Assembly (NCBI GenBank): GCA_030265395.1
Contig: JARFYF010000002.1
Location: forward strand, 39,815,987-39,879,986
Reading direction: 5' to 3'
Length of the DNA stretch: 64,000 bases
Source: Rhina ancylostomus
Lineage: Eukaryota
Below are positions 1-64,000 of the stretch, piece after piece. The stretch's first letter is position 1; each line of letters opens with the position of its first letter. Both the position numbers and the translations under genes were made by a program. The notes under the pieces were generated by a model. That model was not told the DNA's origin. It saw only the letters and a list, made by a program, of their open reading frames with translations, and did no database searches.

Positions 1-140
1 TGGTCTGTATATCCTTTCTGAACTCCAAGTCTTCATTATTTGAGATTTGGCCCCCTACAGAGGTGTCATCTGCAAACGTGTAGATGGAGTTAGAGGAGAA
101 TCTGGCCACAGAGTCATGAGTGTAAAGTAGGGCGCTGAGT
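1..140 (-). mobile_element. Rex1/Babar-like LINE RT fragment (degraded)
   Basis: TCATCTGCAAAC (antisense of FADD-type RT motif) followed by GTAGATGGAGTTAGAG...TGGCCACA.AGTCATGAGTGTA; recognised by eye. Confidence 0.45.
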
Positions 141-2839
141 GTCCACTGACTACCAACAGCAACATTACACTGTACAAATTTACTAAATGTCAGAATTCCC
201 AAAGCCAAGAAGGCTAGGGATCACAGGTTTTATGTGCTCCACTATCTACACAAGTCAGAAAAGAAATGCACCTCGGAATGACCATTCAGTTCATTTTTGA
301 AAGATTAACGAAAATTATTTTTTGTTTCAGACAGCTATCACATTAAAGGCAATCCAAAGTACCATTAATCGTTTACTTAAAAATACAAGTGCCTAATTGT
401 TTCCAGGGCAACAAAGATATCGCCTGGAACCATGGCTCATGATACCTCACTGATCTACCAGGACACCATCCCTGAAAATATACCCTGCCTAAAATCACAA
501 AAGACATTCACTCCGAGTCCAATGCATTTTTGTGTTCATTTCCCTGATCTCTCCATGATGTTTGACATATCAAATATGCCATCCTCCCTCACTGCCTCTC
601 CTCTTATCTAATTCCATTAGATTGCCTCACTCTTCCTTAAATGTACTCATCACATTTTCAATTGATTTTCTTCTACCATCATAATCAACCCTGGACTTCC
701 CCAAGGATGTCATCCTGGCTCCCACCCCCTTATGTAATTATCCACAGGAATGGATATCATCAGCCACTGTGTACGCTGACAGCAAACATATGTACCTGCG
801 CAGAACTTGTCTACACCACATCATTATCACCATGCTGTTATAACTGTCTGACATCAATTTGCGGAAAAATCAGTTTCTCTTCTAATTGAATGCTGAATCC
901 ACTGAAGGCTGTTCTCTGTTGCCAAAGATTCCATTGCTCCCGCTGGCCAGACTCTGAGGCTGAATCAGACAGTTTTATAATCTTGGCATCCTGTTTTACC
1001 CAGGCTGAGTCTCAAACCACATACCATATTTATCAAGACCCTGCACCCTGCTTCTTACTGCACACCTCACCTCTCCTGTTGCTCAAACTCTCCTAAATGC
1101 TTTCATCACTTCTAAATTCAAAGTGAGGATGCTCAAACACAGGTGAGAGAAATGCAGACTGACCTTCAAGCTTTGGGCATTGGTGAATCCACACATACCA
1201 TGGTGAAGAATAACGTGTTAAATAAACATCCTGCAAGGCTGTGTACTTATGGCTAGCTGACTCACCAGTAAACTGCTCACCAACGCAGTTCAGGTTCTGC
1301 CAGCCCTACTTGAGTCAAGAAGTTATCATAATCTTAATCCATGCATGGACACAAGAGCTGAATATCATAGGAAATGTCAAGGCAACAATTGACCAAGTAC
1401 AGTGCAAATATCCCCTATGAAAACTAGTAAATAAGCATCTTTTAGAAAAATCCTTCATTGACTAGAATTTTATACAACCTGAGAAAAGGGTTGCAGTTGT
1501 TAAAAGCCGGTCATCACTGCTCTGGCAAATTACTTCAGGAATTCTTCACTAGAGGGTCCTTATGCCAACCATCATCAGCTGCCTTCATTCATGACTTTCC
1601 GTCTGATAGGAGTGTACCTGTTGGCTGACAATACTATTGTATTCATCTCAGCCACCAATTCCAGTAATGAAACAACCTATGCCGATAAACAACAGGATAG
1701 TAACAAAGTTGGGTCAATAGATGTGATGAGTTTTATCTGTTTCTAAGTGCCAGACATCGAACATGTCCAACAAAAATGTCAAATAATGTCTCACTGACCT
1801 TCATCAGCACCACTATTATCATATCTCAGCACTGAACCTGTGGGGCCAGAAGGTTATCTGGATCAGCCACTTTAACGTTGTAATGACAGAGGACAGGCAA
1901 GATACATTAAAATAAGTAATTTGCTTTTTAGTCTCTCAAAGACTTCACCATCCACAAGGCACAAGCCAGAAGTTTGAGACATATTCAAGATGCTCAATAT
2001 TATTCACATTGGGCCTGTTTACTGGATTGACCCCACTCACTATGATGTCCAATACGGGAGGACCTCAGCTCCAGCATGCATAGTCTTCAACAATTTCTGT
2101 GTCCCTGGGACTATCACGGGAAAGCTTCTTGAGAAAAATACTGCTACTAACTGTATCCTATACTTAATGGACATGTTCAGCACATATTAAATATGATTTA
2201 AGGTAGTATGAAGAAAAGAAAATTATAATTGCCAAGGATGGTTAGTGCACTAAGTTAATGGAAGTGTGTTCCTTTCTTTTGGCTGACCTTGTAAAGTCAC
2301 CAAGTGTTCATTCATTTCCTCCAGATAGATGATACTTTGTAATGGTGGCTGCATTGGTTGGCATTTCCTGCTACTCTTATTTGACAACTTCTCTATGGAC
2401 CCCTCAGTAAACGGCCCTGAATAGAGTCCTCCAGCATCTCACTACATCTGTCATAATTCCTGACCAAATGAAGAAACAGGATGCTCTCTGTCCTCTTGAA
2501 GTGTCAGTTCATAAGTTCCTAAACAATGGTGTTGCTTTCCAAACCACTAAACTTTACCCTGAAAATGCCACAGGCTCCAAACTCCATATTACACTTTTTT
2601 TTACATATTGGAAACTTACTTCCTTTATGCAGTGATGCTGACTCTGAAACCACCCAGTATGTCAATGCATAGTTGGCTGGATGAGTAATCTGCTTGCACT
2701 GTCTTTTAGCCAAGACTTTTATTGGAGATGCTTCAATGAAGAAAATTCCACAAAAGTAAATTAATAATGTGTTAACAACAGTTATTCCTCAGAAATTGAA
2801 CACAAATGGAGGGAAGTCAGGTTTCAGTAATATCGTGCA

Positions 2840-3370
2840 TTGGTGAGAAAATTTCTGGATTACTGTCTGCAGCAATAGTTTCCTCATTTAAGGAAGGATG
2901 ATTAAGGCCTTGGAAACAGATCATAAAAAGGTTTACTAGACTAATAACAGCAATTTGTAGGTTGGCTTCTGAGGAAAGATTAGACAGGACAGGAGTTTAC
3001 AAGAGTGGCAGGCAGGTGACTTGATTGAAATATACAAAGGTCTTAATCAGGTGGACGTGAAGAGGTTGTTTCCTGTTGTGAAAAAAAATCAGAGCTGGAG
3101 GTCACTGTTTAAAAATATGAGGTCAACCATTTAAGACAGTTAAAGACTCTTGATCCTCTCAGAAGATCAAGAGTCTTTGGAAATCTCAAAGTGCACTGGA
3201 AGAAGGGACTTTGAATATTATTTAAGGGAAAGGCAGATAGATTCTTGACAAGCAAGAGGGTAAAAGGCTCTTGTGTATAGATGGAAATGCTAAGCCAAAG
3301 CTGCAATCAGATCAGCCTTGATCTTATTAATTGGCAAAGCATGCTTGAATGTCAAGTGGCCTATACCCAA
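2840..3370 (+). mobile_element. CR1-type LINE 3' fragment (degraded)
   Basis: Decayed RT C-terminal sequence (GGTGACTTGATTGAAATATACAAA, GGTCACTGTTTAAAAATA) and 3' UTR GATCAGCCTTGATCTTATTAATTGGCAAAGCATGCTTGAA...TGGCCTA. Confidence 0.65.
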
Positions 3371-5192
3371 TTCAAATTTTGTTACGTATATATTCTGATT
3401 CTCTGAGAACATATAATTTCTAAACTCAACATTATTTTTCCATTTATAACATGGTAAATTGTACATAAAGTAAATTAGTGATGTATTGTTTTTATGATCG
3501 TCTCACCACAAATAATTTCTAAATTCATCTTTCTAATATATGACCACAATAAACCTAACTACCAACTGCTATTATGCTTTTAATTAAATACTTCTGCAAG
3601 TCAAAGTTAATGTATTATATTCGCTTGGATCGTTTAACTAAACAGGGCATTACTGAAGAATTATAATTGTTAAAACTGCTACTTCTTCACAGATATTTAT
3701 GGTCAATATTTTTGATTCCTTCATATGTGACTAATAATAACACAATAAACAATGCCTTAGTGAGAACATATTACAAATGTGTAAAAGTAAATTTGCAGAT
3801 GGTGGAAATCTGATTCAAAATAAAAACGGCAAATGCTGAAAATACTCTGCTGGTCAGGCAACATCCGGAGAGACAGATGCAGAGCTAACATTTCAGGGTT
3901 GCTGACCTTTTACCAGAATTACATAATTTGTCTTTTAGTACTTTAACATTGCTTCACTTCCATCTAATCACAGACCTAACCCCCTGTTTTTCCTTCTCGT
4001 TCGTCCCCCATCGCTACTTAAAATCTGTTATAGGTCGGTATTATTCCAGTTCTGTTGAAACCACCTCCACAATAGGAGGAAGAATAATCTCAAACTACAA
4101 ACATAAACTATGACACATTGACAAATTGGTCAACAAATATCACTCTAGCAAAAATTCAAAATCAAAACACCCTCAAAATTTGCTCTTTTACAAATGGAAT
4201 TTATAGTATTCAAGTACAGCTCTCTCAGTTTCATAGGTCTAAATGTCCTTTAAGCATTCATCCATTTAAATGCTTGTTAAACAATTTTTAAAAGCCACAT
4301 TTCAACAATAAGCTTTAACAGAAACCCGAATTGAATAAACATATTAATTTTGTTTACCATGTTTTCCCACTTTGAGTAGAATCAGCTAGTTTTGGGAAAT
4401 TAGTTTCCATGTTCGATATTTCACTTCAACTGATTTGCATGCCACCACACATAAAATACTCTGTGGACCAGCAAAAGTAGTCTGCCTTTTACAATGTAAT
4501 TTATTAAAAAAATATTAGTAATATTCTTTGATATTAAATCTATGAGTTTTATTAAGAGTTAAAATGAGTTATCATGTAAAACGTAAACTTTTGGAAAACG
4601 AGGTGTCATTTTAAATTATTGAAAATTACTGTAGAATATGCATACAGAAGCCTCATTTATCAGTTGCATTAGTCAGTTTGATTGCAAAATATAAAAGCTT
4701 TCAAAATGTGTCCATCAGTATTTTGGAGCCTCCAAATTTACAATGACGTTGCTTCTCAAAAGTTCATAAAATGGAATTTATTTGATCACATGATACGGCA
4801 AATTTTGTGAGCAGGACTGGTTTCTCGTGCTATAATTTTTATATAATGCAAAAGATTACAGAAATTCAGCCTGCACGGAAGTTCATTTGAGACTGCCATT
4901 CTTTAATCTTTTGACTAGTTTGGCAACTTTGTGATACGATAGCATGAAAAATCAATACAAACTAGCAGAAAATCCCTTTGTTCTAACCATTTTAAAATTG
5001 TGATTTCATTTTTACATTTCTCAAGCCAGTGTAAGATAAGCAAATTGGTCTTTTCACCTTCCCCAACCAAAACTTATTCACACAAACATGAAATATGACT
5101 TGTTTCAATTTTGCTCACAGTTTTTTTTAAAGAGGAATAAATATTAACTATGAAAGCATATTATATTTAGATGCAACTTTCTACCTTCACAG

Positions 5193-7024
5193 TGAGGGGA
5201 GATCCAGGGTTACCTGGACCACCTGGACCTCCAGGACCACCAGGACCCCCAGGCCAAGCAGGATATCCAGGCAAGCCAGGTATTGGGCTGAAAGGAGTTC
5301 CTGGCGATCCAGGACAACCAGGACCACAAGGACTCACTTTAAAGGGTGCTCCAGGCATTCCAGGATCACCAGGACAGCCAGGAAGAATAGGATATCCTGG
5401 ACCAAAAGGTGATCCAGGAGTTCAAGGGATACAAGGGCAGAGAGGCAGTCCAGGGCCTCCAGGAAATCCTGGACCAGCCGGATTGTCAGTTGTTGGAAAA
5501 CCAGGTCCACCAGGGGCATCAGGATCTCCAGGCGTACCTGGATTACCTGGAGCAAAGGGACATCCAGGTTATCCTGGTCCTGCTGGGCCAAAAGGGGAAA
5601 GAGGAATTGGTATCCCAGGACCTGCTGGTGAGAAAGGACCTCCAGGTTCCCCGGGGTCACCAGGAATCCCAGGACCAGTGGGATTAAGTGCACCTGGAGC
5701 TCCTGGTCGCCCTGGGGAACCAGGTAAGAAGGGTGCAATTGGACCACCAGGCCCATCTGGTTTCACAGGTGCACCAGGTCAAAAAGGGCCACCAGGACCA
5801 CCTGGACAACCTGGACTTGGAAAGCCTGGAGCGAATGGTTCACCAGGATTACCAGGGCCCCCTGGTTTTAAAGGTCACCCTGGCTTACAAGGTTTGCCAG
5901 GGGCACCAGGCTTGCCAGGTATTGGAAAGCCAGGTGATCCAGGATCCAAAGGAGAACCTGGTCCAGTTGGTTATACTGGATATCCTGGAAAGAAAGGAGA
6001 GATGGGACCAATTGGGAAACCAGGACCTCCGGGATTAATGGGACCAGCTGGTATACCGGGATCAGAAGGCCTCAGAGGTTTACAAGGAATTCCTGGCTCA
6101 CCGGGTATGAAAGGGGCACCAGGGCACATGGGTATACAAGGCTACCCAGGATCAAAGGGTGAGAGAGGACCAACTGGTAGCCCAGGTATATCAGGACTTC
6201 CAGGAAAACCAGGTCCAACAGGTCTACCAGGACCAATTGGACCTGTGGGTCAAAAAGGTGATCCTGGGCTTACTGGTCCATCTGGTAAACCAGGAAGCCC
6301 TGGTGCTCCTGGTCCTCAAGGTCCGTTAGGTTTTCCAGGTCCAGTAGGTCTGAGAGGACCTGCGGGAACACCTGGTCACAAAGGCTTGCCTGGTTTGAAA
6401 GGTGCACAAGGGCTTCCTGGAAAAGATGGTGCTCCAGGAGCTCCAGGACTACCGGGACCTCCAGGCATTGTTAGCAGACAATTAATCAAGGGTTCACCAG
6501 GAGCACCAGGTCAAAATGGAGCAGTAGGCCCTCCAGGTCCACCAGGTCTTCCAGGCCCACCAGGTTTACCTGGTGAAATTTATGTCCAACCAGAAAAATC
6601 TGTACAGCCACCACCTGGATTATTAAGTCCTGTTCCAGCTTTTACAGCCATTCTATCTCGGCCATATCCACCAGTAGGTCAACCAATTATGTTTGACATA
6701 CTAGTGACCAATTCAAATAACAACTACAATCCAGCATCTGGTGTATTCACATGTGAAATACCAGGGCTTTACCAATTCAGTTACCATGTACAAATCAAGG
6801 GGGCAAGTGTCTGGGTTGCATTATATAAAAATGGAAAACCCATCCTACAAACATATGATGATTACACAACAGGGTATGTTGATCAGGCTTCAGGAAGTAT
6901 TATAGTACACCTACATGATAATGACCAAGTCTATGTATTGCTACCTTCAGAAGAAGCCAATGGTTTATATTCATCTGATGAGAAACAGTCATCATTCTCA
7001 GGATTTTTGATTAGCCCTTCATGA
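5193..7024 (+). CDS. col10a1: collagen type X alpha-1-like copy A, terminal exon (triple helix + C1q/NC1); 5' exons lie upstream of the window
   Basis: About 460 aa of Gly-X-Y with short imperfections, then a C1q domain (AFTAILS...[22 protein letters not shown]...[16 protein letters not shown]...SSFSGFLI). Phase-1 acceptor CTTTCTACCTTCACAG at 5191-5192 precedes VRG, as in vertebrate COL10A1. The track's ATG at 5171 is intronic. Confidence 0.9.
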
Positions 7025-8146
7025 TTTGCTTCAGTTAATGATAATATATCTGATCAGGTTTGAGAGGACAAATCCTACTTGATAAACAATGCAACCTCAT
7101 TAAGCAATCAATAGAAGCCAAAAAGGGACAATTATTATCAAGCTAATAAGTCACCACTGTGTTATTTTAATATAAAGTATATCTGTGGAATTAATGTTAT
7201 TCTTCCTATATGGCACATATGCTTTTAGATCATCTATGTTTACTAAATACAATATGTTTTATACAATGCACTGATGTACAAGATACACTTAATGAAGCAG
7301 AAAATTATATGCATTTTTATAGCTTATTACCTTCATGAGGAAGAAACGTGCTCTGTTTCTAAAAACCAAAAACTGTTCAGTCTGTATGATATTTTGTTTT
7401 CTTTTCTGAATCAGCATCTTTGGGGAAATTATGCTAAAATAAGAAATATGTTTGATGATACAAAATTAGTGTTTCCTACCCAAAATTAGACTGTAGTCCT
7501 CAATTTTAATGCTGTTCATGGAATTACACTAATTGTTTTGCTTCCAGATTTTATTTATTTCATCATTAATGTATACTATTTCAGAGTTCATAATTTTAGT
7601 TATTTGGTTTATAACCAATAGCTGCTTTTTCATTTAAAATACTTCAAATGTGTTTATTACAAAGAAAATGTAAATATATTTTTCATGAGTAACTTTTTAA
7701 TGTATAGAAATTTTCTTTGTTCTTTTTTGTCATTGCCATTTATGGACCATCTGAGGTTTGTTTGTTGGTTATCCATCAGCCATCTTGGCAGTGAAGATAC
7801 CACTTTTGATCCATAGTCCTTTAAGAACAAAGGTGAGGGGATGAGTAAATGTAATTGGCTTGGTGTTCTGGATCAGAATTCTAGCGAACATTATGGGAAT
7901 GTGTGCCTTTCACCTTGCAAAGAAGTAGGCTTAGTTATGATGTCAAAAACAGTCGAACACTCTGGAAGCACAGAAGAAAGACCAGCTGATTCAGACTGCT
8001 AGACAGCTGCTAGCATCCATAGAACAGTATTTCAGATGAATCAGAGGTAGAAAATAAGTGCATATGGAAAGCTAGTATAACTTGTAACAACAATCTACTG
8101 TATTGTTTTGTATTACCTCTGCTTATATATTTATTATGTGCTGTCA

Positions 8147-8152
8147 AATAAA
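8147..8152 (+). terminator. candidate polyadenylation signal, copy A
   Basis: AATAAA about 1.1 kb after the stop, followed by T-rich sequence; context GTGCTGTCAAATAAAT resembles copy B GTGCAGTTAAATAAAT. Confidence 0.55.
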
Positions 8153-8719
8153 TTTTTGAAACTGGATTCTAATGGGTTCATTTTTCAATTTTTTTCTTTG
8201 CAATATTTTTTTTAATTAGTTCATCAGTTTATTTATAATTAAGATTGTCACACGAAAATCCCAGAAGTTCTCTGCTTCCTGTTGTAACTTTAGAAGTTCC
8301 ATGAAATGCAATGGAATTTCAGAACCAACTTTTAAAGGAACCATGTTTACCAAAATTTAAGTTGTACTGGCTTTGCACAGTAAACACAAAAAAGGCACGT
8401 AACATTTAGAACAATAGTTATCTGGGAACAAATCAACAGCAAATGCTGACTATCTAGGTTCATATGGAATGGCCACCTGAGCAGATGCAAATGTGCAATT
8501 CCAAAGGGATTTAACTCCTTTAATGGCAGAGGTAGAGGAAATATGGAATTGGTTTATTATCACTTGTAACGAGGTACAGTGAAAAACTTATCTTGCATAC
8601 TATTCATACAGATCAATTAATTACAGTGATTATTATCACTTAACTGTGCAAATAATGGAAATCCAAAGTAAATATCCTTCCCAATTTTTGAAATGATCAT
8701 CTTCAACAACAGAATGATT

Positions 8720-8950
8720 TTAGAGAGTAAAATCACACAGAAACTGGTTGGAATCTAGAACGTGCTGCCTGAGGATATGGTGAAGGCAGATACTTTCACA
8801 ACATTTCAGGAGGATCTAGACGAGCACTTGAATCACCAATGCATGAAGGCTATCATCCTAATGCAAGTAAATGGAACTGGTATAGAGGGAAGCAATGGCC
8901 AGCGTGGACATGGTGAGCTGAAGGGCAATTTTCTGTGACATACGACTATA
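8720..8950 (+). mobile_element. CR1 LINE 3' end fragment
   Basis: GGAATCTAGAACGTGCTGCCTGAGG...GAGCTGAAGGGC...TACGACTATA tail. Confidence 0.6.
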
Positions 8951-11900
8951 AGATTCAAGTCTAATTGTGTCTTCTTTTTTAGGTATAATGCATGAAGTCC
9001 TCAGAAATGATGTCTGGCTGTCTGCACTTGTCCAACAGTTGGCCAGTGGCCATCAATATGAGAGACTCACCATTAATTTAAACATATAACTTGCCATAAC
9101 CATAATATACTTAGTATGGGTGCATTTACATTTCTTTCTTTGATCAAACCTTTGAAATTAAAAAGCCTTTCAAAAACAAACATACAGAATGATTTTCATG
9201 TTATAACTGAATGAATGTGTTAAGCTGGTTATGATACATAGCAAAGAGGGAATTCTTCTGCTTTGAACCCAACCCAAGATCATTAATGTTGAGAGGATAT
9301 GACACAAAATGCAAAAAGATGCTACTAGCAAAGGAAGGAAAATGGATATGGGAATGGGGTGTGGTGGTTGCATGAGGCTATAATCCAGTGGGGATTTAAA
9401 TACATGGATTTCAGACTTAAGGTGTTAAGGGGTGGAACCAAGTAAGTCAATGAGCACAGGCTGGGTGAGTGAACAAGACGTGGCAGAACAGGGAAGAAGA
9501 AACGCAGCAAAAATTTGGAAGAACATGGATGATAGTGGATGGGAAGCACTTGTTTCAGTTTTTTCCAGCTTGTCCTAAACTGCAAGCAGTAACAGTTCAT
9601 CTAAGCTTGGACATCACTACTGAGTAGTCAGAAGAGGCTATAGAGAAATCTTGTGTATTTATAAGTACACTGATGATATACATACTTAACTATGAGTGAT
9701 ACATGCATGGCATAGATTTGATTAGATTTCATTAAGTTTGCAAAATCAGAAAACATTACCACTTGAACATACCCAGGTGAATACAATCATTCATTAATAT
9801 CATGAAAATCATTTCTTATGTTTTTGCAAGTCATTTTACATCAATAATTTATTCAATGATTGAAATACAAATGTGCCATTAATAGGTAAACAATTGTTGC
9901 AGAAAGGTCCATTTACTCTGATAATTCAGACTGGGAGTGAATCTTGTGCTGGCTAATAATGACATCCACACTTCTGCTTGTGAAACGTTACAAATCATCA
10001 CAAGAGGATGAGAATCATAAGGAGGAGGTCTTGATAAACCCTTGGGCCATTTCAGAAATGGCAATAGAGAAGTCGGGAAAAAAAAAGCCAATGTCAAAAC
10101 GTTCTAGCTACAATAGCTATTGCGTATTAATACATCATTAATAATCAAAACTATGCATGATTTTGCATAAAATAAGAACCACAAATGTTGGAAATATACA
10201 ACCAGAATATTTAGAAAGCCAAAAGAAAGGATCAGATACTGCAAACTGATGGTGTAAGTTTGACTTCACTGATCTCATTATCAACTAGTGCATATGTTTT
10301 TCCTGATGCATGAAAAATGGAGAGAATACAAGCTGATGTGTATGGTAACCCCAGGAAACTCAGGCAAAATACATCTGCAAATAAGCAAGAAGTTGTTCCT
10401 ACGATTTAACAATCTGTGCAATCAAGTCAAAGCACTGATGACAAAAATGGGTTTTTACAGATAGAAAACTCCTAAATCAGAGAAGCAAATCAATTTACCT
10501 TCCATATTTTGTGGGATCAGGAATGATTGCTAAAGATCAGAAAATGACAAGGATCACTCCATTACAAAATTGGGATCAAGCAACAAAAATTTTAAAATGG
10601 CTTAATTTATTGATTATGAATATTTATTGGACAAGGATAAAGAAGTTAATCTGTGCAACAGATTGTTAGCCTATAGCCCAAGCCAATAGCGTTGAAAACT
10701 TTTGGTCCAGAACTANNNNNNNNNNNNNNNNNNNNNNNNNNNNNNNNNNNNNNNNNNNNNNNNNNNNNNNNNNNNNNNNNNNNNNNNNNNNNNNNNNNNC
10801 CACAAAGAAAGACAAATCCAATAATCCATTTAATACCCTTCAGCAATCAAGTGGGCTCATGACCTCATTATAGGCTTAAGCTAAACATGCATAAAAGTGA
10901 TTTAATGTCATAATATCCTTAACATCAAAACTGAATTTGGCACCATGGAATCCCAGTAATATGCAAGTCAATTTAAGACCTTATGTTGGTTACAGTTATA
11001 ACGGGCACAAAGGAACATGCATGTAACTGTTGCTTTGACAACCATAATAATGAAATTAGGTTGATTTTCCTCTTCAATGCACCTAGCAAACACTGCATCA
11101 GGCATCTGGATCACCCCAAACTAGGAATAAGTTAACTGGCTAGCACAACCTAGTACCACATCAGTTTGCTGCAACTATCAATCACCCAATGAGGCCTGAG
11201 TAAAATCATCACTCAGACTTTAGAATTATGAAGAGTGCTTCAAATAGCCCAAAGACAAAGGATGGAATGAAACAAGAGAAATGTTAACTTTAAGGAAATA
11301 CTTTAAAATACTCAAAATGCAGAGGTAATGGGGAACAGAACAGTTTCATGTGTACATTATTAGGGGAAGAAATTGGGTTCAATTAACAGTTGAATTTGCT
11401 CTGGGAAAGAGGATGAAAAAATGATAGAAGGCAGGGGGATTAAGCCAATATTCACTGAATTGGGTGTGCCATTTAGGTGCAATGTGCTTTTCTTGTTCTT
11501 AACATTGCTATGTTCTAACCACTAACTCAAACAACTTGGAGTAAAAATAGGAGGCATCTGTAAAAAGTTAAAAATGCAGTGACCGAGCTTTAAAAAAAAA
11601 TGTTGTTTTTAAATAGCCAGGGCAACTTCAATAGTACTCTGCCAAGTAACTAACATTTCAAACAAGTGAATTTCACATTTATTTCCTCTGATTTCAAATA
11701 GCAGATGTTAAACTGCAAAACATCATATTGGATCAGTATTCTGTATTCTCCCTTTTGAGCCACTAAGTTGTAGGTTTGAGCTCTAATATCTGGTAAAATC
11801 AATGCAGTAATAATCAAGAAATGTCTTCTGGATGATGTGTTAATGTTATTATCTGGCTGTTCACAATCTTAGTACAGAAAAAGTGAGCTCTTTCTGCTTC

Positions 11901-12079
11901 CTGGTTAACACATCTCTTAACTAAAAACAGCAAAAATACACTAATTGCAGTGACTGAGCTGTACGTAAATAATGATTATCCACACAGCAATGATGACACA
12001 ACAGGCTATGAAGCACCATAAGTGAAATGGGTTCATTGCCTTGCGTGTAGACTAGACTCTGACAATCTCCCACCATAAC

Positions 12080-12570
12080 ATCAGCAGACCCTGTACAATA
12101 GCAACACAAATGATTGTTTGTCAAATTGCCTGGATCCCATGGACTCATACCATTTGGACCAGTCTCCCACGAGACCTTATCAAACATTTTACTGATGTCT
12201 GTGCAGACTAAATCAACTGCGCTACCCTTATCAACTTAGTCACCTCCACAAAATTTAAATCAAATTATTCAGATAGGACCTCCCCTGAGCAAAGCCCTGC
12301 TGAGTATCCATGATCAAACCCTTCTCTCCACGTGAAAATAAATTTTTTCCAGTAATTTCCCTACCCTTGACATTTGATTCACTAACCTGTAATTACCTGG
12401 CTTATCCTTGCTGCCATTCTTAAATAAAGGTTTCACACTGGTTTTCCTCTAGCCATCTGACAACTCTTCTGTGGCCAGAGAAGATTAATAAATTTCTATC
12501 AGCACCCCAGCAAACTCCTCTCGTCTCCCATAGCAGCCTTAAATATAACTCATTAGGCCCTGAGGTCAAT
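12080..12570 (-). mobile_element. CR1 LINE RT internal fragment
   Basis: Minus strand gives FDKVSW-like motif; ACCTGTAATTACCTGG is antisense of PGNYR. Confidence 0.6.
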
Positions 12571-12679
12571 TCAACTTTGAAGACTTGGATCAGTATTCAA
12601 GAGTATGGACTAACAACTGTCAAATGAAGTTTAGCTGCACAATAGCCATGATATGCTTGTACAGTGGACCGTTCAAGAG

Positions 12680-13020
12680 ACACCAAAATAGGTGGAGGAG
12701 TAGAGAGAATTGAAGAGACAAGAAGGTCGCAGAGAGACCTACATAGTTTAGAAGATTGGGCAAGGAAATGGCAGATGAGATTCAATGCTGCAGTTGTACA
12801 CTTTGGAAACAGAAATCAGCGGGCAGACTATTACCTAGAAGGGGAGAAAATTCAAAGTACTGAAGNNNNNNNNNNNNNNNNNNNNNNNNNNNNNNNNNNN
12901 NNNNNNNNNNNNNNNNNNNNNNNNNNNNNNNNNNNNNNNNNNNNNNNNNNNNNNNNNNNNNNNNNCAGACTCGATGGGCCAAATGGCCTACTTCTGCTCC
13001 CTTATCTTGTGATCTTGTGT
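12680..13020 (+). mobile_element. CR1 LINE RT/3' fragment spanning a gap
   Basis: DTKIGGGV...QRDLHSLEDWARKWQMRFNA..VVHFG; 3' UTR GATGGGCCAAATGGCCTACTTCTGCTCC. Confidence 0.8.
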
Positions 13021-15869
13021 GACCATGTTTTAAACTATTGTTTCTCCTGTGAGATACATGATTAAACTGTTGGGGTAAAGAAACAGCAAATTTGAGACAG
13101 AACTGGATGACAGGAACATACTATAATATTAAACACTCTAATCTGACTAAAATTAATATTTGAATATATTAACGATTATATCTATCAAGGAAAATGCTCT
13201 TAGGATCAGGGACTGCTTTTGTAGTAAAGCTTATAAGGCATGTTGTGAAGGTTGACATATAACTTCCAATTTATTTTAAGTCAAGGGCACCACCAAGTGT
13301 TGTCTTTCTTAAATTGCTGGAGTTAAATACAGCATTTGTCATTTTTGGAATATTCAGTCATAAATTCTGTAACATTATAATTACAGTGTCAATGCATTCA
13401 TGATATCAGATATCATGAAATTAACTCACCAATAAAGAAACAACAAAAGAAATATAAAAAACATTTCTTTATTTAATACATAAATTAGATCAACATTTAT
13501 ACATTTAACAACACAATAGTTTCACACCATTGTAAATTACATAAAATTTTGATGCACTAAATCTTCACATGATAGCATCTACTGTTTCTTTTGATCCACA
13601 TTTTTATATACTTGCGGTCTTCCATTCACCCTAACGTAGTGTTATTTTAACTGCTTGTGTTTTTCATATTTTTTTCACTTTATTACAGTCACCATCTCCC
13701 CTTTATCAATAGAACTATACTGAAAATCCTAATAACGCCTCAATATTTTCTGATACTTATTTCTTGAAGACATGGTATTGCTATTTGAACTGCTTCCAAC
13801 AAAATAATTCATTCTTGTCCTGAGTCGGTAAGAAAAATTAATACATTCAAAAATGCAATATTAGGCATCCAATGAAAGAACAAACAGAATAAAGGATAGC
13901 GAACACCTAGCACCAACATCTTCTACTTCCGTGCAAGCATAATGTCCATTAGTAAACAAAATAGGAGTGTAAGAAGCATATACAATGTAAAATTCATTAT
14001 GAATGACAGGAAAACAAGACTAGAGAATTAACTTCTTGATCAATACAAAACCATTAATGGTAGGAAATAATTGCCTGCAATACCACTATAAACTCAATGT
14101 TAAAACTATGTTATATACAATCAGTCCATCAAGGTTAACAGTTCTTATTTCTCAAGACTTTTTTTCCCTGTACTGGGAAGATAACATACATGATGATGTT
14201 GATTCAAATAACAGGTACTTTTTCCAGTGGGTTACCTCCGTGCAAATCTTAAACAACAGAAACAGTGCCAGCAACATTCACATGTTTAAGGTTTAAAGAG
14301 AAGTTAGTTTTTCATATATTTATCTTTTGCAATAATTTAATATGTAGTGAAAAGCCTCATCAATATCTATGCAACACAGTTCAGGAGAAAAAATAACTTT
14401 TGCTTCATAGCTCTTTCAGTTAAGTTCATCAATAATGTTCTCACAAAGCTACTTAAAATTCTGCATCCGCATTCATGGACAGGTTTACTCAGTGCACATC
14501 TATGCTTTGGAAATCAAGAATGGTCCAGTTCAACACCATGGCTCTGTTCGGCTAGTTAAACACAGAGAAATTAGTGACAGCTTGAAGAAGTGTCATATTT
14601 GGTTTCAGGAGACCCAAGATAAAGGGGACAATTCTTCCAAGTTCTTATTCTAATTAAAACCTCTGCTACCTCTACAAGTATTCATATATTTTGAGTTAGG
14701 TCAGGGTAGGCAACAATTACATGTCATGAATGCATCTTATCAAATACTTCGCCAAATACCATGAAATATCTCTTGTGATGCTTGGAATTTAATGAGTAAA
14801 TAAATTTTCAACCCTTATTCTCAAGGCCGTGGACAGAGGACTAGAGGCATTCGACACTGGTGAGACTGTGTCCCATTTCAGCATAAACACCTTGAAAGGA
14901 AGCGAATGGAGACATATGTTACAGGTTGAGAGTGAAGAGGGATAGTTTAGCAATGTCTATCACTGGTCAAAACTTGTGGAGAAAATGCTTTTCATAAAGC
15001 AGAAAGTGGATACTCTATCCTTCATGTCTATGTTCCTTCAGAAAGTATAGGAAACAATATGAAAGTAAAATCCAAATCTGTCCTCATCTATGTCTATGCT
15101 CTACATGAATCTCCTTTTACCTTATTCACCTTATTCCACAGTCTTGATATTTTATCCCTTTCTACCTTATTTTGTTGTTTAATTTTCTCCAACTGCATTT
15201 ATACTATTTGCCTCAAATATTCCTTGTGGTCCTAAGTTCCACACTCTAACATATTCTACATTCTTTAGTTTCTCCAGAAATCTATGTCAGGGATTAACAC
15301 TTATATATAATCATCCTCAGCTTTGAAATCAAGCAGAAACAGTTTTTTACTTTATCAAACTCTTTCACAATATTAAAGGTTTATATCAGGGCATCCCTCA
15401 GTTTGTTTAAAGTGTTTTCATAGTTTTCAGTGCTATCGATCTTTTTTGCACCTTTGATTATAGTAGAGATTATAATTATGTATAGTGCTCCAAATGAAGC
15501 TAGTTATACATTTTAATGTAACTGTTCTTCTTCCAATTCTATGTCTCCAGAAATGAACTGTACAGCTTTGCCTTTAATGGCCTTGTAAACCATTTCCCTA
15601 CTTTTGGCAACCTGTACCCCATAAAAGAAAGCAATTTATCTATTCTTTCTACTAAATATATCACCTCACATTAATTTATTCTGAAATTAGTTTATCAATT
15701 TACTGCTGTTTGGTTTGTGTTATCATTTAAAATATTTAAATTGTTTAAGAAGGAAATTTTACATTAATCAGAGGAAAACAAATGCAGTTTGAAAATCTGA
15801 ATAGCTTTAGCACACCAACTATGATCTGATAAATCTATTTTCACAATTTTACTCAATGGTAGCTTTGAA

Positions 15870-16130
15870 TAAAAATAACACAATTTTATTTTAAAAAAAC
15901 AATCAGGATTTGCTTTGAAACCTCTGTTCCTCATTTGGATTTGTAACAGTCCACATGAGGAGCAGCCCAATGCCAAAGAAGGCAGGGAAGCTCAAACCAC
16001 AAGAAATCCACTAACCTGATTTAACTTTTCCATGTTAAAAAAATGTATTCCATAATTAGCACTTGCACTTTTCAAAAGGAGGAGTTGTCAAATTTAACGA
16101 CATGTCAAGAACTCTCTCCTATATAAATAG
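15870..16130 (+). promoter_or_regulatory. proximal promoter of col10a1 copy B (TATA 16120-16129, RUNX-consensus AACCACA 15995-16001)
   Basis: TATATAAATA about 105 nt before a GTATGT donor; block aligns with 46950-47211 upstream of copy C. Confidence 0.7.
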
Positions 16131-16149
16131 AGCAACGTGCATCGTTTAG

Positions 16150-16234
16150 GAAGCACTGCTCCAATTGACATTCTACAATTTCGGAAGATAATCCATTTGG
16201 GATACTACATTGACTGTGGGACCAAATTATGCTG
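16150..16234 (+). other. col10a1: col10a1 copy B non-coding exon 1 (start approximate)
   Basis: Downstream of TATA; donor CTG|GTATGTTTG matches copy C donor CCG|GTATGTTTG. Confidence 0.65.
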
Positions 16235-16619
16235 GTATGTTTGACCTTTCATTTGTAATCAATTCTGTAAGCATGCAACAAAGGATGTATAAGTCAGGAC
16301 AACACATTCTGCTCATGATTAACTACTCTGTTGATGCGATTCTATTTAATTTAAAATTTTCAGTTTAGTTTGCAAATTTTCTGAATCAATTTATCACAGA
16401 ATTATTAAGCAAAAATACATTAACATTGGCCATTAATTACAAAGGCCTCTCAGAAATGTTTAAAATAATTGCAATTTAGAATCATAGCATACAGTATAAA
16501 AGTACCTTAAACCTTGCAATAATTTTGGTGGTCATTAACAAAAACTCTATTAATTAAAAAATAAAACCACCCTTTTTCTAACAGTTTCTGTTAATGTTCT
16601 ACAGATTTAAACTTCAAAC

Positions 16620-16731
16620 ATGGATTCAAAACAGATCTGTGCTCTTTTGTTGTTGGTTTCTGTGACTTTGGTCTACGGAACAGGATTTAATAGATATGCT
16701 TATTTACGCAAAAATGTAAAAAGCCAAGGGG
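16620..16731 (+). CDS. col10a1: col10a1 copy B exon 2 coding part: signal peptide + start of NC2 (MDSKQICALLLLVSVTLVYGTGFNRYAYLRKNVKSQG)
   Basis: Acceptor TTCTACAG ending 16604, Kozak AACATGG, signal peptide like human COL10A1 LLLVSLNLVHG, phase-1 donor G|GTGAGT; too short for the ORF track. Confidence 0.85.
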
Positions 16732-18689
16732 GTGAGTTTAAATATTTCATCTTAAATTTTTGCTACATTTAGTATTACATTTTGCTAACTTAAATGAGAC
16801 AAAGTTAGTAAGTTTAATTTTGGATATTTCTTACTCAAAATTTTGCTTCATTTATCCAGTTTTTTGTTTGTTCCTCAAATCAAGTTACTATTTCTTTGCC
16901 AAACTTGTTAGAAAAAGTTTAGCTCCTGTTCTACTCAATCCATAGTGTTATGTTGACCTCCCTTATAGATTTTCCTCAGTCATGTTTATATCACCATCTG
17001 CAAGTCCCAGTGAGATCAAGAAATAAAACACCATAGAACTGTAGTCGAGAGTTTGCATCTTTGATTTTGTAGCACTGAGAGCCAGAACTCCTGCACTTGT
17101 CCATGTCTAGACCATAACTCATTTAAAAATCAATGTGGCTTGTGGCCGTGCTTACTTTACATTCCTTAGTAAACATTCATGACATATTGCACGGTGCAGG
17201 GTCTAGTGAGTGCAGCAATGTAAATACATGCATACAAACACACTAAAGGGCTTAGACAAGTTAAGAAAATAATATAATCCTGAATCTTAAGATCTTTGAA
17301 ACACAAGTATTTAACTAACTTAAAAATTTTATAATTAAATTTGATTTTGCAATTTAAATGTTTTCAAATATGTTACCAAGATAATTACAGAAATGAAACT
17401 TGTTAACAGTGAGAGCTTAATTTGTATGCGGACATAAAATTTTAAATGAAGATGTGCAAAATAATCTAGAAGATAGGCAAAATTAATCCTAGCTGTCTTA
17501 AATATATGACAAACAATAATTATCCACCTTCATTGATCTATTGATAAGTAACTAATTAAAAACAATTCAAAATGTTATAAGTTTCATACTTATCAAAGCT
17601 AGGGCACCGGCTGTTTTGTTTTATTGAAAATGACAAAAGAGTACCTTTCAATAAAATGCTGAGGAATCACGTATGAAGTGCAAGTTAGGTGCTCAGTTAA
17701 GAAAGGACAAATTCACAACATTTCCTAACAAAGTATGGTCTGAATTGAACTGAATTCAGCTCTCCCACCCTTAAGATTACCCAAGTATGATCCCCCACCT
17801 GTCTGCACTTTTTGGTCTAGATGTGGACAGCTGGGTAAAATGAATCCTGCCCTGGGAAACATTCAGCAAGGCCTTAGTGGCTAGTGAGCTTTGGGCAGTA
17901 CACAAATAACTCTTCACCTCAGGAACGCCCCATGAGATTTTAACAGGAAGCAAGGTTGGAGGGCAGAGCCTTAACTTCTGTCAGAGCCTATGATGACAGT
18001 ATAACAATTTATTAATGTCCATGATATTTAGAGTCATTTAGAACTATTAAAATTACTGTAAAAATAATTTTTAAAATATAAGATTGATTAAGAATCCTAA
18101 AATATAAGAATTTTAAAACAAACTGAAATTATTTTTTTTCAATAAATAATTTAACCTGCTTACCTTATCCTATCTACATTATCAGGACAGAATCACCATT
18201 CAAGTGAATGTTATTGTCATACCTACAACAGTTGTATTCTCAGTTTAATGCTGGGGAATTCCAGCACAATTAGGCCTTGCTGCTGGACTCCAGGTGGAGT
18301 TCAGTGATGAAAATACAGATGTTGAGTCACCTTGTCACTCAACACAGTCCAGGTTTACTTATCCTTGAGGGCCTGAACTCTAGTAGTTCACTTCAGAACT
18401 ACTGGTCACAGCCAGCATAATTCAATCCAGTATTTCTGAAGATGTCCATTGTGAAAAGTTTCTCCAATCCTTTCATCCATTGTCTTCAATTTTTCACTAA
18501 TATGCACACTAAAAATAGCAAAGTAAAATATGCACAAGTATAGGTAAGTTTCCAGCTTTAGAATAAGCACAATTAGCTCACTTTACAGTCTATGCATTGG
18601 AAGTAATTAGTAATAAAAATTTATAAACAATCTCACGGACAACTGAATATAAGCAAATTGTCAAACATTACTAAACAAACATCTTGCTG

Positions 18690-18830
18690 TCAGCTTTGGC
18701 TCAATGATAATAGTTTAGCCTCTGAATCATAGGTTCATGCATTCAGGCCTCAGTTCAGGGTCTGAGTTTATAACCGGACTCATATTTCAGTGCACTGATG
18801 AAGGAGTGATAAATTCTCAAAAATGTAATC
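18690..18830 (+). mobile_element. old tRNA-headed SINE (Deu/SacSINE1-like) fragment
   Basis: TGGCTCAATG...GCCTCTGAATCA..GGTTC head and TTCAGTGCACTGATGAAGGAGTG; similar copies near 32430 and 50260. Confidence 0.4.
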
Positions 18831-21800
18831 TTTTNNNNNNNNNNNNNNNNNNNNNNNNNNNNNNNNNNNNNNNNNNNNNNNNNNNNNNNNNNNNNNNNNN
18901 NNNNNNNNNNNNNNNNNNNNNNNNNNNNNNNNNNNNNNNNNNNNNNNNNNNNNNNNNNNNNNNNNNNNNNNNNNNNNNNNNNNNNNNNNNNNNNNNNNNN
19001 NNNNNNNNNNNNGAGCAGTTGAATGAATTCCTCCAGCATTTTGTGTGTGTTGCTCTAGATTTCCAGCATCTCCAGTCTCTCCTGTGTAGCCTTAAAATAA
19101 GGTTATCTTACCTTCTGTCTCACTGGTGTACATGCTAGTTTGTTTTGTGAACATTGGATGCTCTATTTACTTTATTGCCTGTGAAATACTTTAAGATGGC
19201 CCATAGTCACTAAAGACATGATTTAAATGCACGTTTATTCTTTATTCTTTCTTGTGATTTTATATGCCATTGCGTCATCTGCTAATTTAAGGAATGCATT
19301 AACTTTAATTAATCTACTGTTATTCTTGGAATTGACAATGATAACAACATAAAATTGTGCAACTGGGATAAATTTCATATTCTGCTTAATGGTGAATGGA
19401 ATCTACAATTAAATGTTTAAGTTTCAATTAAATGAATTAGGTGAAATGAAACATGGGAACTAAATTGAATGTTGACATAAGTAGGACCAGATTGGCATCA
19501 CATAACATTGATAGGATTATTACCAGCTGAAACAAAAATTGCCTGGAGGTATTCATGTAGTGGTATGAAAAGCGCTGGTACAAACAAAAGATTTTTTCTA
19601 TAGGTCCCCTTTATTATTGTAATAGGTATGATTAGCCAAGTTAAATGTGCATTTTGTAAAATCTGTAATAATCAATCATGATGATAAACTTAATGCGAGT
19701 GGGAAACCTATTATCACTTGTTGAAATCCATACATAAAAACTTTTCTGTATATTCTGATCTTCTTTACTTGAATGTAGATCTATTCCCCAATATGTCATG
19801 ATATAGTTTAAATATGTTCCTTCTACAGTTTTCCATATTTAAAAATGCGTTTTGGGCACCTCTGCAACAGCATCATTAGGTATCAGGGATAGCCAAAAGG
19901 CCCTTTGTTTTTATGGTATATCGAGATTTGGACCAAGGGCTCCTCCTGATGCAAGTTAAACACAATGTTTACACTGAACTGTAAATATCTGGATTTGCTA
20001 CTACTAACAGTTGGTCCTTTTCTAGCAATGAGGCAAGAGCATTATGAAAAATCCTCCCCACTATAGCAATCCAGATGATGATAAATATATGCTGGAAGTC
20101 CCATATTGCATAAATGTAGCATTCAATCTTTCCTTAAAATACTTTTGCCTTTAGTACTAAAGCTGGAATCTGATTAGAGTAGAGTTAACCTGTTCTTTAC
20201 TGCTTGGAGAAATAGTAGAATCATTGTGGGGGGTATGGGGGAATAGGAGACCTTGCACTGGCTGTTGAATCATGCAAGCTTGCTGTTCACCTTCTCTTGA
20301 AGCCCGGTCTCTCTCACAGCAGGCCCCACATACAGTCATTTGCAGGAAAGCCAGTTCCCAGTTGATCAGAGAGACTCAGTGAACTGCAGGGTCTCTCCAA
20401 GTGCAAAAACATGGCTCCACCTCAGAGCTTACCACNNNNNNNNNNNNNNNNNNNNNNNNNNNNNNNNNNNNNNNNNNNNNNNNNNNNNNNNNNNNNNNNN
20501 NNNNNNNNNNNNNNNNNNNNNNNNNNNNNNNNNNNTGTCAGTTAAACTGGATGTTGATGAATGTCTTTGGTATTTATAAGAACACAAGAAACAGAAGCAG
20601 GTGTAAACCATTTGATCCACTGTGCCTGCTCTGTCATTCAGTAAGATCAGAGCTGATCTTTTAATACTAGCCACTTTCCTACACTAATCCCATATTCCTC
20701 AATTACTTTCATATCCAATTCAAAAACAATTAGGCACTATTAAAAAACAAAGTATTAAAGATATTAAAAATTAAAGTCTTATAAGTATTCCTGCAAAATT
20801 GATGATATTTAAATAAAATGGATCAACTCAAATAAAAAAAAACTATGTGTTGAGAAATCCAAACAAGTTTATGCTGCCTGGTTAGACTCCATGAAGAGTC
20901 CACTGGGACAGCACTAGTATATGATGAGCAGCATCTAGCCAGAAAGGAAGGCTAGACCATACATAGCCAGGACACCACCAATTCAATGGGTAAAAGGCCA
21001 CAAANNNNNNNNNNAATGGATTTGTTGGATTTTAAGCTAAAGCGGACAGAATGTTACAGCACAAACTGCTCAGTCTATTGTACCATCTCCAAAATAGTTA
21101 CTCGTTTCCCAATATTCTTTTAATTATATGTCCCCAAGTAGGAATCTATGTATTAAAACCTTCCACATAAAAGTTCTCTGAATCTTTTGCTTCATTCTTT
21201 TAATTTCCTTGATCAATTTACCAAGTAGAGGATTTTTAAAAGTTTAAATCCTTTATAATTTTGACTGCCCTTTAGCCTTTTTTTCCTGCTTTAATGAAAA
21301 GAGTCACATTTTCTGTATGCCTTGGTATCTTCGTTGGTATTACTTTACTGCACACGTTGTATCCTTGACATACTTCCCAGAGGAATACGTTCAAAAATGC
21401 ACACATTATTCTAACTTTAGTCTAACTAAAGAGTTGTATGATCACAACATTGCCACTGTGCTTTAATATTCTGTTTGACTATATTTCCACCATAACCATA
21501 TCCAAATAGATATACAGATGTACAGGTTATATAAACTTAAAATTTATAGACACGTCACCGTATTTTTGTGGAGATGGGACTGAAGTGATGTAAACAGTTC
21601 TCTTCAAGGTCATACAAAAAAAGTAAGGATCCCAGCTCTTGAAGAGTTGCTTATATTTTTTCACTCCTTAGGCCTACAGAGGTCTAATATGAGCAACCAA
21701 TCACTAACAGACAGCCTGTTCCTCCTCTGCCTCTTTAATCAACATCTGATTTGTCAATCATGGAGTTAGTAAGTGAAATCCAAACTGAAAATGAATGGAG

Positions 21801-22419
21801 CCTCTTGCTGAATTCATCAGTCAGTACCATGGATGCACCGTTGACTTTTCACACTTTATGGGTAAAAGTTCAAAATGGTGCTTTTTGTTTCTCAATTTCT
21901 AAGCACCTTCTCTGCATCTGTAAATGTCCAAGTGAATACACCATTCTCACTAAAGCTTGCATAATAAACTAACACTAAAATAAGAAATAAATCAATATGA
22001 AGACTGCCCTGTGAGACAGAATTCATTAGAGCTACCCTTTCTCCTTGGCAGCTAATGGCCGTTCCAAACTAAAGACGTAAATATGTATTAGGGTAAACCA
22101 CAAACAGTTAACAGAAAATAGGGGTTTCAGCTGGGTTTATAATGTCTTGCTTTTCACTCATGGAGACCATTAAAAAGTTAGAAAATTATAATTCTGTGGG
22201 ACAGTCAGACTTCAAAATGATCTTTAAGAGCCATATCAAAAACATCATTTGAGAACACCATAAAAATCGTAAATTCCAGATGTATAAGTTCATCTTGTTG
22301 AAACAGATTTTGGATGACATACTTTTGCACTTGAATAGGAAGCTTTTGGAGGCAAACTGACTTCTGTCACACAGAAGCCATATGTCAGCTCTCAGACATC
22401 CCCTCATAACCAATGTAGA

Positions 22420-24060
22420 TCATGACCCCACCATTGAACATCAGGCCAAGGTCATCTAGACAGTCATGGATCTCATTTCCTCGGGAGACTTTCCCTCCAC
22501 AACTTCGAATCTTATAGAATCCCAGCCTCACACAGCCCAAAATCCACAAACAGGACTACACATTGTTTCAACCTGTTCTTGCCCCACCAAAATTATTTCT
22601 TCCTACTTTGACTTTATCCTTTCTCCTCTGGTCCAGCCACTTCCCGCTTATATCCGTGACACCTCCAATACCCTCCACCATTTTGACTATTTCTAATTCT
22701 CTGGTCCTAACAGACTCATCTTCGCCATGGACATACAATCTCTTTACACCTCCATCCCACACTGGAATGCTCCGAGGGCCCTCCACTTATTCCTTGAACA
22801 AAGGCCTAGTCTGTTCCCCTCCACCTACACTCTTTCACCTGGTTGAACTTGTTCTCATGCTAAACAACTTCTCATTCAACTCCATTCATTTCCTACAGAT
22901 TAGAGGTGCAGCAATAAGCATTTACATGGCCCCAGGCCTTGCCTATCTTTTTGTGGGATACCTTGAATAGTCTTTGTTTCAGTCCTACGCAGCCCCACTC
23001 TCTCAGCTCTTTTTCTGGCATATTGATGACTACATCACAGCTGTCTCCTGTACTGATGCAGAACCCAACAGCTTCATTACTTTTGCTGCTAATTTCCACC
23101 ATCCCTCACCTTCACATGGTCAATTTCTGACTCTTCCCTTATTCTTTCTGGATCTCTCTGTCTCCATCACAGGAGATAGGCCAGCTACTAACATCCATTA
23201 CAAGCCTGCTGACACCCACAGCTATCCCAATTACTCTTCATTCCACCCTTCCTCCTGTAAGGACCCTATTCCATTCTCCCAGTTCTTCCCTTTCAATCAC
23301 ATTTGCTCTATACTTTCTACACAGGTACCTCTGACATGACTTCTTTCTTTCTGAATGATCTTTCACCCCTACCAGTGTTAACAAAGCCTTAGACCACATC
23401 TCATCCATTTTGCATACCTCTGCTCTCAGTCCATCTCTTCCAGGACAGAACAAGGATAGAGTTCCCCTGGTCCTCACCTTCCATCCCACCAGCTGCTGAT
23501 GTAACAGATCACTCTCCATGATTTCTGCCACCTTCAAACAGATTCCACCATCAGACATATTTCCCCATCTTCCCCGTTCAGCATTTTGCAGGGACCATTC
23601 CCTTGATGACCCCCTGGTCCACTCTTCCATTCCCACCAATCACCCTGTTTTATGACACTTCCCCTTGCAACACTTGTCCTTTCATCTCTTCCCTTCCACC
23701 ACTGAGGACTCAAAACAGTCTTTCCAAGTGAATCACTTCCACCTCTTCCAATCTAGTGTACTGTATTCAGTACTCACAACATGGTTTCCTTTGCACTGGA
23801 GAAAGCAAATACAGATTGGGTAATGACTTTGAGCAACACCTGCATGCAGTTCACAGGGCAACCCTGAGCATCCCATTACCTGCCACTTTAATTCCTTATT
23901 CCACTCCCATTCTGACCTATCTGTCTGTGGCCATCTGTACTATCACAGTGAGACCCAACACAAACTTGAGGAACAGCACCTCATTTTCTGTCTGGGCACA
24001 TTGTCGTCTTCCGGACTCAATATTGAAATCTCCAACTTCAGGTAACTTGATCTCTCAGTC
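22420..24060 (+). mobile_element. Penelope-like element (RT + GIY-YIG), frameshifted
   Basis: IVSTCSCPTKIISSYFDFILSPLVQPLPAYIRDT, MDIQSLYTSIPH, LMLNNFSFNS..FLQIRG, HIDD, and YCIQYSQHGFLCTGESKYRLG..F.QHL (GIY-YIG-like). Confidence 0.85.
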
Positions 24061-24314
24061 TGTATGAGTCATTCATCTGTAATATTATCTCAGCCCTTTA
24101 TTTAAAAGAAACTCTCTGGGAGTGGAGGACATGCCCAGCCTGACCTGCTAGGCCTGTCCACTTGCTCTGCATTTCAAAACTTCCACATTCTTTTGTCTAT
24201 GTCCTCACCCTCTAACTGCTCCCATTCACTCACTGACCAGATAACCTTGTTCAAAAATCTTGTTTGAAAAACTATTCAGCATTTTTATGACCACATCCCA
24301 CAGCAGAGTTTCGG

Positions 24315-25090
24315 AAATAGGAGTGTGAGATGTAAGGTGCTGCATTCTGGGAGATCTGACATAAAGGGAGAGTACACAGTTAATGGCAGGATCTTTAGCA
24401 GCATTGATGATCTTGGGGTCCAGGTACATGGGTCCATAAAAGTAGCCCACACATTGACAGGGTGGTAAAGAAGGCATATGGCATGCTTGTCTTCATTAGT
24501 TGAGGCACTGAGTTCAAGAGCCAGGAAGTTATGTTGCAGCTTTATAAAACTCTGATTAGGCCACAATTATGTGTTCAATTCTGGTCACTTCATTAAACAA
24601 AGGATAAAGAAGCTTTGGAGAGAGTGCAGAGGAGGTTTACCAGGACGCTGCCTGGTTTGGAGGACATGTGGTATGACAAGAGGTTGGACAAGCTGGGGCT
24701 ATTTACTCCAGAGCAGCAGAGGCTGAGGGGAAATTTGATGGAAGTTTATAAAATTATGCAAGGCATAGAGAGACAGCCAGTGTCTTTTTTCCTAGGTTTG
24801 AAATATCTTGTACCAGAGGGCATGCATTTAAGGTGAGAGGGGGGAAATACAAAGGAGATGTGTGAAGCAATTCTTTTTTATATACAGTGAATGGTGGGGG
24901 TCTGGAATGTATTGCCACGGGTGGTGCTAGAGGCAGATACCATAGGAGTGTCTAAGAGGTAGATACGTGAATATGGTCAATGTGCGGGGAAGAGGGATTA
25001 GTTTAACGAGGAGTCATTGGTTTAATTAGTTCTGTACAACACTGTGGGCCAAAGGGCCTGTCCTATGCTCTACTGTTCTATATTCTACGC
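24315..25090 (+). mobile_element. CR1 LINE 3' portion
   Basis: ERVQRRFTRTLPGLE...RLRGNLMEVYKIMQG; tail GGGCCAAAGGGCCTGT...CTGTTCTATATTCTA. Confidence 0.85.
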
Positions 25091-26085
25091 TAAGATTTTA
25101 GTAATTTGCATAACAAACCTGTTCACAATACTTAACAAACTAATCATCAGAGAAACCATCAGAGAAAATCATTTCTTACATCTCAACTACCAATTACTTC
25201 ACTGACTAAAGTTAAGCTAAGTTTGTCACATATTGGAGATATTTACATTCAGCAATAAACATTATTGGCTGTAGCTGACTTTGTTTAAAAAAATTCAAAC
25301 AATAGATTATCTCACAGCATGAACCTGCGGAAACTACTGTGAGAATTTGGCCTGGCATTATCAAGAGCGCTCTGCTTCATAAAGAGCTTCATGTGGGGTG
25401 ACCAATAATATCTATGCCCACAAAATTAAAACAAAAATAATATTCAGTTAGTCACATCCTATGCACTAAATGCACCCAGAACTTGCTTCCAGATGTGAGC
25501 TGAACATGCTCCCAACTGATGTAAAAAAGATGAATTTATTATTTTTAGAGGTCCCTCCCATGACAAATTAGTGGGAAGCCCCATTCTGAACTAAAATAGG
25601 AAGGACCTGCAAAGCAGTATTATCTTTAGGTGAATTAATATCAAGTGGTGGACAGACAAAAATCAACCAGACCAAAAGGGACCAGAACAAGTCATGTCTA
25701 GGAAGTGGATAAAAATCCCTGACAGCTATCTAAGCCATGCTCCCAGCATTCTCAGAAAGTTTGACTAAATGTTTCTGAATCCCCAAGTCATTCAGAAACA
25801 TTCAAAAGAATTGAAATTCAATTAAACAATAAAAAATTGCCTTGAAGCACTCTAAGTGATTAAAAACATTAAAGCGAGCTCAAGTAATTCAAAACTACAA
25901 ATTACCTCATACTTGTACTTGTCCCTCAGACAATCCTATTCATTCAAATGAATTAGTTCAATGGTCCTAAATCAGTGCCAAACTGCTGAGGGTTCAGCAG
26001 GCAAATTCCTCAGTGGAAAATTTGTTGGGACATTTAGAAAGTTCATACTTTGCTGTTGGACTCCATAAGGAACCTAAAGTTAATA

Positions 26086-26400
26086 GGGTGAACATCGTGG
26101 CACAGTGATAGTGCTACTGCATCACAGTCTAATGACCTAGGATTGAACCTAACCTTGGAAGATGTCTGCACTGAGTTTGCACATTCTCTCTACAATGCTC
26201 GAGTTTCCACCAGGTGCTCCAGTTTCCTCACAAATCCTAAAGATACGCTGGCAGTTTAATTGCTTATCCTAAGTGTAAGTAGAGTTGATGGATATGAGAG
26301 AAAGAGAGAAAAGTTGTGGCATACAGGGAAATAAGGTGAGGAGGAATGAGATAAATTGGACTGCGCTACTGACAGCCTGAATGGATTCAATGAGCTTCCT
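26086..26400 (+). mobile_element. tRNA-derived SINE (V-SINE/HE1-like), degraded
   Basis: A-box-like GTGGCACAGTG, B-box-like GGATTGAACC, core GAGTTTGCACATTCTC...GGTGCTCCAGTTTCCTC. Confidence 0.65.
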
Positions 26401-27453
26401 TCAGGGCACTAACAAGTCAAATGTACAGCTGGGAAAACAGCACAAGAACTTTGCCAGGAAATTTGAGGCCTCTGTGCTCATGTCAAGGTCCTGAACTTGC
26501 TAATACACACAGCAGTAAACACCTGCAGCTCAGCACATTCTGGTCCTTTTCTGTAGTGTTCAAAGACACTCTAAGATGAAAAAAAAACAAAGATCTTGTT
26601 AAAAAACTCAAAATATCCAAAAAAAAACTCAAATAGCTATGAGATTTTTGAAATGGTTCTTGGAAGATTTAAATAAATTAATCAGAAAGCATTTTCAAAT
26701 CAAGATTTGTTTTTAAATATCAGAGGCTCTTGCAGCCTCTCCCTTTCATTCTGGTTTCTTAAATCTGTTCCTATAGTCTCTGGGAAACTCACAATCTAAT
26801 CAACGGGCATGAATTGAGTTTCCAGCCCCCTGCTGAACACCTCTGGAAGTCCAGCAACAATTTGTTAACAGCACTTTCTCGACTTTGATAGGTTCACTAT
26901 CATTACCCCACAAAATCTGAACCATTATTTTCTTGAATATTTTCTATGCATAAGAAATCCTGGCTCAGTCCCCTATGGTACTTGCAAACAAACATAGTCT
27001 CATGTATCAATGTAACACTAGGGTTATGGAGCAATTTTTAATTTACTTATTAATTTTCTGAGATCTGATGTCACTGGCAATGCCAGCACTTATTGTTCAT
27101 CCTTAATTGCCCTTGGGAGCAGGTGGTTGATGAAGATTTTTCTACAACTCTTGGGTAAGGTTCCAAGATTTACACTCACAGATCATGAATGACTGGTGAT
27201 ATTTTTCTGAATTGCCAAAAGATGCCTGCTTTTAAACAAGGTGCTTCAGCCCAGAATGGCCCACTCCTCACATATGCCCTGAGCTATTCCTGAAGCCTCA
27301 CCAACCTGCGGCAGTTGTGCAGATCCAAGTGTTCTGCCTCAGCTATCCTGTCAAGCAGAACTGTGTACAAGCTGCAGGTCACACATCCTTAAAACCTGCA
27401 ACTGGACCACAAATGGCCTGTTGACAGCCCACTTCTTTCAAAGACTTTGTCTA

Positions 27454-27690
27454 AGATATTTTTAATAGTCACATGTACATCAAAACATACAGTGAAATGT
27501 GTCTTTTTCCATTACTGAGAATGTGCTGGGGGCAGCCCGCAAGTTTCACCACTCTTCTGGCGCCAACATAACTTGCCCACAACTCCTAACCTGTATGTCT
27601 TTGGAATGTGGGAGGAAACTGGAGCACCAGAAGGAAACCCACGCAGACACACGGGAAGAATGTACAAACTCCTTACAGACAGCAGCAGGA
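27454..27690 (-). mobile_element. tRNA-derived SINE, 5'-truncated
   Basis: Close match to 55089-55380 (CTTTGGAATGTGGGAGGAAAC.GGAGCACC.G.GGAAACCCACGCAGACAC). Confidence 0.75.
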
Positions 27691-28392
27691 AGCGAACGAT
27701 TTCTGATATTTAAAAATAGTTGAAATGGATTTAAATAATGAAAAATTATTTTAAAAAACAACTAAGTTTACTGAAAAGCTGGTTTAAATGACAGAAATGC
27801 TTTTAAAACATTAGGACTAGATCATACAAAAACAAGCAAGCACTTACTATTTTTAACCCAGTTCATCATTCGACATATGCCAGCCAGCAGCTCCAATACA
27901 GACCTGACTTCCATGATGATGCAAGTAGGCGTGAAAGCCAAGAACAAGCTGGTTTACAAACAGTAGCTAATCATCAGTTCTCTGTGGAACCACTCACTAG
28001 CAAGTAGCATTTTCTGGTCAATTAAAATTAGAGCCTCTGTGCCTATTCAGAAAAATATGTTGAATTTCATAAAAAGGAGAATGTTTTCATAATGACTTGG
28101 TCAACAATTGTTCTCAAACAAGACTCACTAAGAATAAGTTAACCATTCAATCATTGAATTTCTACTTGAAGAATTTTGCTATCTGCAAATTGGCAAACGG
28201 ATTTCCCTATAGCATTATGGCAACTAGACTTTAAATGCTGCAAAGCATTTTGTGACACCATTGTATGTGAAATGTGTTATACAAATGCAAGATCTTCTCA
28301 TGCTTATAGAAATGATAGCTTTGCAAAAATGTTGCACTTCTTTACAATTCCCTTTTATAGTACAAACTTTCTTGCGGTCTTTCCCAAAATAG

Positions 28393-28464
28393 ATTATCAT
28401 GTAAAAGGATATGATTCTCAGTATTCTGAAGAAGAAGAACAAGAAGACAGTGATGACAGCAGAG
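28393..28464 (+). CDS. col10a1: col10a1 copy B extra 72-nt exon, acidic NC2 segment ([D]YHVKGYDSQYSEEEEQEDSDDSR)
   Basis: Acceptor CTTTCCCAAAATAG, donor GAG|GTGGGT, symmetric phase 1-1, open frame joining exon 2 to the terminal exon; same-length counterpart in copy C. Confidence 0.7.
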
Positions 28465-28741
28465 GTGGGTAACAATATATACATTTTAAAAAATCATCTA
28501 GCAAAAACCTTGAGTAAAGGAAAATAAGGAAGACCAAATCAATTTTCTCATTAAGATATTTTACCCACATGGAGTAGATTTTCAAACTTGCACGCTTCAC
28601 ATAATTTCTAAATAAATTATTTTGAGTTAACAGTTCACCTTTAAGATGTACATTCCCCTCTCAAAAAATAGATGATATTTTTAGACTGCTTTTAATGGTA
28701 TATGTGTCAAAATACCATCACCTTAATTTTCTAAATTACAG

Positions 28742-30600
28742 ATTTTGAAGCAGAACAAGGACTACATGGAATACGAGGACCACCAGGCCCACGAGGACCA
28801 CCAGGCCCACAAGGCCACCCAGGGTCCCCTGGAAAAGATGGCATTGGGGTACCAGGAGCCCCTGGCAAACCTGGCAGACCAGGGGCACCAGGACTGTCAG
28901 CTATGGGAAAACCAGGAATACCTGGAGCACCAGGAAGACCAGGTGGAGCAGGAGCCCCAGGAGAAAAGGGCGACAGAGGACCCCAAGGGATTCCAGGACC
29001 CACAGGCAAAGTAGGACCCATAGGATATCCTGGTCCGGCAGGATTATCTGTTGCTGGTAAACCAGGACCCCAAGGGCCACCAGGTTCTGCAGGAGCACCA
29101 GGTCAACGAGGGGAAAGGGGACTGCCAGGGCCCATGGGTCTTCCAGGGGCAAAGGGGGAAATGGGAGTGGGAATGCCTGGGCGTCCTGGTAGCAGAGGGG
29201 AAGGAGGCCCTCAGGGGCCACCAGGCCCGCCTGGACCAGCAGGAATAGGAATGGCTGGTGCTCCTGGTCGTCCAGGTGCACCGGGTGAAAAGGGGGCCAG
29301 GGGCTCACCAGGTCCAACAGGATATACAGGCGCACCAGGCCCAAAAGGACCAGCAGGAAGTCCCGGATTACCTGGAATGGGAAAGCCCGGAAAATCAGGT
29401 GCACCAGGGATGCCAGGAGCCCCTGGAAGTAAGGGTGCCGCTGGTCCACAGGGTTTGCCTGGTGCACCTGGACTGCCTGGTTATGGAAAACCAGGATTAC
29501 CAGGTCTCAAAGGAGAACCTGGTGCTATAGGTGCCACTGGTTACCCAGGTGAGAAAGGAGAGCCAGGACCATCTGGAGCACCTGGAGCTCCTGGATCCAG
29601 AGGATTACCAGGTCCAGCCGGTCCACAAGGCCCAAGAGGCTCAACAGGTGCAATGGGTGCACCAGGAGAGAAAGGTCCTATGGGGCCTGCTGGTCGGCCT
29701 GGATATCCAGGACCTAAGGGTCAGATGGGACCAGCTGGTGCCCCTGGAAAATCAGGAATGCCAGGACTGCCAGGTACACCAGGCCAAGAAGGACAGCAAG
29801 GACCAGCTGGCGCCAAAGGCAGTATGGGACCTGCTGGTGCACCTGGTAAACCAGGAAGCCCTGGCCTTCCAGGTGGTCAAGGACCAGTAGGGTATCCTGG
29901 TGAAGCAGGGGCAAGAGGAAATGCAGGCCCACCTGGCCCAAGAGGTCCAGCTGGCGCTGCAGGTGCTCCAGGGTTTCCTGGAGAAAAAGGAGATCCAGGA
30001 CGTCCTGGCCCACCTGGTCCTCCTGGAACCTTTTATGGGAAAATGAGTAGTGGCCCACCTGGTGCACCTGGAGCAGAAGGACCACCAGGCCCTCCAGGTC
30101 TTCCTGGCCCACCAGGCCCACCAGCAGAAATGTTTACACCACCAGGCAAGTACAATTATAATGGTTACATTAAATCAGGAGAGCCCTCAACTGGGTTGCT
30201 CAGTCCCTACCCAGCCTTTACTGCTATCCTTTCCCACTCATACTACCGTNNNNNNNNNNNNNNAGTATTTGACAAATTAGTGACCAATTCAAATAGGAAC
30301 TATAATCCATCAACTGGCATTTTCACATGTGAAATACCTGGTATCTATCAGTTTACTTATCAGGTGCAAGTCAAGGGAGCAAATGTTTGGGTTGGATTAT
30401 ACAAAAATGATGAGGCTGTGATGTACTCATATGATGACTATACAGAAGGTTATATTGATCAGGTCTCAGGAAGTGTGATCTTATATCTACATGAAAATGA
30501 CCATGTCCATGTTCAGTTACCTACAGAAGAGTCTAATGGTTTATATTCTTCAGACCTCATGCACTCATCATTCTCAGGGTTTCTAATTGTCCATTCATGA
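28742..30600 (+). CDS. col10a1: col10a1 copy B terminal exon (triple helix + C1q/NC1); 14-N gap at 30250-30263
   Basis: Acceptor TTTTCTAAATTACAG at 28741, phase 1 ([D][14 protein letters not shown]...), about 455 aa Gly-X-Y, C1q domain with [16 protein letters not shown] and HSSFSGFLI; spliced CDS 112+72+1859 = 2043 nt (680 aa). Confidence 0.9.
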
Positions 30601-31407
30601 TGTGCATCAGTTTGGAAATATCCAGTGGTGTGCTGATATTCTATTCTGAGTGAGGAACAACACAATTTAGTTAACAGAACAAATTCATAAAAGATCAAAG
30701 CATGATTGTTGTTATATTAAGAAATACACAGTTCTGACCAGTAAACTGTTGTGTTGTTTTCATCTACTAAATATCATCTGTCTGAAACAAAACCTGCAGG
30801 TTTAGGATATGCACCTTTGAGATGGAAGCATACTGTTCTTCTGATAAAATAATTTTCCAAAAAGTTCTGAATATTTGCATAAAGTTAACTAAATTCTTTT
30901 ACAAAAATAGCCTTGTTAACATGTCATTTCCAAATTGCTCCTTTGAGATACCAACACTCTGATTTTCCATTTTTGCAGAAAATGTTTGTATGAAAATGTA
31001 TTTTGGTGCTTGAAATTTATTGTTCCACCCTTAACAACTAACCACCTCAGTCTGATTCAGCTAAACACAATCTGGAAAATCTGTTATTTTCAATGGTATT
31101 ATACACATTCATGTATTTCAATGTTCATCTTTTAACTGTGTCAAGATCTACCACCATTACTTTATGTATTTCAATAGTAAATTACTTATTATGCTATTCA
31201 AACTGTAAAAGGCATATTATGAATTCTAGATAAATCTAATGACATTGATCACGTATGTATTCTCCAAAAATATACATGCATCTGAAATACAAACGTAAAT
31301 TATACTGTAGCAAATCATGAAATATTTCTTTTTGTAATTGATCAGTTAAAAAGTGGATTTCTCAAATCTGGCAAAATTACAAATGCATTTTTGTTACCGT
31401 GCAGTTA

Positions 31408-31413
31408 AATAAA
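31408..31413 (+). terminator. candidate polyadenylation signal, copy B
   Basis: AATAAA about 0.8 kb after the stop, in a context resembling copy A; a second AATAAA lies at 31672. Confidence 0.5.
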
Positions 31414-34364
31414 TGGTGATTGTTACAAATTTTGCTACTTCATTGGATATTCTCAGAAGTACAACATCCCTAATCAAATTCATAAGCTGGCCTTTGATCA
31501 GGAGGATAATATTATGCCAATATCTAGTTCAACAACAGCAAAACCAGGCTGGTCATTACCATGTGCATGACCTTGTAATACCAGCCCAGATTCCAGAACA
31601 ACACAAATTACACAAACGATGTTTCACAGTAAATATTAGCTATTCTGTCCTTCACTTAGAAAATGCAAAATAATAAATTAGCAGCTTTTTCCTGAATAAT
31701 GGCCCACTTTATTTTATGCATTGGTATTGCACAAATTTACCAAGCACAACTTCCCAGTCTCTGTCATTGTTCCAGGTCCAAATCCACCAAAATTTATCAA
31801 ACAAGATAGGAATGAAAATCTCAGTTTCTGCTCCTCCTTTGGCACTCTGCATTGAGAAATTAGACTGGAATCAAAATTTTGATCTTCATTTGAAAACATG
31901 TCATTTTGATGTAGGATTCGTGGAAACTACATTGTCGGTCCAGCAGGCGTCCAGTCATACTTATATAACGCAATAACTTTCATTCATGTAACACCTCTAA
32001 CAAAGTGAACAGTTCCCGATGTTTCACAGCTGCATAATCATACACAATTTGTCACTGGGCCACAAAGAAAAAAGATAGAAATGGAGAGATTACAGAAGTG
32101 GGATTAAGCTATGGAAGGATTTTAAAGCAAAATTGAGAATTTTAAAATTGAAGTGATGTCCAAGTGGGAGTCAATATGGATCAGCAAGCACAAGACAATA
32201 GCAGTGGGACTTGGTGCAAACAGGGTTTAGATAAACTCGAGTTTGTAGAGAACAGAAGATGGGGTGCTAACTTGGTGAAGATTGAAATTTGATACTTGGA
32301 ATAACAAGCATGGATGAGGGGCTCACCAGAGAATGTGGCATTCCCCAAAAAGTATCAGTAACTCCTTCTTCCATTAAATTTCAATGTTGCTCTAATGGTA
32401 TGTAGATCAAGCAATTATGATTAGAAAAAAAGAGGGCAACACTCTTGCCTGAGTCAGGTTCAAGTTCCACTTCAGAAAACTGAACACAAAAGTAGATTCA
32501 TAACCCGGCATCTGGTCAGGAAGATAACTTTATGCCAATATCTAATTCAATGAAAACATGACCACTGAAAGAGTCTTTCACCCCAGATTAGTGGTCTTTC
32601 AGATGAGACACTTAAAAAATGACCAATTTCTTGTCTGAGGTAGGTGCAAAAAAAATCCAGAGGTACCAGCTAGCACAAAGCAGAGAGCTGGTTCCCAAGT
32701 TTCCCACATCACCACAGTAATGACACCTCCAAAGGAATGAGTTAGAAAAACTGAACAGGTTCTTGCCTAGAAAGGTAGGATGAAGGATAGGCGTACAGGT
32801 GAGCAGTCCACCTGCGAGACTAGCAGTAGGCGACATAAGTAAAAGGTGGTCATTAAATACATTCAGNNNNNNNNNNNNNNNNNNNNNNNNNNNNNNNNNN
32901 NNNNNNNNNNNNNNNNNNNNNNNNNNNNNNNNNNNNNNNNNNNNNNNNNNNNNNTAACAGATAGGACAGTAATATTAAAGAGAATTTAGACATACACATG
33001 AACAGGCGAGGAATATACACTGCTCAGGCAGATGGGATCAGTTGGATTAGTATCATGGCCTGCACTGACAGGGTGTGCTGTACTGTTCTGTGTTCTATGT
33101 TCTATGTTTAGGTCGGAACTTTTATGCTGGACCTCAGCCTTCCAGTTCCTGTGGAGCTGTTACTTTTCCAACAATACATAGTGGGGTTTCCAATTCAAAG
33201 AACACCTTGCGTTTACAGTTGATTTGAATATGGATCTATGGGCCATTGTCATCAAAATAGTCCTGATGCTTTTTGGTAGAGAAGCCAAAGGTCCCTTCAG
33301 AGATGAGATGTTGAATTTCTTATTGGGTAGGCAACATGGTCTGCGTTGATTCGATGGGCTGAATGGCCTGCATCACTGCTGTATTGTTTTATGACTCTAT
33401 GAGAATTAAGGTGGATTCAGAGCAGTCCTGATGCCATGATTCCTGTTGATTGGGAGTTGTCAGGTTGTTTGTGAGGTGCTGTCAGAGTAGAGTTACATTT
33501 GTGGGCTCCTTGAGACCTACAACATTGATTTTCTTGAGGCAATGTTTCTACTGCCACCACTGTTTGGGGCTAAACTGATATCGATTATACAGTAGGTAGT
33601 CAACAGTCCTGAATACTTGTCATGGTGCCTGCAGTCTCTCACCCAGATGACAACATAACCCAACAAGTGCCAATGCCTGGAGTTAAATTATTGCCAAGGT
33701 CTTATGCTTGTACCTCTGTTGAAAAAATTGCTTACAACAAGATTGTGCTTCAAGCATTTTGTCAGGAGATAAACTCTTATGGAGTTAGCCTTCACTACTC
33801 CCTTCCTTACCAATCCGGCCTCTCAGATGATTGCAGCTTTTCCAATCATGACATTCAACTGTTCCTCGAAAAGTTGTGGGAGGTCAGGATGGGTAAGAGA
33901 GTCAGGACAATGAAAAGGAAAGGAAGGGACAGAAGTCTAAGTAGGAAAAGTCTGAATGAAGGGAGGGAGCTGAATAGGAGTGGAATACCTTCAGGTCAGC
34001 ACTCCTTCTGTGGTCTTGCTCCCTTGTCCCACAGCAGCACCCCAAAGACACACTAATCCTAATCACTTCATCACTCTATCAAGCAAACTGCACTCAAGTC
34101 CAGCCCAATGCTGAGGAACTGCTGCTCAGTGATGGCACATGGAGATTTTTGCTCAGGTCTGCAGAGTGAGGGAGGGCACGGGAAGAACTTTCAGGAGTCA
34201 GGGGACTGCATTGAGGAACTGAGGAGAGTAGAGTTTAGATCAGTATATTTAATTGGCAGTTTTGTCACATTCATTAAAAAAAATGAAAATGAAAATGAAA
34301 AATACAAGAACAACTCCATTGACAGTCTAGGCCAGTTTAATAGAATTATTTTTCAAAGGTTAAT

Positions 34365-34760
34365 TTATTCAAGTTCCTAGGTGTAATCATCACCAACAGC
34401 TTGTCCTGCTCCAAGCACGTAGAAGCTATGGCCAGGAAAGCATACCAGCATCTCGACTTCCACAGAAGGCTAAGGAAATTCGGCATGTCCCCGTTAACCC
34501 TCACCAATATTTTACAGATGCATGATGCATCAAGGCTTGGTATAGCAACTGCTCTGCTCAAGACCACAAGAAATTGCAGAGTTGTGGACACAGCTCACTT
34601 TATCACAAAAGCCGGCCTCCCCTCCATGCACTCTCTCTATACTTCCTGCTGCCTCAGAAAAGCAGCCAGCATAATCAAAGACCCCTCCCACCCCACACAT
34701 TTTCTCTTCTTCCCACTTCTATCTAGCAGAAGATAGAAAAGCTTGAAAGCACACCCTCCN
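34365..34760 (+). mobile_element. Rex1/Babar-like LINE C-terminal fragment
   Basis: FKFLGVIITNSLS...ARKAYQHLDFHRRLRKFGMS...KAASIIKDPSHPTH.LF. Confidence 0.75.
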
Positions 34761-35314
34761 NNNNNNNNNNNNNNNNNNNNNNNNNNNNNNNNNNNNNNNN
34801 NNNNNNNNNNNNNNNNNNNNNNNNNNNNNNNNNNNNNNNNNNNNNNNNNNNNNNNNNNNGGAGACGGTCTAGAATTTAATGTGGTATGATTAGTTAGCAC
34901 AGGTGATTCTTTTACAGAAATGTAAGGGCAGAACGTAGAAGTGGGGACCAAAGCACATCTGCACACACTGGCCCGACATGCCCACACCTTCTAATCCCAC
35001 TACATCTGAAAACCAGTCGCCATCTTGACTTTGTTACTTTAACAGCCACTAGTGCAAGGGAGGGTGCTAAACATGCTCGCGTTTGGCCTTGTCGTGCAGG
35101 AGCAGGTAGTTGAGCTTGATCACAGTTGTAGCAAAGTCCACAAGTTCCACAAAGTCTGAGGTGATGATGTTGACGCCATTGACACCTGGTTTCTGAGATT
35201 TCACCCAGTTCATTATCACAGGAAGATTTCTGTAAGAACAAAATGAGGTATGTGAATGTTTGTTATCATTTTAACTACATTTATTTCATATGCACAGCTT
35301 TTCACCAAAACAGT

Positions 35315-35905
35315 GGAATGGCTAAGGAAATTCAGCATGTTGACCCTCACTAATTTTTATGGATGCAACATAGAAAGCATCCTATCCGGATGCATCACAG
35401 CCCAAGACTGCAAGAAATTACAGAGAATTGTGGGCACAGCACAGTCAATCACAGAAACCAGCCTCCCCTCCATGGGCTCTGTCTACACTTCCTACTGCTT
35501 CAGGAAAGCAGCCAACATAATCAAAGACTCTACCCACCCCAGTCATTCTCTCTTCTCCTCCCTTCCATCGAGCAGAAGATACAAAAGCTTGAAAACACAT
35601 ACCACTGGGCTCAAGGACAGCTTCTATCCCACTATTGAACAGTGACTATTGAACAGACCTCTTGTATGTTAAAGATGAACTCTTGACCTCACAATGTAAC
35701 TTAATGTGGCCCTTGCACCTAATAGTCTACCTGCACTGCACTTTCTCTGTAACTGTAATACTATATTCTGCATTCTGTTCTTGCTTTTCCCTTGTACTAA
35801 CTTATGTACTAATGTTTTGAAAAGATCTGTATGGATGGCATGCAAGATGAAGTTTTTCACTGTATCTCAGCACATGTGACAATAATAAACCAATTACCAA
35901 TTACT
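35315..35905 (+). mobile_element. Rex1/Babar-like LINE 3' end with UTR
   Basis: LRKFSMLTLTNFYGCNIESILSGCIT...KDSTHPSHSLFSSLPSSRRYKSLK; tail ATGTGACAATAATAAACCAATTACCAATTAC. Confidence 0.8.
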
Positions 35906-37359
35906 GAATACTAATTATTAACAATAAAAACCTTCCCCTATTCTGCCATCCTCTTTTTCTCAGTGAATAAATGTACATAAAATTATTCCCGCTGAAAACT
36001 AAATGTGAAGTCTCCTCAGAAAATCAACATTTACAACTAAATAGTTTTTTTTCTGTGCACGACAATGACTCAACATTGTACAAAACCAGAACATAAACAT
36101 AGCGGCATAGGAAGAGGTTAGGGTGGGCAGGGCAGTCAAATAGAAGAGTCTTCAGGCACAATCACACAAGTAGGGTGTGGTGGCCATAAGAATGGAACTT
36201 TGGGTGGAGATTTCCAAAGGCTGAACTTCTGTGGTTAGATGAGTGTCCAAACAATAACAGTGGGATTTTGGGTTAAAGCATGTAAATACTTAGAAATGTG
36301 GATAGGAGGACAATAAAATGTTGTGGTTACTTCGCTTCAGGCAGTAAATGAATCCGATAGAACCGATCAGCTCCAAGCAACGTTGGATCCTGTTTTTTGT
36401 TTAATTACCCTAGGAGATTGTTTATAGGATATTTTAAAAATCATTAGAATTTAAGTAGTTTATATTGTGCAAAATAAAGTGCACAAATCATTGGTGGAAA
36501 CTTGTTCTACAGGGTTCATTTTAGTAACTGGAGTGTCATGTTAATTGAGTCAGACTTTGTCCAATTTATAGTTGTTGACACTAAGCAGAACTAAACTAAG
36601 TACTTAGTTGCGACAATACTGATCATGCTATCATGGGTTATGATCATATATCAGATATATGCTTATGAGGCATACTAATCTGTGTGCCCAAATTTCTATT
36701 TTATGCTTTGGTTACATAAAGGATATGCTCTGCCTAGTGTGCTTGCCCTTAAAATTTATCCCTTATATACTGTAGAAGGTACTGGGAGAAACACAGAGGG
36801 AAATTGACAATCCTGGGGTTATATGTCAGTGGGTCCATGTGCAAAGAAAGAGAGAAATGTGAAGAATACCAGGAAAACCAAATTATTTCCAGAAAAAAGT
36901 AGAGTTTCCACTTGAAGTATAAGCATGACATGGGAATATGACTAATCCAAAACAATTTAGACATTTCAGATTTTCAAGTACATCTGGTTTCTTTCAATTT
37001 GAAACAGGAATAACATCAAGGTTCAATTTTCACACAAAAAGGAAAACACAGCTTCTCCATACTGAACTGATGCAAAAGTTCATTATTGCACCCAAAAAAT
37101 GAGTGCAAGGGACAGCAGAAAGAAACAGCTATTTCACAACGACACTACTGGTGACATCATTTTTAGCCTCTAATCCAACAACTGGAACTTTGTAAACTGT
37201 ATAACTGTGGAGACATAGAAAGAGTAATTCTAGCTAGATTTGCCTATTGAATGTAATTATTTTCAACCACCCAGAACTGCATTTGGAAGAAACTAGCCCA
37301 CCACCTTTCATAAGGGAGGATACAGGAACCATGGTGTATAAAGGCTATAATAAAGCTAG

Positions 37360-38220
37360 TCCCAAGGAAAAGAAAAGCTTACAAAAGGTACGGAAAGCTA
37401 GGTAATGTTAGAGATCTGGAAGAGTATACAGCTAACAGGAAGGAGCTTAAGAAGGAAATTAGGAGAGCCAGGACGGGACATGAGAAGGTCTTGGTGGGCA
37501 GGATTAAGGAAAACCCCAAGGCATTCTACAAGAATAGGTGCGAAAGAATAGGGCCTATCAAGTGCAGCAGTGGGAAAGTGTGTATGGGTCTGGAAGAAAT
37601 AGCGGAGGTACTTAATGAATACTTTACATCAGTATTCACTATGGAAAAAGATTTGAGGGATTATAGTGAGGACTTGCAGCAGGCTGAAAAGCTTGAGCAC
37701 GTAGATATCAGGAAAGAGGAGGTGCTGAAACTTTTGTAAAGTATCAAGTTGAATAAGTCACCGGGACCAGATGAGATGTACCCCAGGCTGCTGTGGGAGG
37801 CAAGGGAAGAGATTGCAGAGCCTCTGATGATGACCTTTGCATCATCAATGGAGATGGGAGAGATTCCAGAAGATTGGAGGGTTGTGGATGTTGCTCCCTT
37901 ATTCTAGAAAGGGAGTAGAGATAGCCCAGGAAATTATAGACCAGTGAGTCTTACCTCAGTGGTTGGTAAGCTGATGGAGAAGNNNNNNNNNNNNNNNNNN
38001 NNNNNNNNNNNNNNNNNNNNNNNNNNNNNNNNNNNNNNNNNNNNNNNNNNNNNNNNNNNNNNNNNNNNNNNNNNNNNNNNNNATAGGTACATGGAGCTGA
38101 GAAAAATAGAGGGCTATGGGTAAGCCTAGTAACTTCTAGGGTAGGGACATGTTCGACACAGCTTTGTGGGCTGAAGGGCCTGAATTGTGCTGTAGGTTTT
38201 TCTATGTTCTATGTTTCTAT
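37360..38220 (+). mobile_element. CR1 LINE ORF2 fragment + 3' tail spanning a gap
   Basis: IKENPKAFYK...EVLNEYFTSVFT, KSPGPD, PGNYRPVSLTSVVGKLME; tail TTCTATGTTCTATGTTTCTAT. Confidence 0.85.
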
Positions 38221-38488
38221 AAGTTGAAGTTACAGGGCAACCTCTACACATATGCAGGTGTTAGTATGGCATAAAATTGGCACTGGACAATGAGTGAAAA
38301 GGAGAATAGATCGGCAATTATTGTGAAAAGAGAATGAAGGCGGTGAGGGGGGGAGTCACACCTAATGTTTTGGATGACTACAGACCATTCATTCAAGACA
38401 GTAATAATTCACATAAAACATTCAGAAAATTTGCACGATAACAAAAACCAAAAACAGAGAAACAAAGGACTGCAGACACTTGAATCTG

Positions 38489-38788
38489 GATGAAAACCAC
38501 TATGATGCTGGAGGAACTCAGCAGGCCAGGCAGCATCAGTGGAGAAAAGCAGGCGGTCAACGTTTCGGGTCAGGACCTGAAACGTTGACCNNNNNNNNNN
38601 NNNNNNNNNNNNNNNNNNNNNNNNNNNNNNNNNNNNNNNNNNNNNNNNNNNNNNNNNNNNNNNNNNNNNNNNNNNNNNNNNNNNNNNNNNAACGTTTCGG
38701 GTCAGGACCTGAAACGTTGACCGCCTGCTTTTCTCCACAGATGCTGCCTGGCCTGCTGAGTTCCTCCAGCATCATAGTGGTTTTCATC
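38489..38788. repeat. palindromic non-autonomous element (long inverted arms) around a gap
   Basis: GATGAAAACCACTATGATGCTGGAGGAACTCAGCAGGCCAGGCAGCATC... is the reverse complement of ...GATGCTGCCTGGCCTGCTGAGTTCCTCCAGCATCATAGTGGTTTTCATC. Confidence 0.8.
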
Positions 38789-40536
38789 AAAAACAGAAAA
38801 TGCTGGAAAATACCTAGCAGGTCAGGCCACAAATATGGGAAAAGAAACAGAGCCAACAGTTCAGGTTGAAGACCCCTCATCAGAGTAAATTTGGCATTTG
38901 TTGTTGGATTGATGGTTATGAATTTCCCTATGAGCAATACGGTCATAGAGCATGGAATAAAGCTTTTCAGCTCAATTTATCCATGCTAACCAATATACGC
39001 TAGTCCCATTTGCCCACGTTTGACCCATATCCCTCTAAACCTTTCCTGTCAATGTACCCATCGAAATGTCTTTTAAATATTGTTATTGTACTGGCCTCAA
39101 CCACTTTGGCAGCTCGTTCCATATACATACAACTCTCTGTTTGAAGAAGTTACCCCTCAGGTCCCTTTTAATTCTTTTTCTTTTCATCTTAAACCTATGC
39201 CATCTAGTATTTGATCCCCTTTCCCTGCGAAAAAGATGTGTTCATTTACCTTATCTATGCCTCTCATGATTTTATACACATCTATTAGACAACCCCTCAG
39301 TCCCTTACACTCAAAGGAATCAAGTCCTAGCTTGCCCAATCTCTCTCCATAACCCAATCCCTCAAATCCTGGCAACATTCTTGTTTTTTCTTTTCTGTAC
39401 TCTTTCCAGCCTAATGGCATCTTTCCTCTAGCAGGTGACCAAAACTGAAAATAATACTCCAAGTGCAGCCTCACCAGCATTATCTACTACTGCAACATAA
39501 CAACCAACTTCTATACTGAATGTCCTAACTGAACCCCAGTTTATTAAAAGCCTTCTTCACCACCCTGTCTACCTGTGACATCACTTTTAGGGAACCATGT
39601 ACTTGTACTCCTAGGTCCCTCTTCTACAGTACTCCCCAGGGCCCAACTGTACACTGTGAAAGTCTGACCCTGGATTGACTTCCCAAAATGCAACACCTCA
39701 CACTTATTTGAATTAAACTCCATTTTCCATTCCTCAGTCCACTTACCGAGCTGATCAAGATCCTGCTGTAATTCTTAATAACCTTCTTCACTATTTATAA
39801 TATCACCCATTTTAATGTTGACTGCAAATATACTAACCATGCCTTGTACATTCTCAACCAAATCGTTGATAAGGATGACAGACAACAATGGGTCCAGCAC
39901 TGACCTGAGGGACACCACTAGTCACTGGCATCAGTCCGAAAAACAACCTTCCACCATCACCCTTTGCCTCCTACCATCAAGCCAATTCTGTATCCAGTTA
40001 TCAAGAGCCAGGTCTCTCTGGATTCCATACAATCTAACCTTCCAGAGCAGCCTCAATGCAGAACCTTAACAAAGACCTTGCTAAAGTCCATATAGACTTC
40101 CTCTACCACACTGCCCTCATTGATATTCTTCAAAGAACTCAATCAAATTCATGAGACATGCTCCCCTACACACAAATCCAATGCTGGCTATCCCTAATCA
40201 ACCCGTCTTTCCAAACACGTGTATATCTATCCCTCAGAATCTCCACCAATAGCTTACCTACCAGAGATGTTGGGCTTACTGGTCTATACTTCCCACGTTT
40301 TACTTTGTAGTTTTCTTAAATAAAGGCACAACATTAGCCACATCAGTCTTCCAACACCTCACCCACCGCTAACAATTGTCTGTATATCTCAGCTAGCATT
40401 CCCGCAATTTCTTCTCTAGCTTCCCACAGTGTTCTTGGACATACCTGATCAGGCCCCAGAGATTTATCTACCTTCTTACATTTTAAGACATCTGGTATCT
40501 CCTTTACTGTAATGTGGACTATCCTCAAGATATCCC

Positions 40537-40880
40537 ACATCCCTCTATACACTTCCTATCCATGTACCTGCCCAAATGTCTTTTAAATGTAGTTATTTTA
40601 CCTACCTCAGCCACATTCTGTGGCATCTCATTCCATAAACGCACCACCTTCAGTATGAAGAAGCTGCTCCTCAGGTCCCTTTTAAATCTTTCCCTTCCCA
40701 CCTTAAAATTATGCCCTCTCGTATTTGATTTCCTTTCCCTGGGAAAAAGACTGTGTACATTTACCTTATCTATGCCCCTCAAGATTTTATACACCTCTAT
40801 AAGTTTTAGCTTAGATGGGCATCTTGGTTGGCATACATGACTCGGGCTGAAGGGCCTGTTTCCATGCCCTCTTACTCTAT
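40537..40880 (+). mobile_element. second CR1 3'-end insertion with internal inversion, nested in the older CR1
   Basis: 40537-40804 antisense (YKILRGIDKVN...RGHNFKV), 40806-40880 sense 3' UTR ending CTCTATG. Confidence 0.65.
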
Positions 40881-42219
40881 GACATCCCCAATAACTTTCC
40901 TGAGTACCCTAATCATTATGTCTTTCTCCACAGTAAAAACAGAGGAGAAATATTCATTCACAAACTTGCCCACCTCCTGTGGCTCCGCATATATGTGTCC
41001 ACTTTGGTATCTGAGGGGCCCTATTTTTTCCCTGCTTACTCTTTTTCCCTTAATATACATAAAATCTTTTTGGATTCTCCTTAATCTTCCCTGACAAAGC
41101 TTTCTCATGCCCCCTTTTTGACCTCCTCATTTCCTTCTTAAGCATCCTCCTGGATTGAGATTCACTTGATTCCAGCTGCCTGTACCTGACCTATACCTCC
41201 TCCTTTTTCCTGACCAGGTCCTCAATATCTCACGTCATGCAGGTTTTCCTACTCCTGCCAGCCTTGCACTTCACTCTAACATGAATATGCAGACCTTAAA
41301 CTCTCACTATTCTCACTTTTAAAAGCCTTCTAAAAACCCACAGCCGAATGTCACTTTGCCCACAAACACAAATTCAATCAACTTTTGCAAGTTCCTGTCT
41401 GATACTGTCAAAACTTATCTTGCCCCAATTTAGAACTTTAACTTGTGGACCTGTTTTGCCCTCATCTATAATTATTTTAAATCTAATGGAACTATGGTCA
41501 CTGGTCCCAAAGTGCTCCCCTACTGACACCTCAGTCACCTGCCTGCTTTATTTCCCAAGAGTAGATCAAGCTTTACCCTCTCCCTAGTAGGGTCCTCTAT
41601 ATATTGTCTGAGGAAACTTCCTCGAACACGATCTAGCACTATGGCAGTCCCTGTCCCTATTATGAAAGTTCAAATCCCCTACTATGACAACTCCATTATT
41701 CTTATAATTCTCCAAAACCTCCCTATATATTTGTTCCTCTAATTCTCCTTGCCTATCTGGGGCCTTATAATACTGTATCAACAAAGTGATCCCCTCCTTA
41801 TTTCTCAGCTCCATCCATAAAGCCTTACTGGATGATTCCTCAGTAATTTCATCCAAGACTGCTGCTGTGATGTTCTCTATAATCAAAAATGCAACTCTGT
41901 CTCCTCTCTTTCCGCCACCTCAATCCTGCCTGTATCACCTATGCCCTGAAACATTAAGCTGCCAGTCCTGTCCCTTCCTTAGCCATGTTTCTGTAATGCC
42001 TAAAATATCCTAGTCTCATGTGTCCAGCCATGCCCGGAGTTCATCTGCCTTACCTGCCAGGCCTCTTGCATTGAAATAAATGCCATTTAATTCAAGAGCC
42101 TTTCCTCACTCCCTGCCATGCTCCTGCCTATCTTAATTACTGAACTTGCTGTTGTTGACTTCTGTATCAACTTCCAGCCTCTTATCTGTCTCACAAATGC
42201 TTTGGATCCCACCACCCTC

Positions 42220-42340
42220 CAGGTGTTCCAGTTTCCTCCCACAGTCCAAAGACANNNNNNNNNNCCTAGAACATTAAATACAAAGATGCATTTCACTGTG
42301 TGGTTCTATGTACATGTGACTAATAAAGATCTCATCTCAT
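42220..42340 (+). mobile_element. SINE fragment nested in CR1
   Basis: GGTGTTCCAGTTTCCTCCCACAGTCCAAAGAC...TGTACATGTGACTAATAAAGATCTCATCTCATCT, same family as 55089-55380. Confidence 0.65.
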
Positions 42341-43959
42341 CTAGTTTAAACACTTCTCAGTGGCACTCGCAAATCTGCCCGCCAGGATATTGGTCCCCTT
42401 CCAGTTCGGGTACAACCCATCCCTCTTATACAAGTCACCCCAGTCCTAATGAAGATCCCAATGGTCCAAAAATCTGAGTCTCTGCCCTCCTGCACCAATT
42501 CTTCAGCCACACATTCATCTGGCCTATCCTTCTGTTTCTGCCCTCACCAACACATGGCACTGGGAGAAATCCAGAAATTACTACATTTATTAATGCAGCT
42601 AACTAAATTAGATTGGAAATAGCAAACCACGAATAAAGCATTCTGGGGTTTGGCAGAATAACAAGTTTCCCCCAGTTACTTCTCCATCATTTGTGCCAAA
42701 TGACATTAATTTACAGAAGCTCCCCATTGTGAGATAGTTCTAAATAGTTTCACTGACACTTAGTTTTCTCTAATGTAGCACTTGAGTCCATAACCTTCAG
42801 ACTGGATTGCTACCACATCAGCATGGGTCCAGTGATGAAGGAACCTCAGTCTTCTGACTTTGTTCAAGAGTTACAAGATATTAGCTGCCTCTAAAAATGT
42901 GAGCTCGACTATTGTGGAAATTGACAAATTAAGCATGCCACCATAGTAGAGGAATCAATTCAGGATAGTGATTGAAAAGAAATGTGGTGGTGGTCAGAAA
43001 ATGTATAGTCAGAATAGATACTGTACTCTGCAGCCAGTAGCATGAATCCCAAAGACAGTATTGCCTATCTGGTGCCAGTGTTTGGGACATTTCCTTGGGA
43101 CAGGAAGGGATTAATATTTGAATTCATTTGTTAATTGACAGCTAATAAATTAGTATTGATCACTCGTCCTCATGGGAGCCAAGAATATAGTAATGAGAAA
43201 ATTCTGCCTGGTAGTATGAGGAACAAAGGTGTAAATTACCAAACGGAATTATAAATGTTATAACTTTTGGATTAGTAACTGAGCTGTATTTAAATCAGCA
43301 CAAAATAAAACAGATCAGAGGATTGAATTGAGTGATTCAGAGAATGGTGTGGAAGGGAAGTGGTTTCGATTTAGAGGACACTAGCACTGGTATTGGCAAA
43401 AGGTAGCAATGTTCCATTCGGGTGGGCTTCGTTTGAATCAAGTTGCAACCAATGTTCTGGCAAATTGAGTAACTTAGCTTTAAGCTAAGTGTGTATGCAT
43501 GTAAAATGCTTTCCCTTTTTATTAATGGTTCAATGACAATCAACAAGCTGAGGCTCCAGGGTCATGTGGCGAAGTGAGTGAGTTCCAAGATTATGGTGTT
43601 TGTGGTGGTGGAGGTTAGAAAGTAGTTGTCCAATGCAAACAGGTAGGTTGGCAGGGGGAATAGAAGAAGAATCTGAGGCAAAGTGGCAGACCAGCAATCC
43701 AGGATAGCATCAGTGTCTGGATAGGGGCAGATATTGATAAATGCTTCTTTTGGAAACTCATATGCAACTTCTTTTTCCACTAAGACATGTAATTGATGCA
43801 TTAATTTACACTACTCTGATTTATTGACACCTGATTTAATTAATGAGGAAAATCCACAGTGCAGCTCATGCAAGTGTCACCAAATAAGGTTTCCTCATAT
43901 ACCAATAACATTATAATTACTCAAAGTATACAATATACATTTTTGAGAAGATACAGGGC

Positions 43960-44425
43960 AATCCAGACACATTGCAAATTTCTATAGATGTACAGAGGAG
44001 ACCATCACAGCCTGGTATGGAGGCTCCAATGCACAGGATGGCAAGGGGCTGCAGAGGGTTGTAGACTCAGCTAGCTCCATCACAGGCACAACCCTCCCCA
44101 CCATCAAGGATATCTTCAAGAGGCGATGACTCAAGAAGATGGCATCCATCACAAAGGACCCTCATCATCCAGAACATGCCTTCTTTGCCTACCATCAGGA
44201 AGGAGGTACAGAAGCCTGAGACCCACATTCAATGATTTAGGAACAGCTTCTTCCCCTCCACCATCAGATTTCTGAATGGTCTATGAACCCATGAAAACTA
44301 CTTCATTATTTCTTTGTTTTGCATTATTTATTTTGTAATAATTTTAATGTCGTTACACTGTACTGCTGCCGCAAAACAACAAATTTCATGTCAAATAAGT
44401 CAATGATAATAAACTTGATTCTGAT
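43960..44425 (+). mobile_element. Rex1/Babar-like LINE 3' fragment
   Basis: ATCACAGCCTGGTATGG...CTGCAGAGGGTTGTAGAC...CCATCAGGAAGGAGGTACAG; tail GATAATAAACTTGATTCTGA. Confidence 0.7.
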
Positions 44426-46949
44426 ACCATTTACTAGATGTTTATCAGCTGCCAAGGAAAGACTTTGAGCAGCCTATTTACCATCTGGAGCATCAAAGCC
44501 ATCTCATCAGCATTTTCACCACTTATTATTTCTCAGTTTGCCTGAAAACACTTGGTTTAAGAATCCTACATTTAGAAGTTTTTTATTTAATTTTATCAGT
44601 AAAATCATGGTCAAGATATCTCAAAAGTTGTCCATTGACTCAGAACTTGAAGAATTTTCTGTTTTTGTTAGGTATCTAGCAAGATTAAATTTTAAATGTT
44701 AAACTACTGTCAGATATCTGAGTATTTAGGAGGTACTTCCTGCATTTCAACATTCATTACATATTTTTAAAATGATATCCAATTTCTTTTCGGAATTTTA
44801 AGATGTGGGACAACAACTAGTAGTTATACAACACATTTAAAGTTGATTCAATAATAATATTAGCAGAACTAAATAAAGTCCATTAGAAAATGTTATCTTT
44901 TGCTTGAACTGTTGATGTAGGCATACTTCTATATTTTTGATGTGATATCATTGCTTCTTCAATTTCAGTTCCTGCAACTAAGATTACTCAATCCACTTTA
45001 ATGCAAAGTAAAAATCACCTCACAACCACAGGCATTGCGTAGCAGATATGAAAGATATTCTATGGTACATCCAATCAGAACTAGTAAATCAGAACAGCTA
45101 CTGATTAAACATTTCAAGTAACTATTACTGACATCACAGCTTCAAAACTATAATCTTAACTGATATGCAATAATAGCCAATTAGTAATTTAATTAATAGT
45201 TGTTGTTACCTCATTAGTTCAAAACAATTAGAATACCTAATATTCACTATTTTAAAATCAGACATGGACATCATTTATCAGTATCTACCTTATATTGCAG
45301 TAGTTCAAATGAAGAACAATTAATATGCCAGGTAATGGAATGATAATGCCCATCTCATTATAACTGCAGAAAGTTAGAAAAATATTGGTCTGCATTTCTC
45401 TGGGGTACAACAGCAATTCAGCACAGAACTACCAGCATTTCTCAGCACAAGTACAAGTATGTTTTGGGACTCCCACAGAGACAAAATTACTGCCAGAGTT
45501 CCAATAACTGTGCTCTGCTGCCAGAATTCAACTACGGAGCAGTAGCTTGCTGAGATACCCCAGCATTTTCCTGGAAAATTTTTTTCTAACAGTCTGCTCT
45601 AAATTGGACCATAATTTTCTTGTTCCAATCATTTCATGAAAAAAAGCTACATTACTTTTAATAAAAACAAATGCAATTTTTTTTCTTGATGTATGTACCT
45701 ATCTATCTCTATCTGACTGTATTTATGACCTTCAATTTTTTTCAGAATTTTAAATTATGGGACAACAAGTAGACAATTTAAATGGTAATTAGGGTGCAGA
45801 TTTTTTAAGAACACTAAATTAAACTGGATTTGTTTTTGCATTAATTTGCAACTTAAGATCACAAACCAGAATATGAGACTTCAGAAATTAAGCTCTAAGT
45901 AGGATGTAGCATAGTCTTTATAAAGACTGTACTTTGTGCAAAATAGTACCAGTTCATCTGTCATTTGGTTTTCAACATTTTTATATACTTGTCTTTAATT
46001 TGTTCAGGAGGTAAAAACAAGCTGCAATGGGTTGTATATAGTAACTTATCCCAGCACAGAATTTAACCAGATACTCACTAATGGGATGTGTTTCAGTTCA
46101 TAATATAGCCTGTGGGACAAAATGCAAAAAAACACTTTGGAAAAGGAGCAATTAGATAAAGTTACATTCAAAATTTTCATGTACCAGAAGGGGTATTCGG
46201 TATATCCCACAAAACTTGTAGATTAAGTTTAGAATTGCACCAAGTACATTGACCTCTGTAATTAGATTCTGGAAAAAACATTCAGCTCATGAACCATGCT
46301 ACAGGAATATGAATTTATAACATCCCACCCCCCATGTTTTCTCAAATAAAGGAGACCCCTTGGTAATATACATTGTATCACAGTAATGTTCCTCCAGTGC
46401 TAAGTAAACACACAATGTTACTCTTCAAACACACTTCCCTTAAATGTATTCCCAAATGGGTTTTAAAAGTGACTGAATTACAAAGANNNNNNNNNNTCAA
46501 AATTTCAAAAATTGATTCCTAATTCTGAATCCAAATTACAGTAACCAACTAAAGGTAGTCCATTTTAGAATTAAATCACTTTTTGCATCTGAGACTTCAA
46601 TCATTCAGAATTTAGATAAGTCATTCAACTTTGACTGGAATTTAAATATCTATGCTAATTAACATGGCCCAAGTAAATTATTCCACTCTATTTTCGAGTG
46701 ATTTCAGGATTCTAGGTCTGATCAGAAAATATCTAGGTGCAAGCAAACTAGATAGTAGCAGCAGTATATTGCATCCCATTATTTAAATTCAGTTCAAGCT
46801 CTTTCAATTAATATATGGGCCAAGTTCATGCACAGTTAAAATTTGTCATAAATTAAAATTATGATCAAAAAGGAAAATAAAGCCGTGAAATACATTATTT
46901 AACTGCCACATTTAAATTTGTTTTAATGTCANNNNNNNGAAACAATTGA

Positions 46950-47211
46950 CACAATTAGAAAAAAAATCAGCAATTTTCTTTAATCTTATCAAGATTTTAG
47001 AAAGATGCAAATACATTTCTACATTGTCATTAAAATTTTTCCTATTGCCAAAGGCCACTCCCAAAGGATGCAATGCAACATTGACCACGAGAAACTCCCT
47101 AACTTGTTGTAACATTTTGATATTTTAAAAAAGTACAGACTGCATAATTAATGCTTCCACTTAAACAGGAGGAGCCATAAAATTATCTGTAGAACCACCT
47201 CTATATAAATA
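46950..47211 (+). promoter_or_regulatory. proximal promoter of col10a1 copy C (TATA 47202-47211)
   Basis: CTATATAAATA with upstream blocks alignable to the copy B promoter (TGCCAAAG, ACCAC.AGAAA..C.CTAAC.TG, CATAATTA, AGGAGGAG). Confidence 0.7.
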
Positions 47212-47231
47212 CAACGGGATTCATCACTTTA

Positions 47232-47306
47232 AAGTTATTTTTCATCCAGTTCAATCTGTTGGAAAACCTTTGCAGAAGAGCAAGTCCACGAAGACCACAA
47301 ACACCG
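47232..47306 (+). other. col10a1: col10a1 copy C non-coding exon 1 (start approximate)
   Basis: Follows TATA; donor CCG|GTATGTTTG matches the copy B exon 1 donor. Confidence 0.65.
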
Positions 47307-47661
47307 GTATGTTTGTTTAGAATTTTGTTCAGAGTTTTGTCAATATACAGAAGAATAAGGAAATATGGGATCTAGTTCACTGGCTTCATCAGCATTACAT
47401 TCTGTGTCCTTTAAACACTCTCAATGTCCATGTGTCAAAATCTTGCAGCTAAACTATTGACTGCTGACATTTTGCTTTTACCTGCTTAGCAAGAAATGTT
47501 CTGGGAAACTGCTGGATTTTAAAATCAAACCTGGCATGTAACACCTTTCAGATATGATTATGACTGCTGTTAATTATTTCAAAGGGCTCCACATAAGAGG
47601 GACAAAATAAAACATTTTGTGAGTATTTCTAAATCGAAAGATTTAGATCAATCCATCCATC

Positions 47662-49465
47662 CATAGGATAGCTAGAGTGAGGGTAGGACCAATCAGGGAT
47701 AAAAGAGGAAATATGTGCCCGAGTTGGAAGAGGTAGGGGAGGTCTTTAATGAATACTTTGCTTCAGTATTCACTCATGCGAGAGACCTTGACATTTGTGA
47801 GGATAGCGTACAACAAGCTGATACACTAGGGCATGTCGATGTGAGGAAAGAGGATGTGCTGGAACTTCTGAAAAATATTAGGATAAATAAGTCACTGGGG
47901 CCAGACGGGATATATCCAAGGTTATACGGGAAGCCAGGGACGANNNNNNNNNNNNNNNNNNNNNNNNNNNNNNNNNNNNNNNNNNNNNNNNNNNNNNNNN
48001 NNNNNNNNNNNNNNNNNNNNNNNNNNNNNNNNNNNNNNNNNNNNNNNNNNNNNNNNNNNNNNNNNNNNNNNNNNNNNNNNNNNNNNNNNNNNNNNNNNNN
48101 NNNNNNNNNNNNNNNNNNNNNNNNNNNNNNNNNNNNNNNNNNNNNNNNNNNNNNNNNNNNNNNNNNNNNNNNNNNNNNNNNNNNNNNNNNNNNNNNNNNN
48201 NNNNNNNNNNNNNNNNNNNNNNNNNNNNNNNNNNNNNNNNNNNNNNNNNNNNNNNNNNNNNNNNNNNNNNNNNNNNNNNNNNNNNNNNNNNNNNNNNNNN
48301 NNNNNNNNNNNNNNNNNNNNNNNNNNNNNNNNNNNNNNNNNNNNNNNNNNNNNNNNNNNNNNNNNNNNNNNNNNNNNNNNNNNNNNNNNNNNNNNNNNNN
48401 NNNNNNNNNNNNNNNNNNNNNNNNNNNNNNNNNNNNNNNNNNNNNNNNNNNNNNNNNNNNNNNNNNNNNNNNNNNNNNNNNNNNNNNNNNNNNNNNNNNN
48501 NNNNNNNNNNNNNNNNNNNNNNNNNNNNNNNNNNNNNNNNNNNNNNNNNNNNNNNNNNNNNNNNNNNNNNNNNNNNNNNNNNNNNNNNNNNNNNNNNNNN
48601 NNNNNNNNNNNNNNNNNNNNNNNNNNNNNNNNNNNNNNNNNNNNNNNNNNNNNNNNNNNNNNNNNNNNNNNNNNNNNNNNNNNNNNNNNNNNNNNNNNNN
48701 NNNNNNNNNNNNNNNNNNNNNNNNNNNNNNNNNNNNNNNNNNNNNNNNNNNNNNNATTCACTGTGGGGTTGTTGCGAGGAAAGGCACTGGAATGGGCCAC
48801 GGCCATTTGGGACCACCAGCCAGAGACCTGCTTCTCGTTTCACACCTTCATCGAGGAGATGAGAAAGGTCTTTGATCAACATTGTGACATCTGGTTAGAC
48901 CACACTTGGAGTATTGTGTTCAGTACTGGTCATCTTGTTATAGGAAGGATGTGGAAGCTTTAGAGGGGGTGCAGAGGAGATCTACCAGGATGCTGTCTGG
49001 ATTAGAGAGCATGTCTTATGAGGATAGATTGAGCGAACTAGGGCTTTTCTCTTTGTAGAGAAGGAGGGTGAGAGGTGACTTGATAGAGGTGTACAAGATG
49101 ATAAGAAGCACAGATTGAGCAGACAGTCAGAGACTTTTACTCAGGGTGAAAATGACTAACACAAGAGGGCATAATGTTAAGGTGATTGGAGGAAGGTATA
49201 AGGGGGATGTCAGAGGTAAGCTGTTTACACAGAGAGTGGTGGGTGCATGGAACGCACTGTTGGCAGAGGTTGTGGAGGCTGATACATTAGTAACATTTAA
49301 GACAGTCTTAGATAGCCACATGAATGATAGAGAAATGGGAGGGAAGGGTTGACATTTGGGAGGAAAGTACTTGATAGATATTAAAGCAGGATAAAATGTC
49401 GGCACAACATTGTGGTCCAAAAGGCCTGAACTGTGCTGTAGTGTTCTGTGTTTTATGTTCTATCT
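47662..49465 (+). mobile_element. CR1 LINE pieces flanking an ~810-N gap in intron 1 of copy C
   Basis: EVFNEYFASVFT...KSLGPDGIYPRL before the gap; [11 protein letters not shown]...TRGHNVKVIGGRYKGDVRG and TTCTGTGTTTTATGTTCTAT tail after it. Confidence 0.85.
48757..48880 (+). mobile_element. Ty3/Gypsy (Sushi-like) gag fragment
   Basis: GLLRGKALEWATAIWDHQPETCFSFHTFIEEMRKVFD matches the retrotransposon-gag LLxGxALxWA...W...F..E...VF pattern. Confidence 0.7.
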
Positions 49466-49664
49466 GGTGTGCTTTTCCTCTTTCCACAGATGTGAGTGAA
49501 AATGCCTGTCAAACTTTGAAATTGACAACTGTTTTATCAAAGTAGTTTTTGCTCATGTAAAAATTGGAGGGAAATATATTGCATTGCCTCAACTCAAATG
49601 TCCTTGAATGTTGTTTTCTTTTAATGCTTCTCAATGTTGCTTTTTCTAACATTATAGATGCAAC

Positions 49665-49776
49665 ATGGTTTCAAAAGAAATTAGTGCACTTCTGCTATTG
49701 CTACCACTGAACCTGGTTTATGGAACTGATCTTATCAGATATGTATATCCAGCCTATAATATAAAAAGCTACGGGA
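49665..49776 (+). CDS. col10a1: col10a1 copy C exon 2 coding part: signal peptide + start of NC2 (MVSKEISALLLLLPLNLVYGTDLIRYVYPAYNIKSYG)
   Basis: Acceptor TTTTTCTAACATTATAG at 49657, Kozak AACATGG, 112 coding nt as in copy B, phase-1 donor A|GTAAGT, ungapped similarity to copy B exon 2. Confidence 0.85.
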
Positions 49777-50254
49777 GTAAGTCTGTATTTTATCCTTAAA
49801 TATTTATTTGGAATAGTTACAGCTTATATAATGCAATAGACAGATAAAGATGACAAAATTAGCTGTAATTTAAATGCAAGCTGATCACTGTTCTTAAGTT
49901 TAACTGTAGTTTGATTTTAAGCCTATGCCTTATTTTGTGTTCCACAAGTAGACTGCACTTGGGGAAAAGGGAGAAAAATAACTAAAAATGTAACTCTGAA
50001 CTGATCAACCAGCAAGGCATAAGTACTAATCATTTACTAAGATTTGTAACAAGCATTCCCTCAGGTAAATTAATTTCCAAGATCCCTCCAGTAAGTTCAG
50101 TTGAAACTAATTCCCACAGAGATAATAGGATATGGTTCAAGTCCAAAGAGCCACTCAGCAGATTGTCTCAAAGCATTATAATACTGCTCAAAACATGCTC
50201 AATCTACACCACACATTTACTTAAAAGGCTAAACATCTGGTCACAAAAATTAGC

Positions 50255-50420
50255 GTGGTTATGGTGTGACAAGATTTACCTCTTGGTCAGAAGATTGTGG
50301 GTTCTATCCCCATTCTAGACTTAAGCACATCATCAATGCAGATACTTCAGCGCAGTACTCAGGAAATGCTGCATGGTCAGAGGTGCTACTTTTATACAAA
50401 ATCCTTAAATCAGACTCCAA
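50255..50420 (+). mobile_element. old SINE (Deu/SacSINE1-like) fragment
   Basis: GTCAGAAGATTGTGGGTTC...CTTCAGCGCAGTACTCAGGAAATGCTGCA..GTCAGAGGTGC. Confidence 0.45.
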
Positions 50421-52699
50421 TTTAGAGGTCTGCTAAAGAATAAAATTAAAACTGGACCCAAATACAGCCAACCCAAAATTAACACTGGCNNNNNNNNNNA
50501 CTGATATTATTTCCATATCCAACATGACTATCAATCATGCTATTGATCTGTTTGAAGATAAAAACCCAAATAATAGAGAACAAATGTGGTCATACAAAGA
50601 TAATTAACTTCATAAGTGAAGTACTGAGCCCAGCTGGCAAGGCAGGGCCTGGCTCAACCCAAACCACACTTAAGTATTTTATCAGAATATACACCTTGCC
50701 GACCTCAACACAGTACATGGAGTTGGGTCTTATCTGGCTCATTCGGGCAGCCAAGCTCTATTCTGAATGCCTACAAGTGGGTAAAAGAGGGGCATTTTTC
50801 TAATAGTACTCTAGACAATTTTTATCCCTCATACAATACTATCAAAACAGAGTTACTAGATATTCACTGCATTGCTGAGTAAACGTTAGCTGATATACTT
50901 ACTGGCATAATCACTGCAATTATATTCCAAAGACTGCTAATTGGCTGCAAGTGCTTTAAGGCATCCTGAAGATGAGTATGATAATATCTTAATTTAGTTC
51001 TTTCTTCTTTAGTATAGTTTCCAACAAGCTGATAGTTACTGTTGCTGTCATCAGTTACTTTTCACTGGAAATTGTACCCATTCATATCTGTTTACATGTA
51101 TAAATCACTCATAAAAATCATTTTCCACATGTTTTGAAGTGTTTGCACCCATTACCATTGAAGCCCCAACTATCGAGATGTTGGCCCAGTCACAATTCAC
51201 CCTGGCCACTTCCCTACTTTCACATGATCATATGATCACATGTATTAGGCATAGTATGACTTACTTCCTTTCTGACTGAAACTGTGTCAGAAGGTTATGA
51301 GATGCAACCTTCATTTTTCACTGACAGTATCACAAGGAGCAAATTATGCAAGGGAGCATACATGCATGAAAGGGTCCCTGGTAGAACATTGTTTTTAAGT
51401 ACTGATTCTTACACTTTTGTTTTTATTTGCTGATCTTTAACTGAAATCACCACATCTCTAAATTGTGCACCTCCGTGGACCCCAATTCTACCCCTTCTCT
51501 CTGTTTTCCCTCATCACCATTGCAACCTGTGTGGTTGCCATGGAGAGTGCACTTCAACGAAGTTGAACTACTTCCCAGCAAACAGAACGAAAATGATGCA
51601 GTAGCTACAAACTCTGCAAGCATCTGGTTTCTACAAATGAATAGGTTGTATTCTACCATTTCTAAACAAGAAGAAACCATGATAATAATTTCTTAAAATG
51701 AATTTTGGGTGAACCTAATTTAGTGTTAACACCATATACAAAACGGCGTCAAGAACATGTCAAGAAACTGTGAATTTCAACATCTCAGCACTTCTGTGAG
51801 AAAACTGGACTCCAATAAGCAACATAATTTCTAATTTGCTTGGATGATTTGCATATCAAAAGTATTAAATATAAAATACCCAAAATGCCTTGAGTGGCTT
51901 CCTGTAGTAAAAGAAATTTGCAAGCTTACATTAAATCTAATTACTGTAAAATTACATAAAGAACAATTTACAATTAATACAGAAAAAACTTTTATTAAAA
52001 TAATATTCTATCTCAAAAGACTAATTTTTGCAAAGATAAACAGAAAATTAGCATATCTTCAATCAGTATATATACCCAGAAGTAAAGCTAAAATAAAGAT
52101 AAGTAGGTTTAATTAGTGACTGAAAAATTCACAAGAACTTGTTAATTCTGTACATCAGATAATAAGTAAAATCAGAGTTTTCACAAGTCTATCAAATTTG
52201 TTGATGCAATCTTTCACCAAGGAAAATTAATTTAAATATATTTTCTGATCTTGATATGGAACAGTTTTCTTTTAATCGATAATGTTTGCCATTGGGAAAT
52301 CATGCCTCATTTTTGTTCCTTGCATCCTATCTAAAATTTTATGCAAACGCTGAACAATCAGTAAGAAGACTTTGGGCCACAATTCATTTTTGTACATTCT
52401 ATCAGTGAGATATGGAAAAGACAGTTGCAATGAAATCCAACTGCTTAAACACTCCAGTTAACTGCTGAAACAAAATTATTTCATTGATCCAGAAATAGCA
52501 TGCCACAGATTTCTCATACATTCTTTTTGTCTTTCATCTGTAACGTTCACAGTAAAATGTAAAATTAAAACGCATAATACAATATTTATTGCAAACCTCT
52601 CTCTCTATTGAATTATATTCTCCAAAAGATTAAAGTCCAAGAATTAGAAGTGGAATTCTCCAATTTCAGGGATTTGCACTCAGCAGCTTGTGGATATAG

Positions 52700-52830
52700 C
52701 AAGTTCTGATAAAGGGTCCCGGACCTGAAACATTACTTATTTCTCTTTCCACAGATGCTGCCTGACCTGCTGAGTTTTTCCAGAAGTTTCTGGATTTTTT
52801 TCAGATTCCCAACATTTACAGTTTTTGTTC
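52700..52830. repeat. single arm of the GATGCTGCCTGACCTGCTGAG repeat family
   Basis: TTCTGATAAAGGGTC...CCTGAAAC...CCACAGATGCTGCCTGACCTGCTGAG; relatives near 3790-3910, 19013-19090, 38489-38890, 56745-56815. Confidence 0.65.
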
Positions 52831-54301
52831 TGATTTTTGCTTGATTTTAACCCGATCCACTTTAGAGATCTGCCTCCTAAAGCTGAGTGACATATTTCAT
52901 TACCAATGTAAATTTACAGAGAGAAAAAAATATCTATTTAATGGGCCAGAATGGTATCAGCAACTGACTTGCTTTTTGCTGATCAGAAAATGTTGACTTG
53001 CTGTCCTGATCCAAAGCTGTGAGGCACTGGCAACAGTAGAACCTTGCATGATACCGCATGCAGCAGGGAGATGGGATTTAGGGCAAGTACTTGTCACAGA
53101 AGGGCTAAAAAGTTTTTGACAGCTAGCTAGTAAACCTGTCACACATTGGGTGTGCCTACCAGTCAAAATCAAAATCAACTAAATAAAAACATTATTGAAA
53201 ATAGAAAAGTTAAATGACAAAACACTTTAAAATAAATAAAGCTGAAAAGCAAATTCAATTAAGTTGAAGTGATGCAAGCCAGTGTTTGTGTTATCCTTAT
53301 CACTCAGAGACATTCCACTTCATGTAAGTTAATGCAATCATTTTTCCTGAAGTCAGTCTAAACCGGTGCAGGGTCTCTGATAAGATTCCTCAGTGTAAGT
53401 GCTGGGAAACTGCATTATGTTCACACTCCATCAATTGACCCAGCTTCAGTGCTACATTGTGCATCTACTATGAGTGCATTCTTGCAGAAAAGAATGACTA
53501 GAAACAAAATAGAGCATCCACATCTCATCTTACCAGAAGTTTTTCTTTCACTATAAGATTTGCTCAGATCCATAATAGTGTTGTGTAGACGACATGACCA
53601 TCATGGTGCCCTGGAGATCTAGAAGTTCATGGTTGTCTAATCAAGTAGAGGTCATACTAGGATTTACATTCCTAACTAATGATTTTCTGCCACAAAGAAT
53701 CCTAAATCAAAATCATCCTTACAAATAAACATCAATAATATTACCACAGTGTTCTTTCAAAATAAGTAGCTAAATTATGTTCTTTGCAAATATTAAATTA
53801 TAACATGCTTGTGGAAAACATGGACTGGTTTAGGAATCTTGGCAGGATCAATAAGGAAGATAATTTACATAAGCAATCAATAATAAAACTGATTAAAATA
53901 CTNNNNNNNNNNNNNNNNNNNNNNNNNNNNNNNNNNNNNNNNNNNNNNNNNNNNNNNNNNNNNNNNNNNNNNNNNNNNNNNNNNNNNNNNNNNNNNNNNN
54001 NNNNNNNNNNNNNNNNNNNNNNNNNNNNNNNNNNNNNNNNNNNNNNNNNNNNNNNNNNNNNNNNNNNNNNNNNNNNNNNNNNNNNNNNNNNNNNNNNNNN
54101 NNNNNNNNNNNNNNNNNNNNNNNNNNNNNNNNNNNNNNNNNNNNNNNNNNNNNNNNNNNNNNNNNNNNNNNNNNNNNNNNNNNNNNNNNNNNNNNNNNNN
54201 NNNNNNNNNNNNNNNNNNNNNNNNNNNNNNNNNNNNNNNNNNNNNNNNNNNNNNNNNNNNNNNNNNNNNNNNNNNNNNNNNNNNNNNNNNNNNNNNNNNN
54301 N

Positions 54302-54580
54302 GGACAGCATTTATCCCACTGTTATAAGACTACTGAACAGTTCTCTTGTATGATAAGATGGACTCCTGACCTCACAATCTACCTCGTTATGACCTTGCAC
54401 CTTATTGTCCACCTGCATTGCACTTTCTTTGTGGCTGTTCAACTTAATTCTGCATCCTGTTCTTGTTTTACCCTATACTACCTCAATGCACTGTGTAATG
54501 AATTGATTTGTATGAACAGTAGGCAAGACAAGTTTTTCACTGTACCTCGTATATGTGACAATAATAAACCAATTCCAATT
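54302..54580 (+). mobile_element. Rex1/Babar-like LINE 3' UTR
   Basis: Closely matches 35615-35900 (GACCTCACAAT.TA...CCTTGCACCT...ATGTGACAATAATAAACCAATT). Confidence 0.75.
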
Positions 54581-55088
54581 CACTGGGAAAATAATAGTAA
54601 GTTCACAACACTTGTTCATTATCAACAACTTAAAAAAAAACTATCAGTGATGTTGATGACTGAGTTGTCATTATTCTTGTACTTCTTGTACCTTGTTGTC
54701 CCATGAAGATCCAAAAATTGCTGGATTTGCAATTAAATTCAAATTAACCTCACTGCAGTAATGCCACAGTTATCTCAATTCATAAGAACCTTGTTATAAT
54801 TTCTGGATCTGACATGCCACTTAGCAATGGAGGCTCAGAAATTTAAAACATCACGTAGACTGTAAATGGTTTCCAATAGTTTTTTCCCGCTATGTTCTCT
54901 CTTTATGTTTCGTCTCTCCCTCCCCTAATCCAATCCTCTTTACCATCTATTTTCCTCTGTATTCAGTCTGGGATTAATGCACCATTTCTTCCATATAGTT
55001 TCACAATTCCTTCACTTTTTTTTAATTTCATTGGGAAAGGAGGGAAGTCTTAGATTGCCCATTAACTTTATTGCACTATTGTTAGATG

Positions 55089-55380
55089 AGATATCTTTAT
55101 CAGTCACATGTACATCGAAACACACAGTGAAATACATCTTTTGCATAGAGTGTTCTGGGGGCAGTCCGCAAGTGTTGCCACGCTTCTGGCACCAACATAG
55201 CATGCCCACAACTTCCTACCCCATACATCTTTGGAATGTGGGAGGAAACCAGAGCACCCGGAGGAAACCCACGCAGACACAGAGAGAACATACAAACTCC
55301 TTACAGACAGTGGCCAGAATTGAACCCGAGTTGCTGGCACTATAATAGTGTTATGCTAACCACTACACTACCATGCCCGC
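55089..55380 (-). mobile_element. tRNA-derived SINE, near full length
   Basis: Minus strand begins GGGCATGGTAGTGTAGTGGTTAGCATAACACT...CGGGTTCAATTC (A and B boxes), then core and tail. Confidence 0.8.
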
Positions 55381-57594
55381 AAATTATTAATTTGCACTAC
55401 CAATGTCCGGTGGTTAATAAAAGGTAAAAGCCAAAAAGCAACATGAATTTACAAATGGTACAATACAAATTTGTACATTTCTATCTCAATCAACAGGATA
55501 AATGGAAAATATGTGATCAACTACATACCTTTCATATCACCTTGAATGTCACCAGCTGCAGGAGAGGTGCTTAACATTTAAACACTTTCATGGTTGGGGA
55601 ATGACAAGGAAGCAAGTAGAAACCTAAATCAAGTCAATTAACTGATTGTAAAGAGATTGTAAAAAGTGTTTGAACAAAAAAATCTAATAAACTTCAAGTG
55701 GTTCAGAGGCAGATACATAATTTTATGTAGAAATTAAACAAATATGACCCAGATTTTGCAGATGTAACAACGGCAAAACTCATACCACCTTCTGCACTAT
55801 GCATGTATACAATGCTGTCACAAAGAAGATCTAGTCACTGACTCCCTGTTCATCCACAGGTTCTGAAACCTGCCTCAGTGTAATCTGCAAAAATCAGTGA
55901 TCTAACGAAAACCTCAAGTATTTACATTCCCACTATGAAAATGTTAAATGAAGCACTTTCTTGCAAGCGAGTATTTAACAGTGCACCAGGCCCTAATTAT
56001 GGCTTATTATCTCTTGAATACTATAAAACCCACTTTTACAAGTACAAATTGTCTGTCCTACTGATAAATATTTCAAAAGTCAGTGGACATTTGATCATTG
56101 TTTTCACCTTCTTTATCAGAGATGTTATTTTGTAACTTGTAATGTTAAAAATTGTGTTTTTTTACTTCTTGACTTACTGTCTGTGAAAACTAATTGATAA
56201 ACTGCTTAGTTTGCTTGATGACATCATTGTTACTGGTAGCTAGGGATCCTGTTGAACTGATACCGAACAGCAAACAATTTGAGAAAATTCTGTGGGCTGC
56301 TTTCTTCAAGATCAGCAGTAGGTGCAATCAATTTGTCACTGATTACATACTTTGAGGCCATAAACCTCAAAGGATTTAACCTCCGTTTAATCCTTGGTGG
56401 TCCGACTCAGAAACTGAGATTTGAATTTTGGAAAATAATCCCCTGGAGTACACTTGATCACAAGATTCTTGCCTGATCTTTACTTCTGCTCAATAAGCGT
56501 AAGTAAGTTGTCAATCAAAATAGACTTGCTTACATGTGGCCATCAAGTTCAAATCGCTATGACCACAAAGGCATAGCTATCTGACCTAAGTCTGAGAAGA
56601 TCCAACTCTGTGTGTCAGATTTGGATGAGAATGGCTTTAAAAAAAATTGCTTCTTTGAATCAGGTTGGGTCCGCAACATTTACAAATGAATGTGCTAATA
56701 AGGTATCCAGATTCTTGAATATCAAAAAAACTTCAGGTGTTATAAAAACAGAAAATACTGAAACACTGCAAGTCAGACAGCATCTACAGAAAGAGCAAAA
56801 TTTCAGGTTGAAGCCCCTTTTCTTGTTTTGAAACATGTATAAATGTATCTAATTTTACATGTTGGTGTGTCTTATGCTATCTGAGTGAGTGAAGGGGAAG
56901 GTTTGGTACCAAGTGTACTCAGTCACCACACAGGGAACATGAGGCGGTCTCTGTCCAGGTTCAAGAAAAGGGCGTTGGTAAAAGGAGCAGAAGTTGCAAC
57001 TTGGATTCAGAGTTTGATTGAAAGAGGTAACACAAAAAAAACATACTTGCACTCAAGGGTTTTACATGGAAGCCAAGTTGTAAAAGTTGGCGCTACTAGT
57101 AGATGCAGGGTCAATTAGACTCATGCCGTGTACTATCAACACATACTATTATAGACAATGATCAAATCATGTTTTACTTTTATTACTGAGTAGATCCCTA
57201 GTGTCCACTCATATAATTTCAGCAATATGTTGCCCAGAATCCCAACTTTATCATAAAGTATTCATTGCACTCTGGAATTTTGATGTTGTTTTGTTAAACA
57301 AGGTACAATTCTTGTCTTATATTGTTGAATATTTCTTCCTGTTGCTTATTAGCAAATTTCAACAAAAATGGGAATGCAAGAACTAGTTTGTTTTTAACCT
57401 AACAGAATAACTTCTCTTATTCGACTAGATGGGCTACTCCATATTCATAAATCTGAAAGAAATTGTTACTCATTAGGATTGTTAAAAGTCCTTCCAAGGT
57501 TTTACACCAAATTTATATAGCCCTGTAAAAGGGAACATACTTTTTTTTTAATCCTATCAGTAACTTCTTTTGTTGTTAATTTTTTCAAAAATAG

Positions 57595-57666
57595 GCAATG
57601 AAATAAATTTGCATCATTCAGCAAGCAAAGAAGACAGTGAGCATAACAGCAACTCAAAATCTGCAA
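57595..57666 (+). CDS. col10a1: col10a1 copy C extra 72-nt exon, Ser/His/acidic NC2 segment ([S]NEINLHHSASKEDSEHNSNSKSA)
   Basis: Long polypyrimidine tract + CAAAAATAG acceptor, donor A|GTAAGC, exactly 72 nt, phase 1-1, open in the frame set by exon 2; shares AAGAAGACAGTGA with the copy B mini-exon. Confidence 0.6.
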
Positions 57667-58739
57667 GTAAGCCAATTTCAATATTTGTAAGCAGAGTTTA
57701 TAATTGAAAATTGAGCATCTTTACTCCAAGGTAAGATCTCCAGTTTAGCAAGGGAAGAAATTTTAGGAAGCTGCCTTAATGTGCTTTGCTTCAGTATTTT
57801 GAACACATACAACAACAGAACATGTAAAAGCAGGAATACTAGAGACTGTGGATTGTGGACCACATCAACAAAACAGGCCCATCAAAGCCAAAAAGGTGGT
57901 AGATCATTTACATGTGTAATATATCACTGGATTAATTCCTCAGGTGACAGGACTGTCCCATACTGAGAGAATGACTTAAATTGGCTTTAATTCATAAAGT
58001 TTGAAGATTAACTTGTGATCTCATTGAAACATACAAGATTCCCATACCAATTATATGTTGGTAGGATGTTTCCTAAAAGGCAAATACTCAAGGGACCAGT
58101 CATTTAGAACTGAGATATAGAGATGTTTCTTTACAATGGATGTTGGTTAATTCTTATAGTCTCCTATCCCAGAAGCCCATGGCAGCTCAACACTGAATAT
58201 ATTTTGATTCGCAGACTGATTGATTTTTCAATATTTGCTGAATATATACTCTTAGGCTTTTCCAGTGGCACTCTTAATGATCTCCCAAGTTCTATCCATA
58301 TAACACAGAACTCTGCACTCACAGCCTTATTTTTGCAAAGCCTTAGAGTCATACAGCATGGTGAAAAGTTCTGATCATTTTTCACCTCTATGTAGTGATT
58401 TTAAAATTCTGATCCAAATCCGCATGTTTTTCTGTGGTCTCTCTTCACCATGTCACCCTCGCTCTTCCACAATCAGTCTCTGCTTACAATAGCCACCCTT
58501 CCAACTCTACCCAGTAAGTGTATTTCATTTCCACTGCTTCACCAATAGCAGAGTCTGCAGTCAACTTCCCCATATGTCCTGGAAATGTATCCTTGGATCC
58601 CACCACCATGCTTACTAAAATGACAACCAAGCTATCTTGAAATACCTCCATAAAACCTGCTATTTCAACTGTTAATCAGCCTCTAATTTCTCATTTTACT
58701 ATAACTCAGCCATGACAAGTACAGCAAAGCACATTGATA

Positions 58740-59232
58740 GTGCTAGAAAAGGTGTAAAGGTTGCCAGTATGTTGCCTGGGATGGAATATTTTATTTATGA
58801 GGAGTGACTGGAGAGCTTACGTCTGTTCTCCCGTGAGCAGAGGAGATTAAGAGGGCAACATGTTAGGGTATACAAAATTATAAGAATATAGATAGGGTAG
58901 GCTGCAGGAAACCTCTCCCCACATCAGAGGGAGTTAAAACTTGAAGATGTAGATTTAGGGTAAGGGGTTAAGGTACTTGGAAGAGATCTGATGACAATCT
59001 TCTTCACCCAGACTGTGGTAAATACCTAGAATGCACTGGCTGAGAGAGCATTTGAAATTGGGTTGCCGACAACATTTAAAAACTGTTTAGATGAGCACTT
59101 GAATCACCTAGGCATAGAGGGTATGGTCCTAGTGCTGGGAAATGGGATTAATATGGAAGAATTCCCACTGGTCAGCGTGGTTGAGTTGGGTTGAATGGCC
59201 TGTTTCCATGCTGTATGATTCTATGACTATAT
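58740..59232 (+). mobile_element. CR1 LINE 3' portion
   Basis: GAGCAGAGGAGATTAAGAGG...TATACAAAATTAT; tail GGCCTGTTTCCATGCTGTATGATTCTATGACTATATG. Confidence 0.75.
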
Positions 59233-60989
59233 GGTACAATGTGCATGATGATTCATTGGTTTATATAAAATCACTTCAAACTTTTAACACATATTTAGGA
59301 AAATAAGACCCCTTTCATCTTTACATTAAAGGCAGTGACCAAAAGCTTGCAAAGTGGTTTCAGTCTTGCTAATGTCGAGCTATTAAAGATTTTGACTTAT
59401 TGGAAGATCCCAAAAATGAATAATAAAACATAATGGGTTGGCTTTAATAAAGAACAATGAAAGGGTGAATAAGATTATGGAGTAATTTGAAGAAGTGTTT
59501 GAGAATCCTGAAAAAGTCATTAAGGTTAATAAGAATGTGAAGCTGGATGAGGATGTGATTAGTGTGGAGCATAGGCTGCAGAGGTTTGGATTATTTGAAA
59601 GTGACAACATATGGAGTTGAGTTGGCTGGCAAGAAGAAATCAACTTGGAGATCATCAAAGTTTAGACATGGGTTTTTCTGTTGGTTAATGTTCTTAAGTT
59701 GATGACTGTGGTTTTGGAAGCAATTCAAAGCAAGGCTTAAGACTATTAGGATTGCAGAGAAGCTCAGGATTCACACATTCAGGTTATGCCTAAATGAGGA
59801 CCAAAGGACAGTAATGGAGTGAGAGATGGAGGTACCTTGAAGATGCTATCAATAGTCAAATAAGGTGACATGGAGCTGAGGAAATTCATAGTCCTACCAA
59901 TTTTGCAGTATAACAGCATACCTGCAGCCAACAGTGGTGGAGCTGAAGTGGTCTTGGGTCTCATCAAGCAGCTTTCTGACCAAAACTTGCATTTAGAATG
60001 CTGTTGTTTTGCTGTTTAACCACAAGACACCCAGCAGTGATAATATTTGATTTGCTTTCCGGTCTCCCCTACTATCCTGTATTAGCTTTAATGAAATTAG
60101 AACATCCTGTGGGGAAATTAGTGTATTGAGTTCAGATTCTACTGCACTTGTAGGATGTGTTAATCTCTCATTGATTTCCAAAAAGGAAATGGTGAATGAC
60201 AGTGGTTGCATATATTTGCACCACAGGCATTAGTTATGTTGGCCTAAGGATAGGCACTAGTTGTCACTTCCCAATTTGTCTTCTGTTACCACATCAGGTT
60301 TTGGTATGAAGAGTATTCCATTTTTAGACACTATAAATACATAATCTGCGGAGTTTCTTCCCTTAAAAGTACCTTAAAATCAATATTAAAAAGCACAAAA
60401 AGTCAGAAGTGCTTTTAGAATGTGTATTTTTTCAAAAATAACAATCTAAACATGAAGCATGCCAGGAACTTGTAATTTATGAAAAAATAATACTGACCTT
60501 TTGTGGAGAAAGAAGTTCCAATGAAGAACTATTGGAGGCTCAAGGTATCAAATATAAACTAGCAGTGTACATACCATCTATGCCAAATAAATCAGGAACC
60601 TATTCACCATTATTTACAAACTAAAATAGTTGACAAAGTATAATGTAAAGATGTTTCCTGATATTATAGACATTTATGTTTGCAGACTTTTGTAAACAAA
60701 AACTGCTTTGATATTCAAATTGGTTTAAGTTAGATCCAACTATTCCATTTCCTTAATATAGTCTGCAATTTTATTATGTCCAATCAATTTTGTAAAAATA
60801 CATGGCATAGTTGTTGCAATTTTTTGATGCTCTATTTCTTACTTCTCAAAAAGCAATTACACTTTTCCATGATATAGTTGCACAGCATTGACTAGTTTTC
60901 AGTTCATTTCTAATGCATTATTATCATTGTGAGATTCTTGATAGTAAATGGCAACAATAAGAACAGCTGATGCTCATATGAGATCTTTA

Positions 60990-63240
60990 ACATTACAGCA
61001 TGAAAACGGGCCATTTGGCCCATTATGTACATCCCAACCAGTGGGCACCCATCCCGATTGGTCCCATCTACCAGTACTTGGCCTGTAGCTCTTTATGCGT
61101 CAATAATTTAAGTGCTTGTCTCGACACTTCCTAAATGCAGTCAGCGACTCTGCTTCTACCCCCCTCCCTGGCAGTGCATTTCAAATATTTACCACAAAGA
61201 TATAAAAAGATCCCCCTAAATTTTTGCCCCTTACCCTAAATCCATGTCCTTCAGTTTTATTCACATCTGACCTCACTTCTCCTGTCTCTTTTCATAACTG
61301 AACTGCTCCACCCCAGGCAACATTCAGGTGGATCTCCTCTCTACCCTCTACTGCACCATCACATTCTTCTCTGTGTATGGTGAACAGAACTGGATGCAGT
61401 AATCCAGCTGAGGTCTAACCAAAATTTTATAAAGTTCATCATAATTTCTCTATTTCTGTATTTGATAACCCAGCTAATGAAGGCCAGTGTACCATATGCC
61501 TTCCTAACAATATTATATATCTATGTTGCTATGTTCAAGGATCAATGGATTTCTACACCAAGGTCCCCTTGATCCTCAATATTCCCTAAGACCTTATTTT
61601 TCATGGTGTATAATTTAGCCTCATGAGTGCTCCCAAAATGTATCACCTCACATTTTACTGGATTAAACTCCATGTGCTATTTTCTTAGCCCATTTCGCCA
61701 ATACACGATATCTCTTCGCAGCACAAGATGAACTTCCACACCATCAACAGATCTGCCAATCTTCATGTCTTCAGTGAACTTGCTGATCATGCCTCCCATA
61801 TCCAAGTCATTCAAGCATATTACAAACAACAAAAGTCCCAACACCAATCCTTGTGGGATGCCACCAGTCACAAAAACAATTGCAAAAACAGCCACCTACC
61901 ATCACCCTCTGTCTCCTATTATCAAACCAATCTTGGATCCAGTTGGCTAAGCTACACTGGATCCCATAGGCCCTAACCTTTTGAACCAGTCTCCCATGTA
62001 GGGCCTTGTCAAAGGCTGTATTAAAGTCCATATAATCACTCATTATTCTGCCCTCATCACCATACTTCTAAGAATTCAATAAAATTGGTCAGACAGGCTC
62101 TGCCCTTTACAAAGCCATGTCAGCCCTCCCTCAACTCACAGCAGCCTAAGATAAATCCAATCCAGTCCAGGGGATTTATCCACCTTTATGTACCTTCTCT
62201 TTATTTATGGAGACCTCCATAACTTTAACCCTCTCCTTCACCAAATTGTCCAATTATGAAGTCTGTTTCCTTTGTGAACACTGAAAAGCACACCTATATT
62301 TTCTGGCTTTACATGCAGGTTGCCCATGTTGGGCCATACTTCTTACCTGTTTATTCCACTCAGCACCTTTAGAATTACCTTAATTCTGACTGCCAGTGAT
62401 TTCTTGTGACCCTCTTAATCTTCCTAATTTCTTTTTTAAGCATCTCCCTACACTTTTTATACTCATGACAGGTCTCCCCTGTCATTAATTCCCTCACATG
62501 CTTCCTTTATCCTCTTTATCGATTCCTCGATATCTCTGGAGATTCAGGGTTCCCTTGTTACCCCCTAGCTTTTACCCTTAACAGGAATATGTTGGCTTTG
62601 AAATCTTGCTAGTTCTTTTTTGAATGCAGATGGATTTTACCTGTAAGTAGATGTTCCCAATCTACCTTTGTCAGGTTCTCTCTTACATTAATGAAATTGG
62701 CCTTCCCCCAATTTAAGACCTTTATTATTGGTCCATCCCTATCATTTCCCAAAACCACTTTAAGGTACATAAAATATGGTCATCATCTCCAAAATGATCC
62801 TCCGCAAACACTCCCTCTACTTGACCAGTTACACAAGATAAGGTCCAGCAATGCTCCTTCATTCACTGGTCTATCTACATACTGCATCAAAATGCTCTTC
62901 TGGACACACCTCAAAAATTCCACCCTCTCTGAGCATTTAAAGATCAGACAATCGCAGTTAATATTTGGGAAACTGAAATGCCCTGGTACGATAACTTATT
63001 TTCATTGCATCGCTGATATTTGCCTGCACATCTGTACCTCTACCTCCCATTAACTGTTGGGAGGTTTGTAATAAACCTCCAACAAAGTGACAACACCCTT
63101 TGTTTCTAATCTCTAATCATATGGCCTCATTTGAGGAGCATTCTAGGATATCCCCCATCAATACTGCAATCTTTGATTAATGGTGCAATACCTCCTCCCT
63201 TTTTATTCATAGCTCTGTCACACTTGAAAATTCTAATCTA
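60990..63240 (-). mobile_element. degraded CR1 LINE (endonuclease to 3' UTR)
   Basis: Minus strand YMDFNTAFDKALHGRLVQKVRAYGI...NWIQDWFDNRRQRV and VTGGIPQGLVLGLLLFVICLNDLD...ISKFTEDMKIG. Confidence 0.85.
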
Positions 63241-64000
63241 ATCTTTGTACAATAACCTGCTCACATCCCCATCTCTCGAATATGAATTTTGTTAAATGAT
63301 CCTTGTTGCTGAATCTCTCAATGTTGTGATTAGACTTTTAAAGCACAGTAGGAAATCTTCCTGGTCTATCATGTGAAATTTACCAGCATTTAAAAAAGCT
63401 TCACACATCTGCATTTATTTCCTGTATTTTTAAATAAATTTTAAGTATGTCATATTGAAAATTCAGTCGTATTTTCTTAGTTATTTTGTGCCAACCACAG
63501 TTTAAGACTCAAAAAAAGAAATATTTAAGTGCAAGTTCAGTGCTCTCCCAGTCTTCAAACACAGATTTATGCCCACTTATAGTTCTCTCATTAATAAAAC
63601 CATGAAGTTACTTTGGTGCAACACTAGATTTAATGTCTGTGTTACATCCTAGGAAAAACCCCAGGCTAACATACACGTTTTATCCATCTCTTTATCTTGG
63701 TAAAATCTCTACAATCACCTCAACTGAGTTGTCTTTCTAACTTTACTTGAAGATGTGCAGAAATAAAAATATTTTGTATTTAGGGTTACATCTCTTCCTG
63801 TCTTGCCAAATCCAATATCTGTATTAATTCTACTAATTGGATGGGTTTGTGATACTATTCTATAATGGTCTTCAAAATGTTTCCAAACAAGGACTGTGGT
63901 GTGAAAAAATTTGTGAGAATTAAATCTTACAAAACTATCCTCAACTGACCTGTGTGCAGTTCTGGTCGTCCCATTATGGGAAGGATGTGAGGTTTTGGAG

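What the first reader, a model, noticed from the sequence alone, without database searches (positions are those of the whole stretch)
28393..28464. Extra 72-nt exon gives collagen X copy B a poly-acidic, potentially phosphorylated NC2 tract
Seen: a symmetric phase-1 exon with canonical splice sites encoding DYHVKGYDSQYSEEEEQEDSDDSR (10 of 24 residues D/E, 4 Ser, 3 Tyr, an S-E-E motif), in frame between the signal-peptide and helix exons. Known: mammalian COL10A1 has only two coding exons and a non-acidic NC2; S-x-E is the FAM20C consensus typical of calcium-binding SCPP/SIBLING proteins, a family much reduced in cartilaginous fishes. Inference: a collagen X paralogue carrying its own mineral-binding tag could act in tesseral cartilage, tooth or denticle mineralisation. 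I cannot verify whether this exon is already described.
Basis: partly seen in the sequence, partly recalled or inferred. Interest (0 to 1): 0.8.

Follow-up and report, generated by a model that had tools for sequence, protein, structure and literature searches.

The report
Acidic exon of ray collagen X
This small exon adds a short acidic tail to one of the duplicated collagen X genes of sharks and rays; the exon is real and may help mineralise cartilage and teeth, but the tail was already described in 2019.

Summary
The exon is real: 72 nt, AG/GT, phase 1 at both ends, in frame, 10 of 24 residues D/E. Copy B is Col10a1.4 of the elasmobranch tandem cluster, between Col10a1.3 (copy A) and Col10a1.5, which begins at 49665. 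Debiais-Thibaud et al. 2019 (PMC6759074) already reported this acidic motif in Col10a1.4, and the window peptide fits their consensus. Their catshark cDNA probe spans both junctions with an 81-nt orthologous block (13 of 23 residues identical, by eye), so the exon is spliced and conserved. The tract is not private to copy B: paralogues .2, .5 and .6 have such tracts. The FAM20C site is weakly conserved: S-x-E here, S-x-D in catshark. Not found in print: the tract is a separate phase-1 exon and resembles the repeat unit of the Col10a1.5 SE domain, in the same register. That points to exon duplication converging on SCPP-like chemistry. Mineral binding and phosphorylation are untested. Verdict: already known, with a modest gene-structure addendum.

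The parts
16605..16731 (+). Col10a1.4 (copy B) signal-peptide exon; ATG at 16620, 37 codons plus 1 nt, phase-1 donor
   Evidence: signal peptide matches the thornback-ray Col10a1.4 row at 21 of 22 residues by eye
28393..28464 (+). 72-nt symmetric phase-1 exon encoding the acidic NC2 tract of Col10a1.4; the Ser of the S-x-E site and of the published motif is at 28425-28427
   Evidence: orthologous 81-nt block in catshark cDNA probe; published consensus matched at residues 49-62
28742..30600 (+). Col10a1.4 helix plus C1q (NC1) exon up to the stop codon; 14-N gap at 30250-30263
   Evidence: Pfam Collagen and C1q; best single-domain PDB match is collagen X 1GR3, E 1e-45; about 151 triplets with 9 register shifts by a crude count
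5193..7024 (+). Copy A helix plus C1q exon, Col10a1.3
   Evidence: by-eye match to the Col10a1.3 rows; 61.5% identity to copy B
331..348 (+). Candidate 18-nt phase-1 micro-exon of copy A with a GC donor; encodes the Y-H-I-K start of the module without the acidic part; unverified
   Evidence: 5 of 1500 simulated stretches give this motif in phase after a YAG
49658..49776 (+). Signal-peptide exon of a third copy, Col10a1.5; ATG at 49665, 112 coding nt, phase 1
   Evidence: 35 of 37 identical to the Col10a1.5-type N-terminus in P0124
57595..57666 (+). 72-nt symmetric phase-1 exon, first NC2/SE-region exon of Col10a1.5
   Evidence: 18 of 23 identical to P0124, 0 of 5000 shuffles reach the score

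Best explanation
The feature is the middle coding exon of elasmobranch Col10a1.4. It encodes the short acidic NC2 domain already reported for that paralogue (identity about 0.97). Shown: splicing in frame places about 10 carboxylates between the signal peptide and the triple helix. This turns the stretch from residue 22 to the first Gly-Pro-Pro from net basic (3 D/E, 5 K/R) to net acidic (13 D/E, 7 K/R). Inferred: the C1q domain trimerises the chains, so three flexible acidic tails sit together at the N-end of each molecule. The Golgi kinase FAM20C may phosphorylate the invariant Ser. The cluster would then bind Ca2+ or nascent calcium phosphate and position or tune apatite deposition in the matrix of odontoblasts and mineralising vertebral chondrocytes, where this paralogue is expressed (function about 0.55). 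Inferred origin: one copy of a small phase-1 exon module old in the tandem cluster and multiplied in Col10a1.5, convergent with SCPP proteins and not borrowed from them.
For: Splice anatomy and chance tests. Catshark cDNA probe includes the block: 13 of 23 residues identical, 5 of these 13 through synonymous changes, a 9-nt in-frame indel, and 9 D/E in both species (by eye). The published motif matches. Paralogue assignment and the order .3-.4-.5. Col10a1.4 is at 194 TPM in catshark vertebra and 110 in jaw, the only copy detected in mineralising vertebral tissue, a pattern seen again in 2026. Charge is kept while sequence drifts, as expected of a mineral-binding disordered tract (inference). 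Similarity to SE repeat units: 3 of 5000 shuffles reach the score for unit 5 and 13 of 5000 for unit 1, and the boundary register is the same.
Against: No binding or phosphorylation data exist in the papers I read. The S-x-E is S-x-D in catshark, and FAM20C strongly prefers Glu at +2. The tract is short, with a single canonical site. fam20c expression was described in ameloblasts in the passages I read, whereas .4 is odontoblastic and chondrocytic. Acidic tracts also occur in paralogues not detected in the endoskeleton, so the tract does not explain the tissue role of .4. Units 2 and 4 of the SE domain are not significantly similar (531 and 310 of 5000 shuffles), unit 3 is marginal (64 of 5000), and exon B versus exon C is not similar at all (2422 of 5000 protein; 860 of 2000 DNA). 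No Pfam hit, DMP1 included, for the exon.
Confidence: 0.6

Rival explanations
1. The tract is a charged flexible spacer that affects solubility, secretion or network assembly (for example pairing with the basic stretch just upstream or with other matrix proteins) and does not act on mineral directly.
For: It is short, tolerates an indel, and the canonical FAM20C site is not conserved. A Lys/Arg/Tyr-rich stretch directly precedes it. The 2019 paper states that domain functions are unknown.
Against: Acidic or Ser tracts recur at this site in four paralogues expressed in mineralising cells and are greatly expanded, with many S-x-E sites, in Col10a1.5.
Confidence: 0.25
2. The tract is clipped off and acts as a free acidic (phospho)peptide that inhibits or limits crystal growth, in the manner of ASARM-type peptides (analogy recalled, not from a call).
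For: It is N-terminal, outside the helix, and ends in a conserved Ser-Arg-Asp at the junction in ray and catshark. Hyperphosphorylated acidic proteins can inhibit mineralisation (passage).
Against: No cleavage data; one canonical phosphosite; no sequence relation to known inhibitory peptides was tested or found (Pfam blank).
Confidence: 0.1
3. The exon is a regulated cassette giving acidic and non-acidic isoforms of Col10a1.4 in different tissues (compatible with the best explanation, but it would add a switch).
For: The exon is symmetric and skipping recreates an Asp codon in frame. The acceptor is only moderately pyrimidine-rich (0.59).
Against: The only cDNA seen includes it. The 2019 main text has no word starting with 'splic'.
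Confidence: 0.12
4. The segment is intron sequence that looks like an exon by chance.
For: 385 symmetric stop-free AG..GT segments exist in this intron; no transcript from this species was seen.
Against: 0 of 150 simulated introns give such a candidate; an orthologous cDNA contains it in frame; it fits a published motif.
Confidence: 0.01

Closest known systems
Elasmobranch Col10a1.4 short acidic domain (Debiais-Thibaud et al. 2019, PMC6759074)
   Same: [quoted passage not shown]
   Different: The paper gives a protein motif only. Its main text does not describe exon structure, intron phase, splicing or FAM20C (0 hits for fam20, splic, phase; 0 for phosphorylat). The ray tract is 3 residues shorter than in catshark and has S-x-E instead of S-x-D.
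Col10a1.5 SE (serine-rich acidic) domain, same paper
   Same: Same position in a neighbouring paralogue; built of 21-26-residue units that begin 3 residues before a [VT]-K-G motif, as this exon does.
   Different: Much longer (232-residue N-terminus in P0124), richer in Ser, many S-x-E sites; the paper reports a DMP1-superfamily annotation for it. Here there is one unit.
SCPP/SIBLING acidic proteins (DMP1; elasmobranch Scpp, Leurs et al. 2022, PMC9122587)
   Same: Secreted, small exon, D/E-rich, Tyr-containing, S-x-E site; expressed in mineralising cells.
   Different: Introns are phase 1 here versus mostly phase 0; the tract is fused to a collagen helix and C1q domain; the locus is Col10a1, not sparc-L.
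Tetrapod COL10A1
   Same: Signal peptide, NC2, interrupted helix, C1q NC1; best single-domain PDB match 1GR3.
   Different: Two coding exons and a non-acidic NC2 (recalled; searches did not confirm it); single copy.

Membership tests
Collagen X (Col10a1) | Signal peptide, short NC2, one interrupted Gly-X-Y domain, C-terminal C1q domain | tested here: met
   Pfam Collagen E 4.8e-64 and C1q E 8.9e-32; about 151 triplets; signal peptide judged by likeness to published rows, no predictor run
Collagen X (Col10a1) | C1q domain closer to collagen X than to collagen VIII | tested here: met
   1GR3 157.8 bits versus 1O91 144.7 bits; the higher-scoring 4DOU is a three-domain adiponectin fusion at 86 bits per domain; no tree built
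Collagen X (Col10a1) | Location in intron 6 of Nt5dc1, near Frk | not tested
   No Nt5dc1 or Frk exon was searched for; three tandem copies in the published order are present
Col10a1.4 paralogue group | Closest to published Col10a1.4 sequences | tested here: met
   By eye: signal peptide 21 of 22 identical to the thornback-ray .4 row, helix follows skate and ray .4 rows; only 61-64% identity to copy A and to the two P0124 copies
Col10a1.4 paralogue group | Published short acidic motif between signal peptide and helix | tested here: met
   Regex match at residues 49-62 of the spliced frame; its first 11 positions match only once in six frames of the window
Col10a1.4 paralogue group | Position between Col10a1.3 and Col10a1.5 | tested here: met
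   Copy A upstream, Col10a1.5 exons at 49665 and 57595
SCPP/SIBLING | Coding introns mostly phase 0 | tested here: not met
   Both introns are phase 1; criterion
SCPP/SIBLING | Origin from the sparc-L locus with a Sparc-type signal peptide | tested here: not met
   Signal exon is paralogous to that of the neighbouring Col10a1 copy (57%); the gene is a collagen with C1q
SCPP/SIBLING | D/E-rich region with S-x-E site | tested here: met
   10 of 24 D/E, one S-x-E
DMP1 domain (PF07263) | Profile match | tested here: not met
   No Pfam family at E up to 1 for the 23-aa exon, and no DMP1 hit for P0124 either; a 23-aa query has little power
FAM20C substrates | Glu at +2 conserved across orthologues | tested here: not met
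   Present here; Asp in catshark; the published consensus allows E or D
FAM20C substrates | Actual phosphorylation in the secretory pathway | not testable with these tools
   Needs a kinase assay or phosphoproteomics

The most novel reading that the evidence does not exclude
The 72-nt exon is the single-copy form of a phase-1 exon module (about 21-27 codons, starting x-x-x-[VI]-K-G and followed by a Ser/acidic run). The module was present early in the chondrichthyan Col10a1 tandem cluster. It was multiplied by exon duplication into the DMP1-like SE domain of Col10a1.5, kept once in .4 (and probably .2 and .6), and cut to a non-acidic micro-exon in .3. Cartilaginous fishes would then have built a graded series of collagen-tethered SCPP mimics by changing exon dosage, independently of the sparc-L route.
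Probability: 0.5. Interest if true: 0.5.

Novelty: already known. Interest (0 to 1): 0.25.

Why it matters
Col10a1.4 is the one collagen X copy found in the mineralising endoskeleton of the catshark. If its acidic tail binds mineral, it is a direct handle on how cartilaginous fishes calcify cartilage with few SCPP genes. That idea is in print since 2019 for the paralogue family. What this window adds is a clean experimental unit: a symmetric exon that can be deleted in frame. It also gives a testable account of how the SE domain of Col10a1.5 was assembled. Specialists would find this useful but not surprising.

Tried and rejected
Homologue searches gave few chondrichthyan sequences. One search (C1q region) found 3 proteins among 94 candidates, none chondrichthyan. 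One search (helix) returned generic collagens. One search (signal exon) found 1 hit among 12 candidates, an intron read-through ORF that says nothing on splicing. The representative search (best 150 of 1463 listed) gave one useful protein among the 8 I opened, P0124, a fused .5 plus .6 gene model, not a .4 orthologue. Pfam was blank for the exon, the signal exon and exon C. Direct homology of exon B with exon C (57595) was rejected despite the equal length of 72 nt. No local duplicate of the exon was found by blastn or tblastn or the repeat finder. SCPP exon capture was rejected on intron phase and locus. Alternative acceptors inside the exon (28408, 28432, 28435; AAG) are weaker and would drop the conserved first half. 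Literature searches for an exon-level description returned only the 2019 motif description. No fold or complex prediction was run, since a 24-residue acidic tract would not be informative.

Full report
Observation. 28393-28464 is 72 nt between an AG acceptor and a GAG|GTGGGT donor. The upstream coding exon runs from the ATG at 16620 to 16731 (112 nt, phase 1), and the helix exon starts at 28742 in phase 1. Both junction codons read Asp, and the three exons form a 680-residue frame without internal stop. The residue counts in the finding are correct. The 12-kb intron holds 385 stop-free symmetric AG..GT segments; 6 pass simple splice-site filters, and only this one is acidic. Across the + strand of the window it ranks joint first of 185 candidates for D/E/S content. 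None of 150 simulated introns produced a candidate with at least 39% D/E. My splice scores are crude consensus counts, not a trained model.

What the gene is. The long exon encodes a collagen helix and a C1q domain (Pfam). Its best single-domain structure match is collagen X (1GR3, 157.8 bits), ahead of collagen VIII (144.7 bits). The window holds three tandem copies: copy A (5193-7024), copy B, and a third whose signal exon is at 49665-49776 with a second 72-nt phase-1 exon at 57595-57666. Debiais-Thibaud et al. 2019 (PMC6759074) describe six tandem Col10a1 copies in elasmobranchs. By eye against their alignment rows, copy A follows Col10a1.3 and copy B follows Col10a1.4; the signal peptide matches thornback ray .4 at 21 of 22 residues and the helix is nearer to skate and ray than to shark, so the window is probably from a batoid. 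The third copy matches a Col10a1.5-type model, P0124, at 35 of 37 and 18 of 23 residues. The order .3.4.5 is the published one. I built no tree and did not look for Nt5dc1.

The tract is already described. The paper reports a serine-rich acidic (SE) domain in Col10a1.5, likened to DMP1, and short domains in Col10a1.2 and Col10a1.4 at the same position, and gives a consensus for the .4 domain. That consensus matches the spliced frame at residues 49-62, the last residue being the junction Asp. The discussion proposes convergence on SCPP-like chemistry for the SE domain. Col10a1.4 is at 110 TPM in catshark jaw and 194 in vertebra. It is expressed in odontoblasts and is the only copy detected in mineralising vertebral tissue; no copy was detected in Meckel's cartilage at that stage. 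A 2026 paper shows the same vertebral pattern (PMC13188829).

Transcript evidence. The catshark Col10a1.4 riboprobe in the supplement starts in the signal exon and runs into the helix through an 81-nt block. By eye, not by tool: 22 of 24 residues are identical in the signal-exon part; in the block 13 of 23 are identical, 5 of those 13 through synonymous changes; there is a 9-nt in-frame indel; 9 residues are D/E in both species; and both junction Asp residues are kept. This is one orthologue. I saw no transcript from the window's species, and skipping would stay in frame.

The tract is not private to copy B: the paper names .2 and .5, and the .6 probe and P0124 show an acidic, Ser-rich stretch before the .6 helix (8 D/E and 6 Ser in 30 residues). 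The one S-x-E site is S-x-D in catshark, which has no S-x-E in the tract, and FAM20C strongly prefers Glu at +2 (PMC12650399). Elasmobranchs have an scpp gene and S-x-E-rich Sparc-L and Spp2 proteins (PMC9122587). The exon has no Pfam match. It is not an SCPP exon: both introns are phase 1, whereas scpp introns are mostly phase 0.

What I did not find in print. The 2019 main text has no hit for fam20, splic, phase or phosphorylat, and the 12 'exon'/'intron' passages shown concern synteny. Searches found no exon-level account. The library lacks most subscription journals and theses, and annotated genomes very likely contain the exon (inference). The N-terminus of P0124 has five [VT]-K-G motifs spaced 21, 24, 25 and 26 residues apart. 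The exon peptide scores above composition shuffles against unit 5 (9 of 22 identical; 3 of 5000 shuffles) and unit 1 (13 of 5000), marginally against unit 3 (64), and not against units 2 and 4 (531, 310). The donor at 57666 puts the next unit's first residue 3 before its V-K-G, the same offset as in this exon, and all five such residues (Ser or Asn) can be coded across a phase-1 A|nn split. This suggests that the SE domain is a tandem array of exons like this one; the genomic exons lie beyond the window, so it remains a prediction. Exon B and exon C are not alike despite equal length. A Y-H-I-K-G after a strong in-phase acceptor at 331, with a possible GC donor after 348, may be the truncated equivalent in copy A (5 of 1500 simulations; pattern chosen after seeing it).

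Mechanism. Shown: inclusion changes the stretch from residue 22 to the first Gly-Pro-Pro from 3 D/E and 5 K/R to 13 D/E and 7 K/R. From general knowledge (recalled): collagen X trimerises through C1q and forms pericellular networks. Inferred: three acidic tails per molecule, possibly phosphorylated on the invariant Ser, concentrate Ca2+ or bind nascent apatite in dentine and mineralising vertebral matrix. I put this at about 0.55, a spacer or assembly role at 0.25, and a released inhibitory peptide at 0.1; a regulated cassette (0.12) is compatible with any of them. That mammalian COL10A1 has two coding exons and a non-acidic NC2 is recalled; searches did not confirm it.

What was read. PMC6759074: abstract, all Results, part 1 of 2 of Discussion and of Methods, keyword passages, and supplement parts 1, 2, 3, 6, 7, 8 of 8. 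Rows there are cut at about 400 characters, two PDF pages are pictures, and the alignment cited for the short motifs is trimmed and does not show them, so I could not see which species underlie the consensus. PMC13188829, PMC9122587, PMC8727550, PMC7217701, PMC8706311, PMC12650399: keyword passages only, no supplements. Others: search listings only.

Verdict. A real, conserved exon encoding a published motif of a published gene, with the mineralisation idea already voiced for the family. Novelty: already known. Interest 0.25, for the exon-module addendum and the clean deletion test it offers.

Noticed in passing
window 49658-49776 and 57595-57666 (+): A third tandem copy, Col10a1.5, begins in the window: signal exon and a first 72-nt phase-1 NC2 exon; its SE-domain exons lie beyond 64000.
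   Followed up: yes
window 331-348 (+): Strong acceptor followed in phase by S-Y-H-I-K and a possible GC donor: a candidate non-acidic micro-exon or remnant for copy A (Col10a1.3), with a GC-AG intron to 5193.
   Followed up: partly
P0124 residues 504-735 and 1697-1727: Fused gene model of Col10a1.5 and .6 with retrotransposon-derived pieces (RVT_1); the SE domain is made of 21-26-residue units each starting 3 residues before [VT]-K-G.
   Followed up: partly
window 30250-30263: 14-N gap inside the C1q-coding part of copy B; the frame is kept across it.
   Followed up: no
window 47703-47943 (+): ORF fragment before an 812-N gap that looks like a CR1/LINE retroelement piece (judged from memory, no search).
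   Followed up: no
window 26196-26243 and 27598-27645: 48-nt inverted pair, 79% complementary, in the intron upstream of the exon; probably two copies of a dispersed repeat.
   Followed up: no
window 28751 and 28754: Two further in-phase AG acceptors just inside the helix exon could trim 3 or 4 residues after the acidic tract.
   Followed up: no
P0005: Catfish gene model fusing a collagen X helix to a Fyn kinase, probably an annotation artefact of the col10a1a-fyna neighbourhood named.
   Followed up: no

Follow-up and report, generated by a model that had tools for sequence, protein, structure and literature searches.

We identified positions 57595–57666 of a 64,000-nt stretch of Rhina ancylostomus DNA (the window) as a conserved exon of the collagen X paralogue Col10a1.5, which probably joins the signal-peptide exon in phase 1 and encodes the first Ser/Asn/acidic module of the SE domain of this protein, for which we propose a role in mineralisation. 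That the segment is a real coding exon with Col10a1.5 identity is almost certain. The SE domain, the orthologous peptide and the presence of paralogue-specific acidic modules are already in print (PMC6759074), and the finding is thus mostly an ordinary one, adding a further orthologue to a domain known from the literature and placing the first of its exon boundaries. This boundary would help to correct gene models that insert unrelated residues at this place or that fuse gene copies.

Three tandem collagen X genes in the window

The window contains three tandem collagen X genes, all on the forward strand, which are referred to here as copies A, B and C (Table 1). Based on comparison by eye with supplementary alignments, they are Col10a1.3, Col10a1.4 and Col10a1.5, respectively, of the published chondrichthyan cluster (PMC6759074). 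Cartilaginous fishes have five to six tandem Col10a1 copies, and the gene order.3-.4-.5 in the window agrees with that report (PMC6759074). The signal-peptide exon of copy B is close to the catshark Col10a1.4 probe and to Raja Col10a1.4, and copy B is nearer to skate and ray sequences than to shark ones, both as judged by eye. The signal exons of copies B and C have 21 of 37 residues in common, and the C1q domains that were compared are ~65–76% identical. The mature part is Tyr-rich in both signal exons, with four Tyr in 17 residues in copy C (49725–49776) and two in 17 in copy B (16680–16731).

The collagen exon of copy C lies outside the window. The signal exon of copy A was not found within the window, nor was there an acidic exon candidate in positions 1–5192, the 5.2 kb before its collagen exon. 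A tblastn match at 607–642 was considered as a copy A exon and rejected, as it was weak (E=7) and had an in-frame stop upstream. An 812-N gap upstream of the copy C signal exon is flanked by two reading-frame fragments, 47703–47943 and 48756–48963, which we take to be retroelement-like.

Table 1. Positions of Col10a1 exons and of an internal AG in the window
Feature	Positions	Strand	Remarks
Col10a1.3 (copy A) collagen + C1q exon	5193..7024	+	
Col10a1.4 (copy B) signal-peptide exon	16605..16731	+	ATG 16620; 37 codons + 1 nt
Col10a1.4 acidic exon	28393..28464	+	72 nt, phase 1-1; both junctions in catshark cDNA probe
Col10a1.4 collagen + C1q exon	28742..30600	+	14-N gap near 30250
Col10a1.5 (copy C) signal-peptide exon	49658..49776	+	ATG 49665; 37 codons + 1 nt; Tyr-rich mature start
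Col10a1.5 (copy C) coding exon 2, SE domain module 1	57595..57666	+	72 nt, phase 1-1
Internal in-frame AG	57620..57621	+	codons TCA GCA; unlikely to be a conserved acceptor

A conserved coding exon in Col10a1.5

The copy C exon is flanked by AG on its 5′ side and by GTAAGC on its 3′ side. Its phase, reckoned from the signal exon ending at 49776, is 1-1, confirming the symmetric phase given in the original prediction. The peptide also reads as it was first written, with seven Ser, three His and two S-x-E motifs when the split Ser codon is added to the translation, and one of these two motifs is dependent on the junction. The exon is only mildly acidic (four D+E, two K+R). Its composition is unusual in the window, as only three stop-free stretches of 20 residues with at least 10 S/D/E exist in the three forward frames of the 64 kb, and these correspond to the C1q end of copy A, the copy B acidic exon and the copy C exon. 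A rule-based AG/GT scan of four non-coding regions, whose thresholds were chosen post hoc with the sites already seen, returned nine candidate symmetric exons, of which the 72-nt ones are the copy B and copy C exons; these also have the highest S/D/E fractions of the nine (0.57 and 0.43 versus 0.11–0.29). A 42-nt candidate at 52866–52907 was rejected, the horn shark protein giving no support for it. None of the three short peptides was assigned to a Pfam family, and 44000–64000 proved free of tandem repeats in a repeat search.

A HMMER search of 1.84 billion representative sequences with the copy C signal exon as query produced two matches, of which the horn shark model XP_067876004.1 was genuine and the other, a bacterial repeat protein, was spurious as it lacked any matched stretch. 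Between horn shark and copy C, 35 of 37 residues are identical in the signal exon and 18 of 23 in the exon at 57595–57666, and the horn shark N-terminus matched the window by tblastn with E=3e-7. The copy B signal exon has 59% identity to the horn shark segment, against the 35/37 of copy C. In addition, the copy C signal exon agrees with the published whale shark Col10a1.5, and the collagen/C1q part of XP_067876004.1 agrees with the published Col10a1.5 (PMC6759074). The peptide orthologous to the copy C exon is printed for whale shark and elephant shark in supplementary Fig. 3 of that paper; by eye, the whale shark sequence is identical at 18 of 23 residues and the elephant shark sequence at eight of the first 12, directly after the signal exon (PMC6759074). 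The second S-x-E is retained in all four species having the segment, the horn, whale and elephant shark sequences all being gene predictions. These identities, 18/23 with two sharks, do not bear out the view that the copy C exon is variable, at least among orthologues. As elephant shark has it, the exon is ancient, the holocephalan split being dated to 352–447 Ma.

The shark models also bear on the exon boundary. Both the horn and the whale shark models have unrelated residues inserted exactly at the signal-exon boundary, in keeping with an intron at this point. A retroelement RT fragment is fused with Col10a1.5 and Col10a1.6 in the horn shark model, making it chimeric, and its database name is ‘collagen alpha-2(IV)-like’. 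An Asp/Ser-rich module ending in S-S-E is present in Col10a1.6 too, and the portions of PMC6759074 available to us list no such domain in their text. The catshark and ray Col10a1.5 cDNAs are 5′-partial and stop short of the copy C exon (PMC6759074). Word-index protein searches yielded two candidates, neither of them scored, with the signal exon, 5/213 matches with the copy A C1q region, none of which was from a cartilaginous fish, and 0/6866 with the horn shark SE region.

The segment could instead be taken for a random open frame within an intron, its ends resembling splice sites by accident, since the acceptor word AAAATAG is common in this AT-rich DNA, with 19 copies in the window. Such a frame would not be expected to have protein conservation at the same position in three other species, or to be an outlier in composition, and we regard this reading as extremely improbable and effectively refuted.

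The original prediction also included an acceptor at 57621 that would produce a 45-nt form of the exon. The AG exists and is in frame, but the sequence upstream of it is 45% pyrimidine compared to 70% for the outer acceptor. Moreover, horn and whale shark have Ser-Leu where the codons here specify Ser-Ala, and as a Leu codon cannot begin with G, the internal AG is impossible in those two sharks. A conserved 45-nt form therefore appears unlikely from these comparisons.

A probable first module of the SE domain

The Ser/acidic SE domain of Col10a1.5 sits between the signal peptide and the helix (PMC6759074). Rather than being a single cassette, as had been supposed, the copy C exon corresponds to the first of about seven modules of this domain in horn shark, where a motif rule cuts the region into seven segments of 21–29 residues, six of which share a six-residue start. 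The start pattern of the copy C exon is that of five later modules and of the Col10a1.2 and Col10a1.4 modules. The 180-residue horn shark SE region has 50 Ser, 32 D+E, 15 K+R and 12 S-x-E motifs, and the copy C N-terminus as a whole is accordingly not less acidic. The copy C exon itself brings a single S-x-E site, which is conserved, together with a cluster of His, and the charge comes mostly from later modules. Those later modules were not found by tblastn or motif scans in the window up to 64000, in which the N gaps of the upstream intron are unread, and presumably lie beyond 64000.

The number of modules differs between species. Counts of the Q-[VIT]-K-G type of module are three plus one variant in horn shark, one in the whale shark model, and at least three in thornback ray and four in catshark, the latter two being counted in partial cDNAs. 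This variation, together with both exon boundaries here being at a module start, supports a reading of the SE domain as a series of short phase-1 exons, symmetric and arranged in tandem, derived from one ancestral acidic exon that was also the source of the Col10a1.2 and Col10a1.4 modules. On this reading, a collagen gene would have reinvented the SCPP design, with its Tyr-rich start and S-x-E modules encoded by exons, but using a different intron phase. We favor this reading by a narrow measure. Exon boundaries are fixed at the DNA level for module 1 and the copy B exon only, and the differences in module number could also be explained by gene-model and assembly errors. If it is true, the phosphate load of the SE array would be tunable via exon number or skipping. 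It would also offer a testable route by which an acidic dentin matrix resembling that of DMP1 was built on collagen in cartilaginous fishes, and a natural series in which the number of S-x-E motifs could be compared to the mineral of teeth and denticles.

An alternative is that the copy C exon is real but of separate origin, as an exonised intron that serves mainly as a flexible spacer and is unrelated to the copy B exon or the later SE modules. Its mild acidity would fit a spacer, as would the lack of significant similarity between it and the remaining horn shark SE modules taken together (p=0.47; best single module of six, p=0.048). However, the six-residue start shared with five later modules and with the Col10a1.2 and Col10a1.4 modules is not expected under separate origin, and a neutral spacer would hardly be expected to keep 18/23 identity to two sharks. 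We therefore consider this alternative unlikely.

The exons, phases and repeat number of the SE domain are not described in the portions of PMC6759074 available to us, whose main text has no splicing terms, and the exon make-up of the domain was not found in the literature searched, although subscription journals or supplement figures may hold it. Nor was COL10A1 exon structure found in the available part of PMC8706311. Five or six residues are common to the end of the copy C signal exon (49758–49776) and the beginning of the acidic exon of catshark Col10a1.4 (compare 28393–28415); a derivation of the acidic modules from the 3′ end of a signal exon might be imagined from this resemblance, but is speculative.

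Relationship to the acidic exon of Col10a1.4

The copy B acidic exon, whose acceptor is CCAAAATAG, fits the short acidic motif published for Col10a1.4 (PMC6759074). Paralogues do carry different N-terminal modules, as was anticipated for copies B and C, and the literature has this for Col10a1.2,.4 and.5 (PMC6759074). The original prediction went further, and the reading that follows from it has the copy B and copy C exons as one-to-one descendants of one cassette which kept its 72 nt and is alternatively spliced, either by skipping or as the 45-nt form. The two exons do share their phase and their position after the signal exon, and the symmetric phase permits skipping. Their acceptors, which had been called near-identical, agree at 12 of 20 positions, and the AAAATAG word within them is the one repeated 19 times in the window. 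A 13-nt word is common to both exons, a length reached in none of 3000 codon shuffles (p=0.0003), but the word begins at exon position 49 in copy B and 34 in copy C, an offset of 15 nt, and the shared EDS codon block is offset by the same distance. Aligned without gaps, the exons are identical at 27 of 72 nt (shuffle mean 21.5, p=0.08) and at only four of 23 residues, and their local alignment is not better than that of shuffled sequences (p=0.31).

The equal length of the exons does not extend beyond this species. In the catshark Col10a1.4 cDNA probe both copy B junctions are as predicted, with 81 nt between them by hand count, and by eye the EDS block is absent at the corresponding place. 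The match of 72 nt to 72 nt is thus a coincidence of this species; in addition, the elephant shark copy C module appears to be ~3 codons shorter, judging from its motif. A duplication of 9 nt within the catshark copy B orthologue accounts for its extra length. Three Tyr stand beside acidic residues in the copy B exon (28393–28464), and these may be tyrosine-sulfation sites.

Comparison to the horn shark modules also argues against one-to-one descent. The copy B exon aligns with the SE region downstream of module 1 (p=0.003); taken singly, modules 2–7 give p values of, in order, 0.009, 0.18, 0.005, 0.058, 0.001 and 0.15, versus 0.58 for module 1, the counterpart of the copy C exon. Later SE modules therefore fit copy B better than module 1 does. 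The single catshark cDNA examined does contain the copy B segment, and the internal AG needed for a 45-nt form is, as described above, impossible in two sharks. Taken together, descent of both exons from a single length-conserving, alternatively spliced cassette seems quite improbable. What stands of the proposal that the exon predates the duplication and kept its length is the great age of the copy C exon as evidenced by elephant shark; the length was not kept, and one-to-one equivalence of the two exons was not confirmed.

A proposed role in mineralisation

Our proposal for the function of the conserved Col10a1.5 exon draws on knowledge of Fam20C substrates and of collagen X. The exon would be part of most transcripts, and the secreted chain would carry a disordered N-terminal tail. 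Serines in the S-x-E motifs of the tail would be phosphorylated by Fam20C in the Golgi, and trimers driven by the C1q domain would present three phospho-acidic tails. Potentially, these tails bind Ca2+ and guide how apatite is laid down in dentin, in the manner of DMP1-type proteins.

Published observations relate to several of these steps. In catshark, the secretory odontoblasts of both teeth and scales express Col10a1.5, and the SE domain was likened to DMP1 by the authors, who reported a CDD/Pfam match (PMC6759074). Our Pfam search of the horn shark protein gave no DMP1 match at E up to 1. In elasmobranch matrix proteins, S-x-E has been put forward as a site for Fam20C, and the fam20C expression reported there is in ameloblasts, not odontoblasts (PMC9122587). 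Other chondrichthyan matrix proteins are also enriched in S-x-E (PMC13188829). Overall, we lean towards a mineral-binding role for the tail, with somewhat less confidence than we place in the exon and its position in the SE domain.

Comparison with known systems

In human COL10A1 the signal exon ends in phase 1 and is followed by one large collagen and C1q exon. The layout of signal exon and collagen exon in bony-vertebrate COL10A1 is like that described here, whereas acidic exons between the two are a feature of copies B and C; we know of no extra acidic exons at this position in bony-vertebrate COL10A1. The closest known system is the SE domain of Col10a1.5 itself (Debiais-Thibaud et al. 2019, PMC6759074), which is in the same gene copy and at the same position as the copy C exon. 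The difference is that the publication treats a protein domain (PMC6759074), whereas the exon boundary comes from the genome here. The short acidic domains of Col10a1.4 and Col10a1.2 have a start pattern like that of the SE modules, but are single short modules compared to an array of ~180 residues, and are not significantly alignable with the copy C exon.

Acidic SCPP proteins (DMP1-like; elasmobranch Scpp, PMC9122587) share with the copy C product a signal peptide, a Tyr-rich start, a D/E-rich region with S-x-E motifs and a mineralising tissue. In contrast, SCPP introns are mostly phase 0 (PMC9122587), whereas those on both sides of the copy C exon are phase 1. SCPP genes, whose products stand alone, also derive from the 5′ exons of sparc-L (PMC9122587), while the copy C signal exon is an exon of a Col10a1 paralogue whose orthologue is fused to collagen/C1q. 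The copy C tail probably functions in the same way as the tail of an acidic SCPP. Since its introns are phase 1 and its gene is a collagen, it is nonetheless not an SCPP.
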